A stretch of 64,000 nucleotides of DNA. Source: Chiloscyllium plagiosum. Taxonomy: Eukaryota. Below the pieces are notes generated by a model. That model searched no databases. It was given only the letters and a program-made list of their open reading frames with translations, and was not told the origin of the DNA. The position numbers and the translations under genes were made by a program. Location of the stretch: assembly GCF_004010195.1 (NCBI RefSeq), contig NC_057751.1, positions 10,613,831 to 10,677,830 of the forward strand, read 5' to 3'. Below, piece after piece: positions 1-64,000 of the stretch; position 1 is the first letter of the stretch; every line of letters begins with the position of its first letter.

Positions 1-689
1 CCCTCCCCCCATCCCCCCTCACTATTGTATCGACCCTGTTTCCTTCCTGCCAATTCTACCGTCTTCTATGATTGTTTTTCCTGTGAATAATTTTAGCTAT
101 AAATTGTCTTGGTACTCCTTAAATAGATGGTGCTTTGTGAGAGATTTGTTTGAGAGCACTTTCAGATGATGTGCTGTCATGTTTGATGGGCAGTTAGCTC
201 TGACTAATTTTCAAAATGTCTTTTTATATCCCTTTCCATTGGTCTGATGTGGTCAATACATTCAAACTTCAAATTCACATGGGTTTTGGTATCCTGGGCA
301 TAATTTAAATGCTTAAATTCAAATCCGGTTGCCTTAACATCAAAAGGTAACCCCAAAAGCTGATTGTTACATATCAGTTCTCCGTGCTCTCTGCGCCTAC
401 AAGCTAGTCACAGACACATGTATTGTCACAATCTCTCAGCTCAGAAAAGGCCATCTCTGTTTTAAAGTTACCATACATTCTTTCAACTTCTGAACACCAG
501 GCACACCATTGTTTCTGCTGGCTCCTGCCCCATGGAATGTGTGCCTTCCTACTTAGACTCACTTTTTTCCCCCCCTTGTCCAGTCCTTTCTCACTTACGC
601 CTGTATTCTGATGCTTTATGTCAGTTTCAGAATTTCTAATTTGTGGGCATCAGCTGCTGCCTCTTCTTCAAATCGGATGTGCAATCTCT

Positions 690-1000
690 CGACATGTTCA
701 TCCCCCATTAGATAGGCTTCGGGTTGTCTGCTTCTTGCTAGAAAGCAAGGGTGAGCCCGCCCTGTCATCCAACACCACCCTCCTCCACCTCACTGAGTTT
801 GTCCTCACTTCGAGCACTGTCTACTTAAATTTCTCTCACCTTGTTCAGATCTAAGGTATGGTCATAAGCCCCAGTTATGCCTGTCTCTTTGTTGGCTACT
901 TGGAACAATTACTTTCCTGACTTTTAGGCCCTCTCGACTCTCACCTGTTTCTCCATGAGTCAATGACTTCGTTGGTGCTGTATCCCTCTCTCATCTGGAG
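690..1000 (+). mobile_element. Decayed Penelope-like (Neptune-type) reverse transcriptase fragment
   Basis: Translates in pieces as TTLLHLTEFVLT...FSHLVQI*GMVISPSYACLFVGYLEQ, matching the PLE RT pattern TLLRLAELVLT...QIKGVAMG...PSYACLFVGY. Contains stops and frameshifts. Confidence 0.65.
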
Positions 1001-1004
1001 TCTG

Positions 1005-2808
1005 CTCAAGGGGCTCAGTGAGAGTATAAAGGCAGTAGCAGTATGCTTAAGAGAGAAGTGAGGAGGGCAAATAGTGTGTCTGTGAATTCAGAAGGATTGT
1101 ACAAATACATTAAGGACAAAAGACTAATAAGAGAGAGAATAAGACTCTTTAAAGATCAGCAAGGCTGTCTATTTGTGGAACCAGGAGATGGGGGAGATAT
1201 TAAATGAGTATTTTGTATCAGTGTTTACTGTATTGATGGAGAACTTGGGGAAATAAATAGTGGCATCTTGAAAAATGCCCACGTTACAGCGGAGGAGGTG
1301 GCGCTGGATGTCTTAAAACGCATCAAGATGGATAAATTCTTGGGACCTGATCAGGTGTAACCTGGAACTCTGTGGGAAGCTGGGAAAGTGATGGCTGTGC
1401 CTTTTGCTGAGATATTTGTATCATCAATAGCCACGGATGAGGGGCTGGAAGACTGCAAGTTGGCTAATGTGATGCCACTATTTAAGAAAGACGGTAAGGA
1501 AAAGCTAGGGAACTATAGACCAGTGAGCCTGACAGTGGTGATGGGTAAGTTGTTGGAAGGAATCCTGAGGGACAGGATTTACGAGGAATTGGAAAGGTAA
1601 GGACTGACTAGGGATAGTCAACATGGCTTTGTGCATGGGAAATCATGTCTCACAAACATGATTGAGTTTTTGAAGAAGTGTCGAAGAAGATTGATGAGGG
1701 CAGAGCAGTGGACGTGATCTATGTGGACTTCAATAAGGCATTAACAAGGTTCCTCAAGGTAGACTTGTTAGGAAGGTTAGGTCATCTGGAATACACGGAG
1801 AACTAACCATTTTAATGCAGAACTGGCTCGAAGGGAGATGACAGAGTGATGATTAAGGGTTGCTTTTCAGACTGGGGGCTTGTGACCAGTGGTGTGCCAC
1901 AAAGATCGGTGCTGGATTTGTTGCTTTTTGTCATTTATGTAAATTACTTGGATATGAGCATATGGTTAGTATGCTTGTAGGTGACACCAAAATTGGAAGT
2001 GTGGTGAACAGCGAAGAACGCTACCTCCGATTTCAATTGAATCTTGGTCAGATGGGCTGAGGAATGGCAGGTGGAGTTTAATTCAGATTAATGTGAGGTG
2101 CTGCATTTTGGAAAGGCAAATCAGAGCAGGACTTAAACTCTTAATGGTAAGGTCCTGGGGAGTGTTGCTGAACAAAGAGACCTTGGGATGCAGGTTCATA
2201 GTTCCTTGAAAGTAGAGTCTCGGGACAGTGAAGGTGGTGTTTGGTAAGGTTGCCTCTTCAGGTCAGAGCATTGAGTATATGAGTTGGGAGGTCATGTTGC
2301 GGCTGTCTTGGGCATTGGTTAGGCCACTTTTGGGATACTGTGTTCATATCTGCTCTCCCTGCTGTAGGAAGGATGTGAAACATGAAAGGGTTCAGAAAAG
2401 ATTTTTAACAGGCTCGAGTTATTTTCCTTGGAATGTTGGGGGGCTGAGGAGTGATCTTACAGAGGTTGAGAAACTCATAGGGTGAATAGCCAAGGTCTTT
2501 TTCCAAAGAGAGGAAAGTTCAAAACTAAAGGGCATAGGTTTGAGATGAGAGGGAAAATATTTAAAAGGGACTCAAGGGGCAACTTTTTCTCACAGAGGCT
2601 GGTGTGTGGATGGAATAAGCTGCAGAGGAAGTGATGGATGCTGGTACAATTACAACACTTAAAAGGTACCTGAATGGGGATAGAAATAGGAAGGGTTTGG
2701 GGGAATATGGGCCAAGTGCTGGCAGGTAGGACAAGATTAATTCAGGATATGTGGTCAGCATGGACAAGTTGGACTGAAGGCTCTGTTTCCGTGCTGTATG
2801 TCTCTATG
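1005..2808 (+). mobile_element. 5'-truncated CR1-clade LINE (HER1-like), RT region and 3' tail
   Basis: ANVMPLFKK...GNYRPVSLT, GDTKIG and LVRPLLGYC motifs. 3' end ggactgaaggctctgtttccgtgctgtatgtctctatg. Confidence 0.9.
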
Positions 2809-4309
2809 TTTTACTGCTGTTGCAACGTCAGGTTTCTGTAGCCTTTTCTAGAGGGAGGGCATTTGGTTTCTGTTGAACTGTTGGAAAAAAGTCTGGTATT
2901 TAAAGAGAGAAACTTGAAGCTCTCTGACACTCCATTTCCTGCCTTTGAATTGAGAACGTTGGACTGAGCTTGTGATTCTTGACTAGGGTGTGCTGTCATA
3001 TACACAAAGTGAATTGTGCAATCTGATCAGCTTTTTACCTTGAATGTTACAGAAATAGAATGAATCCACCGTCATTGATGGTTCCACTGTTAATTTTAAG
3101 CAATCGATAATTTGCTGTTGGAAAATTTTCCTGTGAATCTAAAGCCACTTTTGTTGCCTTAATAGTGTAAATGTGCTCAATTTGCTGGGATTTGCTTGTC
3201 AAAAAAATGATCCTTCAGAAGAAAAAAAAGCACTTGAATTTATTTTGTTTCATTTTGAAATCACCAGATGTTGAATTTTATATTTTTGTATAAATACTGG
3301 ATGAAAATTTTACTTTCTCTGTGGCAACATCGCTATTTTAGATCTTATATTCTTGTTTCCGTTTTCCCTAACAGTACTGTGCTTCAATTCACACTCTTGG
3401 CTTCCTGTTCGACCCCTGAACGGAAGATTCCAAGAAGAATCAGCAGTTTTTGTAAACATAAATTTGGATCCTCCATACCAGTTTGGCCCAGTCAAAAGGT
3501 AGTATAAGACACATAGACACTCACAAGCCTCTGTTGCACTTATGTGTGACTCCATAAATCCCTGGTCTGGGAGCATCTGAATTTCAAAATATCCATACTT
3601 GTTTTCAAATTACCCTTCCTTTCCTGCCATCCCCATTTCTGTTTCTTCTTCCACCCCGAAATCCTTGAAGAACTTTGTACTGCTCCCAGTTGTGGCCTTT
3701 TTGCACTTCGAGATTTTAATCGCTCTCGTCGGTGATCGAGCTGAACAGTTTTTGACACCGCTCCCACCCCTCCAAAAATCTCTCTCTCTTCACTTCACTT
3801 CACTTCAACTCTTTCATGACCCTCCTCAAAGTGTCCTTTTTTGACCAAGCCTTCAGTCATCTGCCCCATTATCTCATAATAAGAAAAACCAAAAAGAATT
3901 GATAGACATGCTGACCAGCACAACGCTTGTAAAGTATCATCCACTTGAAATGTCAACTGTTTCCCTCTCCATAGATGTTGTCAGCGCTGTGCGAGTATTT
4001 CCACAGTTTTCTAATGTTACTACAGATTTTATGTTTCCTTAGTATTTTGCATTTGTCATGAGTGTATGATTCTGTTGATGTTTTGATCAAGGTGCTCCAC
4101 AAAAACAAAGTTCAGCTGATTCCGAGTTATTCAGTAGCATATAATGAAGGATCTGAATTTTGAATTCTTACGTTCCTTCTGGATTATGTTTTAATTGAAT
4201 AAAGACTTGAAATGCCTCACTTTTGGTCATACCTTCGTCAAAGGAATTGGCAGTATTCTGGCTAAATACTTACTTAACCAAGCTGCAACCAAGAGTTCTT
4301 CAAGCGTTG

Positions 4310-4672
4310 AGAGTCGTATAGTCATACAGCATGGAAACAAACCCTTCACTCCAACTCATCCATGCAGATCAAGTTTCCCAAGCTAAACTAGTCATTTGCT
4401 TGAATTTGACCCATTTCCTTCTAAGCATTTCTTATTCATCGACCTGTCCAAATGTCTTTTGAATGTTGCAACTGTACCTGCATCTACCGCTTCTTCTGTC
4501 ACTTCAAGTCATGTACGAACCTCTCTCTGTGAGAGAAAGTTGCCCCTCAGCTCCCTTCTAAATCTTTGTTCTGTCACCTTAAAATTATGCCCTTTAGTTT
4601 TGAACTCTCCTTTCAGGGAAAAAGACGTTTGTCATTCAACTTATCTGTACCCCTCATGATTTGATAAACCTC
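4310..4672 (-). mobile_element. CR1 LINE 3' end fragment
   Basis: Reverse complement of the CR1 3' end seen at 2480-2808. Confidence 0.8.
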
Positions 4673-4902
4673 TTCGGTACATATTAGTTCTTGAGTATAG
4701 CAACAGGTGTCGGATGTTGATCTCTTCTCGCCTGCTTTGCCATTTAGTGGGACTGTGACTGATCTGTTTTTAATTACATTTACTCATTTTCACACCCTGT
4801 CCTTTAATAGATATTTAACCCAAGGTCTTGTGGTTATAATCTTGTTTACAAGTGAGACAGATGCAGTCAGTATTTTCATAAGGGCATTATCTTGTTTTCA
4901 AG

Positions 4903-5216
4903 GCTTTCAAAAAGTTTGAACATTATTCTCTTCAAGATAATGAGAGACGGTTGAAAGAACTGGAGAAGAAACTCAAGAGCAAGAACGTGGAAGAGGACAA
5001 ACCATGCGTTCCACTTCCTGGCCAGGAGGTGGAGGTTGAGTCAACAGCAGAGGAACAACCAGAAGCAGAAGCAAGAGAGTCAGATGAACAGAACAGCAAG
5101 CCAACGCAGAATGATGATCAAAAGATGCCTGCAGATTTTCAGCAAGTGATTGATCCACCACTCGAGGGCGCTGCTGCAGCCCCAGTTGTGAAAAAGGAGC
5201 AGTCTGACCCATTGAA
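4903..5216 (+). CDS. nudcd3: NudC domain-containing protein 3, coding exon 2 (AFKKFEHYSLQDNERRLKELEKKLKSK...EQSDPL)
   Basis: Acceptor ttgttttcaAG ends at 4902 and donor GTatgt starts at 5217. The 314 nt exon is open and ends in phase 2. Translation resembles human NUDCD3 exon 2 as recalled (VFKTFDHMARQDDEKRRQELEEK...PVPVQEIEIDST). It splices in frame to 14193. Confidence 0.9.
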
Positions 5217-5629
5217 GTATGTGTGCACATTTATTCTAAGATAAAATGCAAATAAGAATCTGTATCGTTTCTTTGAGGTGGCTCTGAGGATATTGGTAGT
5301 TGCAATAGCCTTTTGCCGGAGACCTGAAATGGGTTAGTGTCTTTGCTTCTTTCTTGTTTCACTCAAATGTCACCTGACTGTGTGAAGTAAATGTGACAGA
5401 TTCTCTACTGCATTGCAGATATTACTTGTCACGGGGTTTGATTCACTGTCTGACTGCTCCCCATCTAGTGTTTGTACTTGGCTTTAGCTGTGTCCCAGCT
5501 TGAATGACTGGTGAACAGAGTTTTAAAATGAGACAAGTGGATGCGTCTTAGAAAGCACAATGGGAAGTAACAATGTAAAGTAAACAGTAAGATTTTAAAA
5601 AGTGAGCAGAGAATCACCAAATTGTATAA

Positions 5630-6200
5630 GTGGTTCCAGCACCACAGAAAGCAGCTATTTGGCTAATTATGTCTGTACTGGCTCTCTGCCAAAGCAACTC
5701 TGTGAAACCCACCTGTCTGGGTTTACCTTGTCCCCCTGAAATTTCTTTTTCTCTGGATAATTGGCTGATTTTTTTATTTTTTTTTTTGAAAGCTTTTATT
5801 TAATCTGCTTCCACTACATACGCAGGCAGTGCATTCCAGATCCTTTGACATTTGGCTTCTGTTGCCCTTTCTCGTTTTGCCCATTACCTTAATCCAGCAT
5901 CCTCTAAAATCTTCCTGCAAATCACAGCAGTTTCTGTCTTTCGATTCTGTCTCAACCCCTCTGTGGTTTTGAGCACCTCCCACCCTTTTTCACTTTTCAC
6001 TTCTCCAAAGAGACCTAACCCATCATCTCCATCCAAAGGATTTCATGTGTCTTCCTCATCCCTGGACTAATTTTTGTGAATTATTTTCTGCATCTTCTGT
6101 GTTGCCTTTACCTACTGACTGTTTGTTTGGTGCCCAGAACTGGACACACCACTCTCAATAGTGTTATGTAGATTTTTATGTCCTGTCCATGTTTTTGAAT
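5630..6200 (-). mobile_element. Old, highly decayed CR1 3' fragment
   Basis: Weak reverse-strand similarity to the CR1 3' region (e.g. gtgcccagaactggacacacca reads YCVQFW-like). Confidence 0.5.
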
Positions 6201-6329
6201 TCCAGGCTCTATTGATAAATCTTGACTTCACTTTACTGTACTTTATTTTATGCAAAGGGTCACAAATCTAATTACAGGTACAATAGGTGAGGAGACACCT
6301 CAGAGAAGGAGGGCACTCAATGCAGGACT

Positions 6330-8170
6330 GAGGATTCTGTACTTAAATGCACATAGTGTATGAAACAAGGTAAATAACCTTGCAGTGCAGTTTGAAATTG
6401 GCAGGTATGATTTTGTGGGCATCACATGGATACAGCTGCAGGATAGTCAGGACTGGTAAATAAATATCCAAGGATACACATCCTCTGGAAAGGCCAGACA
6501 GATGGGTTGAGGGGGCAGTGTTGCCTTGTCAGTAAGGATTGAAATGAAATTAACAGCAAGACGTGATATAGCATTGGAAGCTGTCGAATCTGTGTAAGTC
6601 GAGTTGAGGAGAAAAGACCCTGATGGGAGTTGAGTACAGGCCTCCAAAGAGTCATCAGGATGTGAGGAAGAAAATAAAGCAGATAGAAAGGCATGTAAGA
6701 AAGGCATTATTACAATAAACATGGGGGACTTCAATATGCAGGTGGACTGGGAGAGTCAGGTTGGTGATGGATCTCAAGATAAGGAGTTTGTGGTGTGTCT
6801 ATGGGGTTTGTTTTGGAACAGCCTGTGTTCGAGCCAACTAGGGAACAGAGTTCTGGATTTGGTGATGAGTAATGAAGCAGGCTTGACTGGGGAGCTTAAG
6901 GTGAAGGAACCCTGAGGGTACAGAGGAGGGGGGGTGGAAATGAGGCAACGTGGCTCACAAGGGAAGTCAAGGGCAACATAAAAGCAAAAGAAAGAAACGT
7001 CCAATGTGGTGAACATCAGCAGGAAGCCAGAGGATTGGCAAGTTTTTAAAAATCAGTGAAGAACAACAAAAAACAGCAGTTGGAGGCAGAAGGTGAAAGA
7101 TGAGAGTGAGCTAACTCGTGGTATCAAACCAGATCACAAGCGTTCTTTTTAAGTATCCAAAAGAAAGGTAGGAATGTGTATTGGACCATTGGAAATTCCA
7201 AGATGGCAGTTGGTGAAAGTAGAATTCTGTAGGGGTCCAGGTTGGGAGCACAAATGTTCATTTTGTACACTAACGATCTGGACGAAGGAATATTGTAGCT
7301 AAATTTGCAGATGATACAAAGATAGATGGAGGGGCAGGGAGTGTTGAAGAAGCTGAAAGGTTGCAAAATGGCTTGGATTGGTGAGGAGAGTGGGCAAAGA
7401 GGTGCAAGATGGAATACAATGTGGGGAGGTGTGAGATTTTGCACTTGGGTAAGAATAGAGATGTAAATTATTTTCTAAACCGGGAAAGGCTTCAGAAAGT
7501 TCAGAATTCTCTTCAGGTTAGCGTGCAGGATCAGTTGGCAGTAAAGAAGGCAATTGCAAGGTTCGCATTCATTTCAAGAGGACTAGAATGCACTCACAGA
7601 AAGGTACTACTGAGGCTGTGGTCAGACTGTGTTTGGAATATTGTGCACAGTTTTGGGGCCTTTTATCTCAGGAAGAATGTGCTGGCATTGGAGGGATGCC
7701 AGAGGAGATGGAGAAGAACGACACTGGAGATGAAGGGCTTACGATATGACGAGCAGTTGAGGACTCTGGGGCTGTCCTCAGTGGAGTTTAGAAGGATGAG
7801 GGAGGAACTGTTTGAAACTTTAGTAACACTGAGAGACCTTGATTGAGTTGGCATGGCGAAGATGTTTCCACTTATCGGAGAGACTAGGACCCAAGGGTAT
7901 AGCCTCAGAGTGAATTGGCGATCCTTTAGAACTGACATGAGGAGAACTATCTTCAACCAGAGGGATGTGAATCTGTGAAACTTGCTGCTGCAGAGGGCTA
8001 TGGAGGCCAAGTCAGTGAGTGTATTTAAGATAAATGGGCAGGTTCTTGATTAGTAAGAGTATTGACTGTTTCGGGAGAAGGCCAGAGAATGAATTTGAGA
8101 AACATCTAAGTCATGATCAGATGGCGAACTAAACTTGAAGGACTGAATGGCCTAATTCTGTCGTATGATT
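6330..8170 (+). mobile_element. Internally deleted CR1 LINE (APE endonuclease, RT and 3' end)
   Basis: MGDFNMQVDW (APE), KFADDT, MEYNVGRCEILHLG and a CR1-type 3' end near 8160. Confidence 0.85.
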
Positions 8171-9230
8171 TTCAGTCTGACCATTTCTTGAAGATGCCAT
8201 CTTCTGTAGAACAGGTGCTTAGAACTTGTAGGTGCCTCTGCTCATTCAACCCTTGCGAATTTTACCCGATAGCTTTATGTTGCCTCTCCTCATTGTTGCT
8301 ATCAGAATGAATCATTTCATGTGAGACTAAACAAACTCAGTGATTCACACACATGTCTTTGAAGATGGATAAAGAAGCTAACAGCACTTGGGGAGAAAAA
8401 GAATCTGTGATCATGGGCTTTCTGACTGGAGGAATGAGAACGAAAACTTAATGAATATATGCAATGGAGTATGGTAAACAGTGTTGCTCATGTATCATCC
8501 TGCTTTCCCCCCTCAGTTGAAGCAAAACAATCAGAGACATAGTTTGGTTTTACCTCCTTTGACTTTACTCTGGGCCCTGGAGGGACAGGGGCCCAGAGTA
8601 TGTGTATAGGGGCATGAGTTCACGGTCCTTTCTGGAATAGCAGTTTCTTAAAGAATTATATAGTAATTTTACAGGGAGGAGCATCCAGATAAGGCAACAT
8701 CTGTATTGATTGGGTGACTATAACAATCAGCAAGCATCAACAGTTAAAGCTGAAGCCATCTGCTGTTACACAATGAATTTTCTTAACCTTAACTGGCTTC
8801 GCATAATGAATATTTTTCACCTTGTTAAACTGACCTTACATACTGAATGCTTCCAATATTGTTAAATGGCTCTCCATAATGAATGCTTTTCCACATTATC
8901 CCATTCCCCTTGCCTCCGGCACCCCAATGTTAACTGCAAGATCTTATCTGATCTGAGTCATGCTCAGCTGAACCTCATGTTTCACAAAATTCAGAATCTT
9001 AACTCTTTCCCTGCCTGCTTATAACCCTATACACATTCTTGCATGAAGTGCTATGGCTACTGTTTCTCTTGCTATAAATGACATGGATATTGGAATACAA
9101 AGTATAATTTCAAGATTTGGCAATGATACCCCACGCAAGCATCTGAAATGGTAAGGACGGCACTAATTGTCTGCCATAGGGCATAGACTAGCAGAATCAG
9201 CAGACACCGGTAAACTTTGCCATGGTGTTT

Positions 9231-9546
9231 GATTAGATTACTTACAGTGTGGAAACAAGCCCTTCGGCTCAACAAGTCCACACCGACCCTCCGAAGAGCA
9301 ACCCACCCAGACTTATTCCCCTAAATTTACCCCTTCACCTAACACTACGGGCAATTTAGCATTGATAATTCACCTGACCTACACATCTTTGGACTGTGGG
9401 AGGAAACCGGAGCACCCCGAGGAAACCCACGCAAATACGGGGAGAACATGCAAACTCCACACAGACAGTTGCCTGAGGCAGGAATTGAACCTGGGTCCCT
9501 GGCGCTGTGAGGCAGCAGTGCTAACTACTGTGCCACTGTGCCACCC
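9231..9546 (-). mobile_element. HE1-type tRNA-derived V-SINE
   Basis: Minus strand has a tRNA head (GGCACAGTAGTTAGCACTGCTGCCTCAC...GGTTCAATTCC), a central GGAGTTTGCA domain and a CR1-like tail ending (AATCT)n. Confidence 0.88.
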
Positions 9547-9559
9547 TTGACAAGCTGCT

Positions 9560-9870
9560 TTTTGTTAAAAGGGACAGGAGACAATCCCATCGTTCTAAAT
9601 AGTGTACAGGAGCAGATGGATGTTGTATGTGCATATGTACAGATTTTTGCAGGTGACAGGATATATTGAGAGCATGGTTAGTAAAGCATACTGGATTTTG
9701 GGCTTTCTAAGTAGATATTTTGAGTGCAATCTAAAGGGTTGTGAATTGGTGGAATTCCCTGACTCATGAAGCAGTTGAGGCTCCCTCATTGAGTGTTTTT
9801 AAGGCAAAAATGGATAGATTTTTGATGAGCAAATTATGGTTATGGTGCGCAGGTGGGTAAGTGGAGATGA
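9560..9870 (+). mobile_element. Decayed CR1 3' fragments
   Basis: CR1 RT C-terminal and 3' UTR-like sequence. Confidence 0.55.
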
Positions 9871-9879
9871 TTCAATGAA

Positions 9880-12800
9880 AAGATGAAGTCCTCTTGCGTG
9901 ATTACACAGAGCTAGGAAAAAAGTTAAAAAGCAGGACCTTGTTGGTAGTAATCTCCAGATTTCTTCCAGTGCCACGTGCTAGTGAGGGTAAGAACAGGAG
10001 GACATGGCAGGTGAATGCGTGGCTAAAGAATTGGTGCAGGGCACAGGGATTCAGATTTTTAGCTCATTGGGATCTTTTCTGGGGCAGAAGTGACCTGTTC
10101 AACAGGGACGAGTTGCACTTGAACTGGAGGGGGACCAATATCTTGGTGGTCAGGTTTGCTCGTGCTTCAAGGAAGGGTTTAAACTAGATTGGCAGAGAGG
10201 TGGAATCCTCAATTGCAGGGAGGCAAATGTGCGGCTGGAAGGAAATACAATGCTCAGAAATAGTAAAGTGAAGAGGCAGGTCAGGCTGGAAAGTGACATC
10301 GAGCAAGGAATGCCTGTTGGATTAAGTTGCATCTATTTCAATCTAAGAGGGCTGACAGATAAGGCCGATGAACTCAAGGCCTGGGTAGGTACGTGGGACT
10401 GGGATATTAAAGCCATTATAGGAACATGGCTAAAGGAGGGACAGGACTGGCAGCTTAATGTGCCAGGGTACAGGTGCTTTAGATGGGATAGAGGTGGTGG
10501 AAGGAGGGGAGGGGGAGTTGCATTTTTCATTCAGGTGAGTGTCGCAGCAGTAGTCAGAGATGAAATAACTGAAGGATCACCAAGTGAAGCTTTGTGGGTG
10601 GAACTAAGAAATTAGAAGGGGATGCTGATGTTATTGGGGTTGTACCCAAGTAGTCAGTGGGTATTAGAAACAAATACGCAGAGAGATTGTGGAGACTTGG
10701 ATGAATAATAGGGTGTCATAATCGGGGATTTAAATTTTCCCAAAATGGACTGGGACTGCCATAGCGTTAAGAACTTAGATGCGGTGGAATTTGTTAAGTG
10801 CGTTCAGTAAACTTTCCTTGAGCAGTATAGGGGCGGCACGGTGGCTGTGGTTAGCACTGCTGCCTCACAGCCCCAAGGTCCCAGGTTTGATTCCTGCCTC
10901 GGGTGACTGTCTGTGTGGAGTTTGCACGTTCTCCCGGTGTTCGCGTGGGTTTCCTCAGGGTGCTCCTGTTTCCTCCCACAATCCAAAGATGTGTGGATCA
11001 GGTGAATCGGCCATGCTAAATTGCCCGTCGTGTTAGGTGCATTAGTCAGAGGGAATAGGTCTGGGTGGGTTACTCTTCGGAGGGTTGGTGTGGATTGGTT
11101 GGGCCGAAGGGCCTGTTTGCACACTAGGGAATCGTAATAATAATATAGAGGGTCCGGCTCAGGAAGCAGTGCAGAACAGGTGACTGAGGTGACAGTGGGG
11201 GAGAACTTTGGGACCAGTGACCCATAGTTCTATTAATTTTAAAATAGTTACGGAGAGGGACAACACTGGTCCGCAGATTCAAGTTCTAAGTTGGGACAAG
11301 ACAGATTTTGATGGAATTAGAGGAGCTTTTCAGGGGTTGATTGGAGTGGTTTATTTGCAGGTAAAGGGACCTCGGGCACGTGGGAGGCCTTTAAAAGTGA
11401 GATAGCTAGAGTTCAAGGTCTGTATGTTCCTGTGAGGGTGAAGGGCAAGGTTGGCAGGAATAGGGAACCCTGGATGTCAAGGGATATTGAGGCTTTGACC
11501 AGAAAAAAGAAGGAAGTGTGGCTCAGGTACAGGCAGCCGGGATCAAGGGAATCCCTGGATATATTGAAGGAATACTGGAGTTTACTGAAGAAGGAAATCA
11601 GGAGGGCACAAAGGGGGCACAAGATAGTCTTGGTTGAGAAGATTAAGGTGAATCCAAAGAAGTTCTTTGTTAAAGGAAAAAGAATAACTGGAGAGAGAAG
11701 AGAACGCTCAAGGACCAAAGTGAATATGCATATGTAGAACTGCAGGAAATGGGTGAGGTTCTCAATGAATATTTCTTGTCTGTGTTTACCATGGAGAAAG
11801 ACATGAAGACTTGGGAAAATTAGTGGTGATGTTTCGGGGACTGTCCATATCACAGTCGAGGTGGTGTTGGATGTGTTAGAACATATAAAGGTGGATAAAT
11901 CTCCTAGCCCTAACCAGATATTTCCAAGAACACTGCTTGAGACTAGAGCAGACATCGCAGGGCTTTTGCTAATACTTTACAATCATGGTTAGCCCCTGGT
12001 GAGGTCCCAGAATACTGGAGGGTAGCTAATGTTGTGCCATTATTCGAGAAGGGCTGCAAAGACAAACCTGGGAATGATAGCCCAGTAAGCTTAACATCAA
12101 TGGTGGGTAACTTAATTGGGAAGGTTCTGAGGAATAAGATATACATGCATTTGGAAATACAGGGCTTGATTAGGAGCAGTCAGCATTGCTTTGTGAGTGG
12201 GAGATCATGCCTCACAAATTTGTTAGAGTTCTTTGATGAAGTGACCAGGAAGGTTGATGAGGGCAGGGTGGTAGACATAGTCTATGTGGATTTTACTAAA
12301 ACCTTTGATAAGATTCCACACGCTAGGCTGCTCTGGAAGGTTAGTCGCATGGGATCCAAGGTGAGCTGGCAAATTGGATACACAATTGGCTTGATGGTCG
12401 GATGCAGAGGGGAATCGTGGAAGGATGCTTATTGTACTGGACACCTGTGACTGGAGGAGTACCTCGGGTCGGTGCTGGGCCCATTGCTGTTTGTTACCTC
12501 TATCAATGATTAATAAGTTTGATGATGACATGAAAATAGGTGGTATCGTGGACAGTGAAGAAGGTGATCAGGAATTGCAGCAGGACCTTGATCAGCTGGG
12601 GAAGTGGGCTGAGAAATGGCAAATGGAATTTGATACAGCTAAGTGTGAGGTCTTGCATTTTGGAAAGTCAAGTCAAGCCAGGAGTTTCATGGTGAATGCT
12701 AGGGCCTTAAGGAGTGTCGTGGAACAGAGGGACCTTGGAGTTCAGGTTCACAGTTCTCTGAAAGTGGAGTCACAGGTAGACAGGGCAGCGAAGAAGGCAT

Positions 12801-13325
12801 TTGGCACACTTGCCTTTATCAGTCAGGGCATTGCGAATAGAAGTTGGGAAGTTATGTTGCAGTTGTACAGGACATTGGTGAGGCCGCATTTGGAGTATGG
12901 TGTTCAGTTTTAGTCACCTTGCTACAGGAAAGGTTCAGAAGAAATTTGCAAGGATGTTGTCAGGTCTCAAGGGTCTGAGCTCACAGGAGAGGTTGGACAA
13001 GCTGGGACGTTTTTCTTTAGCGTGTAGGAGACTGAGGGGGGATCTTAGAGGTTTATAAGATCATGAGAGTCATGGATAGGGTGAATGCACTCTTTTTCTT
13101 TTTCCCCCCAAGATTGCGGACTGGAGGACATCAGGTTAATGTGAGAGGGGAATGAATAAAAGGGAACATGATGGGCAAGTTTTTTTTTTACACAGGGGAG
13201 CATGCACGTGGAATCAACTGCCAGCAGAAGTGGTTGAGGTGGGTACATTAACAATATTTGAAAGACATTTGGACAAATAGGAAAGGTTTCGAAGGATATG
13301 GGCCAAGTGCAGGGAAATGAGATTC
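9880..13325 (+). mobile_element. Near-complete decayed CR1 LINE: SGNH-esterase ORF1 end, APE, RT and 3' UTR; interrupted by a SINE
   Basis: ORF1 end VNAWLKNWC...FRFLAHWDLF...RDELHLN (9894-10187); APE CIYFNLRGL...GYRCFRWDR...GGGVAFFI; RT PVSLTSMVG...VYVDFTKTFDKIPH, FDDDMKIGG, LVRPHLEYGVQF. Many stops. Confidence 0.92.
10830..11143 (+). mobile_element. HE1-type SINE nested in CR1 ORF2
   Basis: GGGCGGCACGGTGGCT...GGTTAGCACTGCTGCCTCACAG head and GGGCCGAAGGGCCTGTTT tail. The CR1 endonuclease sequence resumes after it. Confidence 0.9.
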
Positions 13326-14192
13326 GTGCTCCATTGAAAAAAATTGTGCATTTGGTAACTTAGTACATTGGATGCCTGACCGACATAAAAAGCCAAAACA
13401 TTAACATGCAGTATTGAAACTTGAGATACATTTAAGATGATGCAAATGTTTTTGTTGGACCCACTCTGCTAAATGCCCACAGTTGGTGGTCCTTTTCCTG
13501 AAATTTACAGCAATGTTTTCTGAGTGTCTATGAAACTTTATGACCAGGAAGATGTAAATGAAGATTTTTGTTGCTTCATTAATGAACAAACATGAACCTT
13601 GTCGCTTTCGCATTGAGAAGTGATTTATCACATCATATCATAGTGACTTGGCTCATCTGTGTGAAAATGAAGCTGTCCATTGCCCAGTTTTTCACCACCA
13701 ATACCACCTCCAAACTGGGTGAGTTATTGGTTAAGATGCCAGATAAAACCTCTTTGGTTGTTAAAATCCCTCAGCTGGTCAAGGATGTCCTATGTCACAG
13801 ATCTAAAATTAAACAAATGGAGAACTGCTGTAAGTTGGACAATTCTGAAGCTTCTTCAAGCTGGGTTTGATTTATGTACAGCTGAAGAGATCCATAGAAC
13901 ATGTTTGGGTGATGCTGTTGTAACATTTGATTGGCATGAATCTGTGTCATGAAATTATCTGAGGGTTCATACCATTTTGGATATTGAGGTTTAAAGAAAT
14001 GGCAATGTTTTGCACTTGGTACGCATGTGGTTGTGTACCCATGGCTCAGTTGTTCTTCTAGTTGTGTTCTGTGGAGAAAGTTTGATGACTTTGGTACTGA
14101 GAGGTGGGAAAGTCATAGTCTGCAAATTTATTGTCTGACGTTATAGGAATGGCACATTGCTTGTGCTGACTTTTTTCTTGGTTTATTTGCAG

Positions 14193-14316
14193 GAAATGTG
14201 CAGAAAATTCTGACAGTTACAATGGGGCTGTGAGGGACAACTACACTTGGTCCCAGGATTACACTGACCTGGAAGTGAAAGTGCCAGTGTCCAAGGAAAT
14301 TGTGAAAGGAAGACAG
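14193..14316 (+). CDS. nudcd3: NUDCD3 coding exon 3 (KCAENSDSYNGAVRDNYTWSQDYTDLEVKVPVSKEIVKGRQ), start of the CS/p23 domain
   Basis: Polypyrimidine tract plus tttgcAG ends at 14192, donor GTaaaa at 14317. Length is 124 nt (1+123), matching the phase of exon 2. Contains the DSYNGAVR.NYTWSQDYTDLEV motif of NUDCD3. Not in the ORF track. Confidence 0.95.
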
Positions 14317-15534
14317 GTAAAATCATATGTAATGCATGGCACGCAACTTGTTCACATAAGTGGATAGCCTTGTGTTCCAGATTTGAGTTCACACCTTCCC
14401 TCTTGAAACAATGAAAGGGTGTCATGCTGAAGACTAAAATGGTTATGATTTGAACCAGAACACCACAAAACTGTTCTGGTGAAGTTCCAGGTTTGTTTCT
14501 TGACTTGTGCTGTAGCAGCAGTTCAGTGCAGCTAACAGCTTTTATTGCTGAGCACTGTATGTTTTGGGAAGCATGTGTTTAATTGCAATCAGAGTCAAGC
14601 TCTGAGAGGGAAAAAAAAGGTGTTAGTCAGGCTTTGGTCTGACACAAGAATAGTTTACTGGGTGGGTAGACATATCCTTGTAGAACCAATGAAACTATTC
14701 AGGACAAGTTCGTTCCTTCAGGAGGTGCAGGCAGTAAATTATGATGGAGAAGTAAGACTGAAGTAGACTGGGTGCTGAAAAATAAGACTTGACAGTATAA
14801 TCCTGTCTGATGTTACAACTGGACAAGTCAGATCCCAGACTGAAATTTGGCTTGATCGTTTTTGTTTTGTTTCTGTTCAACAAAGTTTATCCCATTAGAT
14901 TACAGTCCTAAAATATCAGTGAGAATTCACTTCTGTATCATGGGAAGGTTTGACTTAATTGTTGACGTCAGTTCCCAGTCTTGAGAGATTGATAGCATCT
15001 TCTTTGATTATTTGCATCATAGAACTGAGATATTCTCAGCTTTGAAACACCTCTTCAGGGTTCTGGTCTGATGCTTGAAAACTAAAATCCTTGCACTGAG
15101 CTAACCTGTTTGCTAACTTGGCTAGACTGACTCCTTCTCTGAGATGAACTGTCTTATGCTTCGAGCTTCAACCAGGACCTCTCCCAATTCCAACCAAAAA
15201 AGCTTTCCAAGATGTGGATTTTTGATCTGAATATAAAAAGATGTAATTCTAATACTTCTAAGCTGAAAGCAAGACCATGCTTATCAATTTAACTCTACCT
15301 GCTTGTACAAGTCTCCCAATAAAAAGAAATTCCCATGATCACCCCAGAAAGCCTTTATCTCACACTGCATGAGAAAAAACTCAATCAGTACTGGCAGGGC
15401 ATCATTGAAACATTACCCCCCAAATTAGAAAGAGTGGGTCGGTTTGAGATAATGTAAGGAACAATGTCAGAGAACATTAATCACATATCCAGCATTTGAG
15501 CAAAAGACAGGTCTGTGCATTGATGCAATTTGTA

Positions 15535-16110
15535 AGATCACAGAACATAAGGAAGAGGGCTAAGAGTCAGTCATTCGGCCCCCCATTACCTGCCCTGCTA
15601 TTCATCAAGATCATGGCTGACTCTCCCCAGGCCTCAAATCCTCGTTCATTCCAGCTATTATGCTTGATGGTTCACAAAATCAATCTTTTATTCAAATACC
15701 TTGTGTTCAAGCCTGCACAACTCGTTGAGTGAGAGAATTCTAGGCATTCACTGCCTTCTGGGAATGAAAGTTCCTATGCATCTCAGTTGGAATTCGTTGT
15801 CCCCTTATTTTGTAATTATGTCCCCTCGTTTGAGACTCATCCATTCGTAGAAACATAATAACATCTGCCCTGTCAAGCCTCCTCAAAATCTTATCTGTTT
15901 AAAGACAGTCACTCTCATTCTTCTAAACTCTCATGAATAAAGGCCTCATCTAATTAGCTGTTCTTGAAAAGTCAATCCTTTGTGCCAGCCATCTGCCCAA
16001 TTGATCTCTTAGACTGGCATTTGGAGGCAATTCAATCATTTTTACATCCGGAGATAAGACTGTCGATAGAATTTGAGATGCAGTCTCACTCACACCCTGT
16101 ACAGTTATGC
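15535..16110 (-). mobile_element. Old CR1 3' fragment
   Basis: Reverse-strand CR1 3' UTR-like sequence (cattcggccc...gatcatggctga...tgtcaagcctcctcaaaatc). Confidence 0.6.
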
Positions 16111-16189
16111 ATTCAGTGGCATTACCATCACTGAATCCCCTTTCTGAGCATTGTCCAAAAACTGAATTGGGGCAGGCACAACAGCAGGT

Positions 16190-16405
16190 CAATGGTTTGG
16201 AATTACTTAGATAGTAATTTTCCCTTTGTTCCCAAAACCTCTCTTGCATCAAGGATCATCACTCCGCTTGGCTGAGTGAGTGCAGCTGCAAGAGCACTGA
16301 GGAAGTTTAACGCTATGCAGGATCAAGTAGTTCATTTAATAAACAACACATTAACGATGTTGGACCTAAATTTCCACCACCAGCAGTGCACAGTGGCAGC
16401 AGGAA
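16190..16405 (+). mobile_element. Fragment of a Crack/L2-like LINE, same family as 31340-32140
   Basis: SAAARALRKFNAMQDQVVHLI...HHQQCTVAA resembles the post-RT segment of that family. Confidence 0.55.
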
Positions 16406-17100
16406 GTTATGTTCTGTTCTGCCTAAAGTTGTGCACAGAATGCTGTTGTCAAAATATTTCCAAATGTTGAGCTTTATGCTAGTTCCTGATGCAGGATGGG
16501 CAGTAGGCTGACCGCTAGATGCATTGTAAAGCAGCAAAAGACGTATTTGGTGCATTGTCTATTCTGGTTCTTTGACAAAATATTTCAGTTCAGGTCCCTA
16601 CCTGTACACTTTTCTCCATATCCCTGCAGTTCCTTTCTTGATCACATGTTTATCTAATTCTGTTTGAAGGTTTTGATTGAATCTGTTTCAGTTCACCAAA
16701 CAGACAATGTGTTCCAAGTCATATTGCATAATTACATGCAATCCTTGGCATTTTCTGTTACTTGGTGTTGCAGACTGTTGTTTATTTTTTTAAAATTTGA
16801 CTTTTTCCATTCCACTCGTAGGAGGAATTACTTCAGTTTTGTTTGCTAGCTTAGTTTCATCCCCTCGGATCCAGCATAGAAAGATAGTTATAGGTTGAAA
16901 ACCTAGCAGAAGCTCAGGATTATCAAACCTCTGAAAGCTGAACACAGACTTGAAATTGCAGTGAAGCATGTCAAGACCATCAAAATCTTCTTGACTCACA
17001 TAAAATGTAATTAGAAGTAGAACTGATGTGGATGAGTGATGCTGCTGACAAAATGAGAAAGGTTGTAATTGCATTTTCTTTTGTTCTTTGTTTCCCACAG

Positions 17101-17244
17101 GTTTCTGTTGACATACAGAGCAACAGTCTGCGTGTTGCTGTTTTGGAAGGAGGGAATGAGCGAGTCATTGTGGATGGAAAGCTGACACATAAGATCAATA
17201 CAGAAAACTCTATGTGGAGCTTAGAACCGGGACACTGCATCTTG
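17101..17244 (+). CDS. nudcd3: NUDCD3 coding exon 4 (VSVDIQSNSLRVAVLEGGNERVIVDGKLTHKINTENSMWSLEPGHCIL)
   Basis: Acceptor tttcccacAG ends at 17100, donor GTaagg at 17245. Length 144 nt, phase 0. Matches the NUDCD3 CS domain (GKLTHKINTE.S.WSLEPG). Confidence 0.95.
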
Positions 17245-17499
17245 GTAAGGCTACCAACATTTCATACAATGTTTGACATAAATATAGGCAGTTTGGCTGA
17301 AGAGATTCATACGGGTGTGAACGTTTTATTCAAATGATCTCCCACTCATCATTTTACCTCATCAGTATAGCCATTTGATTTCTCCTCTATGGTTTTATCA
17401 AGCTACCATGAAATGTAGTAATCAAGGTTTCCAAAATGGGCAGTAATGAGCCAGTGACATGAATCCTGTCACCAGTCTCACCAAATCATGAACAGCAGG

Positions 17500-18070
17500 G
17501 GTGGGTTTACATTCAGGAATTTGCACCTCACTTTTTCTCTTCTCTTGACATGACTGTCTGTGGGGAGAATTCCACACCTGCCATCCCCCAGTGTCTTGCC
17601 CGAATGAGTACTTGGAAGTTGAAAGCCCAAGTAGTGAGCACCAGTCGGACTTAAGAAAACACAAAGATCTGTTTGATACCCCGATGGAAGATGAGATGTT
17701 CCTCAAACATCATCACTCTGTAAAAATGACCTCCAGCTTTCAACTGCCTGCCACTTCATCACATCACTCTGTTCCCATGCCAAGACTTCTGTCTCAGGCT
17801 TCTGCAGTTCTACAGTGAAGCTCAATGCAAGCTGTCGGAACAACATCTCATCTTCTGCCCGGGTACCTTAGAGCCCTCAGGACTCAACATGGAGTGAAAC
17901 CGTGTCAGAGAAGATCACCTACCTCGATGTTTGTTATCCAACCCCCACACCCATGGTCCTATGTTCCCACCACTGTCAACACATTTTCAAATGCCTCAAT
18001 TTCCTGATCGTACCTATTCAGTAGTTACACCTCTCCCAGCCTTCTGACATTGCCCATCCCTTTAACTCGC
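17500..18070 (+). mobile_element. Decayed Neptune-type PLE GIY-YIG endonuclease and 3' region
   Basis: In-frame pieces ACHF..., VSGFCS...EAQCKL.EQHLIF.PGTLEPSGLNME fit the PLE endonuclease C-terminus. Confidence 0.65.
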
Positions 18071-18784
18071 TTCTCCACTGCTGAAAAACCATCACTGCCA
18101 CCCTGAAGGTGTTTTCGGCACCTGTAACCTTGGCTGTCTCCAATAATGTGAGCCACTTTGTGTTCCAACCCCTGGAGTGAATATTTTTGACTGAAGACTG
18201 GCACCTTCCAAGTTGGAGACCCTGTGAGGCGGCTTAGTGGTTCATTCATGAAGTAACATTTGTGACTCACAATGCTTGTGACCAGTGTTGCCTTGTGTCT
18301 TGTACTGATTTGTTGATGTTTTCCATTGCTGAGGATGTAGTGTTTTGGACCCTCTTCCTGCTAGTTTTGTTGCCCACCACAAACAGCTGGATTTGCTAGT
18401 ACTGCAAAGTTTGGAATTGATTGGTTGATTGTGGGATTACTTAACTTTGGCACGCTGCTTCTAATTTATAGAATGCATGTGGTCCTGTCTTATAGCTTTA
18501 TGTTTGCAAGTCCCCCTGGTGCTACTCCTGATGTTATTTCTTGAACTCCTGGATTGACGAAGTGGCTTTGTCCCCCAGTTTGCTGGTAGTTGTTGAATGA
18601 GGGTTGTGCTGGGTCTCCTTAAGATAGTATTTGAATGCAATTCTGTTGCTCATGGCCTGCTGTGTATCAAGGATGCCCAGCTTTGAGCAGAAGGTTTGTT
18701 CCAACTCCATTCAGTGAGCACAATGTTCATAGCACACGACAGAATATTTTAATTCATTCTCAGAATGTGGGTGTGACTGACTTG

Positions 18785-19080
18785 TATTTAAATTCATTCA
18801 CGGGATGTGGACATTATTGGCTCGGCCAACATTTATTGCATGTCCCTCATCTCCCAGAGGGCAGTTAAGAGTTATCCACAGTGCTGTGGGTCTGGAGTCA
18901 TGTGTTGGACCAGCCAGGTAAGGATGGTAGATTTCGTTTCCTTTTGGACCTTTAGTGAAGCAGATGGGTTTTTATTATAATCTTTTTTAAAATAAAAATT
19001 TCATCATGTACCATGATGGTTTTCAAGCCTGTGCCCTAAGGATTTTAACTTGGGGCTCTTGAGTACTAATCTACTAATGT
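18785..19080 (-). mobile_element. tRNA-derived SINE sharing its 3' end with the Crack/L2-like LINE
   Basis: ttcattcacgggatgtgg...catttattg...gagggcagttaagag...gggtctggagtca...ccaggtaagga. The same family occurs at 25525-25865 and 54235-54590. Confidence 0.7.
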
Positions 19081-19664
19081 GGCCTCCAGGCTATGGTGCA
19101 GAAGTAGATCTCAGTTTTGGCCCTGATGAGCAATCTACACATAGGACAGACAGAATTTCTAAGAAGAGTCAAATAGGTTTTCCTGTTTTGTTGATTTTCT
19201 TATCACCACAAAACCGTCTCGGCAGAATTGAGCTTGGGACTTGACCAGCTTTGTCAGTAATGGTGCTCCTGAGCCATTGTTAGTGATGAGCAATTATGTA
19301 CCTCATCCAAAGGACAATTGTTTGCCCTTAACAACTTCACTGCTCCTCCCAAGTGGTATTCAACATGGAAGAGTTTTATGGCAGCATCAATTGGTAATGA
19401 ACAATGAGTTTCTGGTTCTCTGTTTGTCCTGAGAATTCATAGGACCTGGCTTCAAAGTTGAGGACTTGAGAGCCACTCCCTCCTGACTGCGTTGCACGAT
19501 GCTGCTACCTTAGGTCCATCTGCTGTAATTATGGAACAGGTCAAGTTGAGGATACTTCAAGTTGGATATTGAAGGTAAATTTTGGTGAGTATGACCATGA
19601 TGGGCTGTTGTTGATTAATCTTGAGAGTCGGCTGCAATTGAACCTTTGACAAATATCCTAACTT

Positions 19665-20000
19665 GGGATTGAGTTTTGGAGCCATGAGGTCATGTTGCAG
19701 CTGTACAAAAGCCCTGGTGCGGCCGAACTTGGTGTATTGTGTCCAGTTCTGGTCACCTGCATTATCGGAAGGTTGTGGAAGTGTTGGAAAGGGTTTAGCG
19801 GAGATTACTAGGATGTTGTCTGGCATGGAGTGAAGGTCTTCGGAGGAAAGGCTGAAGGACGTAAGACTGTTTTCATTAGAGAGAAGAAGGTTAAGAGGTG
19901 ACTTATTTGAGACATATATGATAATCAGAGGGTTAGGATAGGGTTGACAGTGAGAGCCTTCTTTCTCAGATGGTGATGCAGAGCTCGAGGGAACATCACT
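19665..20000 (+). mobile_element. CR1 RT C-terminal fragment
   Basis: EVMLQLYKxLVRPNLVYCVQFWSP motif. Confidence 0.8.
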
Positions 20001-20009
20001 TGAAGTTTT

Positions 20010-20250
20010 GTTGAGGTTTTGGATGTAGGTTTGCTCGCTGATCCAAAATGTTAATTTCCAGACGTTTCGTTACCTTACTAGGTAACATCTACAGTGGACC
20101 TCATGCGAAGCAATGCTGAAAATTCTTGGTTTCTATTTATATGTTTGGGTATCTTTGGGTTGATGTTATTTCCTGTGGTGAAGTCACTTCCTGTTCCTTT
20201 TTTCAGAGGGTGGTAAATGGGGTCTAACTTGATGTGTTTGTTGATATCAA
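20010..20250 (-). mobile_element. PLE (Poseidon-like) 3' terminal fragment with a hammerhead-like motif
   Basis: Minus strand reads INKHIKLDPIYHPL near 20205-20246, the same motif as at 29626-29666, followed by a terminal region containing the hammerhead-like motif. Confidence 0.75.
20057..20098 (-). ncRNA. Minimal type I hammerhead motif with a core substitution
   Basis: Minus strand: TCCA-CTGTAGA-T-GTTACCT(AGTA)AGGTAAC-GAAAC-GTC-TGGA. Stem II is a perfect 7 bp and stem I is 4 bp, but the core reads CUGUAGA instead of CUGANGA. Confidence 0.65.
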
Positions 20251-20632
20251 CACCTTGGCATGTTTCTTTTTGTGTAATTCTCTTTATTTGTCATCTTGAT
20301 TTAGTAAATTTTCAGTGCCTCTAGAATTTCTTGATGTTTTGAGCCTTTCTTGTCTTGCAAAAGTATTGACAAAAACTCAGTTGCAGAACTTGCAAAAGTG
20401 CACCTTGCTTGAGTGATATTGATCCAGTGATGCAGCTTCTTGCTTCTTTAGCTGATCAACACAATTAAAAGATTGCGTTTGAAGTTTGTGTTTAAAGGCA
20501 TACGTATTTTTGGCAGCTTCAGTATTACCATTTGCTTGGAGTTTATTTACTTAATACAGTGAGGCCCAAGTAGAAACTTGCCACTGTGTCAGCAGACCTG
20601 TTTAAAGAGAACTTGAAATGAAGATTAGATTA

Positions 20633-20806
20633 AAGTTTGTGCGAAGATTTGTAGCTCGGGTGCTCGTTGTTGTGGATCTGTTCGCCGAGCTGGAAGAACA
20701 TCAAAGAAGCGCTTCGCAGGAGGCTCCCAAGCACTGATGATGTCGCCTAGCCAGGGGACGAAACGTTTGCAACAAAACCTTCCAGCTCGGCGAACAGAAC
20801 CACAAC
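20633..20806 (+). mobile_element. Short fold-back PLE derivative with a hammerhead motif, inserted at a SINE tail
   Basis: Inverted arms tgttgtggatctgttcgccgagctggaag / cttccagctcggcgaacagaaccacaaca. Motif GCA-CTGATGA-T-GTCGCCT(AGCC)AGGGGAC-GAAAC-GTT-TGC at 20731-20770. Flanks agattagatta (20622) and agatgagatta (20807). Confidence 0.8.
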
Positions 20807-20825
20807 AGATGAGATTACTTTTTTT

Positions 20826-21133
20826 TTATTAGATTACTTAGTGTGGAAACAGGCCCTTCAGCCCAACAAGTCCACATCGACCCTCCGAAGAGCAACTTAG
20901 CCAGACTCATTCCCCTACCTTTACCCCTTCACCTAACACTTCGGGCAATTTAGCATGGCCAGTTCACCTAACCTGCACATTTTTGGACTGTGGGAGGAAG
21001 CCGGAGCACCCGGAGAAAACCCACGCAGACACTGGGAGAATGTGCAAACTCCACACAGACAGTTGCATGAGGCGGGAATTGAACCCGGGTCTGTGGCGCT
21101 GTGAGGCAGCAGTGCTAACCACTGTGCCACCCA
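20826..21133 (-). mobile_element. HE1-type SINE
   Basis: Near copy of 9231-9546. Confidence 0.9.
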
Positions 21134-21669
21134 CAGGTATAGTGTGTGTGTCCCTTGCTAGTTGAGATCTTGGTCTGCATGGATCTCATTATCTGTTTGT
21201 CCTTGCATGTATGATCCTTTTTCGAATTGACACAGTTAAATAAGAAAAGTCTGAATTGTTTCACATTAGATTTAAGATTGATTGATTGTTCAACTTTGCT
21301 TTAGCTTATTACTTAATTGATGGTGATGCCATTGATGGATCTATGTTTAAGCTATCAAAATGTCTCTCTGTTGTTTGTGCTTTGGACACTTTGATTAGTT
21401 ACTATGTGAATTCGTTTTGATCAGGTCCGATAGTTGTGAGACAGACAAAAGGATCAGAACTGACGTGCATTTCAGTGTAATTTTTTTCATGGGGGGCCAT
21501 GTGACTGAATATTATCTAAAACTCCTGATTTGTGATCTAATTACTGTACCGGTCACAATGTTAAACCTTTGGTAAATCCTTATCTCAACTACTCCTGGCT
21601 ACCAGATAAAGACCAGGAACTACTCTTGAACTTGGCCAGTCTGCAGAGTTGGCTCTGATGAGCTTACAT

Positions 21670-21762
21670 TGAGAGTGTGATGTTGGAAAAGCACAGGAGG
21701 TGAGGCAGCACCTGAGGAGCAGGAGAATCGATGTTTCGGGCTTAAGCCCTTCATCAGGAGTC
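21670..21762 (-). mobile_element. PLE terminal fragment with a decayed hammerhead
   Basis: Minus strand: CTGATGA-A-GGGC(TTAA)GCCC-GAAAC-ATC-GATTCTCC. Same family as 25003-25204. Confidence 0.75.
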
Positions 21763-22439
21763 TGATAAATTTGTTGAAGGTTGTTTTCTGTCCATCTCTG
21801 CCAGAGCTCTGCTGCTGGACCAGGTTGAGTCCTCACTGAGGGAATGGCGGCCATGTGTCCCTTGTAATCCCTCCCTGCTAACACCTCCTAGAATGTTCGC
21901 TGGCCCTGAGCTCATTGATTTTCAGGGTTGAGCTTACAGAATCCACTGGGATCCCGAGTGCCACATGTGGAAAATGCTGGGGCTGCAGTCGATGTCCATT
22001 CCCCCGATGTGTCATGAACATTCCCTTCTCAATATGTGTTCAAGGCAGGAACCCAGGGCTCCAGCGAGTCTGCTGGCTGTACTTCAACACACAAACCAAT
22101 CTCGTTTTGCAGGCCAAGTCCAGCCTTGTCCTTGCCTGCTTTTGTCTTGTGTGGATGTTTTGTGCTTGTCCTGTGCTGAAAGTCTTATCGGGCCTGGCCA
22201 CTCTCTGGTGGCCCATTCTTGTTTCAGGCCTTGCCATTCAAGCACTGGGCCATCAGGCCTCATATCCTACCCCTCGCCTTAAATAAGCAGAGATGTCCTC
22301 CCATTGAAGACTGAGTTCACTGCTCAATGCTATGCTTTTCTCCTGCAGTCTTGACTGATCTCCCACACATGAGGTCCATAAACATGAAAGGTCACGGAAA
22401 CCTCTGCTTCTTGTATTTTAACTCGCACCAGGTCCCTTT

Positions 22440-23010
22440 CACCTATCACCATCATGCTTGCTGACCAGCACTGGTTTCTGGTGAGTGTTTTTGTTTGAAA
22501 TGGAGAAGGCTCTGCCTTGTTTTCACATGTCTCTATGGCCTCACTCCTCCCTACCTTGTATCTCCATCATCCTCCATGATAACACTAATCTAATTCTGCC
22601 TTCCTTATTGTCTTTTATTTTAATTACTCCACTATTGGTAGTCCTATCTTCAGTCCAGAGGTCTGAAATTCCCTGCCTGCATGTCAGTCACTTACGTTGG
22701 TGCTTCCTTTGCAACCAGGAATTATATACCCGGTCAACAAATAGTGAATGGAACAGGAACACGATGTTCAGACCTCCACAGTCAGTTCTGGACTCTGGTA
22801 AAAGCTCACGCCCTTCTGGATCACCTGACCAGCCATCTCCAAGGAACAGCACCCTCAACTAATACATTACAGTCGCTATGCTTGATTTTGCCCTTTGAGA
22901 CACTCCTCATTGAAGCCTACCTTTTGTTGTTCTGATGTCTTTCCAAAAGGTTCGGTGCCACATTCTGTTTTTAATGTGCCACTTTATGACTGGAGGCATT
23001 TCATTACATT
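22440..23010 (+). mobile_element. Decayed L2-type LINE 3' portion
   Basis: Pyrimidine-rich, L2-like 3' sequence ending ...cattacattaaaggggcg; judged by eye. Confidence 0.45.
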
Positions 23011-23807
23011 AAAGGGGCGCAGTAGTTGGAAGCTTTATTTTGACTTCAGTGCTCCTGACCAAGCTGTACATTTTTGAATTAACAAGAAACCAGGAGCATT
23101 TTTTGATCAACTTGGAATGCGGCAGTATAATATTGCAGATGAATCGTGCTTGATCCAAGCAAAACTAAGGCACTGCATAAAGAGAGAAACACTTGGATTG
23201 GTGCCATTTTCTAAAATAAAACTGATTTTTATTGTGAGTGGACTGATCAGCAGTCATTGTAAATCTCTGATCTACTCCTTGTGGAGAGCTATGTCCCACA
23301 AGTTATGATGTTGTCCCTCTTTGTCTCCCTTTGGAACCCACTGGATAAAAGTGTCATTTTAAGTAACAGTATAATCATGTCACTCAGAATTCATCGTGGT
23401 TCTGAAGGTATATTTGCTTCACAATTGCGCTTTGACAATCAGAAATGTAAGTATGCAGTCAAAAGCTGTGTTTTTTTTGCCCTCTTAGAAGTAAAGCCCT
23501 TTTGGGATATAAAGGAGCAAGATGTCAGTTTGATTCCAAGACAGCTTTAACATAGAGGAAGTTGCTTGAAAATTTTATTTTTCCCACCACCTTGTCCAAC
23601 TTTAGCTGGGTTAAGTTCAGTTGCCTCCTGCTGAAAATTGTGGCATTTTCCTGACCTGATTGATGACTATTCTGCATAGCCCAGAACACTTTGAGGTGTA
23701 CCTTTTGAATTATGTTGGTAACTTAGCACAGGTAGAACAAAGACAAAAAAATTTGTTGAAACTTAGCATATTTAACAGATCGAATGATACAGAAACACTT
23801 AACGTTT

Positions 23808-24432
23808 TATAGAGTCATAGAGATGTACAGCATGGAAAGAGACCCTTCGGTCCAACCATTCCATGCCGACCAGATATCCCAACCCAATCTAGTCCCACCT
23901 GCCAGCACCTGGCCCATATCCCTCCAAACACTTCCTGTTCATATACCCATCCAAATGCCTTTTCAATGTTGCAGTTGTACCAGCCTCCACCACTTCCTCT
24001 GGCAGCTCATTCCATAGACGTACCATCCTCTGAGTGGAAATGTTACCACGTAGGTCTCTTTTATATCTTTGCCCTCTCACCTTAAACCTATGTCCTCTAG
24101 TTCTGGACTTCCGACTCCAGGGAAAAGACTTTGCCTATTTACCCTATCCATGCCCCTCATAATTTTGTAAACCTCTATCAGGTCACCCCTCAGCCTCTGA
24201 TGTTCCAGAGAAAACAGCCCCAACCTGTTCAGCCTCTCCCTGTAGCTCAAATCCTCCAACCCTGGCAACATCCTTGTAAATCTTTTCTGAACCCTTTCAA
24301 GTTTCACAACATCTTTCCGATAGGAAGGAGACCAGAATTGCATGCAATATTCCAACAGTGGCCTAACCAATGTCCTGTACAGCCGCAACATGACCTCCCA
24401 ACTCCTGTACTCAATCTGACCAGTAAAGGAAA
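23808..24432 (-). mobile_element. Relatively young 5'-truncated CR1 LINE
   Basis: Long open stretch IEYRSWEVMLRLYRTLVRPLLEYCMQFWSPSYRKDVVKLERVQKRFTRMLPGL, with an intact 3' tail ...ctgtacatctctatgactctat. Confidence 0.93.
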
Positions 24433-25002
24433 TCATACCAAAATTCTTCTTCAGTGCAAGAATTCTGCTTCTCTTCACAGATGCTGCGTTTCTCCAGCAA
24501 TGCCTGTATTTGTTTCAGATTTCCAGCAGCAACAGTCTTTTCCTTTTACAAATTTATAGACTTTATCACCATGCATTAATTGCACTGAACCAGTCAGTCA
24601 TAGTGTTTCGTGCTTCTCTTTATGAAGGAAGTGAAGTTGGGGAATCACTGCCAGTTACCTAACCCTCCCCACCTGCTGCTGTTCGGAGTCTTTTGAGGCA
24701 TTTGTGACTTTTGGCATAGGCCTGTTTGTCATTTGGCTTTTCAGATGTGTGGTATGGTGTGAAGAAGCAGGCACAAGGTACATTCACGTTTTGAAAAAAT
24801 GTGGAAGTAAATTTCCTCAGCTGACCCGTTGGGTAAGCATTAATGAGACAAATGACATCTTAGCACTGCATTGTTGAAAGCTATTTTGAGGAAGGAGGAA
24901 GTCAGTGAGGGTTCCTACTCGAGTTGTCGAGTAATGGTTGTTTAAAAGTGTGCAGTTATGAAAACCATTTTCAGACAACGACATGACTGGCAAATGCATG
25001 TT

Positions 25003-25204
25003 CTGGATCAGTGGTGCTGGAAGAGCACAGCAATTTAGGCAGCATCCAAGGACAGGCAAAATCGACGTTTCGGGCAATCCTGATGAAGGGCTTTTGCCCG
25101 AAACGTCGATTTTGTCTGTCCTCGGACGCTGCCTGAATTGCTGTGCTCTTCCAGCACCACTGATCCAGAATCTGGTTTCCAGCGTCTGCAGTCATTGTTT
25201 TTAT
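25003..25204 (+). mobile_element. Fold-back PLE-derived mini-element with a perfect 16-bp TSD
   Basis: TSD ctggcaaatgcatgtt at 24987-25002 and 25205-25220. Inverted arms of 77 nt (25001-25077 / 25094-25170) differ at 4 positions. Confidence 0.9.
25076..25111 (+). ncRNA. Minimal type I hammerhead ribozyme motif, intact-looking
   Basis: AATC-CTGATGA-A-GGGC(TTTT)GCCC-GAAAC-GTC-GATT. Full core, 4 bp stem I, 4 bp stem II and a vestigial palindromic stem III (ACGU). Predicted cleavage after C25107. Confidence 0.8.
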
Positions 25205-25524
25205 CTGGCAAATGCATGTTTCATTCGATCTCCTCGCCCTCCCATTCCATAATATTCCGTTCCCTGTTGAAATCTTACTCAGTGTCTCTGTTCGACAGAG
25301 TGAATAACTAATTGTTCGAGAATAATGTGGGTGCTGGGACAAGAGGAAGTTCCTTGAGTGTCAGTGTTTCCCATTGGGGAAGCCAAGTCGGTTTTGGGAG
25401 GAGAAAAGGATAGAATGTGGTTGAGTTAGTCAGTCAGATGAGGAAGGATTGAGGCTGTGAAGCTTAATGCAGTGCAAACAGCAACATCTGATTGGGTATG
25501 TGTAAGCAGAGAACAGTTTTGTTT

Positions 25525-25865
25525 TCTTTATTCATAGCTTGTGTGTATCACTGGTTTGGCCAGCATTTGTTACCACAATTGCTTGCCACAATGTGGTCAA
25601 GCTTGTTGCTGTGAGTCTGGAGTCAAGTGTAGGCCAGACCAAACAAGACCAGCAGTTTCCTTCCTGAAAGGACATTTGTGAACCAGATTTTTTTTGCTGG
25701 CATTCAATTGTAGTTTTGTAGTCATCATTAGAATCTTAATTTAACTTTAAAAGTCTGGAATTCAAATTCTACCATTTGCTATGGTGGGTCTCAAACCTGG
25801 GTCCCCAGAATATGACTTGGCTCTTTGGATTAAGATTTTAGTGATAAAAACACTCCAGCATTACC
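25525..25865 (-). mobile_element. tRNA-derived SINE, same family as 18785-19080
   Basis: Shared body and tail, plus a head-like segment atggtgggtctcaaacctgggtccccagaa. Confidence 0.7.
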
Positions 25866-26559
25866 TCCAAAGTAGAAAAGGAAAAGATCTGTTAAAAAAA
25901 GTTATCCCAGCTCTTCGTCTTGCATTTGGATTGGGCTGCATCTTGCAGTTTTCCCAGGTGAGCAACAGTATTCCCCACTGAGGCCTCCACCAAGATTTCT
26001 TCTGCTGACCTCTTGGAAAATTCTTCAAATTTCTGTTTGGCAAGCACTTATTTTAAACTGGTTTGATGGCAGTGTCAAAATAGCACAAGCAGAGATGCAC
26101 TAAAAATAGAAGAGAAATTAAGCTTGCTAGTCTGCAGTTCATGTCTCACTGACAGGAGCGCTCTAATTGCCAATGAAGCATGTTAGGCCTCTCCTCTGCA
26201 GACCTATGCAGCTTATCATCTGACCCTACTTAGCTGCATGACAGCAACTTGGGAGAACAGAGTTCATGTTTTGGAAATAAGTTGAACCCATCTTTTTTGA
26301 TTAAAATTATAATTTGAGTTTTGAACAGACTTTATTCTAAGTTAAGGAAGCACTCAAGAAATGTCCTGCAGTGGTTCAAAAAGACAGCCTAGCAACACCT
26401 TGGCAACACCTATTAGGGACAGGTATGAAATCCTGACCAAGCGAGCAGCACCAGTCCCGTGAAGGAGCCAATCAGGAAGGCTGTATAAGCACAGTCTGCA
26501 AGTTGGTTGGTTGCTTAATATTTGGGCCCTTTGGATTGGGGAATAACTCACCCAGGAGA

Positions 26560-26762
26560 TGACAAGGACGACAGATGCTGGAAAGTCAGAGTTGATCAAA
26601 TGTGGTGCTGGAAAAAAACACAGCAGGTCCGGCAGCAAACAAAGGAGCAAGAGACTCAACATTTTGGGCATGATCCTTCATTAGTCCTGATGAAGGGTCA
26701 TGCCCGAAACATTGAATGTCTTGAGCCCAGATGCTGCCTGATCTGCTGTGCTTTTTCCAGCG
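26560..26762. mobile_element. Older fold-back PLE mini-element with head-to-head hammerhead remnants
   Basis: Arms of about 26607-26684 and 26687-26761. Centre ccttcattag-tc-CTGATGAAGGGTCATGCCCGAAAC. Confidence 0.8.
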
Positions 26763-27664
26763 TGCAAGTCATCGAATCACTCCCTGTTGGTTCAGATCTG
26801 GAGTTTTGTCACCCTGATGTACAGATATGTTCATTTTACCTTGGTGATATTGGGTGTCCCTTTTCTGTTCACCTCATCACTCTATGTTCATTGTATCATG
26901 CAGGCCTGAGCAAATTCGAACCACATCCAGTCCATGAGATCTCTTCTGCAGCCCACACTTGCATATATTTCTGATTGTTTAAATGACTGTCTGTCTGATG
27001 CAGACATACGCAAGTGTATATCTCTGCGAGCTGAGTACGCTTGCACAGCCTCTCTTGGTGTCTGGCAACTTGAGGTCAGGAGTTCTGAAAATACAATTCT
27101 GAGACTATGACTGGAGAATGTACTCCCAGGGAAAATAGAGGTAAAATCCACCCCTGCACTGTGAATTCTAGAAATACCTGTTAGGTCTCGCTGTATCTGT
27201 AAAGAAAGAAACAGAAATAATTTTGACTTGACGATCAGTCTTTGCAGGAGTAAACTGCCAGACTAGCTAAGTATTTCCATCGCTGGAAGTTTTTATTTAC
27301 TTTTAGCTAAGTTGGATGTTGGTAATCAAGAGTCTGGAAGCAGGTCTTTGTTGAGTATGCATTACTGTCATGTTCGACTGGACATAGTGAAGCAGTAAGG
27401 GCAACAAGTTACGTTGTAGATTATTGCAGTTTTTTTGTTAGATTTTGGTTTTGCAAATATATGCAGTTGTTATTCCAAATCATCACTTCATTTTTCACTT
27501 TAGTCTCTTTCTGATATTTTACTCAGCTGTTTAAAAAAAACCAAGAAGCACATTTAGGTTTTCAGTCTTGCACTCATCAGGACAGAATCACCAAAAGTAA
27601 CAAATCTGAGGGAACAACAGTTTATAGTGCATGAGAAGAAGGTGCCGATTATTAGACAAGTAAA

Positions 27665-27945
27665 GGGTTCGATTCCAGCCTCGGATGGAGTTTGCACATT
27701 GTTCCCCTGTCTGCGTGGGTTTCCTCTGAGTGCTCCGGTTTCCTCCCACAGTCTGAAGATGTGCAGGTTAGCTGTATTAGCCATGCAAAATTACCTAGAG
27801 TGTTCAGGGATGTGTAGATTAGGTGCATCAGTGAAGGGTAATGTCGAGTAATAGGGTAGGGGAATGGATCTAGTGGGTGACTGTTCGGGGGGTTGGTGTG
27901 GATGTATTGGGCTGAAGGGTGTGTTTCCACACTGTAGGGATACTG
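27665..27945 (+). mobile_element. HE1-type SINE, 5'-truncated, long subfamily
   Basis: Begins at the B-box GGTTCGATTCC and ends gtttccacactgtaggga. Confidence 0.85.
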
Positions 27946-29248
27946 TGAATAAACTCTGGTAGACATGTTGCAACAGAGAATACACCAGGCAACTTGAAGG
28001 TACTTGAAACTTCAGTTTAACTTCAAGAGAGGGAAGATGACGGTGATCAAGGCATTGTTCTGTTTAATTGAGACAAATGGACTCTTTGTGGCCCTTTTGT
28101 AAATAGATGTCGCTTCAAGAATGTCTAAGTGAGCCATACTCTGATCCTGTTTGGTCTTAAATTGGTTGTTAGTGTAATTATAGTTTTGTTACCCAGTTTG
28201 CTTATTTCCTCACCAAAGACCACAATTCTTGGGGAGTAAAGCTGGTGTTTCTGACATTAGTCCAGGATTTTAACCTGGGACATTGAAGTCTGCATTAGTA
28301 TCGCAATGCCAATTAATTTATTGCTTTTAGACAATAGAATCAAACATATTTATAGTTCCAAAATAAGTTGTGTCTGTCTTCATACTTTGTATGCTTACAT
28401 TGTAACCTCCTGGAGCCACAATTATAACTGAGAAAATTTTGTGAAGTGACGTGGTGAGAAAAGATATTCTCCAAGAGTAGAGAATGCTTGTTTGAGATGC
28501 AACGGACTTGCTCAAATTCATACGGGTGGAGATAAGCAAAACAAGCAGCAACTGTTCCTCTATGGCAGATGACCGTTAAAAGTACTGGATTTAGCAGAAC
28601 CTGACCAAACCTTGCTTCAAAATGATGATGCTGGCCAAGGGATTGAAATAGCAAACTGAAGCACCAGCACCTGCAGTGAAAGTGCATGACTGAAAATATC
28701 TGCAAGCAATCTTGTTTTAACATTTTGTGGTAGCCATTTCAGTGTTTCTGTGCTTAAGTTTGTATTGAAGAGCATCTTCTCTTTCTGCTGGAGGTACAGC
28801 TCAGCTTTACATCTTCAGATGAACCATTTTGGCCATGATGACAAGTGAGCAGTGTATAATTTCAAGCTATGGTCTTGTGATTTGAGAAAATTAAAAAAAT
28901 AACAGCATGTTCCCAAGTATGGGATAGATTCCACATGTACTCGATAGGGTCTCTTTGGAAATATGCTGTGAGGTTATTAAATCCTGAAATGAGGTAGAGA
29001 GGCGATGTACTGTCCATAAGGTAGAGTGGCTAAAATATCTTTTAGTCACTACAGATTTGCTTTCTTGTGGTCATTGCTGCACCAACATTTGTAAATTGCA
29101 GTGCAGTATTTATTTTGGCAAGGTGAAATGAAAATACTCTAATGGAAATCTGAAACACAAGAAAATGCACTGAACAGATCAGTCAACATCTGTGGAGAGA
29201 GAAATAAAATCCTATCAGGGTTTAATCGCAGTATGAAAGAGGAGATAT

Positions 29249-29845
29249 TCAAAGTTTGTGAGAAGATTTGTAGCTCAGGCGCTCGTTGTTGTGGTTCTGT
29301 TCGCCGAGCTGGGAATTTGTGTTGCAGGAGTTTCATCCCCTGTCTATGTGACATCCTCAGTGCTTGGGAGCCTCCTGTGAAGCGCTTCTGTGATCTTTCC
29401 TCCGGCATTTGTAGTGGTTTGTCTCTGCCGCTTCCGGTTGTCAGTTCCAGCTGTCCGTTGAACACCAACCAGCCACGAAACGACACGACCAGCTATCCTT
29501 AGTAGCCACACACGCAGATGACAAGCAACATGAGTTTGACTGGGTCAACACTACTATTAGAGGACAAGCCAAACAGAGAACAGCCAGGGAATTCCTAGAG
29601 GCATGGCACTCATCCACAGATTCAATCAATAAGCACATCGACCTGGACCCAATATACCGGCCACTGCAACGGACAGCTGGAACTGACAACTGGAAGCGGC
29701 AGAGACAAACCACTACAAATGCCGGAGGAAAGATCACAGAAGCGCTTCACAGGAGGCTCCCAAGCACTGAGGATGTCACCTAGACAGGGAACGAAACGTC
29801 TGCAACACAAATTACCAGCTTGGCGAACAGAACCACAACAACGAG
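29249..29845 (+). mobile_element. Penelope-like element 3' end (GIY-YIG C-terminus) with an inverted pseudo-LTR
   Basis: Inverted arms of 179 nt at 29282-29460 and 29667-29845. Stop-free frame 29460-29783 (EHQPATKRHDQLSLVATH...REFLEAWHSSTDSINKHIDLDPIYRPL...EDVT*). Flanks gaggagatat (29239) and gaggaaatat (29843). Hammerhead-like motif at 29764-29803. Confidence 0.9.
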
Positions 29846-31339
29846 GAAATATAATTTTGTTGGTGTATGGAATGAAGTATGATAGAATTATCATAATTCT
29901 ATCTTTGTTTCAATTGGTTTTCTTTTCCACTTGGCTCTCTAAACAAGTTTGATTGCTCAGAGCTGGCCCAGTTTGTCCACTTCTGGGCTGAAATCAGCCT
30001 TGATAGTTTTCTTTCATACTGACCAGTAATATTTTTACAGAAAGGTGACATTTCCATTCTGCTTTGTGCCTGGTAATTAGTGGATGTTTGAGGGTTTCTG
30101 TCAGGCACTATTATTGCATAAAGCTGTCTGTTGTACAAGCCATCTGCAAGGAAATAAATATTGTTTTACGAAAGCCACAAAAACCCCTAAAACAGTCAGT
30201 TTCTCTGTGAGTGGTGCTTTATAAGGTGTTTATGGCTCCTGCAACCATTGTTTGTCTGAGGCAACTTCAGTTTCAGTTCTTGGAGATCTATTAACTTGAG
30301 TTGTAATTTTCTTCTCTTTCCTTGTCTTAATTTTTCTTCATTTTGAAACCTTGAATTCTCATCACATCCTCATTGAATGATGGTGTCCAATGGTGATGAA
30401 TGGCTTAACTGTGCACACAGCTGAAATTGTATTGTCCAACTTTAATGATATCTGCACTCATGTTAATTTCAATCACTCCTACGCAGTGATGACTAAATGT
30501 GCAACAGCAAAATTATTGAGCAATAAAATTATTTTAGATCTTTAACAGATTTGTTTGTTATCATAACCCAGAGATTTACAAAATGAGCATGAAGTTTCCA
30601 CATTAGCCATCGTGTGAGTATTTTTCTGCAGTGCGGATGTTACCATGGTGGGAGGGAGTGCACAGGAGATGCTTTTAGATCACTAACCACAATGTGTACA
30701 AGGGAGACTTTGGGTGTCTATTATGGATGTATGCTATGTAGAAAGATTTGCATTTGGAGGATTTTTTTCCAACTATATTTTTTTCTAGATCTTTTCTAAT
30801 GAACTCATTCACCAACATTGTAACGCATCCCAGGAGCAGGTAGCACTTGAATCCAGGTCTCTTGGCTCAGAGGTCAGGACACTGCCAGTGTGCCTTAAGA
30901 GCCCTCATTGTTGTTTAATTATAGTCTAGTACAGAGGCAAGCATTTCCAACCCACCTCGCTAACTTGTCGGCCAACTGCTTGCAATTTCCCATCTGCAGT
31001 TACAGCAGACAACAAAACATCTGGACTGCGCGCAGGTTTATTTCTTAGTAATATGGGATGCAATGCAAAAGTATTATGTCTGCCACAGGCAGTGAAATGC
31101 ACACCAAAAGAAGTGCTGGGATCACAATGTTGTCTCAGCAAATATGAGCAAAACTTCCTCCAAGCAAGTCTTCCCTGTTTAGATCCCTGCATGGCAGAGC
31201 AGGTTCAAGGGGCTGAATGGCCGCCTCCTGTTCCGATTTGTTATGACGTGTAGAGATCTTTGCTGTGCTGATCAGAACGCTTCTTTGTGATCTTCTCCAG
31301 ATACTTTCACCTGTTTGCTGGAGAGATGGGGTTACAGGT

Positions 31340-32140
31340 TCCTGCGAAATTTTCTTTCCACAAGTAGGACACTGGCATTGCTGGCCAGAATGTTTTTGGC
31401 TGACCCTTGTCGAGAAGGTGGTGGTGAGCGGCAGCAATCCCCCTGCTGTTGGTTGAATCACGACGCCATTGTGGAGGATATGCAGGATTTTGACCCAGTG
31501 ACAGTGAAGGAATGCTGATCTGTTTCCACGTCAGGCTGATGAGTGGCTTGGAGGGGAATTACCAGGCGGCAGAGTTCCCACCTATCTGTAGATAGAAGTG
31601 ATTGTGGGTTTGGAGGGTCTTCTGTAAGCATCTTGTAGATAGTTTGTTTCTGAGCATTGGTGGTGGAGGAATTGAATGTTTGTGGAAGTGGTGCAGTCAA
31701 GTGAGCTCCTTTTGTCCTGGATGGTGTCAAGCTTCTTGAATGTTGTTTGAGCTGCTGGCAAATGGGGGATATTCCATCACAGTCCTGACTTGTGTCCTGT
31801 GAATGGAGCGTCAGGAAGTGACGTCTTCCTAGCCTGTGATCTGTTCTTGTCACCACTGTTTTTATGTGACGAGTCCACTTGAGTTTCTGGTTAACAGTAA
31901 CCCCAAGGACCTTGATAATGGGGATTACAGTGACCGTAACGCCATTGAATGTCGAATGGTGTTGGTTACATTGCCTCTTGTTGGAAATGGTCATTGCCTG
32001 GCATATGTGTGGTGTGCATGTTGCTTACTACTTGTCATCCCAAGATGCCATTCTTGCTGTATTTGAACAAGGAGTCCTTCAGTATCTGAGGAGTCACAAA
32101 TGATGCTGATCATTGTGCAGTCATTGGCGAACATATCCGT
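31340..32140 (-). mobile_element. Crack/L2-like (CR1 superfamily) LINE 3' part
   Basis: MTISNKR...FNGVTVTVIPIIKVLGVTVNQKLKWTRHIKTV is the post-RT LGV..D..L.W..HI motif. The 3' end resembles the SINE tails at 18785 and 25525. Confidence 0.75.
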
Positions 32141-33064
32141 TCCTTCAACAATCCTTGTTGTTTTAAAGTGCTGTTTTCCTGTTTTTAGTCTATAATCAAA
32201 AGTATAGAACAGTAAAAAGATGCCCTCCTTTACAATGACTTGTATTCAGTTCTGTGGTTGAATTTTATTTTTCCATTCATTGGTGACTTATTTAGCAGAT
32301 TGCTCGTCAAGTTGTTCATTTTATTATTTTGAGTTTTTTTTAAAAACTGGCTTCATTGTCTCAATTTTTCAAGATAATTGCTTCAATTCCATATTCAAAT
32401 CTAAAACAGACAACTCAATTCCACGTTTATTCACATAAGTGCACAGACTTTAAGCAAAACAAACCCACAATTTGTGCGTAAGCCTTGAATAGATAGCACA
32501 TATCCTCAGAAGGCCTGGGCAGAAATGCTGTAAACAAAGTATTATTTGTGCAATTATTTGAGGCTCAGTCAACTGAATGGCCATTTGTTTTTGTCTTGTG
32601 TGGGAGGTAACTGCATAAGAATACATTTTAGGCACAGTTCAAAAAGAACAGGAGGTGGAATCATATGCCTGTAATGTTGATCCCTGTTGAATTACTTATC
32701 TCTGAAATGTTGGGTTTTCTGTATGATGAGACATTAGGTTTTTTTTGTTTTACCTGTATACCACTTACAATCTTCCTATGGGGGATGTTAAGTTGGGTGT
32801 AGCTATACAGCTAAAATAATACCAGGATAAGTTATTTTGTAACTTTAAAGTCAAATGGGATTGTGCTTTCTACAGTTCAGCTACATGGGATTGTTATTTT
32901 GGAAGCAGTGAGGTGAATAATTTACAAGAGGCAAGTACCAGGAATCTTTGAGTTCAGGGAAAAGTAACAACCTTCTGAATTTGCTGTTTAAGTTTCAGTT
33001 TCACAAACTTGTAAGACAGTGTACCAGAGACTACTACAAGCCTACAAAAAAGAAACCTCTCTGA

Positions 33065-33416
33065 CATAGAATCCCTACAGTGTGGAAACTGGCCCTTTGG
33101 CCCAACAAGTCCATACTGACACTTGGAAGAGTAACCCACCCAGACCCATTCCCTTACCCTGCTTCCCTACATTTCCCCTAACTAATGCACCTAACTTACA
33201 CATCCCTGACCACTGTGGACAATTTAGCATGGCCAACTCACCTAACCTGCACATCTTTGGACTGTGGGAGGAAACTGGAGCACCCAGAGGAAACCCACGC
33301 AGACTCGGGGAGAATGTGCAAACTCCACACAGACAGTCGCCTGAGGCTGGAATCGAACCCGGGTCCCTGGTGCTGTGAGGCAGCAGTGCTAACCACTGAG
33401 CCACCGTGCCGCCCCC
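33065..33416 (-). mobile_element. Full-length HE1-type SINE, long subfamily
   Basis: Intact A-box (TGGCTCAGTGG) and B-box (GGTTCGATTCC); tail gtttccacactgtagggattctatg. Confidence 0.92.
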
Positions 33417-34506
33417 AATTTGTCTTTTAGTGCGAAAAAAGGCAAAATACCTGGGAGACTTCAGACAAAAAATTCTACAATAAGAAAAGACCCAGCTCCA
33501 CTGAATGTTGAATCGAAGATTGACTATCATTCTGTGGGAAACATTGTCTCATTATTATGAAAATACCAGAAGACTGCGAGAAATAACTTAACCCACTCGT
33601 GTGCCCTGGACTTGGACATATAGAATTTATTTTTCAACCCATCATATTTGTGTCAAACCATGTGGTTTTGGTCTGTCTTACTTGTGAATGATGGATATAT
33701 ATTTGGGGTCTCAAAGATGTATAGCTTTCATCCCATGATAGGAAATCAATAATCTGTTTTCAGCCGATTTTTATCGCATTAGTTGCTGAGAACAAATATG
33801 TGTTTCTATTTATCACAAAACATGGTGTGGATTAGTTTTAGCCTGAATAATAGGGTGTGGTAAAACATTGTGGTTCATTTTGATAGTTATACGTTTGTAA
33901 CAGCTTGTGGCATATTAAGATTCAATTATCAATACACTTTTTCCAGTTGACTCGTAAAATTGTTATGTTTGGAACAGGAATTTTCCCTACCTTGTTTAAA
34001 CATACATGAAAGAAAATATTCTATGTTAAGCTTGAGGTTAGCTTATGACGAACTTCGGTTTACCAATCCTTTCATGGCTGCAATATGAGGTGTTAGGAAC
34101 GGATGACCTGCAAGTCAAGAGTGCTTGTATTTCAGATTTCTCAACCATTCAAGTATTGAAATCTGTGCATTCTTGTTACTTCTCTCAAACCTGCAACATA
34201 CTTAGTGGTTTAAAATTAATAATGTTGTTTTGATTTGTGGAGGACCTTTCCTTTTGTTTTAATATCGCTTGCTCTTTGATTCAGATATTGCATTACCAAG
34301 AGATTGTATTTATGAAGAATAAATACATTGCAAATAGGCAAAGTTAAATATATCTCACTGCTGTTTTCTTGCCTGCCTCTGACTGGGCAGATGTATTACT
34401 CCATCAGACATATGTTAGACATGTCCACCTTTTACCTCCAGGTATTTTTGCCATTAAATTTTAAATAGGAAATAATATGGTTTGAAATCTTTTGTTTTAT
34501 TAACAG

Positions 34507-34695
34507 ATTAACCTGAATAAAAATGGTGAATATTGGTGGAATGCAATTCTCGAAGGTGAAGAGACAATTGACATAGAGAAGATAAACAAAGAACGGTCAA
34601 TGGCAACAGTGGATGAGGAGGAACATGCAGTGCTGGACAGACTAACATTTGATTATCATCAGAAAATGCAGGGCAAACCACAGAGCCATGAAATG
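34507..34695 (+). CDS. nudcd3: NUDCD3 coding exon 5 (INLNKNGEYWWNAILEGEETIDIEKINKERSMATVDEEEHAVLDRLTFDYHQKMQGKPQSHEM)
   Basis: Acceptor ttaacAG ends at 34506, donor GTaagc at 34696. Length 189 nt, phase 0. Very similar to vertebrate NUDCD3. Not in the ORF track. Confidence 0.96.
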
Positions 34696-35499
34696 GTAAG
34701 CAAGTTATCAGTAATGGGGAGCTGGCTGCTGATCCCTGAACACTTGGCTGAAAAGGTATCAATGTTGAAATAGGTAATGCTCCCTGTCCATATCCTTTTT
34801 ATTTTGGTCACACTTGGATTATCAAAATCTATCATGGGAGAAGTTGTAGGACTGTGGCACCATGTGAAGCTAGTGGATTCGCTGCACATTTGGCTGGAAA
34901 ATGTCTTTGTCTCCTTTTTTTTCCCCCTCCCTTGACAACTGCAAGTTTTAATGCCCAAAATAAGTTTTGAAAATACTCAGTTATGAATTTATTGAGTCTT
35001 TTAAAACTTCCACCAGAGTTTTCCTTTTGAAGGTGTCATTTGGGTTTTTAATTTTTTGCTTTGAATTGTCACTTCTACGTGAGAATGTCGGCAGTGTTTG
35101 TGTCACCAACATGTAATTGTGTGAAATAATAACTTCTTTTCACTTTAGTCTCTGTCGTAATTTGTTTCTTTATTTCCAAGTTATCTGAGGCCAAGTTAGG
35201 TGACAAATGTAATCCAGGTCAAATGCATTTTCACTCAGTGACCGTTCATGTGAAGTCCACACATTTTCTAACATTGCAGGTTGCAAAACTTCATGTTTTC
35301 TGAGTTAATCAATCTTTTTGTTGATCCCACTTGGTGTGGTTTCCCAGCCAATAGCAAATGGGTTTTTATTTTCTGAATTATCTTTCTAAGCCTTCTTGCC
35401 ATTGGGCTGAGTAAAGCATTCAAGACAACAACTTCAATCCAGATTTCTACTGATTCCCACTGCAAGGACCTTTGTGCATCTATCAGCTGTGCACAGATT

Positions 35500-36060
35500 C
35501 CTGATTATGGATGCAAACAGAACTTGATGGAAAAACTCAGGCAGCATCTGTGGAGAGAAAGCAGAGTTTTCAGCTCCAGTGATTCTTCTTCAGAATTGAT
35601 TGAAACGAGGAAAGGATGGGTAAATATGCTGAAGAGTGGCAAAAGCGGGCGGAGTAAATGATAGTTGGGGATTGATCCCAGAGAGAGAACAATTTTGGGT
35701 GGACCAAGGAAGGGGTAAAAGTCAGCCTGGGTGAATCAGTAACTACAAATGAGGACCATTAATAGCTGACAATGGGTTGGTTGTGAGAGCAGCCTATATG
35801 ATGACAAGGCTGGGCGTGTGGGGTTAGGGGTGAGGACATGGGCAAGGGTGCTCAGGCCTCAAATTATTGAACTGGATATTGAGGCCTGAAGGTTACAGGG
35901 GGCCCAAGCGACAAATGAGATGCTGTTCTTTTAGTTTATGCTGAACTTCACTGAGCATTGCAGCAAGCCTGAGATGTTGGTGAGGGAACACTGTGGTGTG
36001 TTGAAATGACAGGCAACCTGGAGCTCAGTCATACTTGCAAACATGTGAACAGAACGTCGG
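35500..36060 (-). mobile_element. Decayed Neptune-type PLE endonuclease and terminal region
   Basis: Minus strand LQVACHFNTPQCSLTNISGLLQCS...EQHLICRLGPL.PSGLNIQF, then a terminal sequence ctctccacagatgctgcc. Confidence 0.75.
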
Positions 36061-37471
36061 GTGTTTGGGGGTTGGGGTGTGTGTTGCAGGGCCACCCATG
36101 GAGGTGGCCAAGGCTCCCAGTGACTCCGTATGACAGGGCACAGCCCCGTAAACTGGCTGTGTGACTGGGAGCGCCAGTGCCTGGCGGAGGATGAGAGGCG
36201 TGACCCTGGGCCTGAGACCGGCTTCAGAGGAAGCGAGGCCGAGGCCCAGAGACAACGGCTTTGGCCGTGCTTGGCTACTGCCATCACGCAGCTTTGCAAA
36301 AGTACCGAGGATGGGGTAGAGACAGAGATCTGGGGGGAATGGGGGTGTGAGGTTGGGGTCTGGGGGCAGCAGGAGGCGAGATGGGGAGGGGTCAGTTTGG
36401 CAGAAAGAGGAACTGGGTCTGAGGTAGAGAGACATGGGCAGCAGGGGGAAGAGACAGTGGAGGGAGGAGAGAGGTGAGATTGGTGGGGAGAGACCTGGGG
36501 AGAGGCTCAGGATGATGTAAGTTATGTGGGAGAGTGGATAAGGACGGGAGGTGGGGATATAAAAGACAGAAAAGTTGAGTTAGGCAAGAGAGAGGTGAGT
36601 GGAGGAGGTAGGCAGAGGGTGGGTGAGGAGAACTATCGATAAGGAGGTTAGGACAAGACACACAACTGGTTTGAGGCTAAGGCAACTGAGATGAACCCTG
36701 TTGTTGAAGCCAAGCGTGTCCCCTAGCGGAGTATAAGCGGTCAGCGAGCTCAGGGTTGCCAGGAACAAGGTTCAGCAGAATGCCAGGCTTTGCACCAACG
36801 AGTACTGGACACAGCTAAGTGAGGACATTCAGACGGCCATGTAACAGGGAACATTAGGGGAATCAAGGCATCAAGAGGCACTAGGACCAGCTCAGAGCAA
36901 GACAGCCCTCCCTCAAATCTTCTACTGGGGAAGAAATCACAAAGGCCAGCAGATGGAGAGGTGGTTGAACAATACTCTGATCTTTACTCCAGACAGCACA
37001 CCGTGTCCGCTTAAGCGCTTGATGCCATCACGTGCTGGCCGACCATGGACGAGCTAGATGCAGAGCCATCAGTCGAAGAGCTCAGCAAGGCCATTGACAG
37101 CCTGGCCTCAGGTAAGCCCTGGGTAGTAACAGGATTCCTCCTGATCTGATCAAGTGCTGCAAGACTAGCTTGCTGCTCCCATTTCATGAAGTCCCCTGCC
37201 AGTGCTGGCAAGAAGGAGCTGTACCCACGGGCCATGAGGAATGCCAAGAGCATTACCCTCTACAAGAACAAGGGTGAGAGAAGCGACTGCAGCATCTACA
37301 GAGGCACCTCTCCCTCAACATTTGGCAAAGCCTTTGCTCGAGTCATTTTGACTCGCCTGCACAAACTGGCGGAACACGTATACCCAGAGTCACAGTGTGG
37401 CTTCTGAGCTAAAAGGTCAACAGTAGACATGCAGTTTTCCCTTCGTCAACTGCAGGAGAAGTGCAGAGAAC

Positions 37472-38190
37472 AAATGCGAGGTGCTGCATTTTGGGAAAGC
37501 AAATCTGAGCAGGACTTACACACTTAATGGTAAGGTCCTTGGGAGTGTTGCTGAACAAAGAACTTGGAGTGCAGGTTCATAGCTCCTTGAAAGTGGAGTC
37601 GCAGGTAGATAGGATAGTGAAGAAGGTGTTTTGGTTAGGCCACTTTTGGAATATTGCATGCGATTCTGGTCTCCTTCCTATCGGACAGATGTTGTGAAAC
37701 TTGAAAGGGTTCAGAAAAGATTCACAAGGATGATGCCAGGGTTGGAGGATTTGAACTACAGGGAGAGGCTGAACAGGCTGAAGGTGTTTTCCCTGGAGCA
37801 TCAGAGCCTGAGAGGTGACCTTATAGAAGTTTACAAAATTGAGGGGCATGGACAGGGTAAATAGATAAAGTCTTTTCCCTGGGGTGGGGAGCCCAGAACT
37901 AGAGGGCATAGGTTTAGGGTGAGAGGGGAAAGATATAAGAGAGACCTAAGGGGCAACCTTTTCACGCAGAGGGTGGTACATGTAAGGAATGAGCTGCCAG
38001 AGGAAGTGGTGGAAGCTGGTACAATTGCAACATTTAAAAGGCATCTGGATGGGTATATGAATAGGAAGGGTTTGGAGGGAAATGGGCCGGGTGCTGGCAG
38101 GTGGGACTAGATTAGGTTGGGATATCTGGTCTGCGTGGATGGGTTGGACTGAGGGGTCTGTTTCCATGCTGTACATCTCTATGACTCCAT
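37472..38190 (+). mobile_element. Young 5'-truncated CR1 inserted in the RTE RT domain
   Basis: Starts at KCEVLHF and ends ctctatgactccat. The RTE frame LQEKCREQ resumes as ...LYVAFI after it, with a short aaca duplication. Confidence 0.9.
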
Positions 38191-38300
38191 AACAGAAAAT
38201 GCTCTGTATGTCGCTTTCATCCACCTCGCAAGACATTCGACCTGGTCAGCAGGAACGATCTTTTCATGGTTCTCCTGAAGATCGGCTCCCCACCAAAACT

Positions 38301-38498
38301 ACACAAAAGTGAGGACTGCAGATGCTGGAAACCAGAGTTCAGATCAGAGTGGTGCAGGAAAAGCACAGCTGGTCAGGCAGCATCCGAGTAGCAGGAAAAT
38401 CGATGTTTCGGGCAAAAGCTGCGCAAAATGTCAGTATTTTTTTCCTGCTCCTCGGAGGCTGCCTGACCTGCGCTTTTCCAGCACCATTCTGATCTGAA
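38301..38498 (-). mobile_element. Fold-back PLE mini-element with a perfect 15-bp TSD, nested in the RTE
   Basis: TSD ctccccaccaaaact at 38286-38300 and 38499-38513. Inverted arms are present but the hammerhead core is deleted. Removing it restores RTE LLKIGSPPKLLSMIESFH. Confidence 0.9.
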
Positions 38499-39350
38499 CT
38501 CCCCACCAAAACTGCTGAGCATGATAGAATCCTTCCACAGTAACACAAAGGGGACAGTGCAGTTCAACAGCAACTCTTCTGAACCCTTCAACATCCACAG
38601 TGGCGTCAAACAAGGCTGCATCCTTGCTCCCACACTCTTGGGGATTTTGTTTTCTTGCTGTGCTCCTGAAACATGCCTTTGGCACTGCAGTGGAGGCAAT
38701 TTACCTACGCACAAGATCAGAGGGCAGGCTCTTCAACCTGGCCCACCTCAGAGCCAAGACAAATGTATGTGTGGCACTCATCAAGGACATGTTGTTTGCT
38801 GATGATGCTGAAGTTGCAACACACACCCAGCAGGAACTCCAGTCACCGATAGACCACCTCTCCGAAGCTTGCAAGGTTTTCAGGTGACTATCAGTCTGAA
38901 GATGATGTGCATCCTGGGACAGGACACAGAGTAACTGCCGGTCATCACCTTTGACGACGACAAACTCAATGTGGTCCATCAGTTTACGTCCCTGGGTCTA
39001 CCATCACTGATAATCTCTCCTTGGACACAGATTGATAAGAGGATCGGGAAAGCAGCCTCAACTCTTGCTCACGTCACGACTCGAGTATGGACAAATCCCA
39101 AGCTGAGAGTGAAGACAGAAGTGTCAGTCTACAACGCCTGTGTCATTAGCACACTGCTGTACAGCAGTGAAATGTGGACTACATATGCCAGACAAGAGAG
39201 AGGACCGAACACCTTCCACTTGAGTATCCGCTGTATCCTGGTACATCAGCGTGTCCAACGCAGCGGTCCTATCTCATGCTGGCCTTCCCAAAATGTACAC
39301 TCTGCTCAGGCAGCAGAGACTGTGTGCTGGCTGGGCCATGTTAATCATCC

Positions 39351-39491
39351 AAGGAACAGGAGAATTGACGTTTCGGGCATAAGCCCCAAAACATTGATTC
39401 TCCTGCTCCTTGGATGCTGCCTGACCTGCTGCGCTTTTCCAGCAACATATTTTTCAGCTCTGATCTCCAGCATCTGCAGTCCTCGCTTTCT
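39351..39491 (+). mobile_element. Fold-back PLE mini-element nested in the RTE
   Basis: TSD ccatgttaa(t/c)catcc at 39336-39350 and 39492-39506. Short inverted arm; the CUGANGA core is missing. Confidence 0.85.
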
Positions 39492-40059
39492 CCATGTTAA
39501 CCATCCCCATGGATATCCTCTGTGGAGAGCTCGTATCTGGGAAGAGACCCACTGAGCATCTCCAGCTGCGCTACAAGGACATCTGCATCAGGGACGTGAA
39601 GGCGTTTGATATTGTTACAGAGTCCTGGGAATGGCTTGCAGCCGATCGCACAAGATGGCGAAGCACCCTGAACCAACCCCTCAAACAGGAGGAAAGAAGC
39701 TGATGAGCGGCCACACGGGAAGGAGTGCAGCAGTTCCAGCAGATAAACGACCGCACACAGATGTGACCTCTGCGACCGTGACTGTCACTCCAGTATTGGT
39801 GTCTCCAGTCAGAATGATGTTGCTTCAGGGAAGCAGAAAGCCAGAACAACTAGGTTGCTACCCATGGTCAGCCATGACCGAAAGGGCCTCACACAAACAG
39901 AATTTAGGTGTTCTGCAAAGCGGTACCCAGTGTGTGTCATCTTTCATTGTAGAGCAGACCTCTTTGTGAGCAGTGAATACAGTCGACTCTCTTGAGTCAA
40001 ATGCAGGCAAATGGCTGCTACAACTGAAAGGTGTTTTGGGCCTTGGGTTGAGTTGGGAG

Positions 40060-40375
40060 GACCCAACTCTGAATGGTCCCCATTAGCAGCTATTCATCGT
40101 ACCACGCTGATCTCTACCCATTCCTTTTTCAGTTCAACTGCTGTGTTCTCTGGACTCGATCTCTGCCGATCATTTACTCCTCCCCACCTCCCCCAACTTC
40201 ATTTTCAGTATATCTACACCACCTTTCTTAGCTGCAATCAGTTCTGAAGAAATGTCACTGGATCCAAAATGTTGACTCTATTTTGTCTCCACAGATGCTG
40301 CCAGACCTGCAGAGTTTTTTCAGCAATTTATGTTGTGTTTCTGATTTCCAGCATTTGTGGTTCTTTGGTTCTTTA
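40060..40375 (+). mobile_element. Old Neptune-type PLE terminal region
   Basis: Diverged reverse complement of 35500-35760, with remnant CTGAAGA...AAAATGTT. Confidence 0.7.
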
Positions 40376-40605
40376 TTTCCCCGATCATGGGTGCACAGTT
40401 CACAGTCTTATCCCTGCTGCTAAACCTCTGTTGCCGTCGGACTTGACAAAAATGATTTTGTGCACAGAGAAATTGTCATCACCATACTCCTTACTGCAGT
40501 GAGGCATGGCTAGTGCATGAGCAACATAGACAATCACAAGAGAAATTCCATCAATATTTGCAATCAAAACATCTGAAGGACACTCCAAAGCTTTTTTTTT
40601 TAGAA

Positions 40606-40940
40606 TAAGCATTAGAATCCCTATAGTGTGAAAACAGGCCCTTTGGTCCAACAAGTCCACATCGACCCTCCAAGGAGAATACCACCCAGACCCATTCCCC
40701 TGTATTTACCACGACTCATGCATCTAACCTATACATCCCTGAACACTATGGGACAATTTAGCACAGCCGATTCACCTAACCTGCACATCTTTGGATTGTG
40801 GGAGGAAACTGGAGCACCTGAAGGAAACTCCACAGATACTGGGAGAACGTGCAACTCCACACAGACAGTCGCTCAAGGCCGGAATCAAATCCGGGACCCT
40901 GGAGCTGTGAGGCAGTAGTGCGAACCGCTGTGCTGCCCCA
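40606..40940 (-). mobile_element. HE1-type SINE
   Basis: Similar to 33065-33416. Confidence 0.88.
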
Positions 40941-41442
40941 TGGGTTCTTGGAACGCGACAGCAGTGACCATAATGACTTTGAGATGCAGCTACTGGTTCA
41001 GAATGGTGGTAACTGCATTAAATTGCATGATATTTGAAATTTCAATGTCTTGATGGGGTAGCAAGATGGCCAAGAAGGAAGTAAATGAATGGAAATCCTC
41101 TGGATCCTAGGATGATCAACTATGTGCTGAAAGATATGTGAATCAAAAATTGACGTGCTCAGTTGTTGAAGTCTGAAGTCACAAAAGTGTGTCCCTGACA
41201 TTCTCAAATTGAGGGGTAGGTAACGGTGCTTATCTGACTTGGGTAACCCAGGGAGCTAGGATAGAAAACAACAACGAAATGGAAGCATGTTAAAACGAGC
41301 AGGGCAGTTTCAATTACTGTGGCCAGTTGAATTGACAATCATTTGCAGTTGATGGCAAGGGAATAATTTGTCAATTATGCAGTCGACCTAATGAAAATAT
41401 ATTATATAATGCAGTATCCAAAAGTAGCTTTGCTATCACGGA

Positions 41443-41660
41443 TGTCCCCTGGGTGCTCCAGTTTCCCCTCTCAGTCCAAAGATGTGCAGGTTAGGTGGAT
41501 TGGCCATGTTAAATTGCCCATAGTGTCCAGGATGTTCAGGCAAGGTGAATTAGCGATTGGAAATGGTGAGTGGGTCTGGATGGGATGCGTCTTGAACAGT
41601 CCCTGTGGACCGGATGGGTCGAATGGCCTGTTTCCATAATGTATCGAATCTGATTCTATA
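41443..41660 (+). mobile_element. HE1-type SINE 3' part
   Basis: gggtgctccagtttcc...tccaaagatgtgcaggttagg...ggcctgtttcca. Confidence 0.8.
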
Positions 41661-42456
41661 ACAGCTTAATTGTTACTTTTTGTTTTGCATTGACACTGAA
41701 ACAAGCTTTCAGAATGGCTTCATCTCCTGTAACAGTATCCTGACCTGGTGTGTGAATTTGCAGTTGCTTTTGGTCAAAATGGTAATTCTGTAAGACTGCC
41801 TTCAACAGTTCCAGCACCTCCAACTCATTTCCATGTGAAATACCATCAACATTTCAGTTGGTGATGAGGCTTTCATTTGTCAATCCAATTTTGCTGTTTC
41901 TTAATGGTTTTGATATTGGCCCTATCTGGTGAAGTAACTGAAGTATTTCAGTTCATATTCCATACACAGTGGGCAGAGACTCATGGCCAGCGTGGATGCT
42001 GATAAACTTCATTTGGGCAAAATCGTATTGTTCTCTGTCTGTAAGCTACTTCAGAAATTCTGTTTCTTTCTTTAATTGTTTAACAATCACATTGTTATTC
42101 TTATGTGTTCAGCTGCGTATGTGGCAAGAATTGAGGTGAAATCCCACACAGCTTTGATGGAATTGGCAAAGCATTTCACTGTAGATGAATGTACCTCAGG
42201 AGACCAGTCTTAATTACATCTAAATATAGATTTGTGTTGATGGCAGAATCCCATGGCAGCCAAACCACTTGGATCACTCGAGGCTATTTTAAGCAATGCT
42301 TATATGACTTTTTTCCCCCCCTATGTGAGCTGTTGGCAAAACCAAACATTTTTGGCCTTGTATCTGAAAGATCCTGGGCCTTTATTTTCATCTTATTTCC
42401 TCTCCTTATCTACTTGACAGGACAACTTTCATCTTAAGTTGGTCTGTAGTTCAAAT

Positions 42457-42839
42457 GTAAATTTTAGACAGAAGAGTGAGTAACAAAAAATAACCAATGG
42501 TTTGAAAAGGAATGGACAAAGCAGAAATTTAACTGATGAGTCAATGGCCATTTATTTGATGTGATGAATTTGGTGTATGACTGTGAACAACAGATTCATT
42601 TTCATGCAGCAAGTTGAAAACATTGTATTCCAAGATCAGCCATGCCGTAAATTTTAGACAGAAGAGTGAGTAACAAAAAATAACCAATGGTTTGAAAAGG
42701 AATGGACAAAGCAGAAATTTAACTGATGAGTCAATGGCCATTTATTTGATGTGTGATGAATTTGGTGTATGACTGTGAACAACAGATTCATTTTCATGCA
42801 GCAAGTTGAAAACATTTGTATTCCAAGATCAGCCATGCC
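42457..42839. repeat. Two-copy tandem duplication (190 bp and 193 bp)
   Basis: 42457-42646 and 42647-42839 appear identical apart from a 2-nt and a 1-nt indel. Confidence 0.95.
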
Positions 42840-43314
42840 ATAGCTTCTTGACTTGCCACTGCATCAGTATGACTTCATTGAAAGCTTAAAACCTTCCCAT
42901 GAGATGTCCATTTATTACAGCACCTGATGTTGAGGCCTATCAGAATGACATTACCGGTTTTGTCGCAGATGATTTTGGAAATTTAAGTATTTCAGTGTTG
43001 CAGATGTACAGCCACAGGAACTGATGTGATCCTGATTGCAAAAGGAGCCTTAGATTAATTTGTCTTGAAGCTGCTGTTGGACTCTAGATTGGAAAATTGC
43101 CTTCTCACTCAATGTCGTAATTTTTCTGAATTGTTCTCATTATCACTGGGTCTTCATTTTGCAGCTTAAATCTCCAATGTGTGGAAAGTTGCTTGAAGTG
43201 GCAGTTCACTATTCTGTGCAGGAAGGGTGTGTGTGCCTGAGTTTCTTTATAAACTGGGACAAATGGCAATATTTTCCACTTTTCTCAAACTGTTTATTTG
43301 TTAATGATTTCCAG

Positions 43315-43425
43315 AAAGTGCACGAGATGTTGAAGAAGGGCTGGGATGCTGAAGGCTCACCATTTAAAGGACAAACGTTTGATCCCTCTCTGTTTAACAT
43401 TTCTCCTGGAGCTGTACAGTTCTAA
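43315..43425 (+). CDS. nudcd3: NUDCD3 last coding exon (KVHEMLKKGWDAEGSPFKGQTFDPSLFNISPGAVQF*)
   Basis: Acceptor tttccAG ends at 43314 and TAA stop at 43423-43425. The C-terminus matches NUDCD3 (...FNISPGAVQF). Confidence 0.96.
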   Translation, partial: KVHEMLKKGWDAEGSPFKGQTFDPSLFNISPGAVQF

Positions 43426-43808
43426 ATATCCTGCCAACACTATTGATATTCACAAGGCCCAGCATCTGACCCCAGACGCCACCGAGGATCTGTACAAATC
43501 ATGGATTGCACTCTGCTCTTGAGTAACAAGAGACTTCTTCTGAGCTTTGAGTGAAGTCAATGCAAAGCATCAGCTGCCAAATCTCTATCGCAGACAACGT
43601 ATTTATTTCTCGTAATTCTTATTCTTAATCATCCTTGCATAATTTAGATTTTTCTGAGAAGTTATTTGCTGTCTGCAGATATTTTGGGCAATTCCTCCAA
43701 GTATTGTGATTTAGAGTGCTTTCCGGTGAGTAGTGACAGTAGTGTTTGATACTGTTCTTATCCTTTGTGTGAATGCACTGATATTTATATTCCTCTTGTG
43801 GCTTTGAA

Positions 43809-43885
43809 ATTAAATAATAAAAACATTTGTGGGCAAAAATTATAGTGATCTAGTCAATCTTACTTTGTATTTGTGTGGTTTCAAT
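43809..43885 (+). terminator. nudcd3: Probable nudcd3 polyadenylation signal and downstream GU/U-rich element
   Basis: ATTAAA at 43809-43814 and AATAAA at 43816-43821, about 390 nt after the stop, followed by tttgtatttgtgtggttt near 43864. Confidence 0.6.
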
Positions 43886-44192
43886 GAACAGATTTCTTGC
43901 AAGAACTTGTGACAGAAATTGAGTTTTTTTTTGTGTAGTTTTAGCTAAGGGGAGGTCGATTTCATCTAATAATATCATATAAAGGGATCAAATCCAGCTG
44001 TAATTCAAGCCATGTCCCCTTCTTCAGACCTAAAAAACATTTCTGAAATTCTGATCTGTTGTCTCTGAGTCTACTTCAAGGAGGAAGCATGCCACCGAGT
44101 TAACGTAAAGGTGTTTAATTTAGTTTCCACATGAAAAGCAACCATTTGAATTAACCTGACATGATTAAAATCCAAGAAAAACAACCAGTTAC

Positions 44193-45235
44193 AGAAACAT
44201 AGAATCATACAGCATGGAAACAGACCCTTCGGTCCAAACAGTCCATGCTGACCATGTTCCCAAACTAAAGTAGTCCCACTTGCTTGCGCTTAGCCCATAT
44301 CCCTCCAAACCCTTCATATTCACACACTTAGCCAAACGTCTTTTAAATGTCACAACTGTACCTGCCTCCCACCATTTCCTCTGGTTGTGCATTCATACAT
44401 GAACCACTGTGTTAAAAAAAAAGTTTCCTCTCATGTCCTTTATAAATCTTTCTCCTCTCGCCTTAAAAAAAAAGCCCTATTTTTGAATTCCCCTACCCTG
44501 GGGAAAAAAACTCTTGCTATTCACCTTATCACTGCCTCTCATGATTTTATAAACCTCTACAAGGTGACCCCTCAACCTCCTGTGCTGCAGTGAAAGAAGT
44601 CCCAGCCCTCCAGTCTATTTGCATACCTCAAACCCTCCATTCCTGGCAGCATCATGGTAAATCTTTTCTTAACCCTCTCCAGTTTAATAATAATCTTCCT
44701 ATAAACAGGGCGACCAGAACTGCACACAGTACTCTGGAAGTGGCCTCACCAACGTCATGTATGAATTCAACATGATAGCTCAACTCCTGGGCTCAGAGGT
44801 CTGAGCAAGAAGGCAAGTGTGCTAAACGTCTTCTTAATTGCCCTCACTAACTGTGAAGCAAATTTCCACGAATTATGTGCCTGAAACCCTCCGTCTGTTT
44901 GTTCTACAATACTACCCAGGGTCCCACCATTACTTTATAAGTCCTGTCATTGTTTGTATTCCCAAAATGCAATCCTTCACATTTATTCAAATTAATCTCT
45001 GTCTGCCACTGTTCAGCCCATTAGCCCCATTGATCAATATAGATAACCACCTTCACTATCCACTCCACCACCATTTTTGGTGTCATCTCCAAACTTACTA
45101 ACCATGGCTGCTTTATTCTCATCCAAATCACTTATCTCAATGACAGACAAAAGTAGACCCAGCACTGATCTCCCAGGAACCCCACTGGTCACAGGCTCCA
45201 GTCTGGAAAATAACTCTTTACCACCACCCTTTGTC
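44193..45235 (-). mobile_element. CR1 LINE RT and 3' end
   Basis: Minus strand VTSGVPGRSVLGLLL...VSKFGDDTK and CR1 tail gtttccatgctgtatgattctatg. Confidence 0.9.
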
Positions 45236-48200
45236 TCAGACCATAAAGCCTTTAAGAACCATTGTTGTGAAGGAGACATTTTGGAAAAAGTAGTATCATG
45301 TCAATTTATGTGTCATTGTTATATATGTGGATATTATTCTTGTCCTTTATTCACAATTACTTAAGTCTTGCGAGTTTAAATGTGAAGGATGTCTCAAGTT
45401 GCAATACTTTGGTGCTTTTCAAAAACAGATGCAAGTTCCAGTGCAGCAAAGGATCGATTCAGCAACTCATGTCATTCACAGCAAGCTTTTCTGCTTAGTA
45501 TCTGAGACTTGTTAGCAGAAAGTTCATTTTAATTTCAAAACCATCGGAAACATCCTGGACACATGACTCAGGTAAGACTTTAGAAACAGTCATGTTTATG
45601 GTGGAGTCACACATTGGTGAGCTCTTCATGTGAGAGACACTTTTTTAACCCTTTTGTCCACACATAGTGAATGCATTGTGAAGAGGCCCCTCGCTTGTCT
45701 TCCTGCTTCTTCTGAATTAACACTAGGTTTTTTTTCAATAATGACTGTTACTGACCTGACACCTTCTCAGACAATTTGGTTTAATTGTTACACTGAAAAC
45801 AATGATCAAAGTCATGCAATTTGTAAGTGTCTTTTACAACTTGTCTGAAGGCACTGTCCCTCCTTGCAGTTACACAGGTGAAAATAGACCCAAGATGCTT
45901 TCTCCAAGTATGAGTCACATGCTATTAGAGTTCAAGCTATTAGAGCTCGGAAGACATCACAACGTAATCTAATGTCGTCGTACCTTGATGTTTTACCAGA
46001 GATCAGTGAGTGATGATTTGGAAAACTGGCTGTTTTTCACTTGTTTCTCCCAAGACCAGGCAGTTTTCTATCTCAGGGTTTGATGAACTCATGAATTGGG
46101 AGTTCAAGCTTGGCATTTACTGAAGTAAACTGCTTGTGAATCCAGCTGGCCAGTGTCTGAAGGGTTACATCTGCTCAATGTGATATACAATTTTCCCCTG
46201 ATAAAAGCATGATATCTATATGACCAGATCATGATTGCATTTTCTCAACAAAGGCTGCCTTCATACCAAATGGGTTTTCATAGTGCTCTTAATCAGTTAC
46301 TGAATGGTTAAAACAGAATCATGCAATTGCCAGCCTTGTAAGTCTGATTGTAAGATAAAAAGTAATTGACTGTGTTAATATTTAATCTTTAACAGATATG
46401 GCATTGTGAGAGAGATGTAATTATACAGAGTACCGTTGAACAATATGCTTAGATGCTGTATATAGGTTTAGCTGAACCCAGAGCTGTGGGAAACCGTTAG
46501 CATATTCTGAATGCAGTCTTTTATACACATGTCATAGAATGTTAGGGATTAACTGTTTAGTAAGATAAATGTGGGCTAATTTGTCTTCTCGCCTGTAGAT
46601 TCTGCTCTAATGTGCAATCAGTGAAGCATGCAATATTGTGACCGGCAATTGTGTGGTCAAAATCCCATTAAACTCTGTGAAGACATAAAGCACATTGTGT
46701 TCATTTGAATTCTTTTGTCTGTCTTTCCTTGCATCAGGTGTTCATGAGGCTCCAAGTTATTGCTGAGACTGAGAACGGACACTTGACTCTTTGGGGTTTG
46801 CCAGTGAGGTATTACCAGTTGAGCAGATAATTTCACATGTCATGGAATTGGAAGAGATTGTAGAGCTATGAGGACAAGACTATGGAGCAACTTGGGAATC
46901 AAGATGAGGATTTTAATATTCAGGCATTGCTTGATGGCAAGCCAGGTAGATCAGATTGCGAGCACAGGGGTAATGGAGCATCAGGTCTCATTGTGAATGA
47001 AGACATGGGAAGCAGAACTTTGGAAAACTTCCAAGTTTATGCAGGATGGATTATTCCTGTTTTGGAATAAGCAGGTCTAGAGATGAACTAAGGCACCAAG
47101 AAAGATTTTTGAAGTAGGTTCTCTGAAATGGTTACAGTCTGGCCAGGTTACAGATCAGGAAAAAGGCAGTCTCAGTACAATGTAGAGGTCAGAAACAGTA
47201 TTTGGACTTGGGAAGCTATGCTATAGGGAGCTAAAATAATGTCTGTGTTTCTGCACAAGCAGAAAGGTTGATGGGAAACAGAACTAGTTCCCCACAAAGC
47301 GACATGCTCTGTGGGGTTCTCAACCATGTGTGAGAGATTCCCCACAAAGACTGATTCAGTAGTCTGAACAATAAGTTTGAAAACTGCACGAATTGATATT
47401 AGATTTGAGGAACGACAGCAACTTTGATTTGGGTTCCTTAGTGCTGTCACTTCTTCACTGCATACTAAATATTATGCTGCTTCCAGATGAATGATTTGGA
47501 ATATTGAATACTTGAGGGCTGTTTCTATCTTGTATATTCTCAGCCATGATGGTAAGCAGCACAGAAGAAAAAAAAAGGAGAACTTTGAAAAGTACTTCAG
47601 CCATATAGAAATTAACAGGTTTTAGTTTAGACAAGCAAAATTCTTCATTTTCTGTTCAACCTATACGTCAGTCTGAGCCGTGTGGTCACACAGAAGGGAT
47701 GGGAATTGACCTACCTGTACCAGCCAATTCACCTTCTACCATTAGCCTTCGTCTAAATTTTTATGTAGAGCCCAAAAAAGTATTGATTTTAAGGGACTTA
47801 GATATTGATCCAAATAGCTGTAAAAGGTTGACATCAACTTCAGTGTCACTTGTCAGTGTGAGTTGTATTTCCATTCGTGTTAGTATTAGCAAAATCTGAC
47901 TCCAAATCATAATGGGAAATTGTGTAATAATTATGCACTTTTAAGGCTGTCTCATCAATATGATGAGAGGCCAGTTCCCCAAAGCAGTAAGTGAACAGGC
48001 TGCCAGCAGTTTTGCTGCTTTCATTTATCATAGATCTATTGTAACCAATTGTGCAAAAATTTAAAACTTCCATAACTAAAAAATGCAGCTTTTGATAATT
48101 AAATAAACCTGTGATTATAAAGGCATTGTGGGATATTTTCTTCTGTCCTTGTGACTACTAGGATGTTTCTAGAAATTCTTAGACCATGTCCAGGATTATC

Positions 48201-48819
48201 AGAGCTAAGAAATAAGACAATGATATTTTGATTTGTTTACAAATTGGACATCTCGCAGTTAAAGGCACGATAAGTATGTGTTACAAATCTCTTGTGGAAA
48301 GTAGCAGAAAATGACTTGTTTTGCTGAGTCATTTGAGTGCTTTTTTTTTAGTTTGAAGTTGACAGCAAAATGAAAGATGCCCCGATGGAAGTGAAGTTCC
48401 CTCAACTAATACGTTTTTGAATTAGACTCATAAGTCAATAGTACATTTGTTGAACTCACTTAGGTTGGCATTGGATTTCTCCAGTTGGCATGAAGGATCC
48501 TTGAGTTCACAACGAGAAAATTAATCCAGAGTTTTCTGACCCAAAGACTGAATATATGAGCTACTCAATTGTTCAGAATGAGAGCATGGATTTTTAGGGT
48601 GACATCTATATTTGGATAGATAGCTGCCACCTAGTATTAATCCTGATGAGTGAACATGTACGGATGGAGAAAATCCACATCATGAGAAGAAGAACCGTGC
48701 TGGAGTCAGTCAGGAAATTTGTTTGTTTTCAAAAACCTCCAAGGGTGAAAATGCAAATTGAGCAAGATGAAAGTCATCTGGGTATGAGTATGATTCCAGT
48801 TCAAGTTCAGCCTTTTGGA

Positions 48820-49235
48820 AGGGTCTGGGACCAGAGGGCAAAATCTTAAAATAAGAGGTCATCTCTTTAAGACAGAGAGGAGGAGAATTTTTTTCTCTCC
48901 GAGGGAACTGAATCTACTGAATTCTTTATCACAGAGAACTCCTGATATTTGATCACTCCGTATACTCGAGGCTATGATAGTTTCCTAATCAGTGATGGAA
49001 TCATGGGTTAGGGGGAAAAGGCCAGCCAGAGGAATTGAGTCCAAAGATGTGCAGGTTAGGTGGATTGGCCATGGTAAATTGACCATTGTGTCCAGGGATG
49101 TGCAGGTTAGGTGAGTTAGCCAGAAGAAGTGCATGAATACGGTCAGGGCATGGAATGGGTCTGGGTAGGATGCTCTTTGGAGGGTCAGTGTGGACTCTGA
49201 GCTATATGGACTGCTTCTACACTTAAGGGATTTTA
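48820..49235 (+). mobile_element. CR1 3' fragment followed by an HE1 SINE 3' part
   Basis: CR1 3' coding/UTR to about 49035, then gtccaaagatgtgcaggttagg... SINE body. Confidence 0.75.
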
Positions 49236-50559
49236 TGCAGTGCCACTAAATGGCTGGACATCAGTTTGTTCTTGCACAGCAAGCTCACAATCACATCAGA
49301 CACAGGGTGAGAGAGAGAGAGAGAGTTTCCTTCAATATATTGTTTTTCACTTGGCTGCTCTTGGTAAGTGTTTTCCAAGAGATTTTAACTTAATTTGCTT
49401 GTCTCCGTTCTTGATGGCGAAGGAGGCCAAACATGGAGAGGAGGTTTTCTGGTGTTCTCAAGAATGTGTTTGTTTAATGTCACCTGTCTCGTTTTGTCAT
49501 TCTTTGCAGTCAGTGATTTGCATTGGGAACTGGAGAAAGGAAGGCAGATTAGAAACTTTTTATTGGTTGGACTGAAAAGCCAGACTTTCAGTCATAAGGG
49601 GAAATGTTTGATGAAAAGACAGCACTCATCAAGTGGTTTAGACTGCGTTCTCTCGCTGTCTCCCTCCATTTGTTGGCTTCGTGATATTAATCAGCTTAAA
49701 ATGTGTACCTTAAAATGTTAGCTGCAAAGGAGAAAAGGAAATGTTTTACTGTAAACCATGAATATGAGTGTCAAGGAGCCTTCAACAAAAGAGGAACCAT
49801 GCTGTGGCTATGAAGGTTGCGATTTTGATTTAATAAATGGGAGCTGTGTGTTACCTGCATGATGTGCTCTCAGAAAGAACTGTGAAGATGCGCCACTCAC
49901 TAAACTCCAATGAAGTAATTCATGTTCTCGTTCTGCGAAATAAACAGGAACTGGATGTGGTTTGAACAAAAATAATGAGAGAACAGCTTCCTGGATCCCC
50001 TGGAGCATTATGATGATGATAATCCCTGCAGTCAGAATACTTCCCTTATTCTAATTGGATGTTGAACACACTTTAACATCGGTCATACAATAAAGGGTTT
50101 GTGATGCATTCCATAGCATGCTCAGTAGGAAATGAGTGTGGTTTGTATGGTTTTTCAGCAGACTGATGGAGTGCTTAACCACCGTGTCTCAACGAGTCAA
50201 CATTCCTGTGAGCAGGACTGTTGAGTTAGAAGTTACTTTGTTTCCTAGATTGTCAAGGATGACCCTTAACCCTCACTGCTGGTCAGCCACTCTTTGTATA
50301 TTTGTTGAAATCTGCATAATTCCAAATTTCCATGAATCCAGTGACTCTCTGAATTGAGAAGTCAACATTTTGTTTGACCTGAAGTTGCATTTTGATGGAT
50401 CACAATTAAATGAGCATGAGCGGGAACCAAGCTGGTTTTCCCCTCTCTAAATCCAGAGCTGAGCCGCTGTTTTTGAATGATTGGTTAAACTGTTAAATCT
50501 GGGTTGTTGGCAAGGTTTTGATAAAGCCCCCTGCAACAATCTTCTAATTAAAAAAATTA

Positions 50560-51060
50560 CATAGAATTGCAGAGATTGCAGGCCTATTCAGAAACCGTGG
50601 CTCCACTTATGCTCCACACGAGGGCTTACCCATCTCTCTTCATCTGACTCCATCATCCAATTTTGAGAAGCTTTCTTCCTTGTGTTTATCCACCTTTCCC
50701 TTAAAAGCAGTTGTAGAGGTATTACCACGATGCCTCAAACCCTATCTGTGCCGTCTCCCCTTTAGCTTGCTTATAAAGCAAATCTAATTTGGCTCAAAAT
50801 TATCCAATGACCCAGCCTCCACTGCTGGTTAGGTAAGAAAACTCCACAGATGAATGACCTTCTGCAAAAAAGAAAATGTATTTGTCTGTCTTAAATGGGC
50901 GATCAGTTCGTTTGAAACTGTTGAAAGACCAAGATTTAGTCTTTCCCATATGGATATTCTCTCAGAATATATACAGTTAATTCTCAGATGTTTTGATAAC
51001 ATCATCTGTCAGTCTTTCTAATCTGACATTGGCCCACCCTGTCAAACATTTCCTTCTGAA
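50560..51060 (-). mobile_element. Old CR1 3' fragments
   Basis: Weak reverse similarity to CR1 3' ends. Similar decayed pieces lie at about 52440-53460, 57620-58040 and 60510-61020 (-) and 60130-60360 (+). Confidence 0.5.
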
Positions 51061-54000
51061 ATAACTCCCTCATCCGAGGATGGGGTGAGCGACCTGAACC
51101 ACCGTAATGGTTTACATGTAATACCACTACATCTGTTCACAAGGTTCATGTCATGTCACTAATGCCCAGTACAATTGCAGCCAAACACCCCGAACAGTCT
51201 GTTCCATTCCCTTTGTTGGCACAATTGAAAATTTCAGGATTGAGAAAGGTAGTTTTTTCTTAACTTGGTGATCAAAGGATTAGCAGCTGAGGTGGGTCAG
51301 TGGAAGTGAGGTACAGACAAATCATGGCAAAGTTGTAGTATCTCTGCCTCTGAACCAGGAGACCCAGTATGATTAAAAAATATCTGCACATGTTCAGGTT
51401 GAATGCAAAAGCAAACTGAAGAGACTGAGTGCTTGATCTTGTGAAACTGTAAGAGTAGAGAATTTTGGAACACTCCGACAGTCATTGTAAATTTTGGAAA
51501 GAGATGAGCAAGAGAAAGGTTTGCCTCGATTCTGTTGAAATGCTGCGTTCAGTGTCAATGAGTGAGGGACTGAAGTATACCAAATCAGAGATATCCCAGA
51601 TTCAATCTCTGCTGAATTAGTTGGTATTAACTGAACAGCTGTCATTATTGACCCCAGTGCCTTTTCTTGGGAAATGGAGGAGAAAAATAATCAATCGCTT
51701 TTCCTTCTCTCTCAATCTGTGCTTGCAGTGCAGGCACGTAAACCCACGTGATGGATAAGCGAAGGCACTATCTGGTCAAATATCTGGTCTGATTTTCCAG
51801 GCAAGATTAGCAACGAATGCCCTATTCTCCTAATAAAGAGTCTCAATTTCGGGATCATTGAGAAATGGATTCTGAAGGAATGTTGAGGGAAGAATGAAAC
51901 CTGGGTTGGAAAGACAAGAAAAGTATATGTGAATGGAAGAAATTGGCAGAAAAACAGAGGTTGCTGAATCTGAAGGCGTTAAACCTCACATGGAGGTTGA
52001 AGGCTCTGAGCCGCAATTAAGGCAATGAATAATTAAATAGTTGGAAAGCACAAGAACATTATTCAAAAGGAAATGGATCATTGATTCATTAGGCATCAAT
52101 GACATGATAACATCCTGTCTGTTTCTTGGCATTAATTTTCTAACACTGAGTTCATGTCTTTCAGGAGTTCAGTGGTTTGTAGAATGACAATAGGATATGA
52201 TAAAATAACTCTGCTTGTTCTGAAACCCAGGAATAAAAGGTAACTTGCACCGAAAATGCACTTAACAAAGACTGGTGGATTAAGTAAACCCCAGTACACC
52301 TTTTCAGTGTTGTTTATTGAATGTCAGATTTAGATTTCAGCATTCTAACTTTTTCTTCACCTTTTCCCCAACACTACGAAATTACTTTGCTCCCATTATC
52401 GTCTGACTGAACAAGCCGAAAAAGCAAAAATTGATTAAGTATGAACAAAGTCCACTTGGCCTGTAATACTGGTGTCAACACTTTGAGCTATTCAATTCGT
52501 CTCTTTGCCATTTTGTAGTTTTTCTGCAAATTTTCTTCAAGAATTCAAATTCCTTTTGTAAAATTTAATTCAGTGGTATCGGGTCCACACCCTCTTTTCC
52601 GCAGTACTTTGAGATCATGAGATGTTGCTGTCCCAAGTATAGTTCTGCTGATGAAACTCGTGCCCACTGATTTGTGACCCTCTAAGAGTCCTGTTGGAAA
52701 CAGTTTACCCATAGCGAATACAAATCCTGAGTTTGTGTGACACTCTCATTCGATAAGATTCAGGTGATGAGTCCACCACTTAGTGTGTAGGGAGAACACC
52801 AATCAGACATGTGCACCATTTATTTTTTTGCATCTTTCCACAAGTGTATTCAGGGCTTGTCCAGAGATCTCAGCAGTGCAGTTGTCTGAGCACAGGATTC
52901 GCTTTGTTAACTTATTTGTTCATTATTGAGCACTTTATTTGAATCTTTTCACTTTTTAGTTCCAATGCAAGCATTTGCAGCCTCCCCATTTCCATGCAGT
53001 TCCTCCAATGCTCCATTCTGATAAATCACCTCCATAGTCTTGACTCTCCTCCTGAAGTGTGTTGCCCTGAAATGGATGCAGTACTCCAGCTGCGACCTCA
53101 TCATTGTTTTGTAAAATCCTACTTTATGAAGCCATAGAGCCTTTATGCTATCACAACAGTATTCTCAAGTTGTACTGCCACTTTGAAAGAGTTGTATCCA
53201 GATACTCCTCAAGGTCTGTCTATTTTGTAAGCACTCAAATTGTAATGTTCAGATCATACTGCTATACTTCAGACTTTCAGAATGAATCACTTCATAGAAG
53301 TATTATGCATGAAGTTGCATCTGCCTGGTGTTTGGCCAGCCAGACAGTCGATCAACTCCTCAGCTTTGTCACCATTTTTCACAGTTAGCAATATTTCCTG
53401 AGTTCCATGTCACATGCAAATTTTGTCTTGTGAGCCATCGATCACGTGCGTAAAACTCAGTCGTTTATTTCAGTCAAAAACTGTTTCTTGCAGCCTGATT
53501 ATATTTTATATATAAATTAAGTTTGTTTGTCAACATAGCTTCCCCCTTCAGTCTTCCCCCTCTCACTTTGTTGGTAGCAGTCCTGCTAAGTGCCTTGTAG
53601 CATTTCAGTCTTTGCCAGATGTCATTGTAAATCTAAGTTGCCACCTTCATCTCCCTGTGTCACATGTCATTCCTGTTGTTGAAACCTGTTGAAAGTTCCA
53701 ATCTAACCACTTGGAGGCAAGTGAGTATGTTTCTGGGAGAACTGCCAATGGCTTTTTCCCTCTTGCTATGGAAATAAATATTGCATTTGCTGAACACCCT
53801 TACATGGCTCAAGTTAGGAGACCTGCTTCAGGGCAAAGGGTGAGAAAGTTCTGAAGTGATATTTTTATTCAGATCTGGCATGTGTCTTCAGAAATGATGG
53901 AAAGAGGTAGACTGCTGCAGTCTGTAATGGAAATCAGTCTAAACTAGCATCAGATTCACCTTTAGAGTTGTGAGGGGAGACCGTCATACTTAAATGTTGC

Positions 54001-54234
54001 GAGAATTTGTGCCACTTCGGATGTGGGTGGCAAGAGTTGTGAATGGGTTGAGAGTTTTTGGTTGGAAGATGGGAGACAGTCAGGACAGCATTGAATGACC
54101 GGGTCTTGAAATAGCCAAGGCATAAATGAGGGTTTCAGCAACAAACAAATGGAGTGAGGTTGGAGTGCAGGTAAAAGTAGATGTTCTTGGGTCTCTATGC
54201 AGTCAGAAAATTGCTTCAGAGATACCTTCTTTAC

Positions 54235-54590
54235 CTTTTTGGGCATGTGAGAGTCACTGGTAAGACTAGCACTTGTTACCCACCCATAATTTCCCTTTAA
54301 CTGAGTAGCTTGGTAGATCTTTGCTGAGACTCGTAAAACGTCACCACATTGCTCTGGCTAAGGAGTCCAGGTAAAGCAGATTGGGTAAGCATGGAGGATT
54401 TCCTTTCCTGAACATCAGTGAACCAGATGTTTTTTTTCAGTGGTCACTGTCAGTTGAAATGTGTTCCAAATTGAGTTTACATTGCATTTAGTGTGACAGT
54501 GAGGTTTGGACCAGTGCCCCATATCATGAGCCTGGTCTTTGCATCACTTCTCTGGCAATGCTCCCACTCCTCTACCATCACCCCTCGTGA
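54235..54590 (-). mobile_element. Decayed SINE of the 18785/25525 family
   Basis: Shared segments ...cacttgttacccacccataatttcccttt...atttcctttcctgaacatcagtgaaccagatg. Confidence 0.65.
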
Positions 54591-55804
54591 TGGTACCGTG
54601 ATTGCAAATGATCTACTTCACCCTCAAACTTTGGTTGGTGAAGAGATGAAATAATGTTTCGAGAACAGAATTTAATTTGTTGAACAAAAGGCCATGACAT
54701 TGTTGAATTGGAAGAAATTTCTGCTTATCCACTACTAGACGCCAGACATGCTTGTGACAAGTCAGAGATGTTGGTTTGGTAGAGCAGGGATTTGTCAGCA
54801 TGTGTGTGGAACCTGATGTGTTCTTGTATGCTGTTGCCAAGAGGTGAAAAGGTGAAAATGCTTCGAGCTGTTCAGTGTGCACATGTCTTACATGACAGAC
54901 ATTGCAATAAAAGTCATACACTTGTGCAAAGACAAATTACATTTGCAGCTCAGTTGGTTTGAACAGTGGCCAGTGTACAATTAAATGACACTGAGTAGGT
55001 CAGCCATGGTCTCATCTAGAGGATGGGGGAGGATACAATGAGCAGTTTGCTTTTGTTGCCAAGGGTACGCTATCCTGGTTTTATGGTCACTGTCCAGGAG
55101 TTCCCAAATGTGAGCTTGTGGGCATGAGTGGAGATATATTGAGCTGGATGTTTTTGGGACCATGATGTCCCCTGAGCGCTCATACAGTGCTACTGCTTAA
55201 TTTTAAAGCAAATTACGTGACGATTGGTCATTTGGGTTGTGATTTGAAGAGATAATATTTCTATGGTTATATACCAGTAAAGATTTAGGAGCTTAAGAAA
55301 AGGAGAAATATGCAGTCAGGAAACGTTATTTTAAGCAAATGTCCCAGCTGAAACAGTTGAAAGGTTATGGTCCGTGCCGTCAGAGAATTTTGAAAATAAA
55401 TGTTATTTCAACTTGTTTAAAGGATGTTACACGTCGGTCCTGCTGATCATGTCAAATTAATGTGTAAGTCATCACCAGTATGTGGTTTAATTTGAAAACT
55501 TAACAGTGTCCCTGATGACACTCCAGAGAACTGTCGTATGAATTCATTCATTTGTATCTTTGAGATGATGCAGCATGATAAAATGAGCTTTGACTTCAAA
55601 TTCCTCGCATTTTTAGTTGCTTACTTGACCTTTTGTACTTATTTTCAAGTTTAATCTTTGAATTATCTGGAATTTGAGCCAGAGATCGCAAAGCTGCAAT
55701 TATATTTTCATTTGCACTGCCTGGAAGCACGGTTTGTAACATCCACCGTCTTGTAGACTGGTCCAGCCAATCAGACCAAATATTGGCTGCAATGTGGAAT
55801 GAAA

Positions 55805-56180
55805 TAAAGAGCTTGCATTTTTATTGCAACCCAGACATCTTGAATTGATCACTATTGAATTCAGAAGTCTTTAAGGAGTCTGGTCACTTTTGGGAAGTGC
55901 AAAAGCTCATTTATATGAGGCAAGATCACACAATCTATTTTTGTGATTTTTGACCAAGGGATAGTTTTGTCCAGAACGTCAGAGAATTCTTCCCTGCTTA
56001 AAATTATTTCATACCATGATTTCATGTCCAGAGAGCGACTGAGGTGTCAGTTTGACACCCCATCTGAAAGAAAATACCTTTCCGAATGATGCAATGTAAT
56101 GTCAGCCTGAATTTTGTGCTCAAGTCTCCAGAGTAGGAGTTGAACACATGACCTTTTGACATGGGTGAGAGTGCAAGTGG
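55805..56180 (-). mobile_element. Deu-domain SINE (SacSINE1/AmnSINE1-like)
   Basis: Minus strand gives tRNA-like head ...ctggagacttgagcacaaaattcaggctgac, then ctttcagatggggtgtcaaac (Deu core-like), and tail aaatgcaagctctttattt. Confidence 0.65.
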
Positions 56181-56864
56181 GTATTTTAGTTGTATGTTTG
56201 GTATGAACTTGTCCTCTGTGCTGAGATATGCAGCTGCTTGTGTGATCCTGTCTCTCAGCATTTAAATCAACAAGAGGAACCTGATCTGTCAAATCAATCA
56301 AATCTTTCCATCTGCTCTTCACCTTCATGTTGAATTATGTTGTGTTGCTGAATTATTTTCTTTAAATGTGCCTTCTGTCACCTTCTAACTGAAAAATATT
56401 CCAAATCAATCAATATCTCATTTCACTTGGAAAAGGCACAAATTTTCCATTGGTTTACATATCACAAAACACAGCACCGATTTCCACTTAGATTGGTGAG
56501 CTGATGTTGTGGTTGAGGTCCAACAATAGGTGCGTGCTTCTCCAGTTACCTCTGACTGTGCCCTCAGTGTTCCAGGGAATTCATAATCTTGTGAAATAAA
56601 CACCAGAAGTGTGAGACCAAATTCCAAAATCGATAGAACAGCACAAAAAGAACTCCAGTCTCATTTGGGGCATTCCTGTTTGTGAAGCGGAAAATCTCAT
56701 TTCTGATTTAAAAACAAATCAAGCTTGAATTAAATGTAAAATTAACTGATCTTCCCTGGATCTGAGAATGGTGACTGTACTTGGCCTTGGTCTTCTCCTG
56801 ACTCGGAAAACTTACTTTGGGATTCTGCATCCAACTGTTGTCCACTCACGTTTTGATGGTATGG

Positions 56865-57190
56865 TGGATGGTGACTCAGTGGTTAGCACTCCTGCCCCAC
56901 AGTGCCAGGGACATGAGATCGATTCTCACCATGGATGACTGTCTGTGTGGAATTTGCACATTCTCACCGTGTCTGTGTGGGTTTCTGCTAGATGCTCTGG
57001 TTTCTTCACACAATCCAAAGATGTGCAGGTTAGGTGGATTGGTCATGGTAAATTGTCCGTAGCATGAGTGGATGTAAATGCGGGGTTAAGGGGATAGAGT
57101 GGGTCAGCTGGGTCTGGGAGGCAATGCGCTTTGATAGGTTGGTGCAGACTTGATGGGCCGAATGGCTGCTTTGAGCACTGTAGGTATTCA
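56865..57190 (+). mobile_element. Diverged HE1-type SINE
   Basis: ggtgactcagtggttagcactcctgcc head and gatgggccgaatggctgc tail. Confidence 0.85.
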
Positions 57191-58199
57191 CTGATGCTAG
57201 GTTGTTGAAGTGGCTGGTCAACATTCATTTCTCTTGGGTTGATTAGTGGAGAAGAGGTGTTTGGATATAATGTTTGAAACACTGGTCAGAAAGAGTCGAC
57301 ACTCAGAACACAGGAATGCAAGTCCACTTTTCCCATTTGAATGGGATGAAACTGAACAGACACATGTTTCCAGGAAAGGTATTTTACCCAAGAGCGCATC
57401 TGCAATCGAATGTGTGCTTCAAATCATTCACCAAACTGTATATTCGGACAGATAATTCCCAAGAAACATGACACATGAAACAATCGTTCGGATTCAAATT
57501 ACATAAAAGCATCTGTGAGCAGACATGGAGGCAAATTATTTTGAAGTTGGAGCATGCGGTTTAGTTAGTGATATAGTGGAAGATGATCCCAGCAACCTTT
57601 TGTACTCCCAACTAAAATAGTGCAGTCATATAATTGTTGCGGCACAGAATGAGGCCATTTGGTCAATCATGTCTGTTTTGGCGACATTCCACAGCAGTGC
57701 ACTTAGTGCAAGTGCCCCACCTTCTCCTGTAGTCCTGCAAATTTTATATATTCAAAGAATTATCCAGTACTGTTTGACATTTTGAATGAATCTGCCTCCT
57801 CAAACACAGAGTACATTCCAAATCCTTGTGTCAAAACCTCTCGTGTCAAAAAGCTTTTCCTGTAGCATTTACATCGTTTGATTGTTAACCTAAAATCAGT
57901 GTCTGCTGATTCTGAAGTTTTTTACTAATGGAATCAGATTTGTTTATTATGTCCCGACTACTCATGATTTTGAACAGTTCTCTCAACTCCCAATCAGCTC
58001 TGTGGGAGGAAAACTCTCGCCTCTCCAATCTCCCCTTATAATTGAAGTAAAATTACAAGTAATGCTGTCGGGATTCAATATTGAATCATACAGCATGGAA
58101 ACAGACCCATCTATGCAAATTGTCCACACTGACGAGGTTTCCAAAACTGAACTTGTCCCATTTGGCTGCTATCCCTCTCAACTTTCCTATCCATGTAAC

Positions 58200-58830
58200 A
58201 AACAGTTGAATTGCTTCATGACCAGAACACCTTGTTCCATATCCTTCGCATCTGACACCCTGTCACAGGCTGCTTGCAGCACAGCCTCCCCATTTTCACC
58301 TCCTTCTAGTCCCCATTATTAGCTTTCTTCTTCCCTGGCTTACAATTGTCCATCTCTTTGTCTTTCTCAGTTTGGGCTCCATCTCCACCGAATTTACTCC
58401 TTTTCCCACTTCACCCCCATTTTCAGCATAAATAGCACCTTATCCTAGCTATTATCAGTTGTGGACAGTTTGTGAGCTCATGGTTTTGGAGGTAGCATAT
58501 TGGTATGGATAGGGAATTGGCTCATGGACAGGAACCAGCAAGTGGGCAAAGGGTCAAAGGCTGGTAAAACTTGAGTAGGTCTGGCAGCATCGGTGGAGAG
58601 AAAGCAGAGTTCAAGTTTCTGGTCCAGTTGCCCTTCACAACTGATTGTAGCAAGGAAAAGGTTGGGACGTATGCTGGAAAAAGGATGAGGTGAGGGGTAA
58701 AGAGGAAATGACAATTGGAGATGGTTTCAGACAGAGAAAAGTAGTTGGGCAGACTGAGGATGGGTAAGTGCCATGGCTTGGAGAATGAAGAGCTGCTAAT
58801 AGGGACCGTTAGTGGCTGACAATGAGTTGT
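58200..58830. mobile_element. Two old PLE terminal fragments in opposite orientation
   Basis: About 58200-58460 (+) and 58555-58830 (-), both similar to the 35500/40060 family. Confidence 0.6.
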
Positions 58831-61800
58831 TCATGGTAGCATGTTTGACATTGCCATAATGTAAGCAGCAGTGGCAACAGTCATGTTCTCATGATCCCCA
58901 AAGATTTGGTCTTTGATGAATCTGCTTCCTCATCGATGTGAGGCCTCTTGGTGACATGATGAGCAGCTGAACCTGAAGCCACCTTGATCTGTAGCTTTCA
59001 CAGGTTCGCCTGCCAATATATGACTGCCTTTGGTTGTCATTTCAAAATGATATTTGCTAATGGAAGAAGATTGTTAAGCTTTGTTGGCAGTAGGTCACTG
59101 AGATTTGTTCCATTGTCATATAATCTGTGTTTATTCAAGAAATCAATCAGGAAGTCAGCTCCATCTGTTGCCATTGTGTTTCTGTTATTCATGGAACAAC
59201 ATCAGATTTACACAGTATCATGTTGGCAATTGTATCATTGACTCAAGTACAATTCACTGATTTTGAGTCATTTGAAAAGCAACAGGATTTATAAAGTACA
59301 CTGAATATGTAACTGTACCCGATCTCATTTTGTGGAGGTGGTAACCAGTAATTTGCATATTAAACATAGGTTAGTCATAACACAAAGACCATAATCTTAA
59401 GTGTCAAGGTGGTCTGGCAATATTAGCTATGAAAATCCAATATCCAAGACTGATAGCTCTGCATCTGTTACTTTCCAATCTCATTGGGGAACTGTTAAGG
59501 AGAACGTAGACACTTCTTTACCTTACTTCCTTTCATCTGTATCCTCACATGTTTCAATCAGTCATGTAATTCCAGATACGTAATCCTTTTACAGGCTCTC
59601 ACATCTGCAGCACACCTGACCACCCACTTTTCCTTGCAGAAAGCCAAACTGCTTGTTCATCAGGTGAATATAATGTTGCGTCCGTCATTTCTTCTGTCAG
59701 CAACAGTGTTGTTTTGGCAAAGATTTGTTACCAAAGATGCAATGATGTTTGGCGAGATCTCAGTTTTTTGATTGAGAGATGACTGGCTTCAAGTCTGCTT
59801 GGACAGGAAAGTGCTGTGGATATGCCACTCAATTTGCTGGTATCTGCATTCACATTGTGTCGGTTGAGTTCCCTTGACTGGACAGTTGGTTTGCAAAGCA
59901 GTGTGATGCCAAAAATGTGGGTTCATGTCCCATCACCAGCTGAGGTTGCTATTGAGGACTCTCCTTCTCCACCTCAAGGAGGGTTGCTGGGATGGTGCTT
60001 CAGCCTGAAGAAAGGGGAGAACATGTTTGTTTGGAAGAAGAGAACGAAGAAGAACCACGAGAATTGGAAGGCGAACAAACCTGTGCCAATAAGATGACTT
60101 CTAAGAGATTGTCTGACTTAGTTAAGACTGAGATGAGAAACAATACGATCACTAAGCGGTGGTAACGTTGTGGAACTCTGACAAAAGGCACTGGAGGCCA
60201 AACCACAAAATATATTTGAGCAAGAGACAGATTATTAAACCGAGGTGTGGGGTGAGAAAGGAGGTATGGTGTTGAGATGGGGTATCGGTCAGGAATCATA
60301 TCATGGAGCAGGTCCGACAAGTGATTGGCCAAACTGCCTAATCTTATTGCTCATCCATTGGTTTCTATGTGCCTTCGATACAGGAAGGTGTCAAACCCCA
60401 ACTCCAGACGCTAGCACTTTTTGCCGAGGCCAGCAGTTTGGTGCTATATTGTTTGATGTGTTCTTTGTCAATTGTAAGCTGTTGAATTGAGGCTCTGAAT
60501 GTCCTCTATCAGAATCACAGAACTGGTACAGTGGAGAAAGAGACCATTTGGCAAATCATGTCTCTATGGCTCTCTGGGCAATTAAAGTGCCTTTTTCCTG
60601 TAACCCTGTACGTTTTCTTTTTTAAACTAATCGCCAATCAGACCTATTTGAGTGCCTCAGCTGACCCCCTGCAATTGCCACACTTTCAGATCATAATGCT
60701 TTAAAAAGCTTTTTCTCACCTCACATTTGCATATTTTGCTAAACTCTTAAATTTTGTCCCATATGGTTCTCAATCTTTTGAAGAGCAGGACCAGTTTCTG
60801 CATATCTATTTTGTCCAGCCCCCTCCTGATTGTGAAAAACTTTTCTCAGATCTCCTCTGAGCTTGTCCCACCTCCAAGGGGAACAGTCCCAATCTCTCCA
60901 TTCCACCTTCACTGCTGAAGTGGCTCTTTCCAGGAACTATTCTTGGAAATGTCTTCTTCATTGTCTCCAATGCATTCACATCCTTCCCAACCTTAATCCA
61001 AAACTGTACACATCCCCGCAGCGGGAGGTCTCATTATCATCTGAGATAAGAGCCAGTGAGTATGAACTCACTGAAGTTATGTTCTGTGCCCCCTATCAAC
61101 AAACCAAAAATGGATATAGGGTCTCATACGGCACAGTAGTTGTGTTACTGCCTCTGAGCCTCTGGGTTAAACTCATGCCTGCCTCACAGGTGTGGCATAA
61201 CATTTCCAAACAGGTTGATCAGAAAATGTCCAGAAATGGTGGATGCTTTTGTTACCACTTGTGCTCTCTCGACCTGTTCTATCACCTTTAGTTACTTAAA
61301 GGTTGGTTAACGTTGATCTATTGAGCAAAATCACCAAAACACCATGGTTAATTTTGTCTGCGTAGTAGTCTTGGGATGATCTTGTGCTCAGATTGACTTG
61401 ACAACTTCAAAGGTATTGAACGAATTATGAAGCACTCGGAACATTGCAGAGAAAGATGCTTTCTGTATATAAGCGGTTTAAGAAACCGTTAATCGATAAA
61501 CCGAGCACCTCGCTTGTCGCAAATTGTGGAGTTGATGCAGTCTGAATGGTATAGTATCCCAGGTTCAATGGTATCGTTGTTAGAAAAGTAAGCAGCTTTT
61601 TTTTAAAAGCTGCGTGGAGTTTTTTGCTCACTTAAAAAAACGAAGAAAATGCGAGGACAAATTTCAAAAGCATTAATGAAGTAACGTTTCTAAGAAATGA
61701 CACATTAAATGCGACGTGGCTGTGTTTGTGAGATTTTAAAAAGGACTTTAAAAAGAAATACACATTTCTTGAATTTTGACACCTCTTTTAAAACTGAGAT

Positions 61801-61849
61801 CTTGCTTCTTTGAAATAATTTATCTCCGTTTGCATTTTAAAGCAAACAA

Positions 61850-62342
61850 CTTGGAACTTATCGCAGCGATCTGCGGAGAGAAGGGTTTGCGTGAGGTGAA
61901 AGCGACCACCGATCCCCTGGGTGACCCGCAGTGTGTGTGTTTTGTTTTGCAGCTTTTAGTGTTTCTTGTTACAGGATTTTTTTTTGTTGTTGTTTCTTTG
62001 TTGGGGGGGGGGGGGGGAAGGTCACTGAATGATCGCGGGTCATTCCGAGCTTGCATGGAGAAACCAACCAGTTTCTCCCCAGTGAGACAGCGTTAGAGTG
62101 AGACGCGACTGCATCTTCCAAGGTTTTGAGAGGAGCCATGCCAATCCCCACGCCCCCCCCCCCGATGTGAATGTCATGCTTGCGGGCTGCAGACTGTCAA
62201 TCAGAAGGAGCCGCCCAGTTTCTCCTCCCCATCTCGCGAGAGGCGCTACACCGAGTTGTCAATCAGCCGGAGCCCGGTAGCAAGCGCTGGCTCCCTCCCT
62301 CCCTCCCTCCCTTTGCAATCTCGAGTTGCAATTTTTTCCAAC
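61850..62342 (+). promoter_or_regulatory. camk2b: CpG-rich promoter/5' UTR of camk2b
   Basis: Visible CpG enrichment against a CpG-poor background. Contains CCAAT 62141-62145, CTGTCAATCA 62194-62203, TCTCGCGAGA 62232-62241, TTGTCAATCA 62256-62265 and a (CTCC)n tract near 62291-62311. Confidence 0.75.
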
Positions 62343-62407
62343 ATGGCCTCGACTGGAACGTGTACCCGATTCAGCGATGAATACCAGCTTTACGAGGAGC
62401 TCGGCAA
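62343..62407 (+). CDS. camk2b: Ca2+/calmodulin-dependent protein kinase II (beta) coding exon 1 (MASTGTCTRFSDEYQLYEELGK)
   Basis: ATG in strong Kozak context (ccaacATGG), 65 nt coding, donor GTaagt at 62408. The TCTRF.DEYQLYEELGK N-terminus is CaMKII; the YQLYE motif and position downstream of nudcd3 favour beta. Confidence 0.9.
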
Positions 62408-62651
62408 GTAAGTGTCCCAGCTTTCCTTTTCCCGCCTGTGTCTTTCTCCTGCCATCCCCACTACCTTCCCCCACCTCACCCCCCCCCCCCATGCCTTTGC
62501 AGCAGCTTCAGAGAAAACCTTCACTAACCACCCTCCTTCCCCTTTACCGCAAAAGGGGAAAAAAAACATCGCAACAATTTGTGATCTTTTTTATGGTTGC
62601 AAAATAACATCCTTTCTCTGCTACATTGTGTCTTGTTTCTGTTCAATCCAG

Positions 62652-62746
62652 AGGCGCTTTCTCGATCGTCCGCAGATGCGTGAAGCTGTCAACAGGGCAA
62701 GAATATGCAGCGAAAATCATTAACACCAAAAAGCTGTCTGCTCGAG
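62652..62746 (+). CDS. camk2b: CaMKII (beta) coding exon 2 ([31 protein letters not shown]), glycine-rich loop and catalytic lysine
   Basis: Acceptor tcaatccAG ends at 62651, donor GTtggt at 62747. The 95 nt exon is phase-compatible with exon 1. VKL.TG is beta-like. The gene continues beyond the window. Confidence 0.92.
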
Positions 62747-64000
62747 GTTGGTAGATGTAAATGCTTTTATTGCAGTCCCCCCCCCCCCCCCCCGGACATT
62801 TTCTTTTGGGGAGGCTGTGGGCTACAGTGGGAATGAAGCAGCTGTCAGTCTGTATCCACCCATCTCCGCCGTCTCAAAGCTAGTGACAGCCAAGCGACGC
62901 TCAAACGCAGCCTCTCCTTCTCATCTGTCGGGATGTGATCATGTTTATGACACACACGTCAGAAATGCTCCTTAGCCCATTTTTTATTTGTTCCTCGGGT
63001 TTGTTTTTCTTGCCCGTTCGCGATTCAGTCACAATTTTAAAAGTGTGGTTGTCTATTCCCTTATATGTTTCAATTTGCACCTTAAATTTAAATTGGTAGC
63101 AATATTCGGCGAGGACAGGGCTTTGGTGGGAGAGAGTGTGTCAATCTCTCGTCTACAACTTGTTACAGTGTCACCCAGTTGGACACGGTTTTTTTTTTGA
63201 CTGGAGCTATTTTGACTGCAGATTGGTTGCAGCATTTGGTTTTCGCATTGCTTTTTATGACGAATGCAATTCTAAAAATGGTATGAAAAATATTAGGGGC
63301 CGAGCATTTCGTGAAACCTTCCACACGTGCACACCGAAAATAATCGGGATCGTTCATTTTTTTTTCAAATCTGTCACTGAAAGTACCTTGGTTCCTGGTG
63401 CAGGAAGATCTCTGTGGTGCTGAGATTAGACGGTGCTCATTAATCAACAAGCATTTTAAAACGTTGGCTTCAACTCTCATGAATTGGAGGTGGGGGTTAG
63501 GAAACGGAAATCTCTTGGTCGAGACGCATGACCGGGCTCATTCATCTCCCAGTTTCTCGTTCCTCGCCCAGTAGATGGGTTTGTTTAGCTGATCACACAG
63601 AGATCATGTGCTCGCCATGTCTGCGTGACAGTGCAGTCTTCTGGAACTAACCTCTCGAAGGTGCCTGCCCAGATTCGTTTCAGGAGGCGTTAACAAAATA
63701 CGGTCCTTAGAAGTGGGTTTCTGGCGTAGCCTGCCAATTTCAAACGATCTGTGTCAGTCGTGGTGTTTTTTGTATAAAAAAAAGGGTTGTGGAATAAATT
63801 GGACCAAATAAAACCTAGTTCTTGTTCAGAGTTAATAAGTGAATGATAGTTCATGATTCCCTTCAATTCCCTCACTTCACAAGTCTGTCGTCAGTACACC
63901 GTGCCTTGCTTCCAAGGCAGTCGCAGGCCTTCTGACAGGGTCTGCACTGGTTGTTTTGAATCATGTGTCGAGAGCAGCATTAAGTTATTGCTTTTTTGCC

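Follow-up and report, generated by a model that had tools for sequence, protein, structure and literature searches.

The hammerhead ribozymes closest to those considered here are those of the minimal type I found in pLTRs of metazoan PLEs; these lack helix III, have an extra base between positions 9 and 10.1, a G10.1-C11.1 pair and a palindrome at 15.2-16.2, and combine a 7-bp helix II with a short helix I (Cervera and de la Pena, 2014; PMC4209133). Many divergent families occur per genome (6 in coelacanth, 8 in Xenopus), mostly as solo copies, or paired on opposite strands at distances of 100-700 bp; two supplement files of that paper mention no shark. In the Anolis Poseidon element PAc, the ORF begins at hammerhead stem II and encodes an RT with a C-terminal GIY-YIG endonuclease, and the tail lies within about the first 110 nt of this ORF; the PAc protein cuts and extends both strands, starting at two internal RNA sites which bound the tail (Frangieh et al., 2024; PMC11167929, the main text of which is silent on inverted inserts and target duplications). 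Insertions of EN+ PLEs have been published as head-to-head arms comprising an inverted, 5'-truncated pLTR that holds the first ORF codons, with a one-sided tail of 30-40 bp and a target duplication (Arkhipova et al., 2013, PMC3846280; Craig et al., 2021, PMC8557442). Lastly, non-LTR retrozymes of animals, which are non-coding, hammerhead-bearing, PLE-related and defined as head-to-tail tandem units, are present in the one chondrichthyan sampled (bioRxiv 10.64898/2026.07.22.740005).

The window (the whole 64-kb stretch of bamboo-shark DNA that was analysed) resembles each of these systems in part. Its motifs share the features of PLE minimal hammerheads listed above, including the mostly solo or opposite-strand arrangement and, in families B and C, the 7-bp helix II; family A departs in its 4-bp helix II and weak helix I. 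The likeness to PAc covers the ORF start, the position of the tail and the coupling of RT to GIY-YIG, although arms of family B end at +70 and +106 from the ATG, whereas PAc starts at +111-118. The insertions follow the EN+ PLE pattern in arms, tail, duplication and pLTR content, except that most consist of two arms alone (140-200 bp), and that clear duplications measure 15-16 bp, whereas those of the Adineta examples span 8-10 bp. Retrozymes are matched in composition, but the copies here are solo or head-to-head. The insertion pattern is already published, as is the presence of multiple hammerhead families per genome (PMC4209133). A literature search, with Repbase/Dfam and subscription papers outside its scope, found no paper on shark PLE hammerheads, and the present results extend these ribozymes to a cartilaginous fish, at unusually high copy number. 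We consider it very probable that the motifs are truncated 3' ends of PLEs bearing the known minimal type I hammerhead (demonstrably in family B, likely in C and A), which were inserted at separate times and are mostly decaying.

Hammerhead motifs and chance expectation

Seven hammerhead-like cores start at 20094 (-), 20734 (+), 21757 (-), 25080 (+), 26687 (+), 29360 (-) and 29767 (+). A descriptor scan and self-comparison of the window recovered every core position given in an earlier sequence-only reading, together with the core-less relatives that it had placed at 38301 and 39351 (Table 1). That reading had described CUGNNGA followed by one extra residue, stem II and GAAAC; the extra base after position 9 and GAAAC indeed occur in all seven motifs, but CUGNNGA masks the loss of the conserved A6 in family C (CUGUAGA). 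CUGANGA and U16.1 are each present in six of the seven motifs and both in five, one core position being failed by C (20094) and one by 29360, in which U16.1 is lost. The G10.1-C11.1 pair is G-C in six and G.U in one, and the palindromic CG which replaces helix III (15.2-16.2) is kept in four (20094, 20734, 25080, 29767) and lost in three.

The stems are less well preserved than the claim that they 'differ yet still pair' had implied. The 7-bp stem II of C is clean, but that of B carries a purine-G mismatch at pair 4 in all three copies, and a second mismatch in two of them; in family A, described as GGGC-N4-GCCC with 26687 decayed, 26687 reads GGGU-CAU-GCCC. Helix I, which in PLE minimal hammerheads is 4-5 bp long, has 4 bp in C, 3 bp in B and 2 bp in two of the three A copies (21757 and 26687, which have also lost the CG palindrome after GAAA), while the 4-bp case in A was made by a junction: half of the AATC strand of 25080 is junctional, with its AA belonging to the terminus of the inverted left arm, and read contigs show homology to the family from 25078 onward. 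At 20734 the motif reads GUU. Of the seven, only 25080 combines a full core, clean stem II, CG palindrome, GUC and a stem I of at least 3 bp. The motifs are real but mostly worn, and few copies would still cut RNA.

Table 1. Features of the window, with positions counted from its first letter.
Feature	Position	Strand	Details
Family C single-armed Poseidon-type PLE 3' end	20000..20250 (ends approximate)	-	last endonuclease codons, hammerhead, ORF-start segment
C hammerhead-like motif	20053..20098	-	core starts 20094; CUGUAGA (A6 lost), 7-bp clean stem II, GUC, 4-bp stem I
Family B insertion B1	20632..20807		antisense arm with tail 20632-20696, sense arm 20697-20807
B1 hammerhead motif	20731..20770	+	core starts 20734; G.G mismatch in stem II, GUU, 3-bp stem I
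Family A single arm (A21), old copy	21637..21759	-	core starts 21757; clean 4-bp stem II, AUC, 2-bp stem I
Family A palindrome A25	25003-25204 in 24987..25220		short arm in antisense, followed by a sense arm that has a 36-nt tail; flanked by exact 16-bp target duplications at 24987-25002 and 25205-25220
A25 hammerhead motif	25076..25111	+	core starts 25080; predicted sequestered in folded insert
Family A decayed palindrome A26	26560..26761		sense core 26687; mutated antisense core remnant ends near 26684
Family B insertion B2	29249..29842		tailed inverted arm 29249-29460, followed by the element's 3' end in sense
B2 antisense-arm hammerhead motif	29324..29363	-	core starts 29360; U16.1 lost; ATG at 29354
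B2 open frame, 107 codons	29460..29780	+	GIY-YIG endonuclease ORF C-terminus; through hammerhead core to TAG in stem II/loop
B2 sense hammerhead motif	29764..29803	+	core starts 29767, with ATG at 29773; GUC; two mismatches in stem II
Host exon, NudC family, like KIAA1068	34507..34695	+	AG/GT ends
Family D (D35), absent from the earlier list	35516..35976	-	decayed A cousin; remnant of a dead hammerhead near 35590
Family A core-less palindrome A38	38301-38498 in 38286..38513		exact 15-bp target duplications; 34-nt tail on left arm
Family A core-less palindrome A39	39351-39491 in 39336..39506		15-bp target duplications, 1 mismatch; left arm 34 nt

Such worn motifs raise the question of chance matches to a loose descriptor. 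An untuned descriptor with a stem II of at least 4 bp matched four times, against a shuffled mean of 0.63 (maximum 2, 100 shuffles), and still twice when stem I was demanded, against 0.03 in shuffles; a descriptor tuned on the window's own motifs gave seven matches against 0.01 (0 of 200 shuffles as high), but is circular. The proposed comparison with shuffled sequence therefore favours the stricter descriptors, which exceeded all shuffles, and not the loosest (stem II at least 3 bp, stem I not demanded), whose four matches were not significant (shuffled mean 1.91, maximum 6). That last result speaks for chance, as do the absence of hammerhead families among 13 Rfam covariance-model matches at E<=5, and folding z-scores for isolated motifs of -1.8 to +0.2, which are uninformative. 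Each motif, however, occupies the same position within its repeat family, in B and C where a PLE ORF ends. Chance is refuted by the existence of repeat families and by the attached PLE ORF, and we assign it practically no weight. Two relaxed matches were discarded, at 2444 (+) for want of G10.1 and stem I, and at 51872 (+) for a core mismatch, and weak Rfam microRNA matches at 25049 and 39346 merely reflect the palindromes.

All seven cores of the 64-kb window lie within 20057-29803, so the density quoted earlier for 20 kb is approximately threefold too high; the probability of such clustering in 10 kb is about 0.0004, by a post hoc statistic. The covariation previously cited as support for a selected RNA structure amounts to two compensatory pairs between two lineages, B and C, and 61 of 500 shuffles of the four sequences scored as high, which is not significant; the stems of A do not count as covariation, because A cannot be aligned to B or C outside the core. 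Structural selection is known in the parent elements (PMC4209133), but the covariation within the window is too thin to support it. The hammerhead bases are also coding in two protein frames, at an ORF end and an ORF start. A deeper alignment was precluded because pattern-scan matches were not homologous to the window beyond the core: scans of metagenome contigs for the B/C pattern and of viral contigs for the A pattern returned none, and none of four A-like matches in metagenome contigs extended further.

Families and parent elements

The distinction of three families is borne out, in that A resembles B and C only at shuffle level beyond the core (DNA), and B resembles C at a level reached in 21 of 300 shuffles. 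Their assignment to PLEs, which had been asserted for all three, differs in strength among them. For family B it is settled by the attached ORF: the 29460-29780 frame is 90% identical to P0001, a bamboo shark RT + GIY-YIG protein, and the ATG at 29354 opens 36 codons, of which 32 are identical to residues 19-54 of P0013 (a 656-aa PLE RT ORF). Related proteins match RVT_1, and GIY-YIG weakly (E 0.003-0.03, under the cut-off); the B fragment itself was not recognised by Pfam. The CX2-5CxxC linker that marks Neptune/Nematis is absent before the endonuclease in P0001, P0006 and P0009. Because an endonuclease fragment is attached, and an ATG within the hammerhead opens the RT ORF, B is a Penelope/Poseidon end.

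Family C is matched by P0009 in a tblastn comparison (19994-20245, 51% identity, E 4e-16), and unique contigs begin at 20217-20226; the overlap of its pLTR/tail with the ORF start is by position only. These alignments support the view that C is a family related to B and likewise a PLE end. None of the family A copies in the window carries an attached ORF, and the connection of A to PLEs runs through its anatomy and through its decayed cousin D, which retains a broken endonuclease-like C-terminus at 35857-35976. The broken frame of D matches two unannotated whale-shark gene models (E 3e-5 and 2e-6), one of which resembles a PLE RT at E 0.59 only; a protein search with the D fragment found no match, and Pfam did not recognise the whale-shark models. 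By this indirect route, family A is likely to be a PLE end.

Insertion anatomy and integration

Arms are arranged head-to-head (inverted) in six of eight insertions, and a one-sided tail of 34-37 nt is found in four of the six two-armed cases, with arm-end offsets of 36 nt in A25, 34 in A38, 36 in B2 and about 36 in B1. A39 differs, its short arm reaching 23 nt beyond the AAA of the core against 104, which is at odds with a fixed-tail rule. The centres differ among all six. Target duplications exceed chance in three of ten elements tested (A25, 16/16 nt; A38, 15/15; A39, 14/15; among 400 random positions, 4 reached a score of at least 10), and none was found at A21, A26, C or D35. Flank repeats of 11 nt at B1 and 10 nt at B2 (29239-29248, 29843-29852), each with one mismatch, were rejected as target duplications and are within chance, as scores of at least 7 occur at 57 of 400 random positions.

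We infer, with slightly better than even confidence, that head-to-head inserts arise when the PLE protein primes from both cut DNA ends. In the parent element, the hammerhead would span both the stop that closes one ORF copy and the start codon at which the following tandem copy begins, as is seen for B, and on published evidence it is expected to cleave only weakly, either as a dimer or with help from the protein of the element. That protein would make a staggered cut of approximately 15-16 nt in the two strands; reverse transcription would be primed from both DNA ends, at two fixed RNA sites 34-37 nt apart; and both copies would halt near the hammerhead, to be joined at a variable centre. 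Priming from both ends and joining would therefore yield an inverted arm, a one-sided tail and a target duplication. After insertion the copies decay; in the palindromes, pairing with the antisense arm is predicted to silence the ribozyme.

The same PLE origin could instead have produced the inverted arm by self-priming, through fold-back on one template or cDNA, a route that Arkhipova et al. put forward for Adineta elements on the basis of palindromes seen at inverted junctions (PMC3846280). The arms of A25 and B2 are 95-96% complementary (96% over 179 nt in B2), which would suit fold-back, as it would any copies made in the same event. However, the variable centres, with the core often deleted from one or both arms, count against self-priming, as does the near-constant 34-37 nt difference between outer ends, which two start sites explain directly, and PAc extends both strands in vitro (PMC11167929). 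We regard self-priming as unlikely, though it retains a substantial share of our belief. As a natural data set, very large numbers of independent insertions whose ends can be measured could settle whether PLEs integrate by twin priming or by self-priming.

For family A, a further alternative is a non-autonomous palindromic unit that copies itself in the manner of a retrozyme or MITE. Its lack of an attached ORF would fit, as would its abundance, which approximates that of B, and the more than 1000 contigs per run that stop matching 2 nt upstream of the core. Cut-and-paste MITEs have symmetric terminal inverted repeats and a short target duplication of fixed length; the ends here are offset by 34-37 nt or more and the duplications span 15-16 bp, both of which are unlike cut-and-paste elements. 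Within the window, each palindrome has a centre of its own and no pair coincides at both ends, and self-comparison revealed no head-to-tail arrays, copies being solo or inverted only. Self-copying of A accordingly seems improbable to us, and integration of PLE ends by priming from both DNA ends remains the preferred account.

Copy number and the host locus

Read depth and window density together suggest 10^4-10^5 copies per family, above published counts, with summed contig depth taken as an order of magnitude and not as a copy number. The published descriptor matches approximately 4,000 sites in coelacanth and 9,000 in Xenopus tropicalis (PMC4209133), against an order of 10^5 here by a different method. 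In a related species, one contig stops matching the window at 24986 and another, of equal depth, resumes at about 25205; these two contig ends suggest an empty A25 site, and B1 is likely to be absent there as well, while 21731-21759 of the old family A copy is also present. A broader proposal, which we advance tentatively and at rather less than even confidence, is that bamboo-shark genomes contain approximately 10^5 PLE-end micro-insertions, 10-100 times published vertebrate hammerhead counts, which were still forming after the species split, and whose anatomy (outer ends 34-37 nt apart, a 15-16 bp duplication, unique centres near the hammerhead) records priming on both strands. If true, the long-noted structure of inverted pLTR plus tail would be explained, the hammerhead would mark where reverse transcription stops or starts and would not act as a cutter, and shark introns would carry a huge load of near-perfect RNA hairpins of 70-180 bp.

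The elements appear to lie in introns of a plus-strand gene, which invites the alternative that dispersed hammerheads work in the host, cutting intronic pre-mRNA under selection at their loci. Four of the seven cores (20734, 25080, 26687, 29767) are sense to the apparent host transcript and one, 25080, is complete, yet six of seven are damaged, 25080 and 29767 are predicted to be sequestered by the upstream antisense arm, and A25 and B1 are apparently absent in the related species. Moreover, the minimal hammerheads of metazoans show no activity in vitro when monomeric (PMC4209133), and the PAc hammerhead needs its protein (PMC11167929). A host function is, in our estimate, very improbable.

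The 'very large' ribozyme load predicted earlier for this lineage stands for DNA motifs, of the order of 10^5, but not for working ribozymes, as six of seven motifs carry damage and the two best palindromes lose the fold, stem II having a predicted pairing probability of 0 in the folded A25 and B2 inserts. What the window suggests is an accumulation of relics in DNA; it does not show that active ribozymes are numerous. The folded B1 insert is predicted to keep most of stem II (0.8-0.95), with stem I at about 0.15.

Hammerhead motifs and their condition

The motifs are real, and they lie in the ends of Penelope-like elements (PLEs) in family B and probably in C and A. The sequence-only reading had placed hammerheads of several PLE families here, and seven core-bearing motifs were recovered where it had located them, all confined to 20057-29803, with none in the other 54 kb of the window. 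With a stem II of at least 4 bp, an untuned descriptor returned four matches against a shuffled mean of 0.63 (maximum 2, 100 shuffles), and with stem I required two against 0.03, while a descriptor tuned on these motifs returned seven against 0.01 (0/200 shuffles). Stricter descriptors separate the window from shuffled sequence, but the loosest untuned setting shows no excess (4 vs 1.91). Further relaxed matches at 2444 and 51872 were left out of the motif set, and an Rfam search of the window gave no hammerhead match. One extra base follows the core in all seven motifs, as had been claimed; the CUGANGA core, the G10.1-C11.1 pair and U16.1 are each kept in six, a stem II without mismatch and a CG palindrome after GAAA each in four, and all features combined in one.

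The clustering of all seven motifs within 10 kb has a post hoc P of about 0.0004, and reflects either insertion bias or chance. Motifs resembling those of family A, with a stem II of 4 bp, also occur on unrelated metagenome contigs (L001-L004), three of them having a 6-7 bp stem I; these contigs share no homology with the window past the core.

Features of the window, with core-bearing motifs assigned to insertions by position
Feature	Position	Strand	Core-bearing motif	Remark
A21	21637-21759	-	21757 (-)	single arm
A25	24987-25220		25080 (+)	head-to-head arms
A26	26560-26761		26687 (+)	head-to-head arms
A38	38286-38513			head-to-head arms
A39	39336-39506			head-to-head arms
B1	20632-20807		20734 (+)	head-to-head arms
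B2	29249-29842		29360 (-), 29767 (+)	head-to-head arms
C	20000-20250	-	20094 (-)	single arm
D35 (D copy)	35516-35976	-		broken endonuclease-like C-terminus
D copy	40064-40365	+		decayed
D copy	58577-58829	-		decayed
D fragments	near 24478-24539 and 29143-29206
D-type fragment	17735-17909	+		broken, endonuclease-like
Host exon	34507-34695	+		matches NudC-family protein KIAA1068, E 1.4e-7
SINE-like copy	20824-21131			eight other places
LINE-like element	36900-39900			decayed
Direct duplication	42457-42842			~190 nt, 98% identical

Family identity

The open frame of B2 (29460-29780) matches the end of P0001 at 90% identity, P0001 being a related protein with reverse transcriptase (RT) and a GIY-YIG-type segment (VYKIPCxxCxxHYIGQT; Pfam GIY-YIG match weak). 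It crosses the hammerhead core, with a TAG in stem II/loop as its stop. Read in a different frame, the 36 codons that begin with an ATG at core position 9 match residues 19-54 of P0013, a 656-aa RT ORF whose identity to P0001 is 92% across 223 residues. The B motif thus covers the stop of one ORF together with the opening of the following one, which should be expected for the pseudo-LTR (pLTR) of a tandem PLE. The ORF of PAc, a Poseidon-type PLE of Anolis, likewise begins at the hammerhead, there at stem II (PMC11167929). Family C matches related protein P0009 (19994-20245; 51%, E 4e-16) with the same stop/start layout. The Neptune-type linker is absent from the B/C-related PLE proteins examined, pointing, at the level of sequence, to a putative Penelope/Poseidon affiliation.

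In B and C (29767-29783; 20078-20094) the stop in stem II/loop lies 8 nt past the first base of the next ATG, so that two protein frames run through the hammerhead; this overlap could couple translation of tandem copies. The stop codon in stem II/loop is read through in P0009. The B/C endonuclease C-terminus recurs in annotated shark host-gene isoforms (P0002, P0007, P0008, P0011, P0012), which suggests exonised PLE ends or gene-model errors.

Past the core, family A has nothing in common with B or C, in agreement with its proposed separate standing, and no ORF is attached to its copies in the window. Beyond the core it is related to D, a fourth, fully decayed, older family with dead hammerhead remnants. 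The broken frame of D35, ~250 nt upstream, matches two unannotated whale-shark models, one of which begins with a weakly RT-like stretch (E 0.59), and is presumably a Neptune-type endonuclease end. The second D-type fragment (63-65% to two whale-shark gene models) overlaps a 33-nt inverted repeat (17677-17709 / 17833-17865); there is also a short RT-like match, at 864-914.

Insertion anatomy and proposed mechanism

Arms stand head to head in six of the eight insertions, and the outer end of one arm exceeds the other by 36 (A25), 34 (A38), 36 (B2) and about 36 nt (B1), with A39 differing at 81 nt. Target duplications flank A25 (16/16 nt), A38 (15/15) and A39 (14/15), where 4 of 400 random positions scored at least 10, two of these 16; the 10-11 nt flank repeats of B1 and B2 do not exceed chance, and no target duplication was seen at A21, A26, C or D35. 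In X15, a related-species run, the match of a 1013-nt contig breaks off at 24986, leaving 432 nt, and a piece of a contig of equal depth (14.7) ends 32 nt from 25236; from these breaks at A25 we infer an empty site with a single duplication copy. Another contig ceases matching at 20632 with 36 nt left over; B1 is likely absent in that species, while A21 and C appear common to it. This pattern of an inverted, truncated pLTR, a 30-40 bp tail at one end and a duplication is already published for EN+ PLE insertions (PMC8557442, PMC3846280).

The PLE identity of B, the tails, the duplications and the decay are established. In published work PAc is described as cutting and extending both strands, with two internal RNA start sites bounding the tail and a hammerhead that depends on the element's own protein and that insertion in vitro can do without (PMC11167929). 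Metazoan minimal hammerheads are described as having no activity alone and little as dimers (PMC4209133; PMC6765202). If priming began at both ends of a staggered cut, the left arm would be antisense and the right arm sense, tails outward, and the six inserts are arranged in this way; two cDNAs joined near the hammerhead would yield variable, often core-less centres. We lean slightly towards this route, and regard self-priming, in place of priming from both cut ends, as a rather unlikely origin of these inserts.

Covariation and stem I of family A

Covariation had been offered as support for a selected RNA structure. B aligns with C across the motif with two differing compensatory pairs, one per stem, and the pairing structure has 82% of cells paired vs 30-46% in slid versions, above all of them; the pairs exist, but the alignment holds four sequences and 61 of 500 shuffles equal them. 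Stem II pair 4 is a purine-G mismatch in all three B copies. The AATC strand ascribed to stem I of A proves to be a junction product, since GGGCAA closes the inverted left arm and TCCTGATG opens the right one. Judged by contig joints from three DNA runs, the family is entered at 25078. In these runs, 1223, 1315 and 1026 records cease to match at position 21759, which is 2 nt upstream of the core, and the loose-end line there has low agreement (0.35-0.37) and the same beginning in all three. This fits a mix of truncations and continuing family sequence, in which case stem I of A would be weak.

Genome-wide load

Scaling seven motifs per 64 kb to 3.85 Gb, a size possibly of another species (PMC7677710), gives 4x10^5 (95% interval 1.7-8.7x10^5). 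Summed contig depth over single-copy flanks, which is no copy number and indicates orders of magnitude only, gave 5.5x10^4-2.5x10^5 for the A25 bin, 2x10^4-2.3x10^5 for B1 and 5x10^3-1.6x10^4 for C (three DNA runs); as a rough check, the same ratio for the SINE, 2.3-8.5x10^5, agrees with its nine window copies. Descriptor counts in the literature stand at about 4,000 in coelacanth (6 families) and 9,000 in Xenopus (8 families), and the presence of minimal hammerheads at PLE ends, with several families in one genome, and solo and opposite-strand copies are likewise on record (PMC4209133). We found no shark-specific report in the literature searched. Of the very large ribozyme load proposed from motif density, a high genome-wide motif count is probable, but a small proportion of motifs is both complete and unsequestered, and none of the seven here is. 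In whole-insert folding, the hammerhead stems have zero pairing probability in A25 and B2, and B1 retains stem II and little stem I.

Genomic setting

The DNA of the window is intronic and comes from a vertebrate. Its PLE fragment has its closest protein relatives in gene models from Chiloscyllium punctatum (76-95% identity) and further carpet sharks, which makes the genome bamboo-shark-like. We take the NudC-family exon to be NUDCD3. An abundant SINE-like repeat of ~300 bp has nine window copies, one of them 16 nt from B1. SINE/LINE ends are joined to family A starts in 8-31 read contigs per run, probably through chance adjacency of abundant repeats. A38 and A39 both lie inside the decayed LINE-like element, which by its motifs we assume to be RTE-type.

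Follow-up and report, generated by a model that had tools for sequence, protein, structure and literature searches.

The 202-bp element at positions 25003-25204 of the window (the whole 64,000-nucleotide stretch of Chiloscyllium plagiosum contig NC_057751.1 analyzed here) is very probably a single insertion in which two 3' ends of a Penelope-like element (PLE), both with extreme 5' truncation, face in opposite directions, most likely produced by cutting and priming on both target strands. The element is an ordinary, if minimal, PLE integration product in a genome with tens of thousands of such fragments. This agrees with the first of two readings offered in an initial annotation of the same DNA, namely, an extreme 5'-truncated and inverted PLE insertion, as the arms are PLE 3' ends, one of them carries the tail, the other has the tail-less end, and the inversion point is variable among copies. 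In the following, reference positions are those of a natural long copy (L055:1119-1570), on which the CTGATGA box occupies 327-333 and the predicted cut separates 354 from 355; tail-less copies end near 417, and 452 is the last position of the element. The features of the locus are as follows:

24987-25002, no strand: left copy of the target site duplication, matching 25205-25220 at 16 of 16 positions; its last 2 bases are possibly element derived
25003-25077, minus strand: inverted, tail-less, 5'-truncated PLE 3' end, matching reference 341-417 of L055
25076-25111, plus strand: minimal type I hammerhead motif, identified by direct reading, with the predicted cut after C25107
25078-25170, plus strand: direct 5'-truncated PLE 3' end, starting 2 nt before CTGATGA and matching reference 325-450
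25171-25204, plus strand: 34-nt PLE tail, at the right end only, common to 28 other copies and with 7028 matches to a 24-mer across the arm/tail boundary
25205-25220, no strand: right copy of the target site duplication, found by repeat search; its first base is possibly element derived

A repeat search identified the direct repeat CTGGCAAATGCATGTT at 24987-25002 and 25205-25220, identical at all 16 positions, in agreement with the perfect 16-bp target site duplication (TSD) reported initially. Comparison with other copies indicated that this repeat is overlapped by 1 to 3 bases of the element's own ends (left ..TTCTGG, right ..TTTTTA[C/T]C), and because of this overlap the true target duplication is put at 13 to 16 bp rather than simply 16. 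Alignment of the shark NUDCD3 protein revealed coding sequence on the plus strand at 4891-5217, 14188-14319, ~16993-17253, 34507-34692, and 43315-43422, including a CS-domain exon (window 17095-17247, plus strand) whose closest named relatives were elasmobranch nudC domain-containing protein 3. Because the 202-bp element sits between the aligned exons ending at 17253 and starting at 34507, the latter being the penultimate coding exon, it is placed by this alignment in the NUDCD3 intron between them. The hammerhead strand is the NUDCD3 sense strand. The location described earlier, a NUDCD3 intron in sense orientation, was thus recovered with shark NUDCD3 exons aligned on the plus strand on either side, while the number assigned to it (intron 4) holds only if NUDCD3 residues 1-62, which fall outside the window, form a single exon. 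Two further high-copy repeats flank the locus, at window positions 24500-24560 and 25606-25690, where the summed contig depth exceeds that of the unique flanks by a factor of hundreds to thousands.

The inverted arms (25001-25077 and 25094-25170) are each 77 nt long, are separated by a 16-nt spacer, and are complementary at 73 of 77 positions (95%). All four differences are transitions, two of them being paired in the predicted fold and the other two forming 1x1 mismatches, which matches the initial description of 77-bp arms with four differences, two of them pairable. The left arm, the reverse complement of reference 341-417, leaves out the last 35 nt of the 3' end. Outward it terminates at the tail-less reverse transcription start site, and inward it breaks off within hammerhead stem II/loop II. 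The right arm and the tail match the last 128 nt of long natural copies, with bases 25094-25170 pairing with the left arm. When 25003-25204 was folded as RNA, a single long hairpin of -152.5 kcal/mol (z = -20.3) was obtained, and the NUDCD3 intronic RNA of the element is predicted to form a 77-bp double-stranded hairpin with no self-cleavage.

The PLE nature of the arms was indicated by long copies, which run on upstream of the hammerhead for hundreds of bases. In two of them (L053 and L040), this continuation enters an open reading frame (ORF) ending ..RLEEERLIFRLGTLQPQG.., and the fragment from L053 shares 73% identity with a shark protein of 486 aa over residues 394-455 of the latter. In that protein, a partial RVT_1 domain (E = 0.0077) is followed by a GIY-YIG domain (E = 0.00025, 21.7 bits against a cutoff of 22.6), these matches being below the curated cutoffs, and no family was returned when the short L053 and L040 fragments themselves were searched against Pfam. 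A reverse transcriptase (RT) followed by a C-terminal GIY-YIG nuclease is the canonical PLE architecture (Frangieh et al. 2024, PMC11167929). Judged from these ORF fragments, with stretches upstream of the hammerhead reading N in most long copies (among them L037, L040, L042, L045, L052, and L059), the presence of RT and GIY-YIG coding sequence in the long copies is supported but not proven. Also supported is the reading of the arms as the 3' end of a PLE family numbering thousands of copies. In addition, an ATG at reference 371 opens, in most copies, a frame (..LLCSSSTTDPESGFQ.LQSLFL) that stays open to the tail end; this frame was noted in L053:1119-1568 (frame 2), and the corresponding window sequence (25126-25204) has ACG for ATG. 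Because the ORF of a lizard PLE starts inside the hammerhead (Frangieh et al. 2024, PMC11167929), the frame from the ATG at reference 371 may be the start of the element's ORF.

Copies were retrieved from the 3.56-Gb genome. Set A comprised the 29 best full-element relatives, window copy included, which were chosen by likeness to the query, while a center-blind sample (n = 129) comprised 29 other best matches to the last 69 nt of the element and the first 100 contig-1 sites of the 24-mer across the arm/tail boundary (7028 exact matches genome-wide versus 0 for the control). Classes were assigned by script, with copies of 165 nt or more considered long. The junction caller overlaps arms at palindromic centers, and because it misplaces some complex copies (L063, L066, L073, L074, L096, and L148), the resulting class counts are good to a few copies: 32 were long, 50 were hairpins, and 47 were plainly truncated; hairpins accordingly amounted to ~39% of the tail-bearing copies in the center-blind sample. 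The TSD script found a repeat of at least 9 in 54 of 100 copies, at least four of which (L070, L084, L108, and L110) were evidently internal or repetitive matches, and long copies extend beyond the stretch scanned for TSDs. Target duplications were mostly 12 to 18 bp (range, ~10 to 20) and different at every locus.

The initial annotation had raised the question of whether genomic copies share fixed ends and a fixed inversion point. Alignment of set A revealed that the outer ends are shared by all 29 best copies (left ..(A)TTCTGGATCAGTGG, right ..CATTGTTTTTACC), each of which has its own flanking duplication. A fixed inversion point was not found: the central junction was different in almost every copy of set A, in which the end of the left arm ranged from TTTCGG to ..CCCTTCATCAGGAAT and the start of the right part from TTTATTCCTGATGA to CTTTTGCCC, and junctions were spread over ~100 nt in the center-blind samples. 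In the 50 hairpins, direct parts begin at reference 302 to 389 and inverted arms finish at 305 to 399. Within set A, the CTGATGA box is on the opposite strand only in three copies (L013, L026, and L029) and on neither strand in four (L010, L016, L017, and L020). The outer-end motif of the inverted arm was present in 35 hairpins and absent in 15, in some of which the inverted segment stops short of the start site.

These junctions bear directly on the second reading of the initial annotation, that of a heritable nonautonomous hairpin family (SINE- or retrozyme-like) recopied by PLE proteins with a fixed inversion point and an apex hammerhead, which we consider unlikely. Near-full-length copies with fixed outer ends are indeed abundant (40 of 2155 first-look candidates were scored, all of them 86 to 97% identical over positions 1-201), the junction 28-mer has 580 matches at two mismatches or fewer (2 of them exact), and both strands end in a reverse transcription entry site, so that either transcript could in principle serve as a template. 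However, center-blind sampling spreads the junctions as described above, and the nearest relatives of the element (the 29 best) all have other junctions. The other exact junction match (L161) comes from a different family, and the PLE families represented by 40 fetched copies sharing GGGC-A(T/A)TCC(TGA) number at least five, clearly distinct from one another in arms, loops, and tails, with every copy having its own flanks. Moreover, 580 is less than 1% of the ~60,000 or more hammerhead-bearing copies. In the center-blind sample, the direct part started at 322-324 in 12 copies out of 129, and 4 of the 50 hairpins had an inverted arm ending at 340-343; on a rough estimate, the joint frequency given by two such independent hot spots is of the same order as that fraction. 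The shared junction is thus read as recurrent rather than inherited, because it is found in at least five families and two independent hot spots suffice to account for it on that rough estimate. The initial annotation had itself named variable inversion points as the observation that speaks against an independently replicating family, and variable inversion points without any tandem arrangement are what the copies present. CUGAAGA, carried by most of the 40 fetched copies, was also considered as a marker of a hairpin lineage and was rejected, as it is normal in the linear copies of the family concerned (prefix CTTTCCTCAT). It is likewise improbable that some hairpins self-propagate, with either-strand transcripts being primed on both target strands and the cDNAs annealing to reproduce the palindrome with precise ends and an inherited junction; if this were true, several hundred GGGC-ATTCC copies with an apex hammerhead would be the progeny of self-propagating palindromic PLE parasites.

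A near-absolute regularity was observed for the tail. The inverted arm lacked a tail in 49 of the 50 hairpins, i.e., the tail was at one end only. Among 40 junction-picked copies, the tail was on one side in 31, on the other side in 7, on neither side in 2, and on both sides in 0; a single tail in 38 of 40 copies is far above what independent choice of the two ends would give, since independence allows at most one half. Under the preferred reading of two opposed PLE 3' ends, the PLE protein would cut both target DNA strands and prime reverse transcription on each of them. One cDNA, begun at the distal start site, would give the tail and the right arm, up to reference 325; the other, made on the opposite strand from the proximal start site, would give the left arm, up to reference 341. 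The two cDNAs would then be joined wherever each had ended, and the complete hammerhead at the apex would be an accident of that junction.

Priming on both strands is proposed here from in vitro work on a lizard PLE, in which the purified protein cleaves and extends both target strands, reverse transcription begins at two adjacent internal RNA sites with the stretch between them forming a 30- to 40-bp tail, and start site use is alike on both strands (Frangieh et al. 2024, PMC11167929). Because start site use showed no strand difference there, the one-tail rule is not explained by the in vitro data, and why each strand uses a different start site is the question that the census poses. PLE insertions have been described as strongly 5' truncated, frequently lying next to an inverted 5'-truncated copy and frequently bearing a tail on just one side (Craig et al. 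2021, PMC8557442), and another report describes pairs of minimal hammerheads on opposite strands, 100 to 700 bp apart (Cervera & de la Pena 2014, PMC4209133). The shark genomic copies mirror the in vitro result for the lizard PLE, providing natural-history support for both-strand priming from two adjacent start sites. The census, with about 4 in 10 tail-bearing copies head to head, a near-absolute one-tail rule, and arms from two templates, agrees with the in vitro model and slightly extends it.

Evidence for two templates was provided by hairpins with discordant arms. L027 (TSD ATCCACAAAC) and L051 (TSD TGAAAATTACCGGA) each have one TSD enclosing arms with different, separately attested subfamily signatures, and discordant arms were also observed in L126, L137, and L067. 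By these signatures, a subset of hairpins demonstrates priming on two templates, not fold-back of one cDNA. Of 45 hairpins, 16 had identical diagnostic segments in their two arms, and a single transition was the sole difference in most of the remaining 29; because of this, most hairpins taken alone do not exclude copying of one arm from the other. That the element is a MITE, or a hairpin generated by fold-back self-priming of one cDNA, is nevertheless very unlikely. Its long terminal inverted repeats with a flanking duplication would fit such an origin, as would the arms of the same subfamily in most hairpins, but subfamily-discordant arms in one TSD, as in L027 and L051, are impossible by fold-back copying. 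Moreover, target duplications vary from ~10 to 20 bp among copies, the arms match, without differences, the 3' terminus of long copies running into an ORF related to an RT/GIY-YIG protein, and the ends are asymmetric. A MITE has inverted repeats reaching both ends and a duplication of fixed length, whereas here 34 nt remain unpaired at the right end and the duplications span ~10 to 20 bp; a one-sided tail, 5' truncation with an inverted copy, and a target duplication of variable length, all of which are present, are traits of EN+ PLE insertions.

Among other systems, a likeness is found in LINE-1 twin priming, in which the opposite DNA strand is primed as well and the 5' part of the insertion becomes inverted between the two copies of a single TSD. 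The likeness lies in the inverted part that comes from second-strand priming within one TSD; the difference is that LINE-1 inversions join adjacent, nonoverlapping RNA stretches, whereas both arms here copy the same stretch from defined internal sites. Complex PLE insertions (Craig et al. 2021, PMC8557442; Frangieh et al. 2024, PMC11167929) share several traits with the element, which likewise is heavily 5' truncated, has an inverted partner and a variable target duplication, carries a hammerhead in its terminal region, and has a one-sided tail (34 nt here versus 30 to 40 bp). The element differs from them in that both of its copies are cut to ~75 to 130 nt, with the whole insertion being a 202-bp hairpin without an internal region. 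No described shark PLE hairpin family was found in the literature searched, which lay outside subscription journals and Repbase. Animal non-LTR retrozymes are similarly short, noncoding, derived from PLE terminal repeats, and equipped with a type I hammerhead (Cervera & de la Pena 2020, PMC7229834; Li et al. 2026, 10.64898/2026.07.22.740005). By the same accounts they are tandem head-to-tail arrays from which monomers are excised and circularized, whereas the element consists of just two head-to-head pieces and has only one hammerhead in sense. Tandem head-to-tail repeats, a retrozyme trait, were absent from 24800-25400, in which the 16-bp duplication was the sole direct repeat; this also counts against the heritable family considered above.

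The age of the insertion was bracketed by related sequences. The empty orthologous site that the initial annotation had suggested looking for was found in a related species (organism D), where a contig of 1004 nt, recovered from runs X15 and X16 of the same study, matches 24603-25002 and 25238-25695 and has just 11 letters between these two stretches. In each flank (~400 to 450 nt), 23 letters, in addition to indels, distinguish this contig from the window. A contig of organism C, by contrast, represents the filled site, spanning 25174-25675 (from the tail through the right flank) with three differences, and organism C is taken from this similarity to be the same or a very close species. Because organism D carries the empty site, the insertion is younger than the split from that organism, and because its arms differ at 4 of 77 positions, it is not very young. 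The earlier description of a fairly recent insertion thus stands as regards the empty site in a related species and is weakened as regards the arms, which have already diverged.

The hammerhead core was identified by direct reading. It comprises AATC (25076-79), CTGATGA (25080-86), A (25087), and GGGC-TTTT-GCCC (25088-99), followed by GAAAC (25100-04), GTC (25105-07), and GATT (25108-11), so that every conserved core position is present at 25076-25111 and the complete core reported initially was recovered. Two occurrences of the 28-nt core were counted in the 64-kb window (25080-25107, plus strand; 21730-21757, minus strand), compared with 0 in 100 shuffles. The second of these belongs to a PLE 3' fragment of another family (window 21650-21770, minus strand) with a complete core, CTGATGAAGGGCTTAAGCCCGAAACATC, at 21730-21757; this fragment has no inverted partner and apparently no tail. 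Genome-wide, exact matches to two hammerhead 25-mers numbered 25,216 (TTTT loop) and 34,523 (TTAT loop, mostly CUGAAGA), each count taking only copies whose tenth upstream base is not T.

Features of PLE minimal hammerheads include a G10.1-C11.1 pair, the absence of helix III with a palindromic ACGU, and a 4-bp helix I (Cervera & de la Pena 2014, PMC4209133). At 25080-25107, we found the CUGANGA and GAAA boxes, H17 after U16.1, and G10.1-C11.1 closing helix II, as well as the extra nucleotide (A25087), the palindromic ACGU at 25103-25106, and no helix III; helix I is 4 bp. The motif differs from the minimal hammerheads of metazoan PLEs (Cervera & de la Pena 2014, PMC4209133) in that the 5' strand of helix I comes partly from the inverted arm and in that a duplex of 77 bp encloses it. 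Helix I takes its two initial bases (the AA of AATC) from the inverted arm, and linear copies of the family have a helix I with a U-U mismatch (AUUC versus GAUU). Since the AA comes from the inverted arm and the linear copies are mismatched, the 4-bp helix I appears to be a product of the junction, and the tidy ribozyme at the apex partly so. The covariance model search suggested in the initial annotation gave no Rfam hammerhead match: a scan of 24500-25700 at an E value of ≤10 returned seven matches, none to hammerhead models (they were hairpin-shaped chance matches to microRNA models), and the whole window returned 0 matches at gathering scores. The Rfam hammerhead families (type I, II, III, HH9, and HH10) thus gave no score at the locus (E ≤ 10) or in the window (gathering scores), as expected for a motif without helix III.

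The hammerhead is called intact-looking in the initial annotation, which holds for the motif and does not hold for the fold. In a thermodynamic computation, forcing helices I and II with an open core gave -121.4 kcal/mol versus -152.5 kcal/mol for the hairpin, a penalty of 31.1 kcal/mol. In the hairpin, the left arm pairs with half of stem II as well as with the 3' half of the core, and the hammerhead is predicted to be locked inside. An active self-cleaving ribozyme that cuts the NUDCD3 pre-mRNA within the intron, like the intronic hammerheads of amniotes, is therefore a highly improbable reading, in spite of a full set of conserved core positions on the sense strand of the intron and of the fit to the published PLE minimal hammerhead descriptors. 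In addition to the cost of opening the hairpin, in vitro cleavage was undetectable for minimal hammerheads tested singly and weak for dimers (Cervera & de la Pena 2014, PMC4209133), and the hammerhead of the lizard PLE cut only with its protein present, cutting being dispensable for insertion (Frangieh et al. 2024, PMC11167929). No sense partner lies nearby, the other copy in the window being 3.3 kb away and on the opposite strand; the site is empty in a related species; and only about 20 of the 50 hairpins retain the CTGATGA box on the tail-bearing strand. Under the preferred reading, the locus itself is a lineage-specific, probably neutral intronic insertion, the likeliest effect of which would be to give the NUDCD3 pre-mRNA a long stem of double-stranded RNA.

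The ends of genomic copies and of RNA reads were also inspected around the predicted cut. Among 97 short copies, 4 start at reference 354-356 (the cut lies between 354 and 355), compared with about 1 per position nearby; as evidence of cleavage, this pile of 5' ends was rejected as unconvincing, and BLAST-based boundaries had overstated it. No RNA data set was listed as containing the long copy L055:1119-1570. This copy was covered by 854 reads in both orientations with no pile of ends, coming from a single-cell poly(A) library that cannot reveal starts or cleavage, and by 0 reads in a second RNA run. A larger group of short copies (33 of 97) start at reference 317-328 (L055:1435-1446, equivalent to window 25072-25081), just before helix I. 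Many different upstream sequences abut (A)TTCC in hammerhead-bearing copies, and depth rises 10- to 50-fold at L055:1439-1441 in four runs, with hundreds of loose ends. The sequence in this region (TTATTCC or TCATTCC) resembles the initiator element consensus, and the pile-up at reference 317-328 may show where the main template RNA begins.

The apex of the hairpin (25049-25123) also gave chance matches to microRNA precursor models, including one to the mir-373 model (E = 0.0007, 31.9 bits against a gathering score of 69). As this example illustrates, inverted PLE pairs can pass for microRNA genes.
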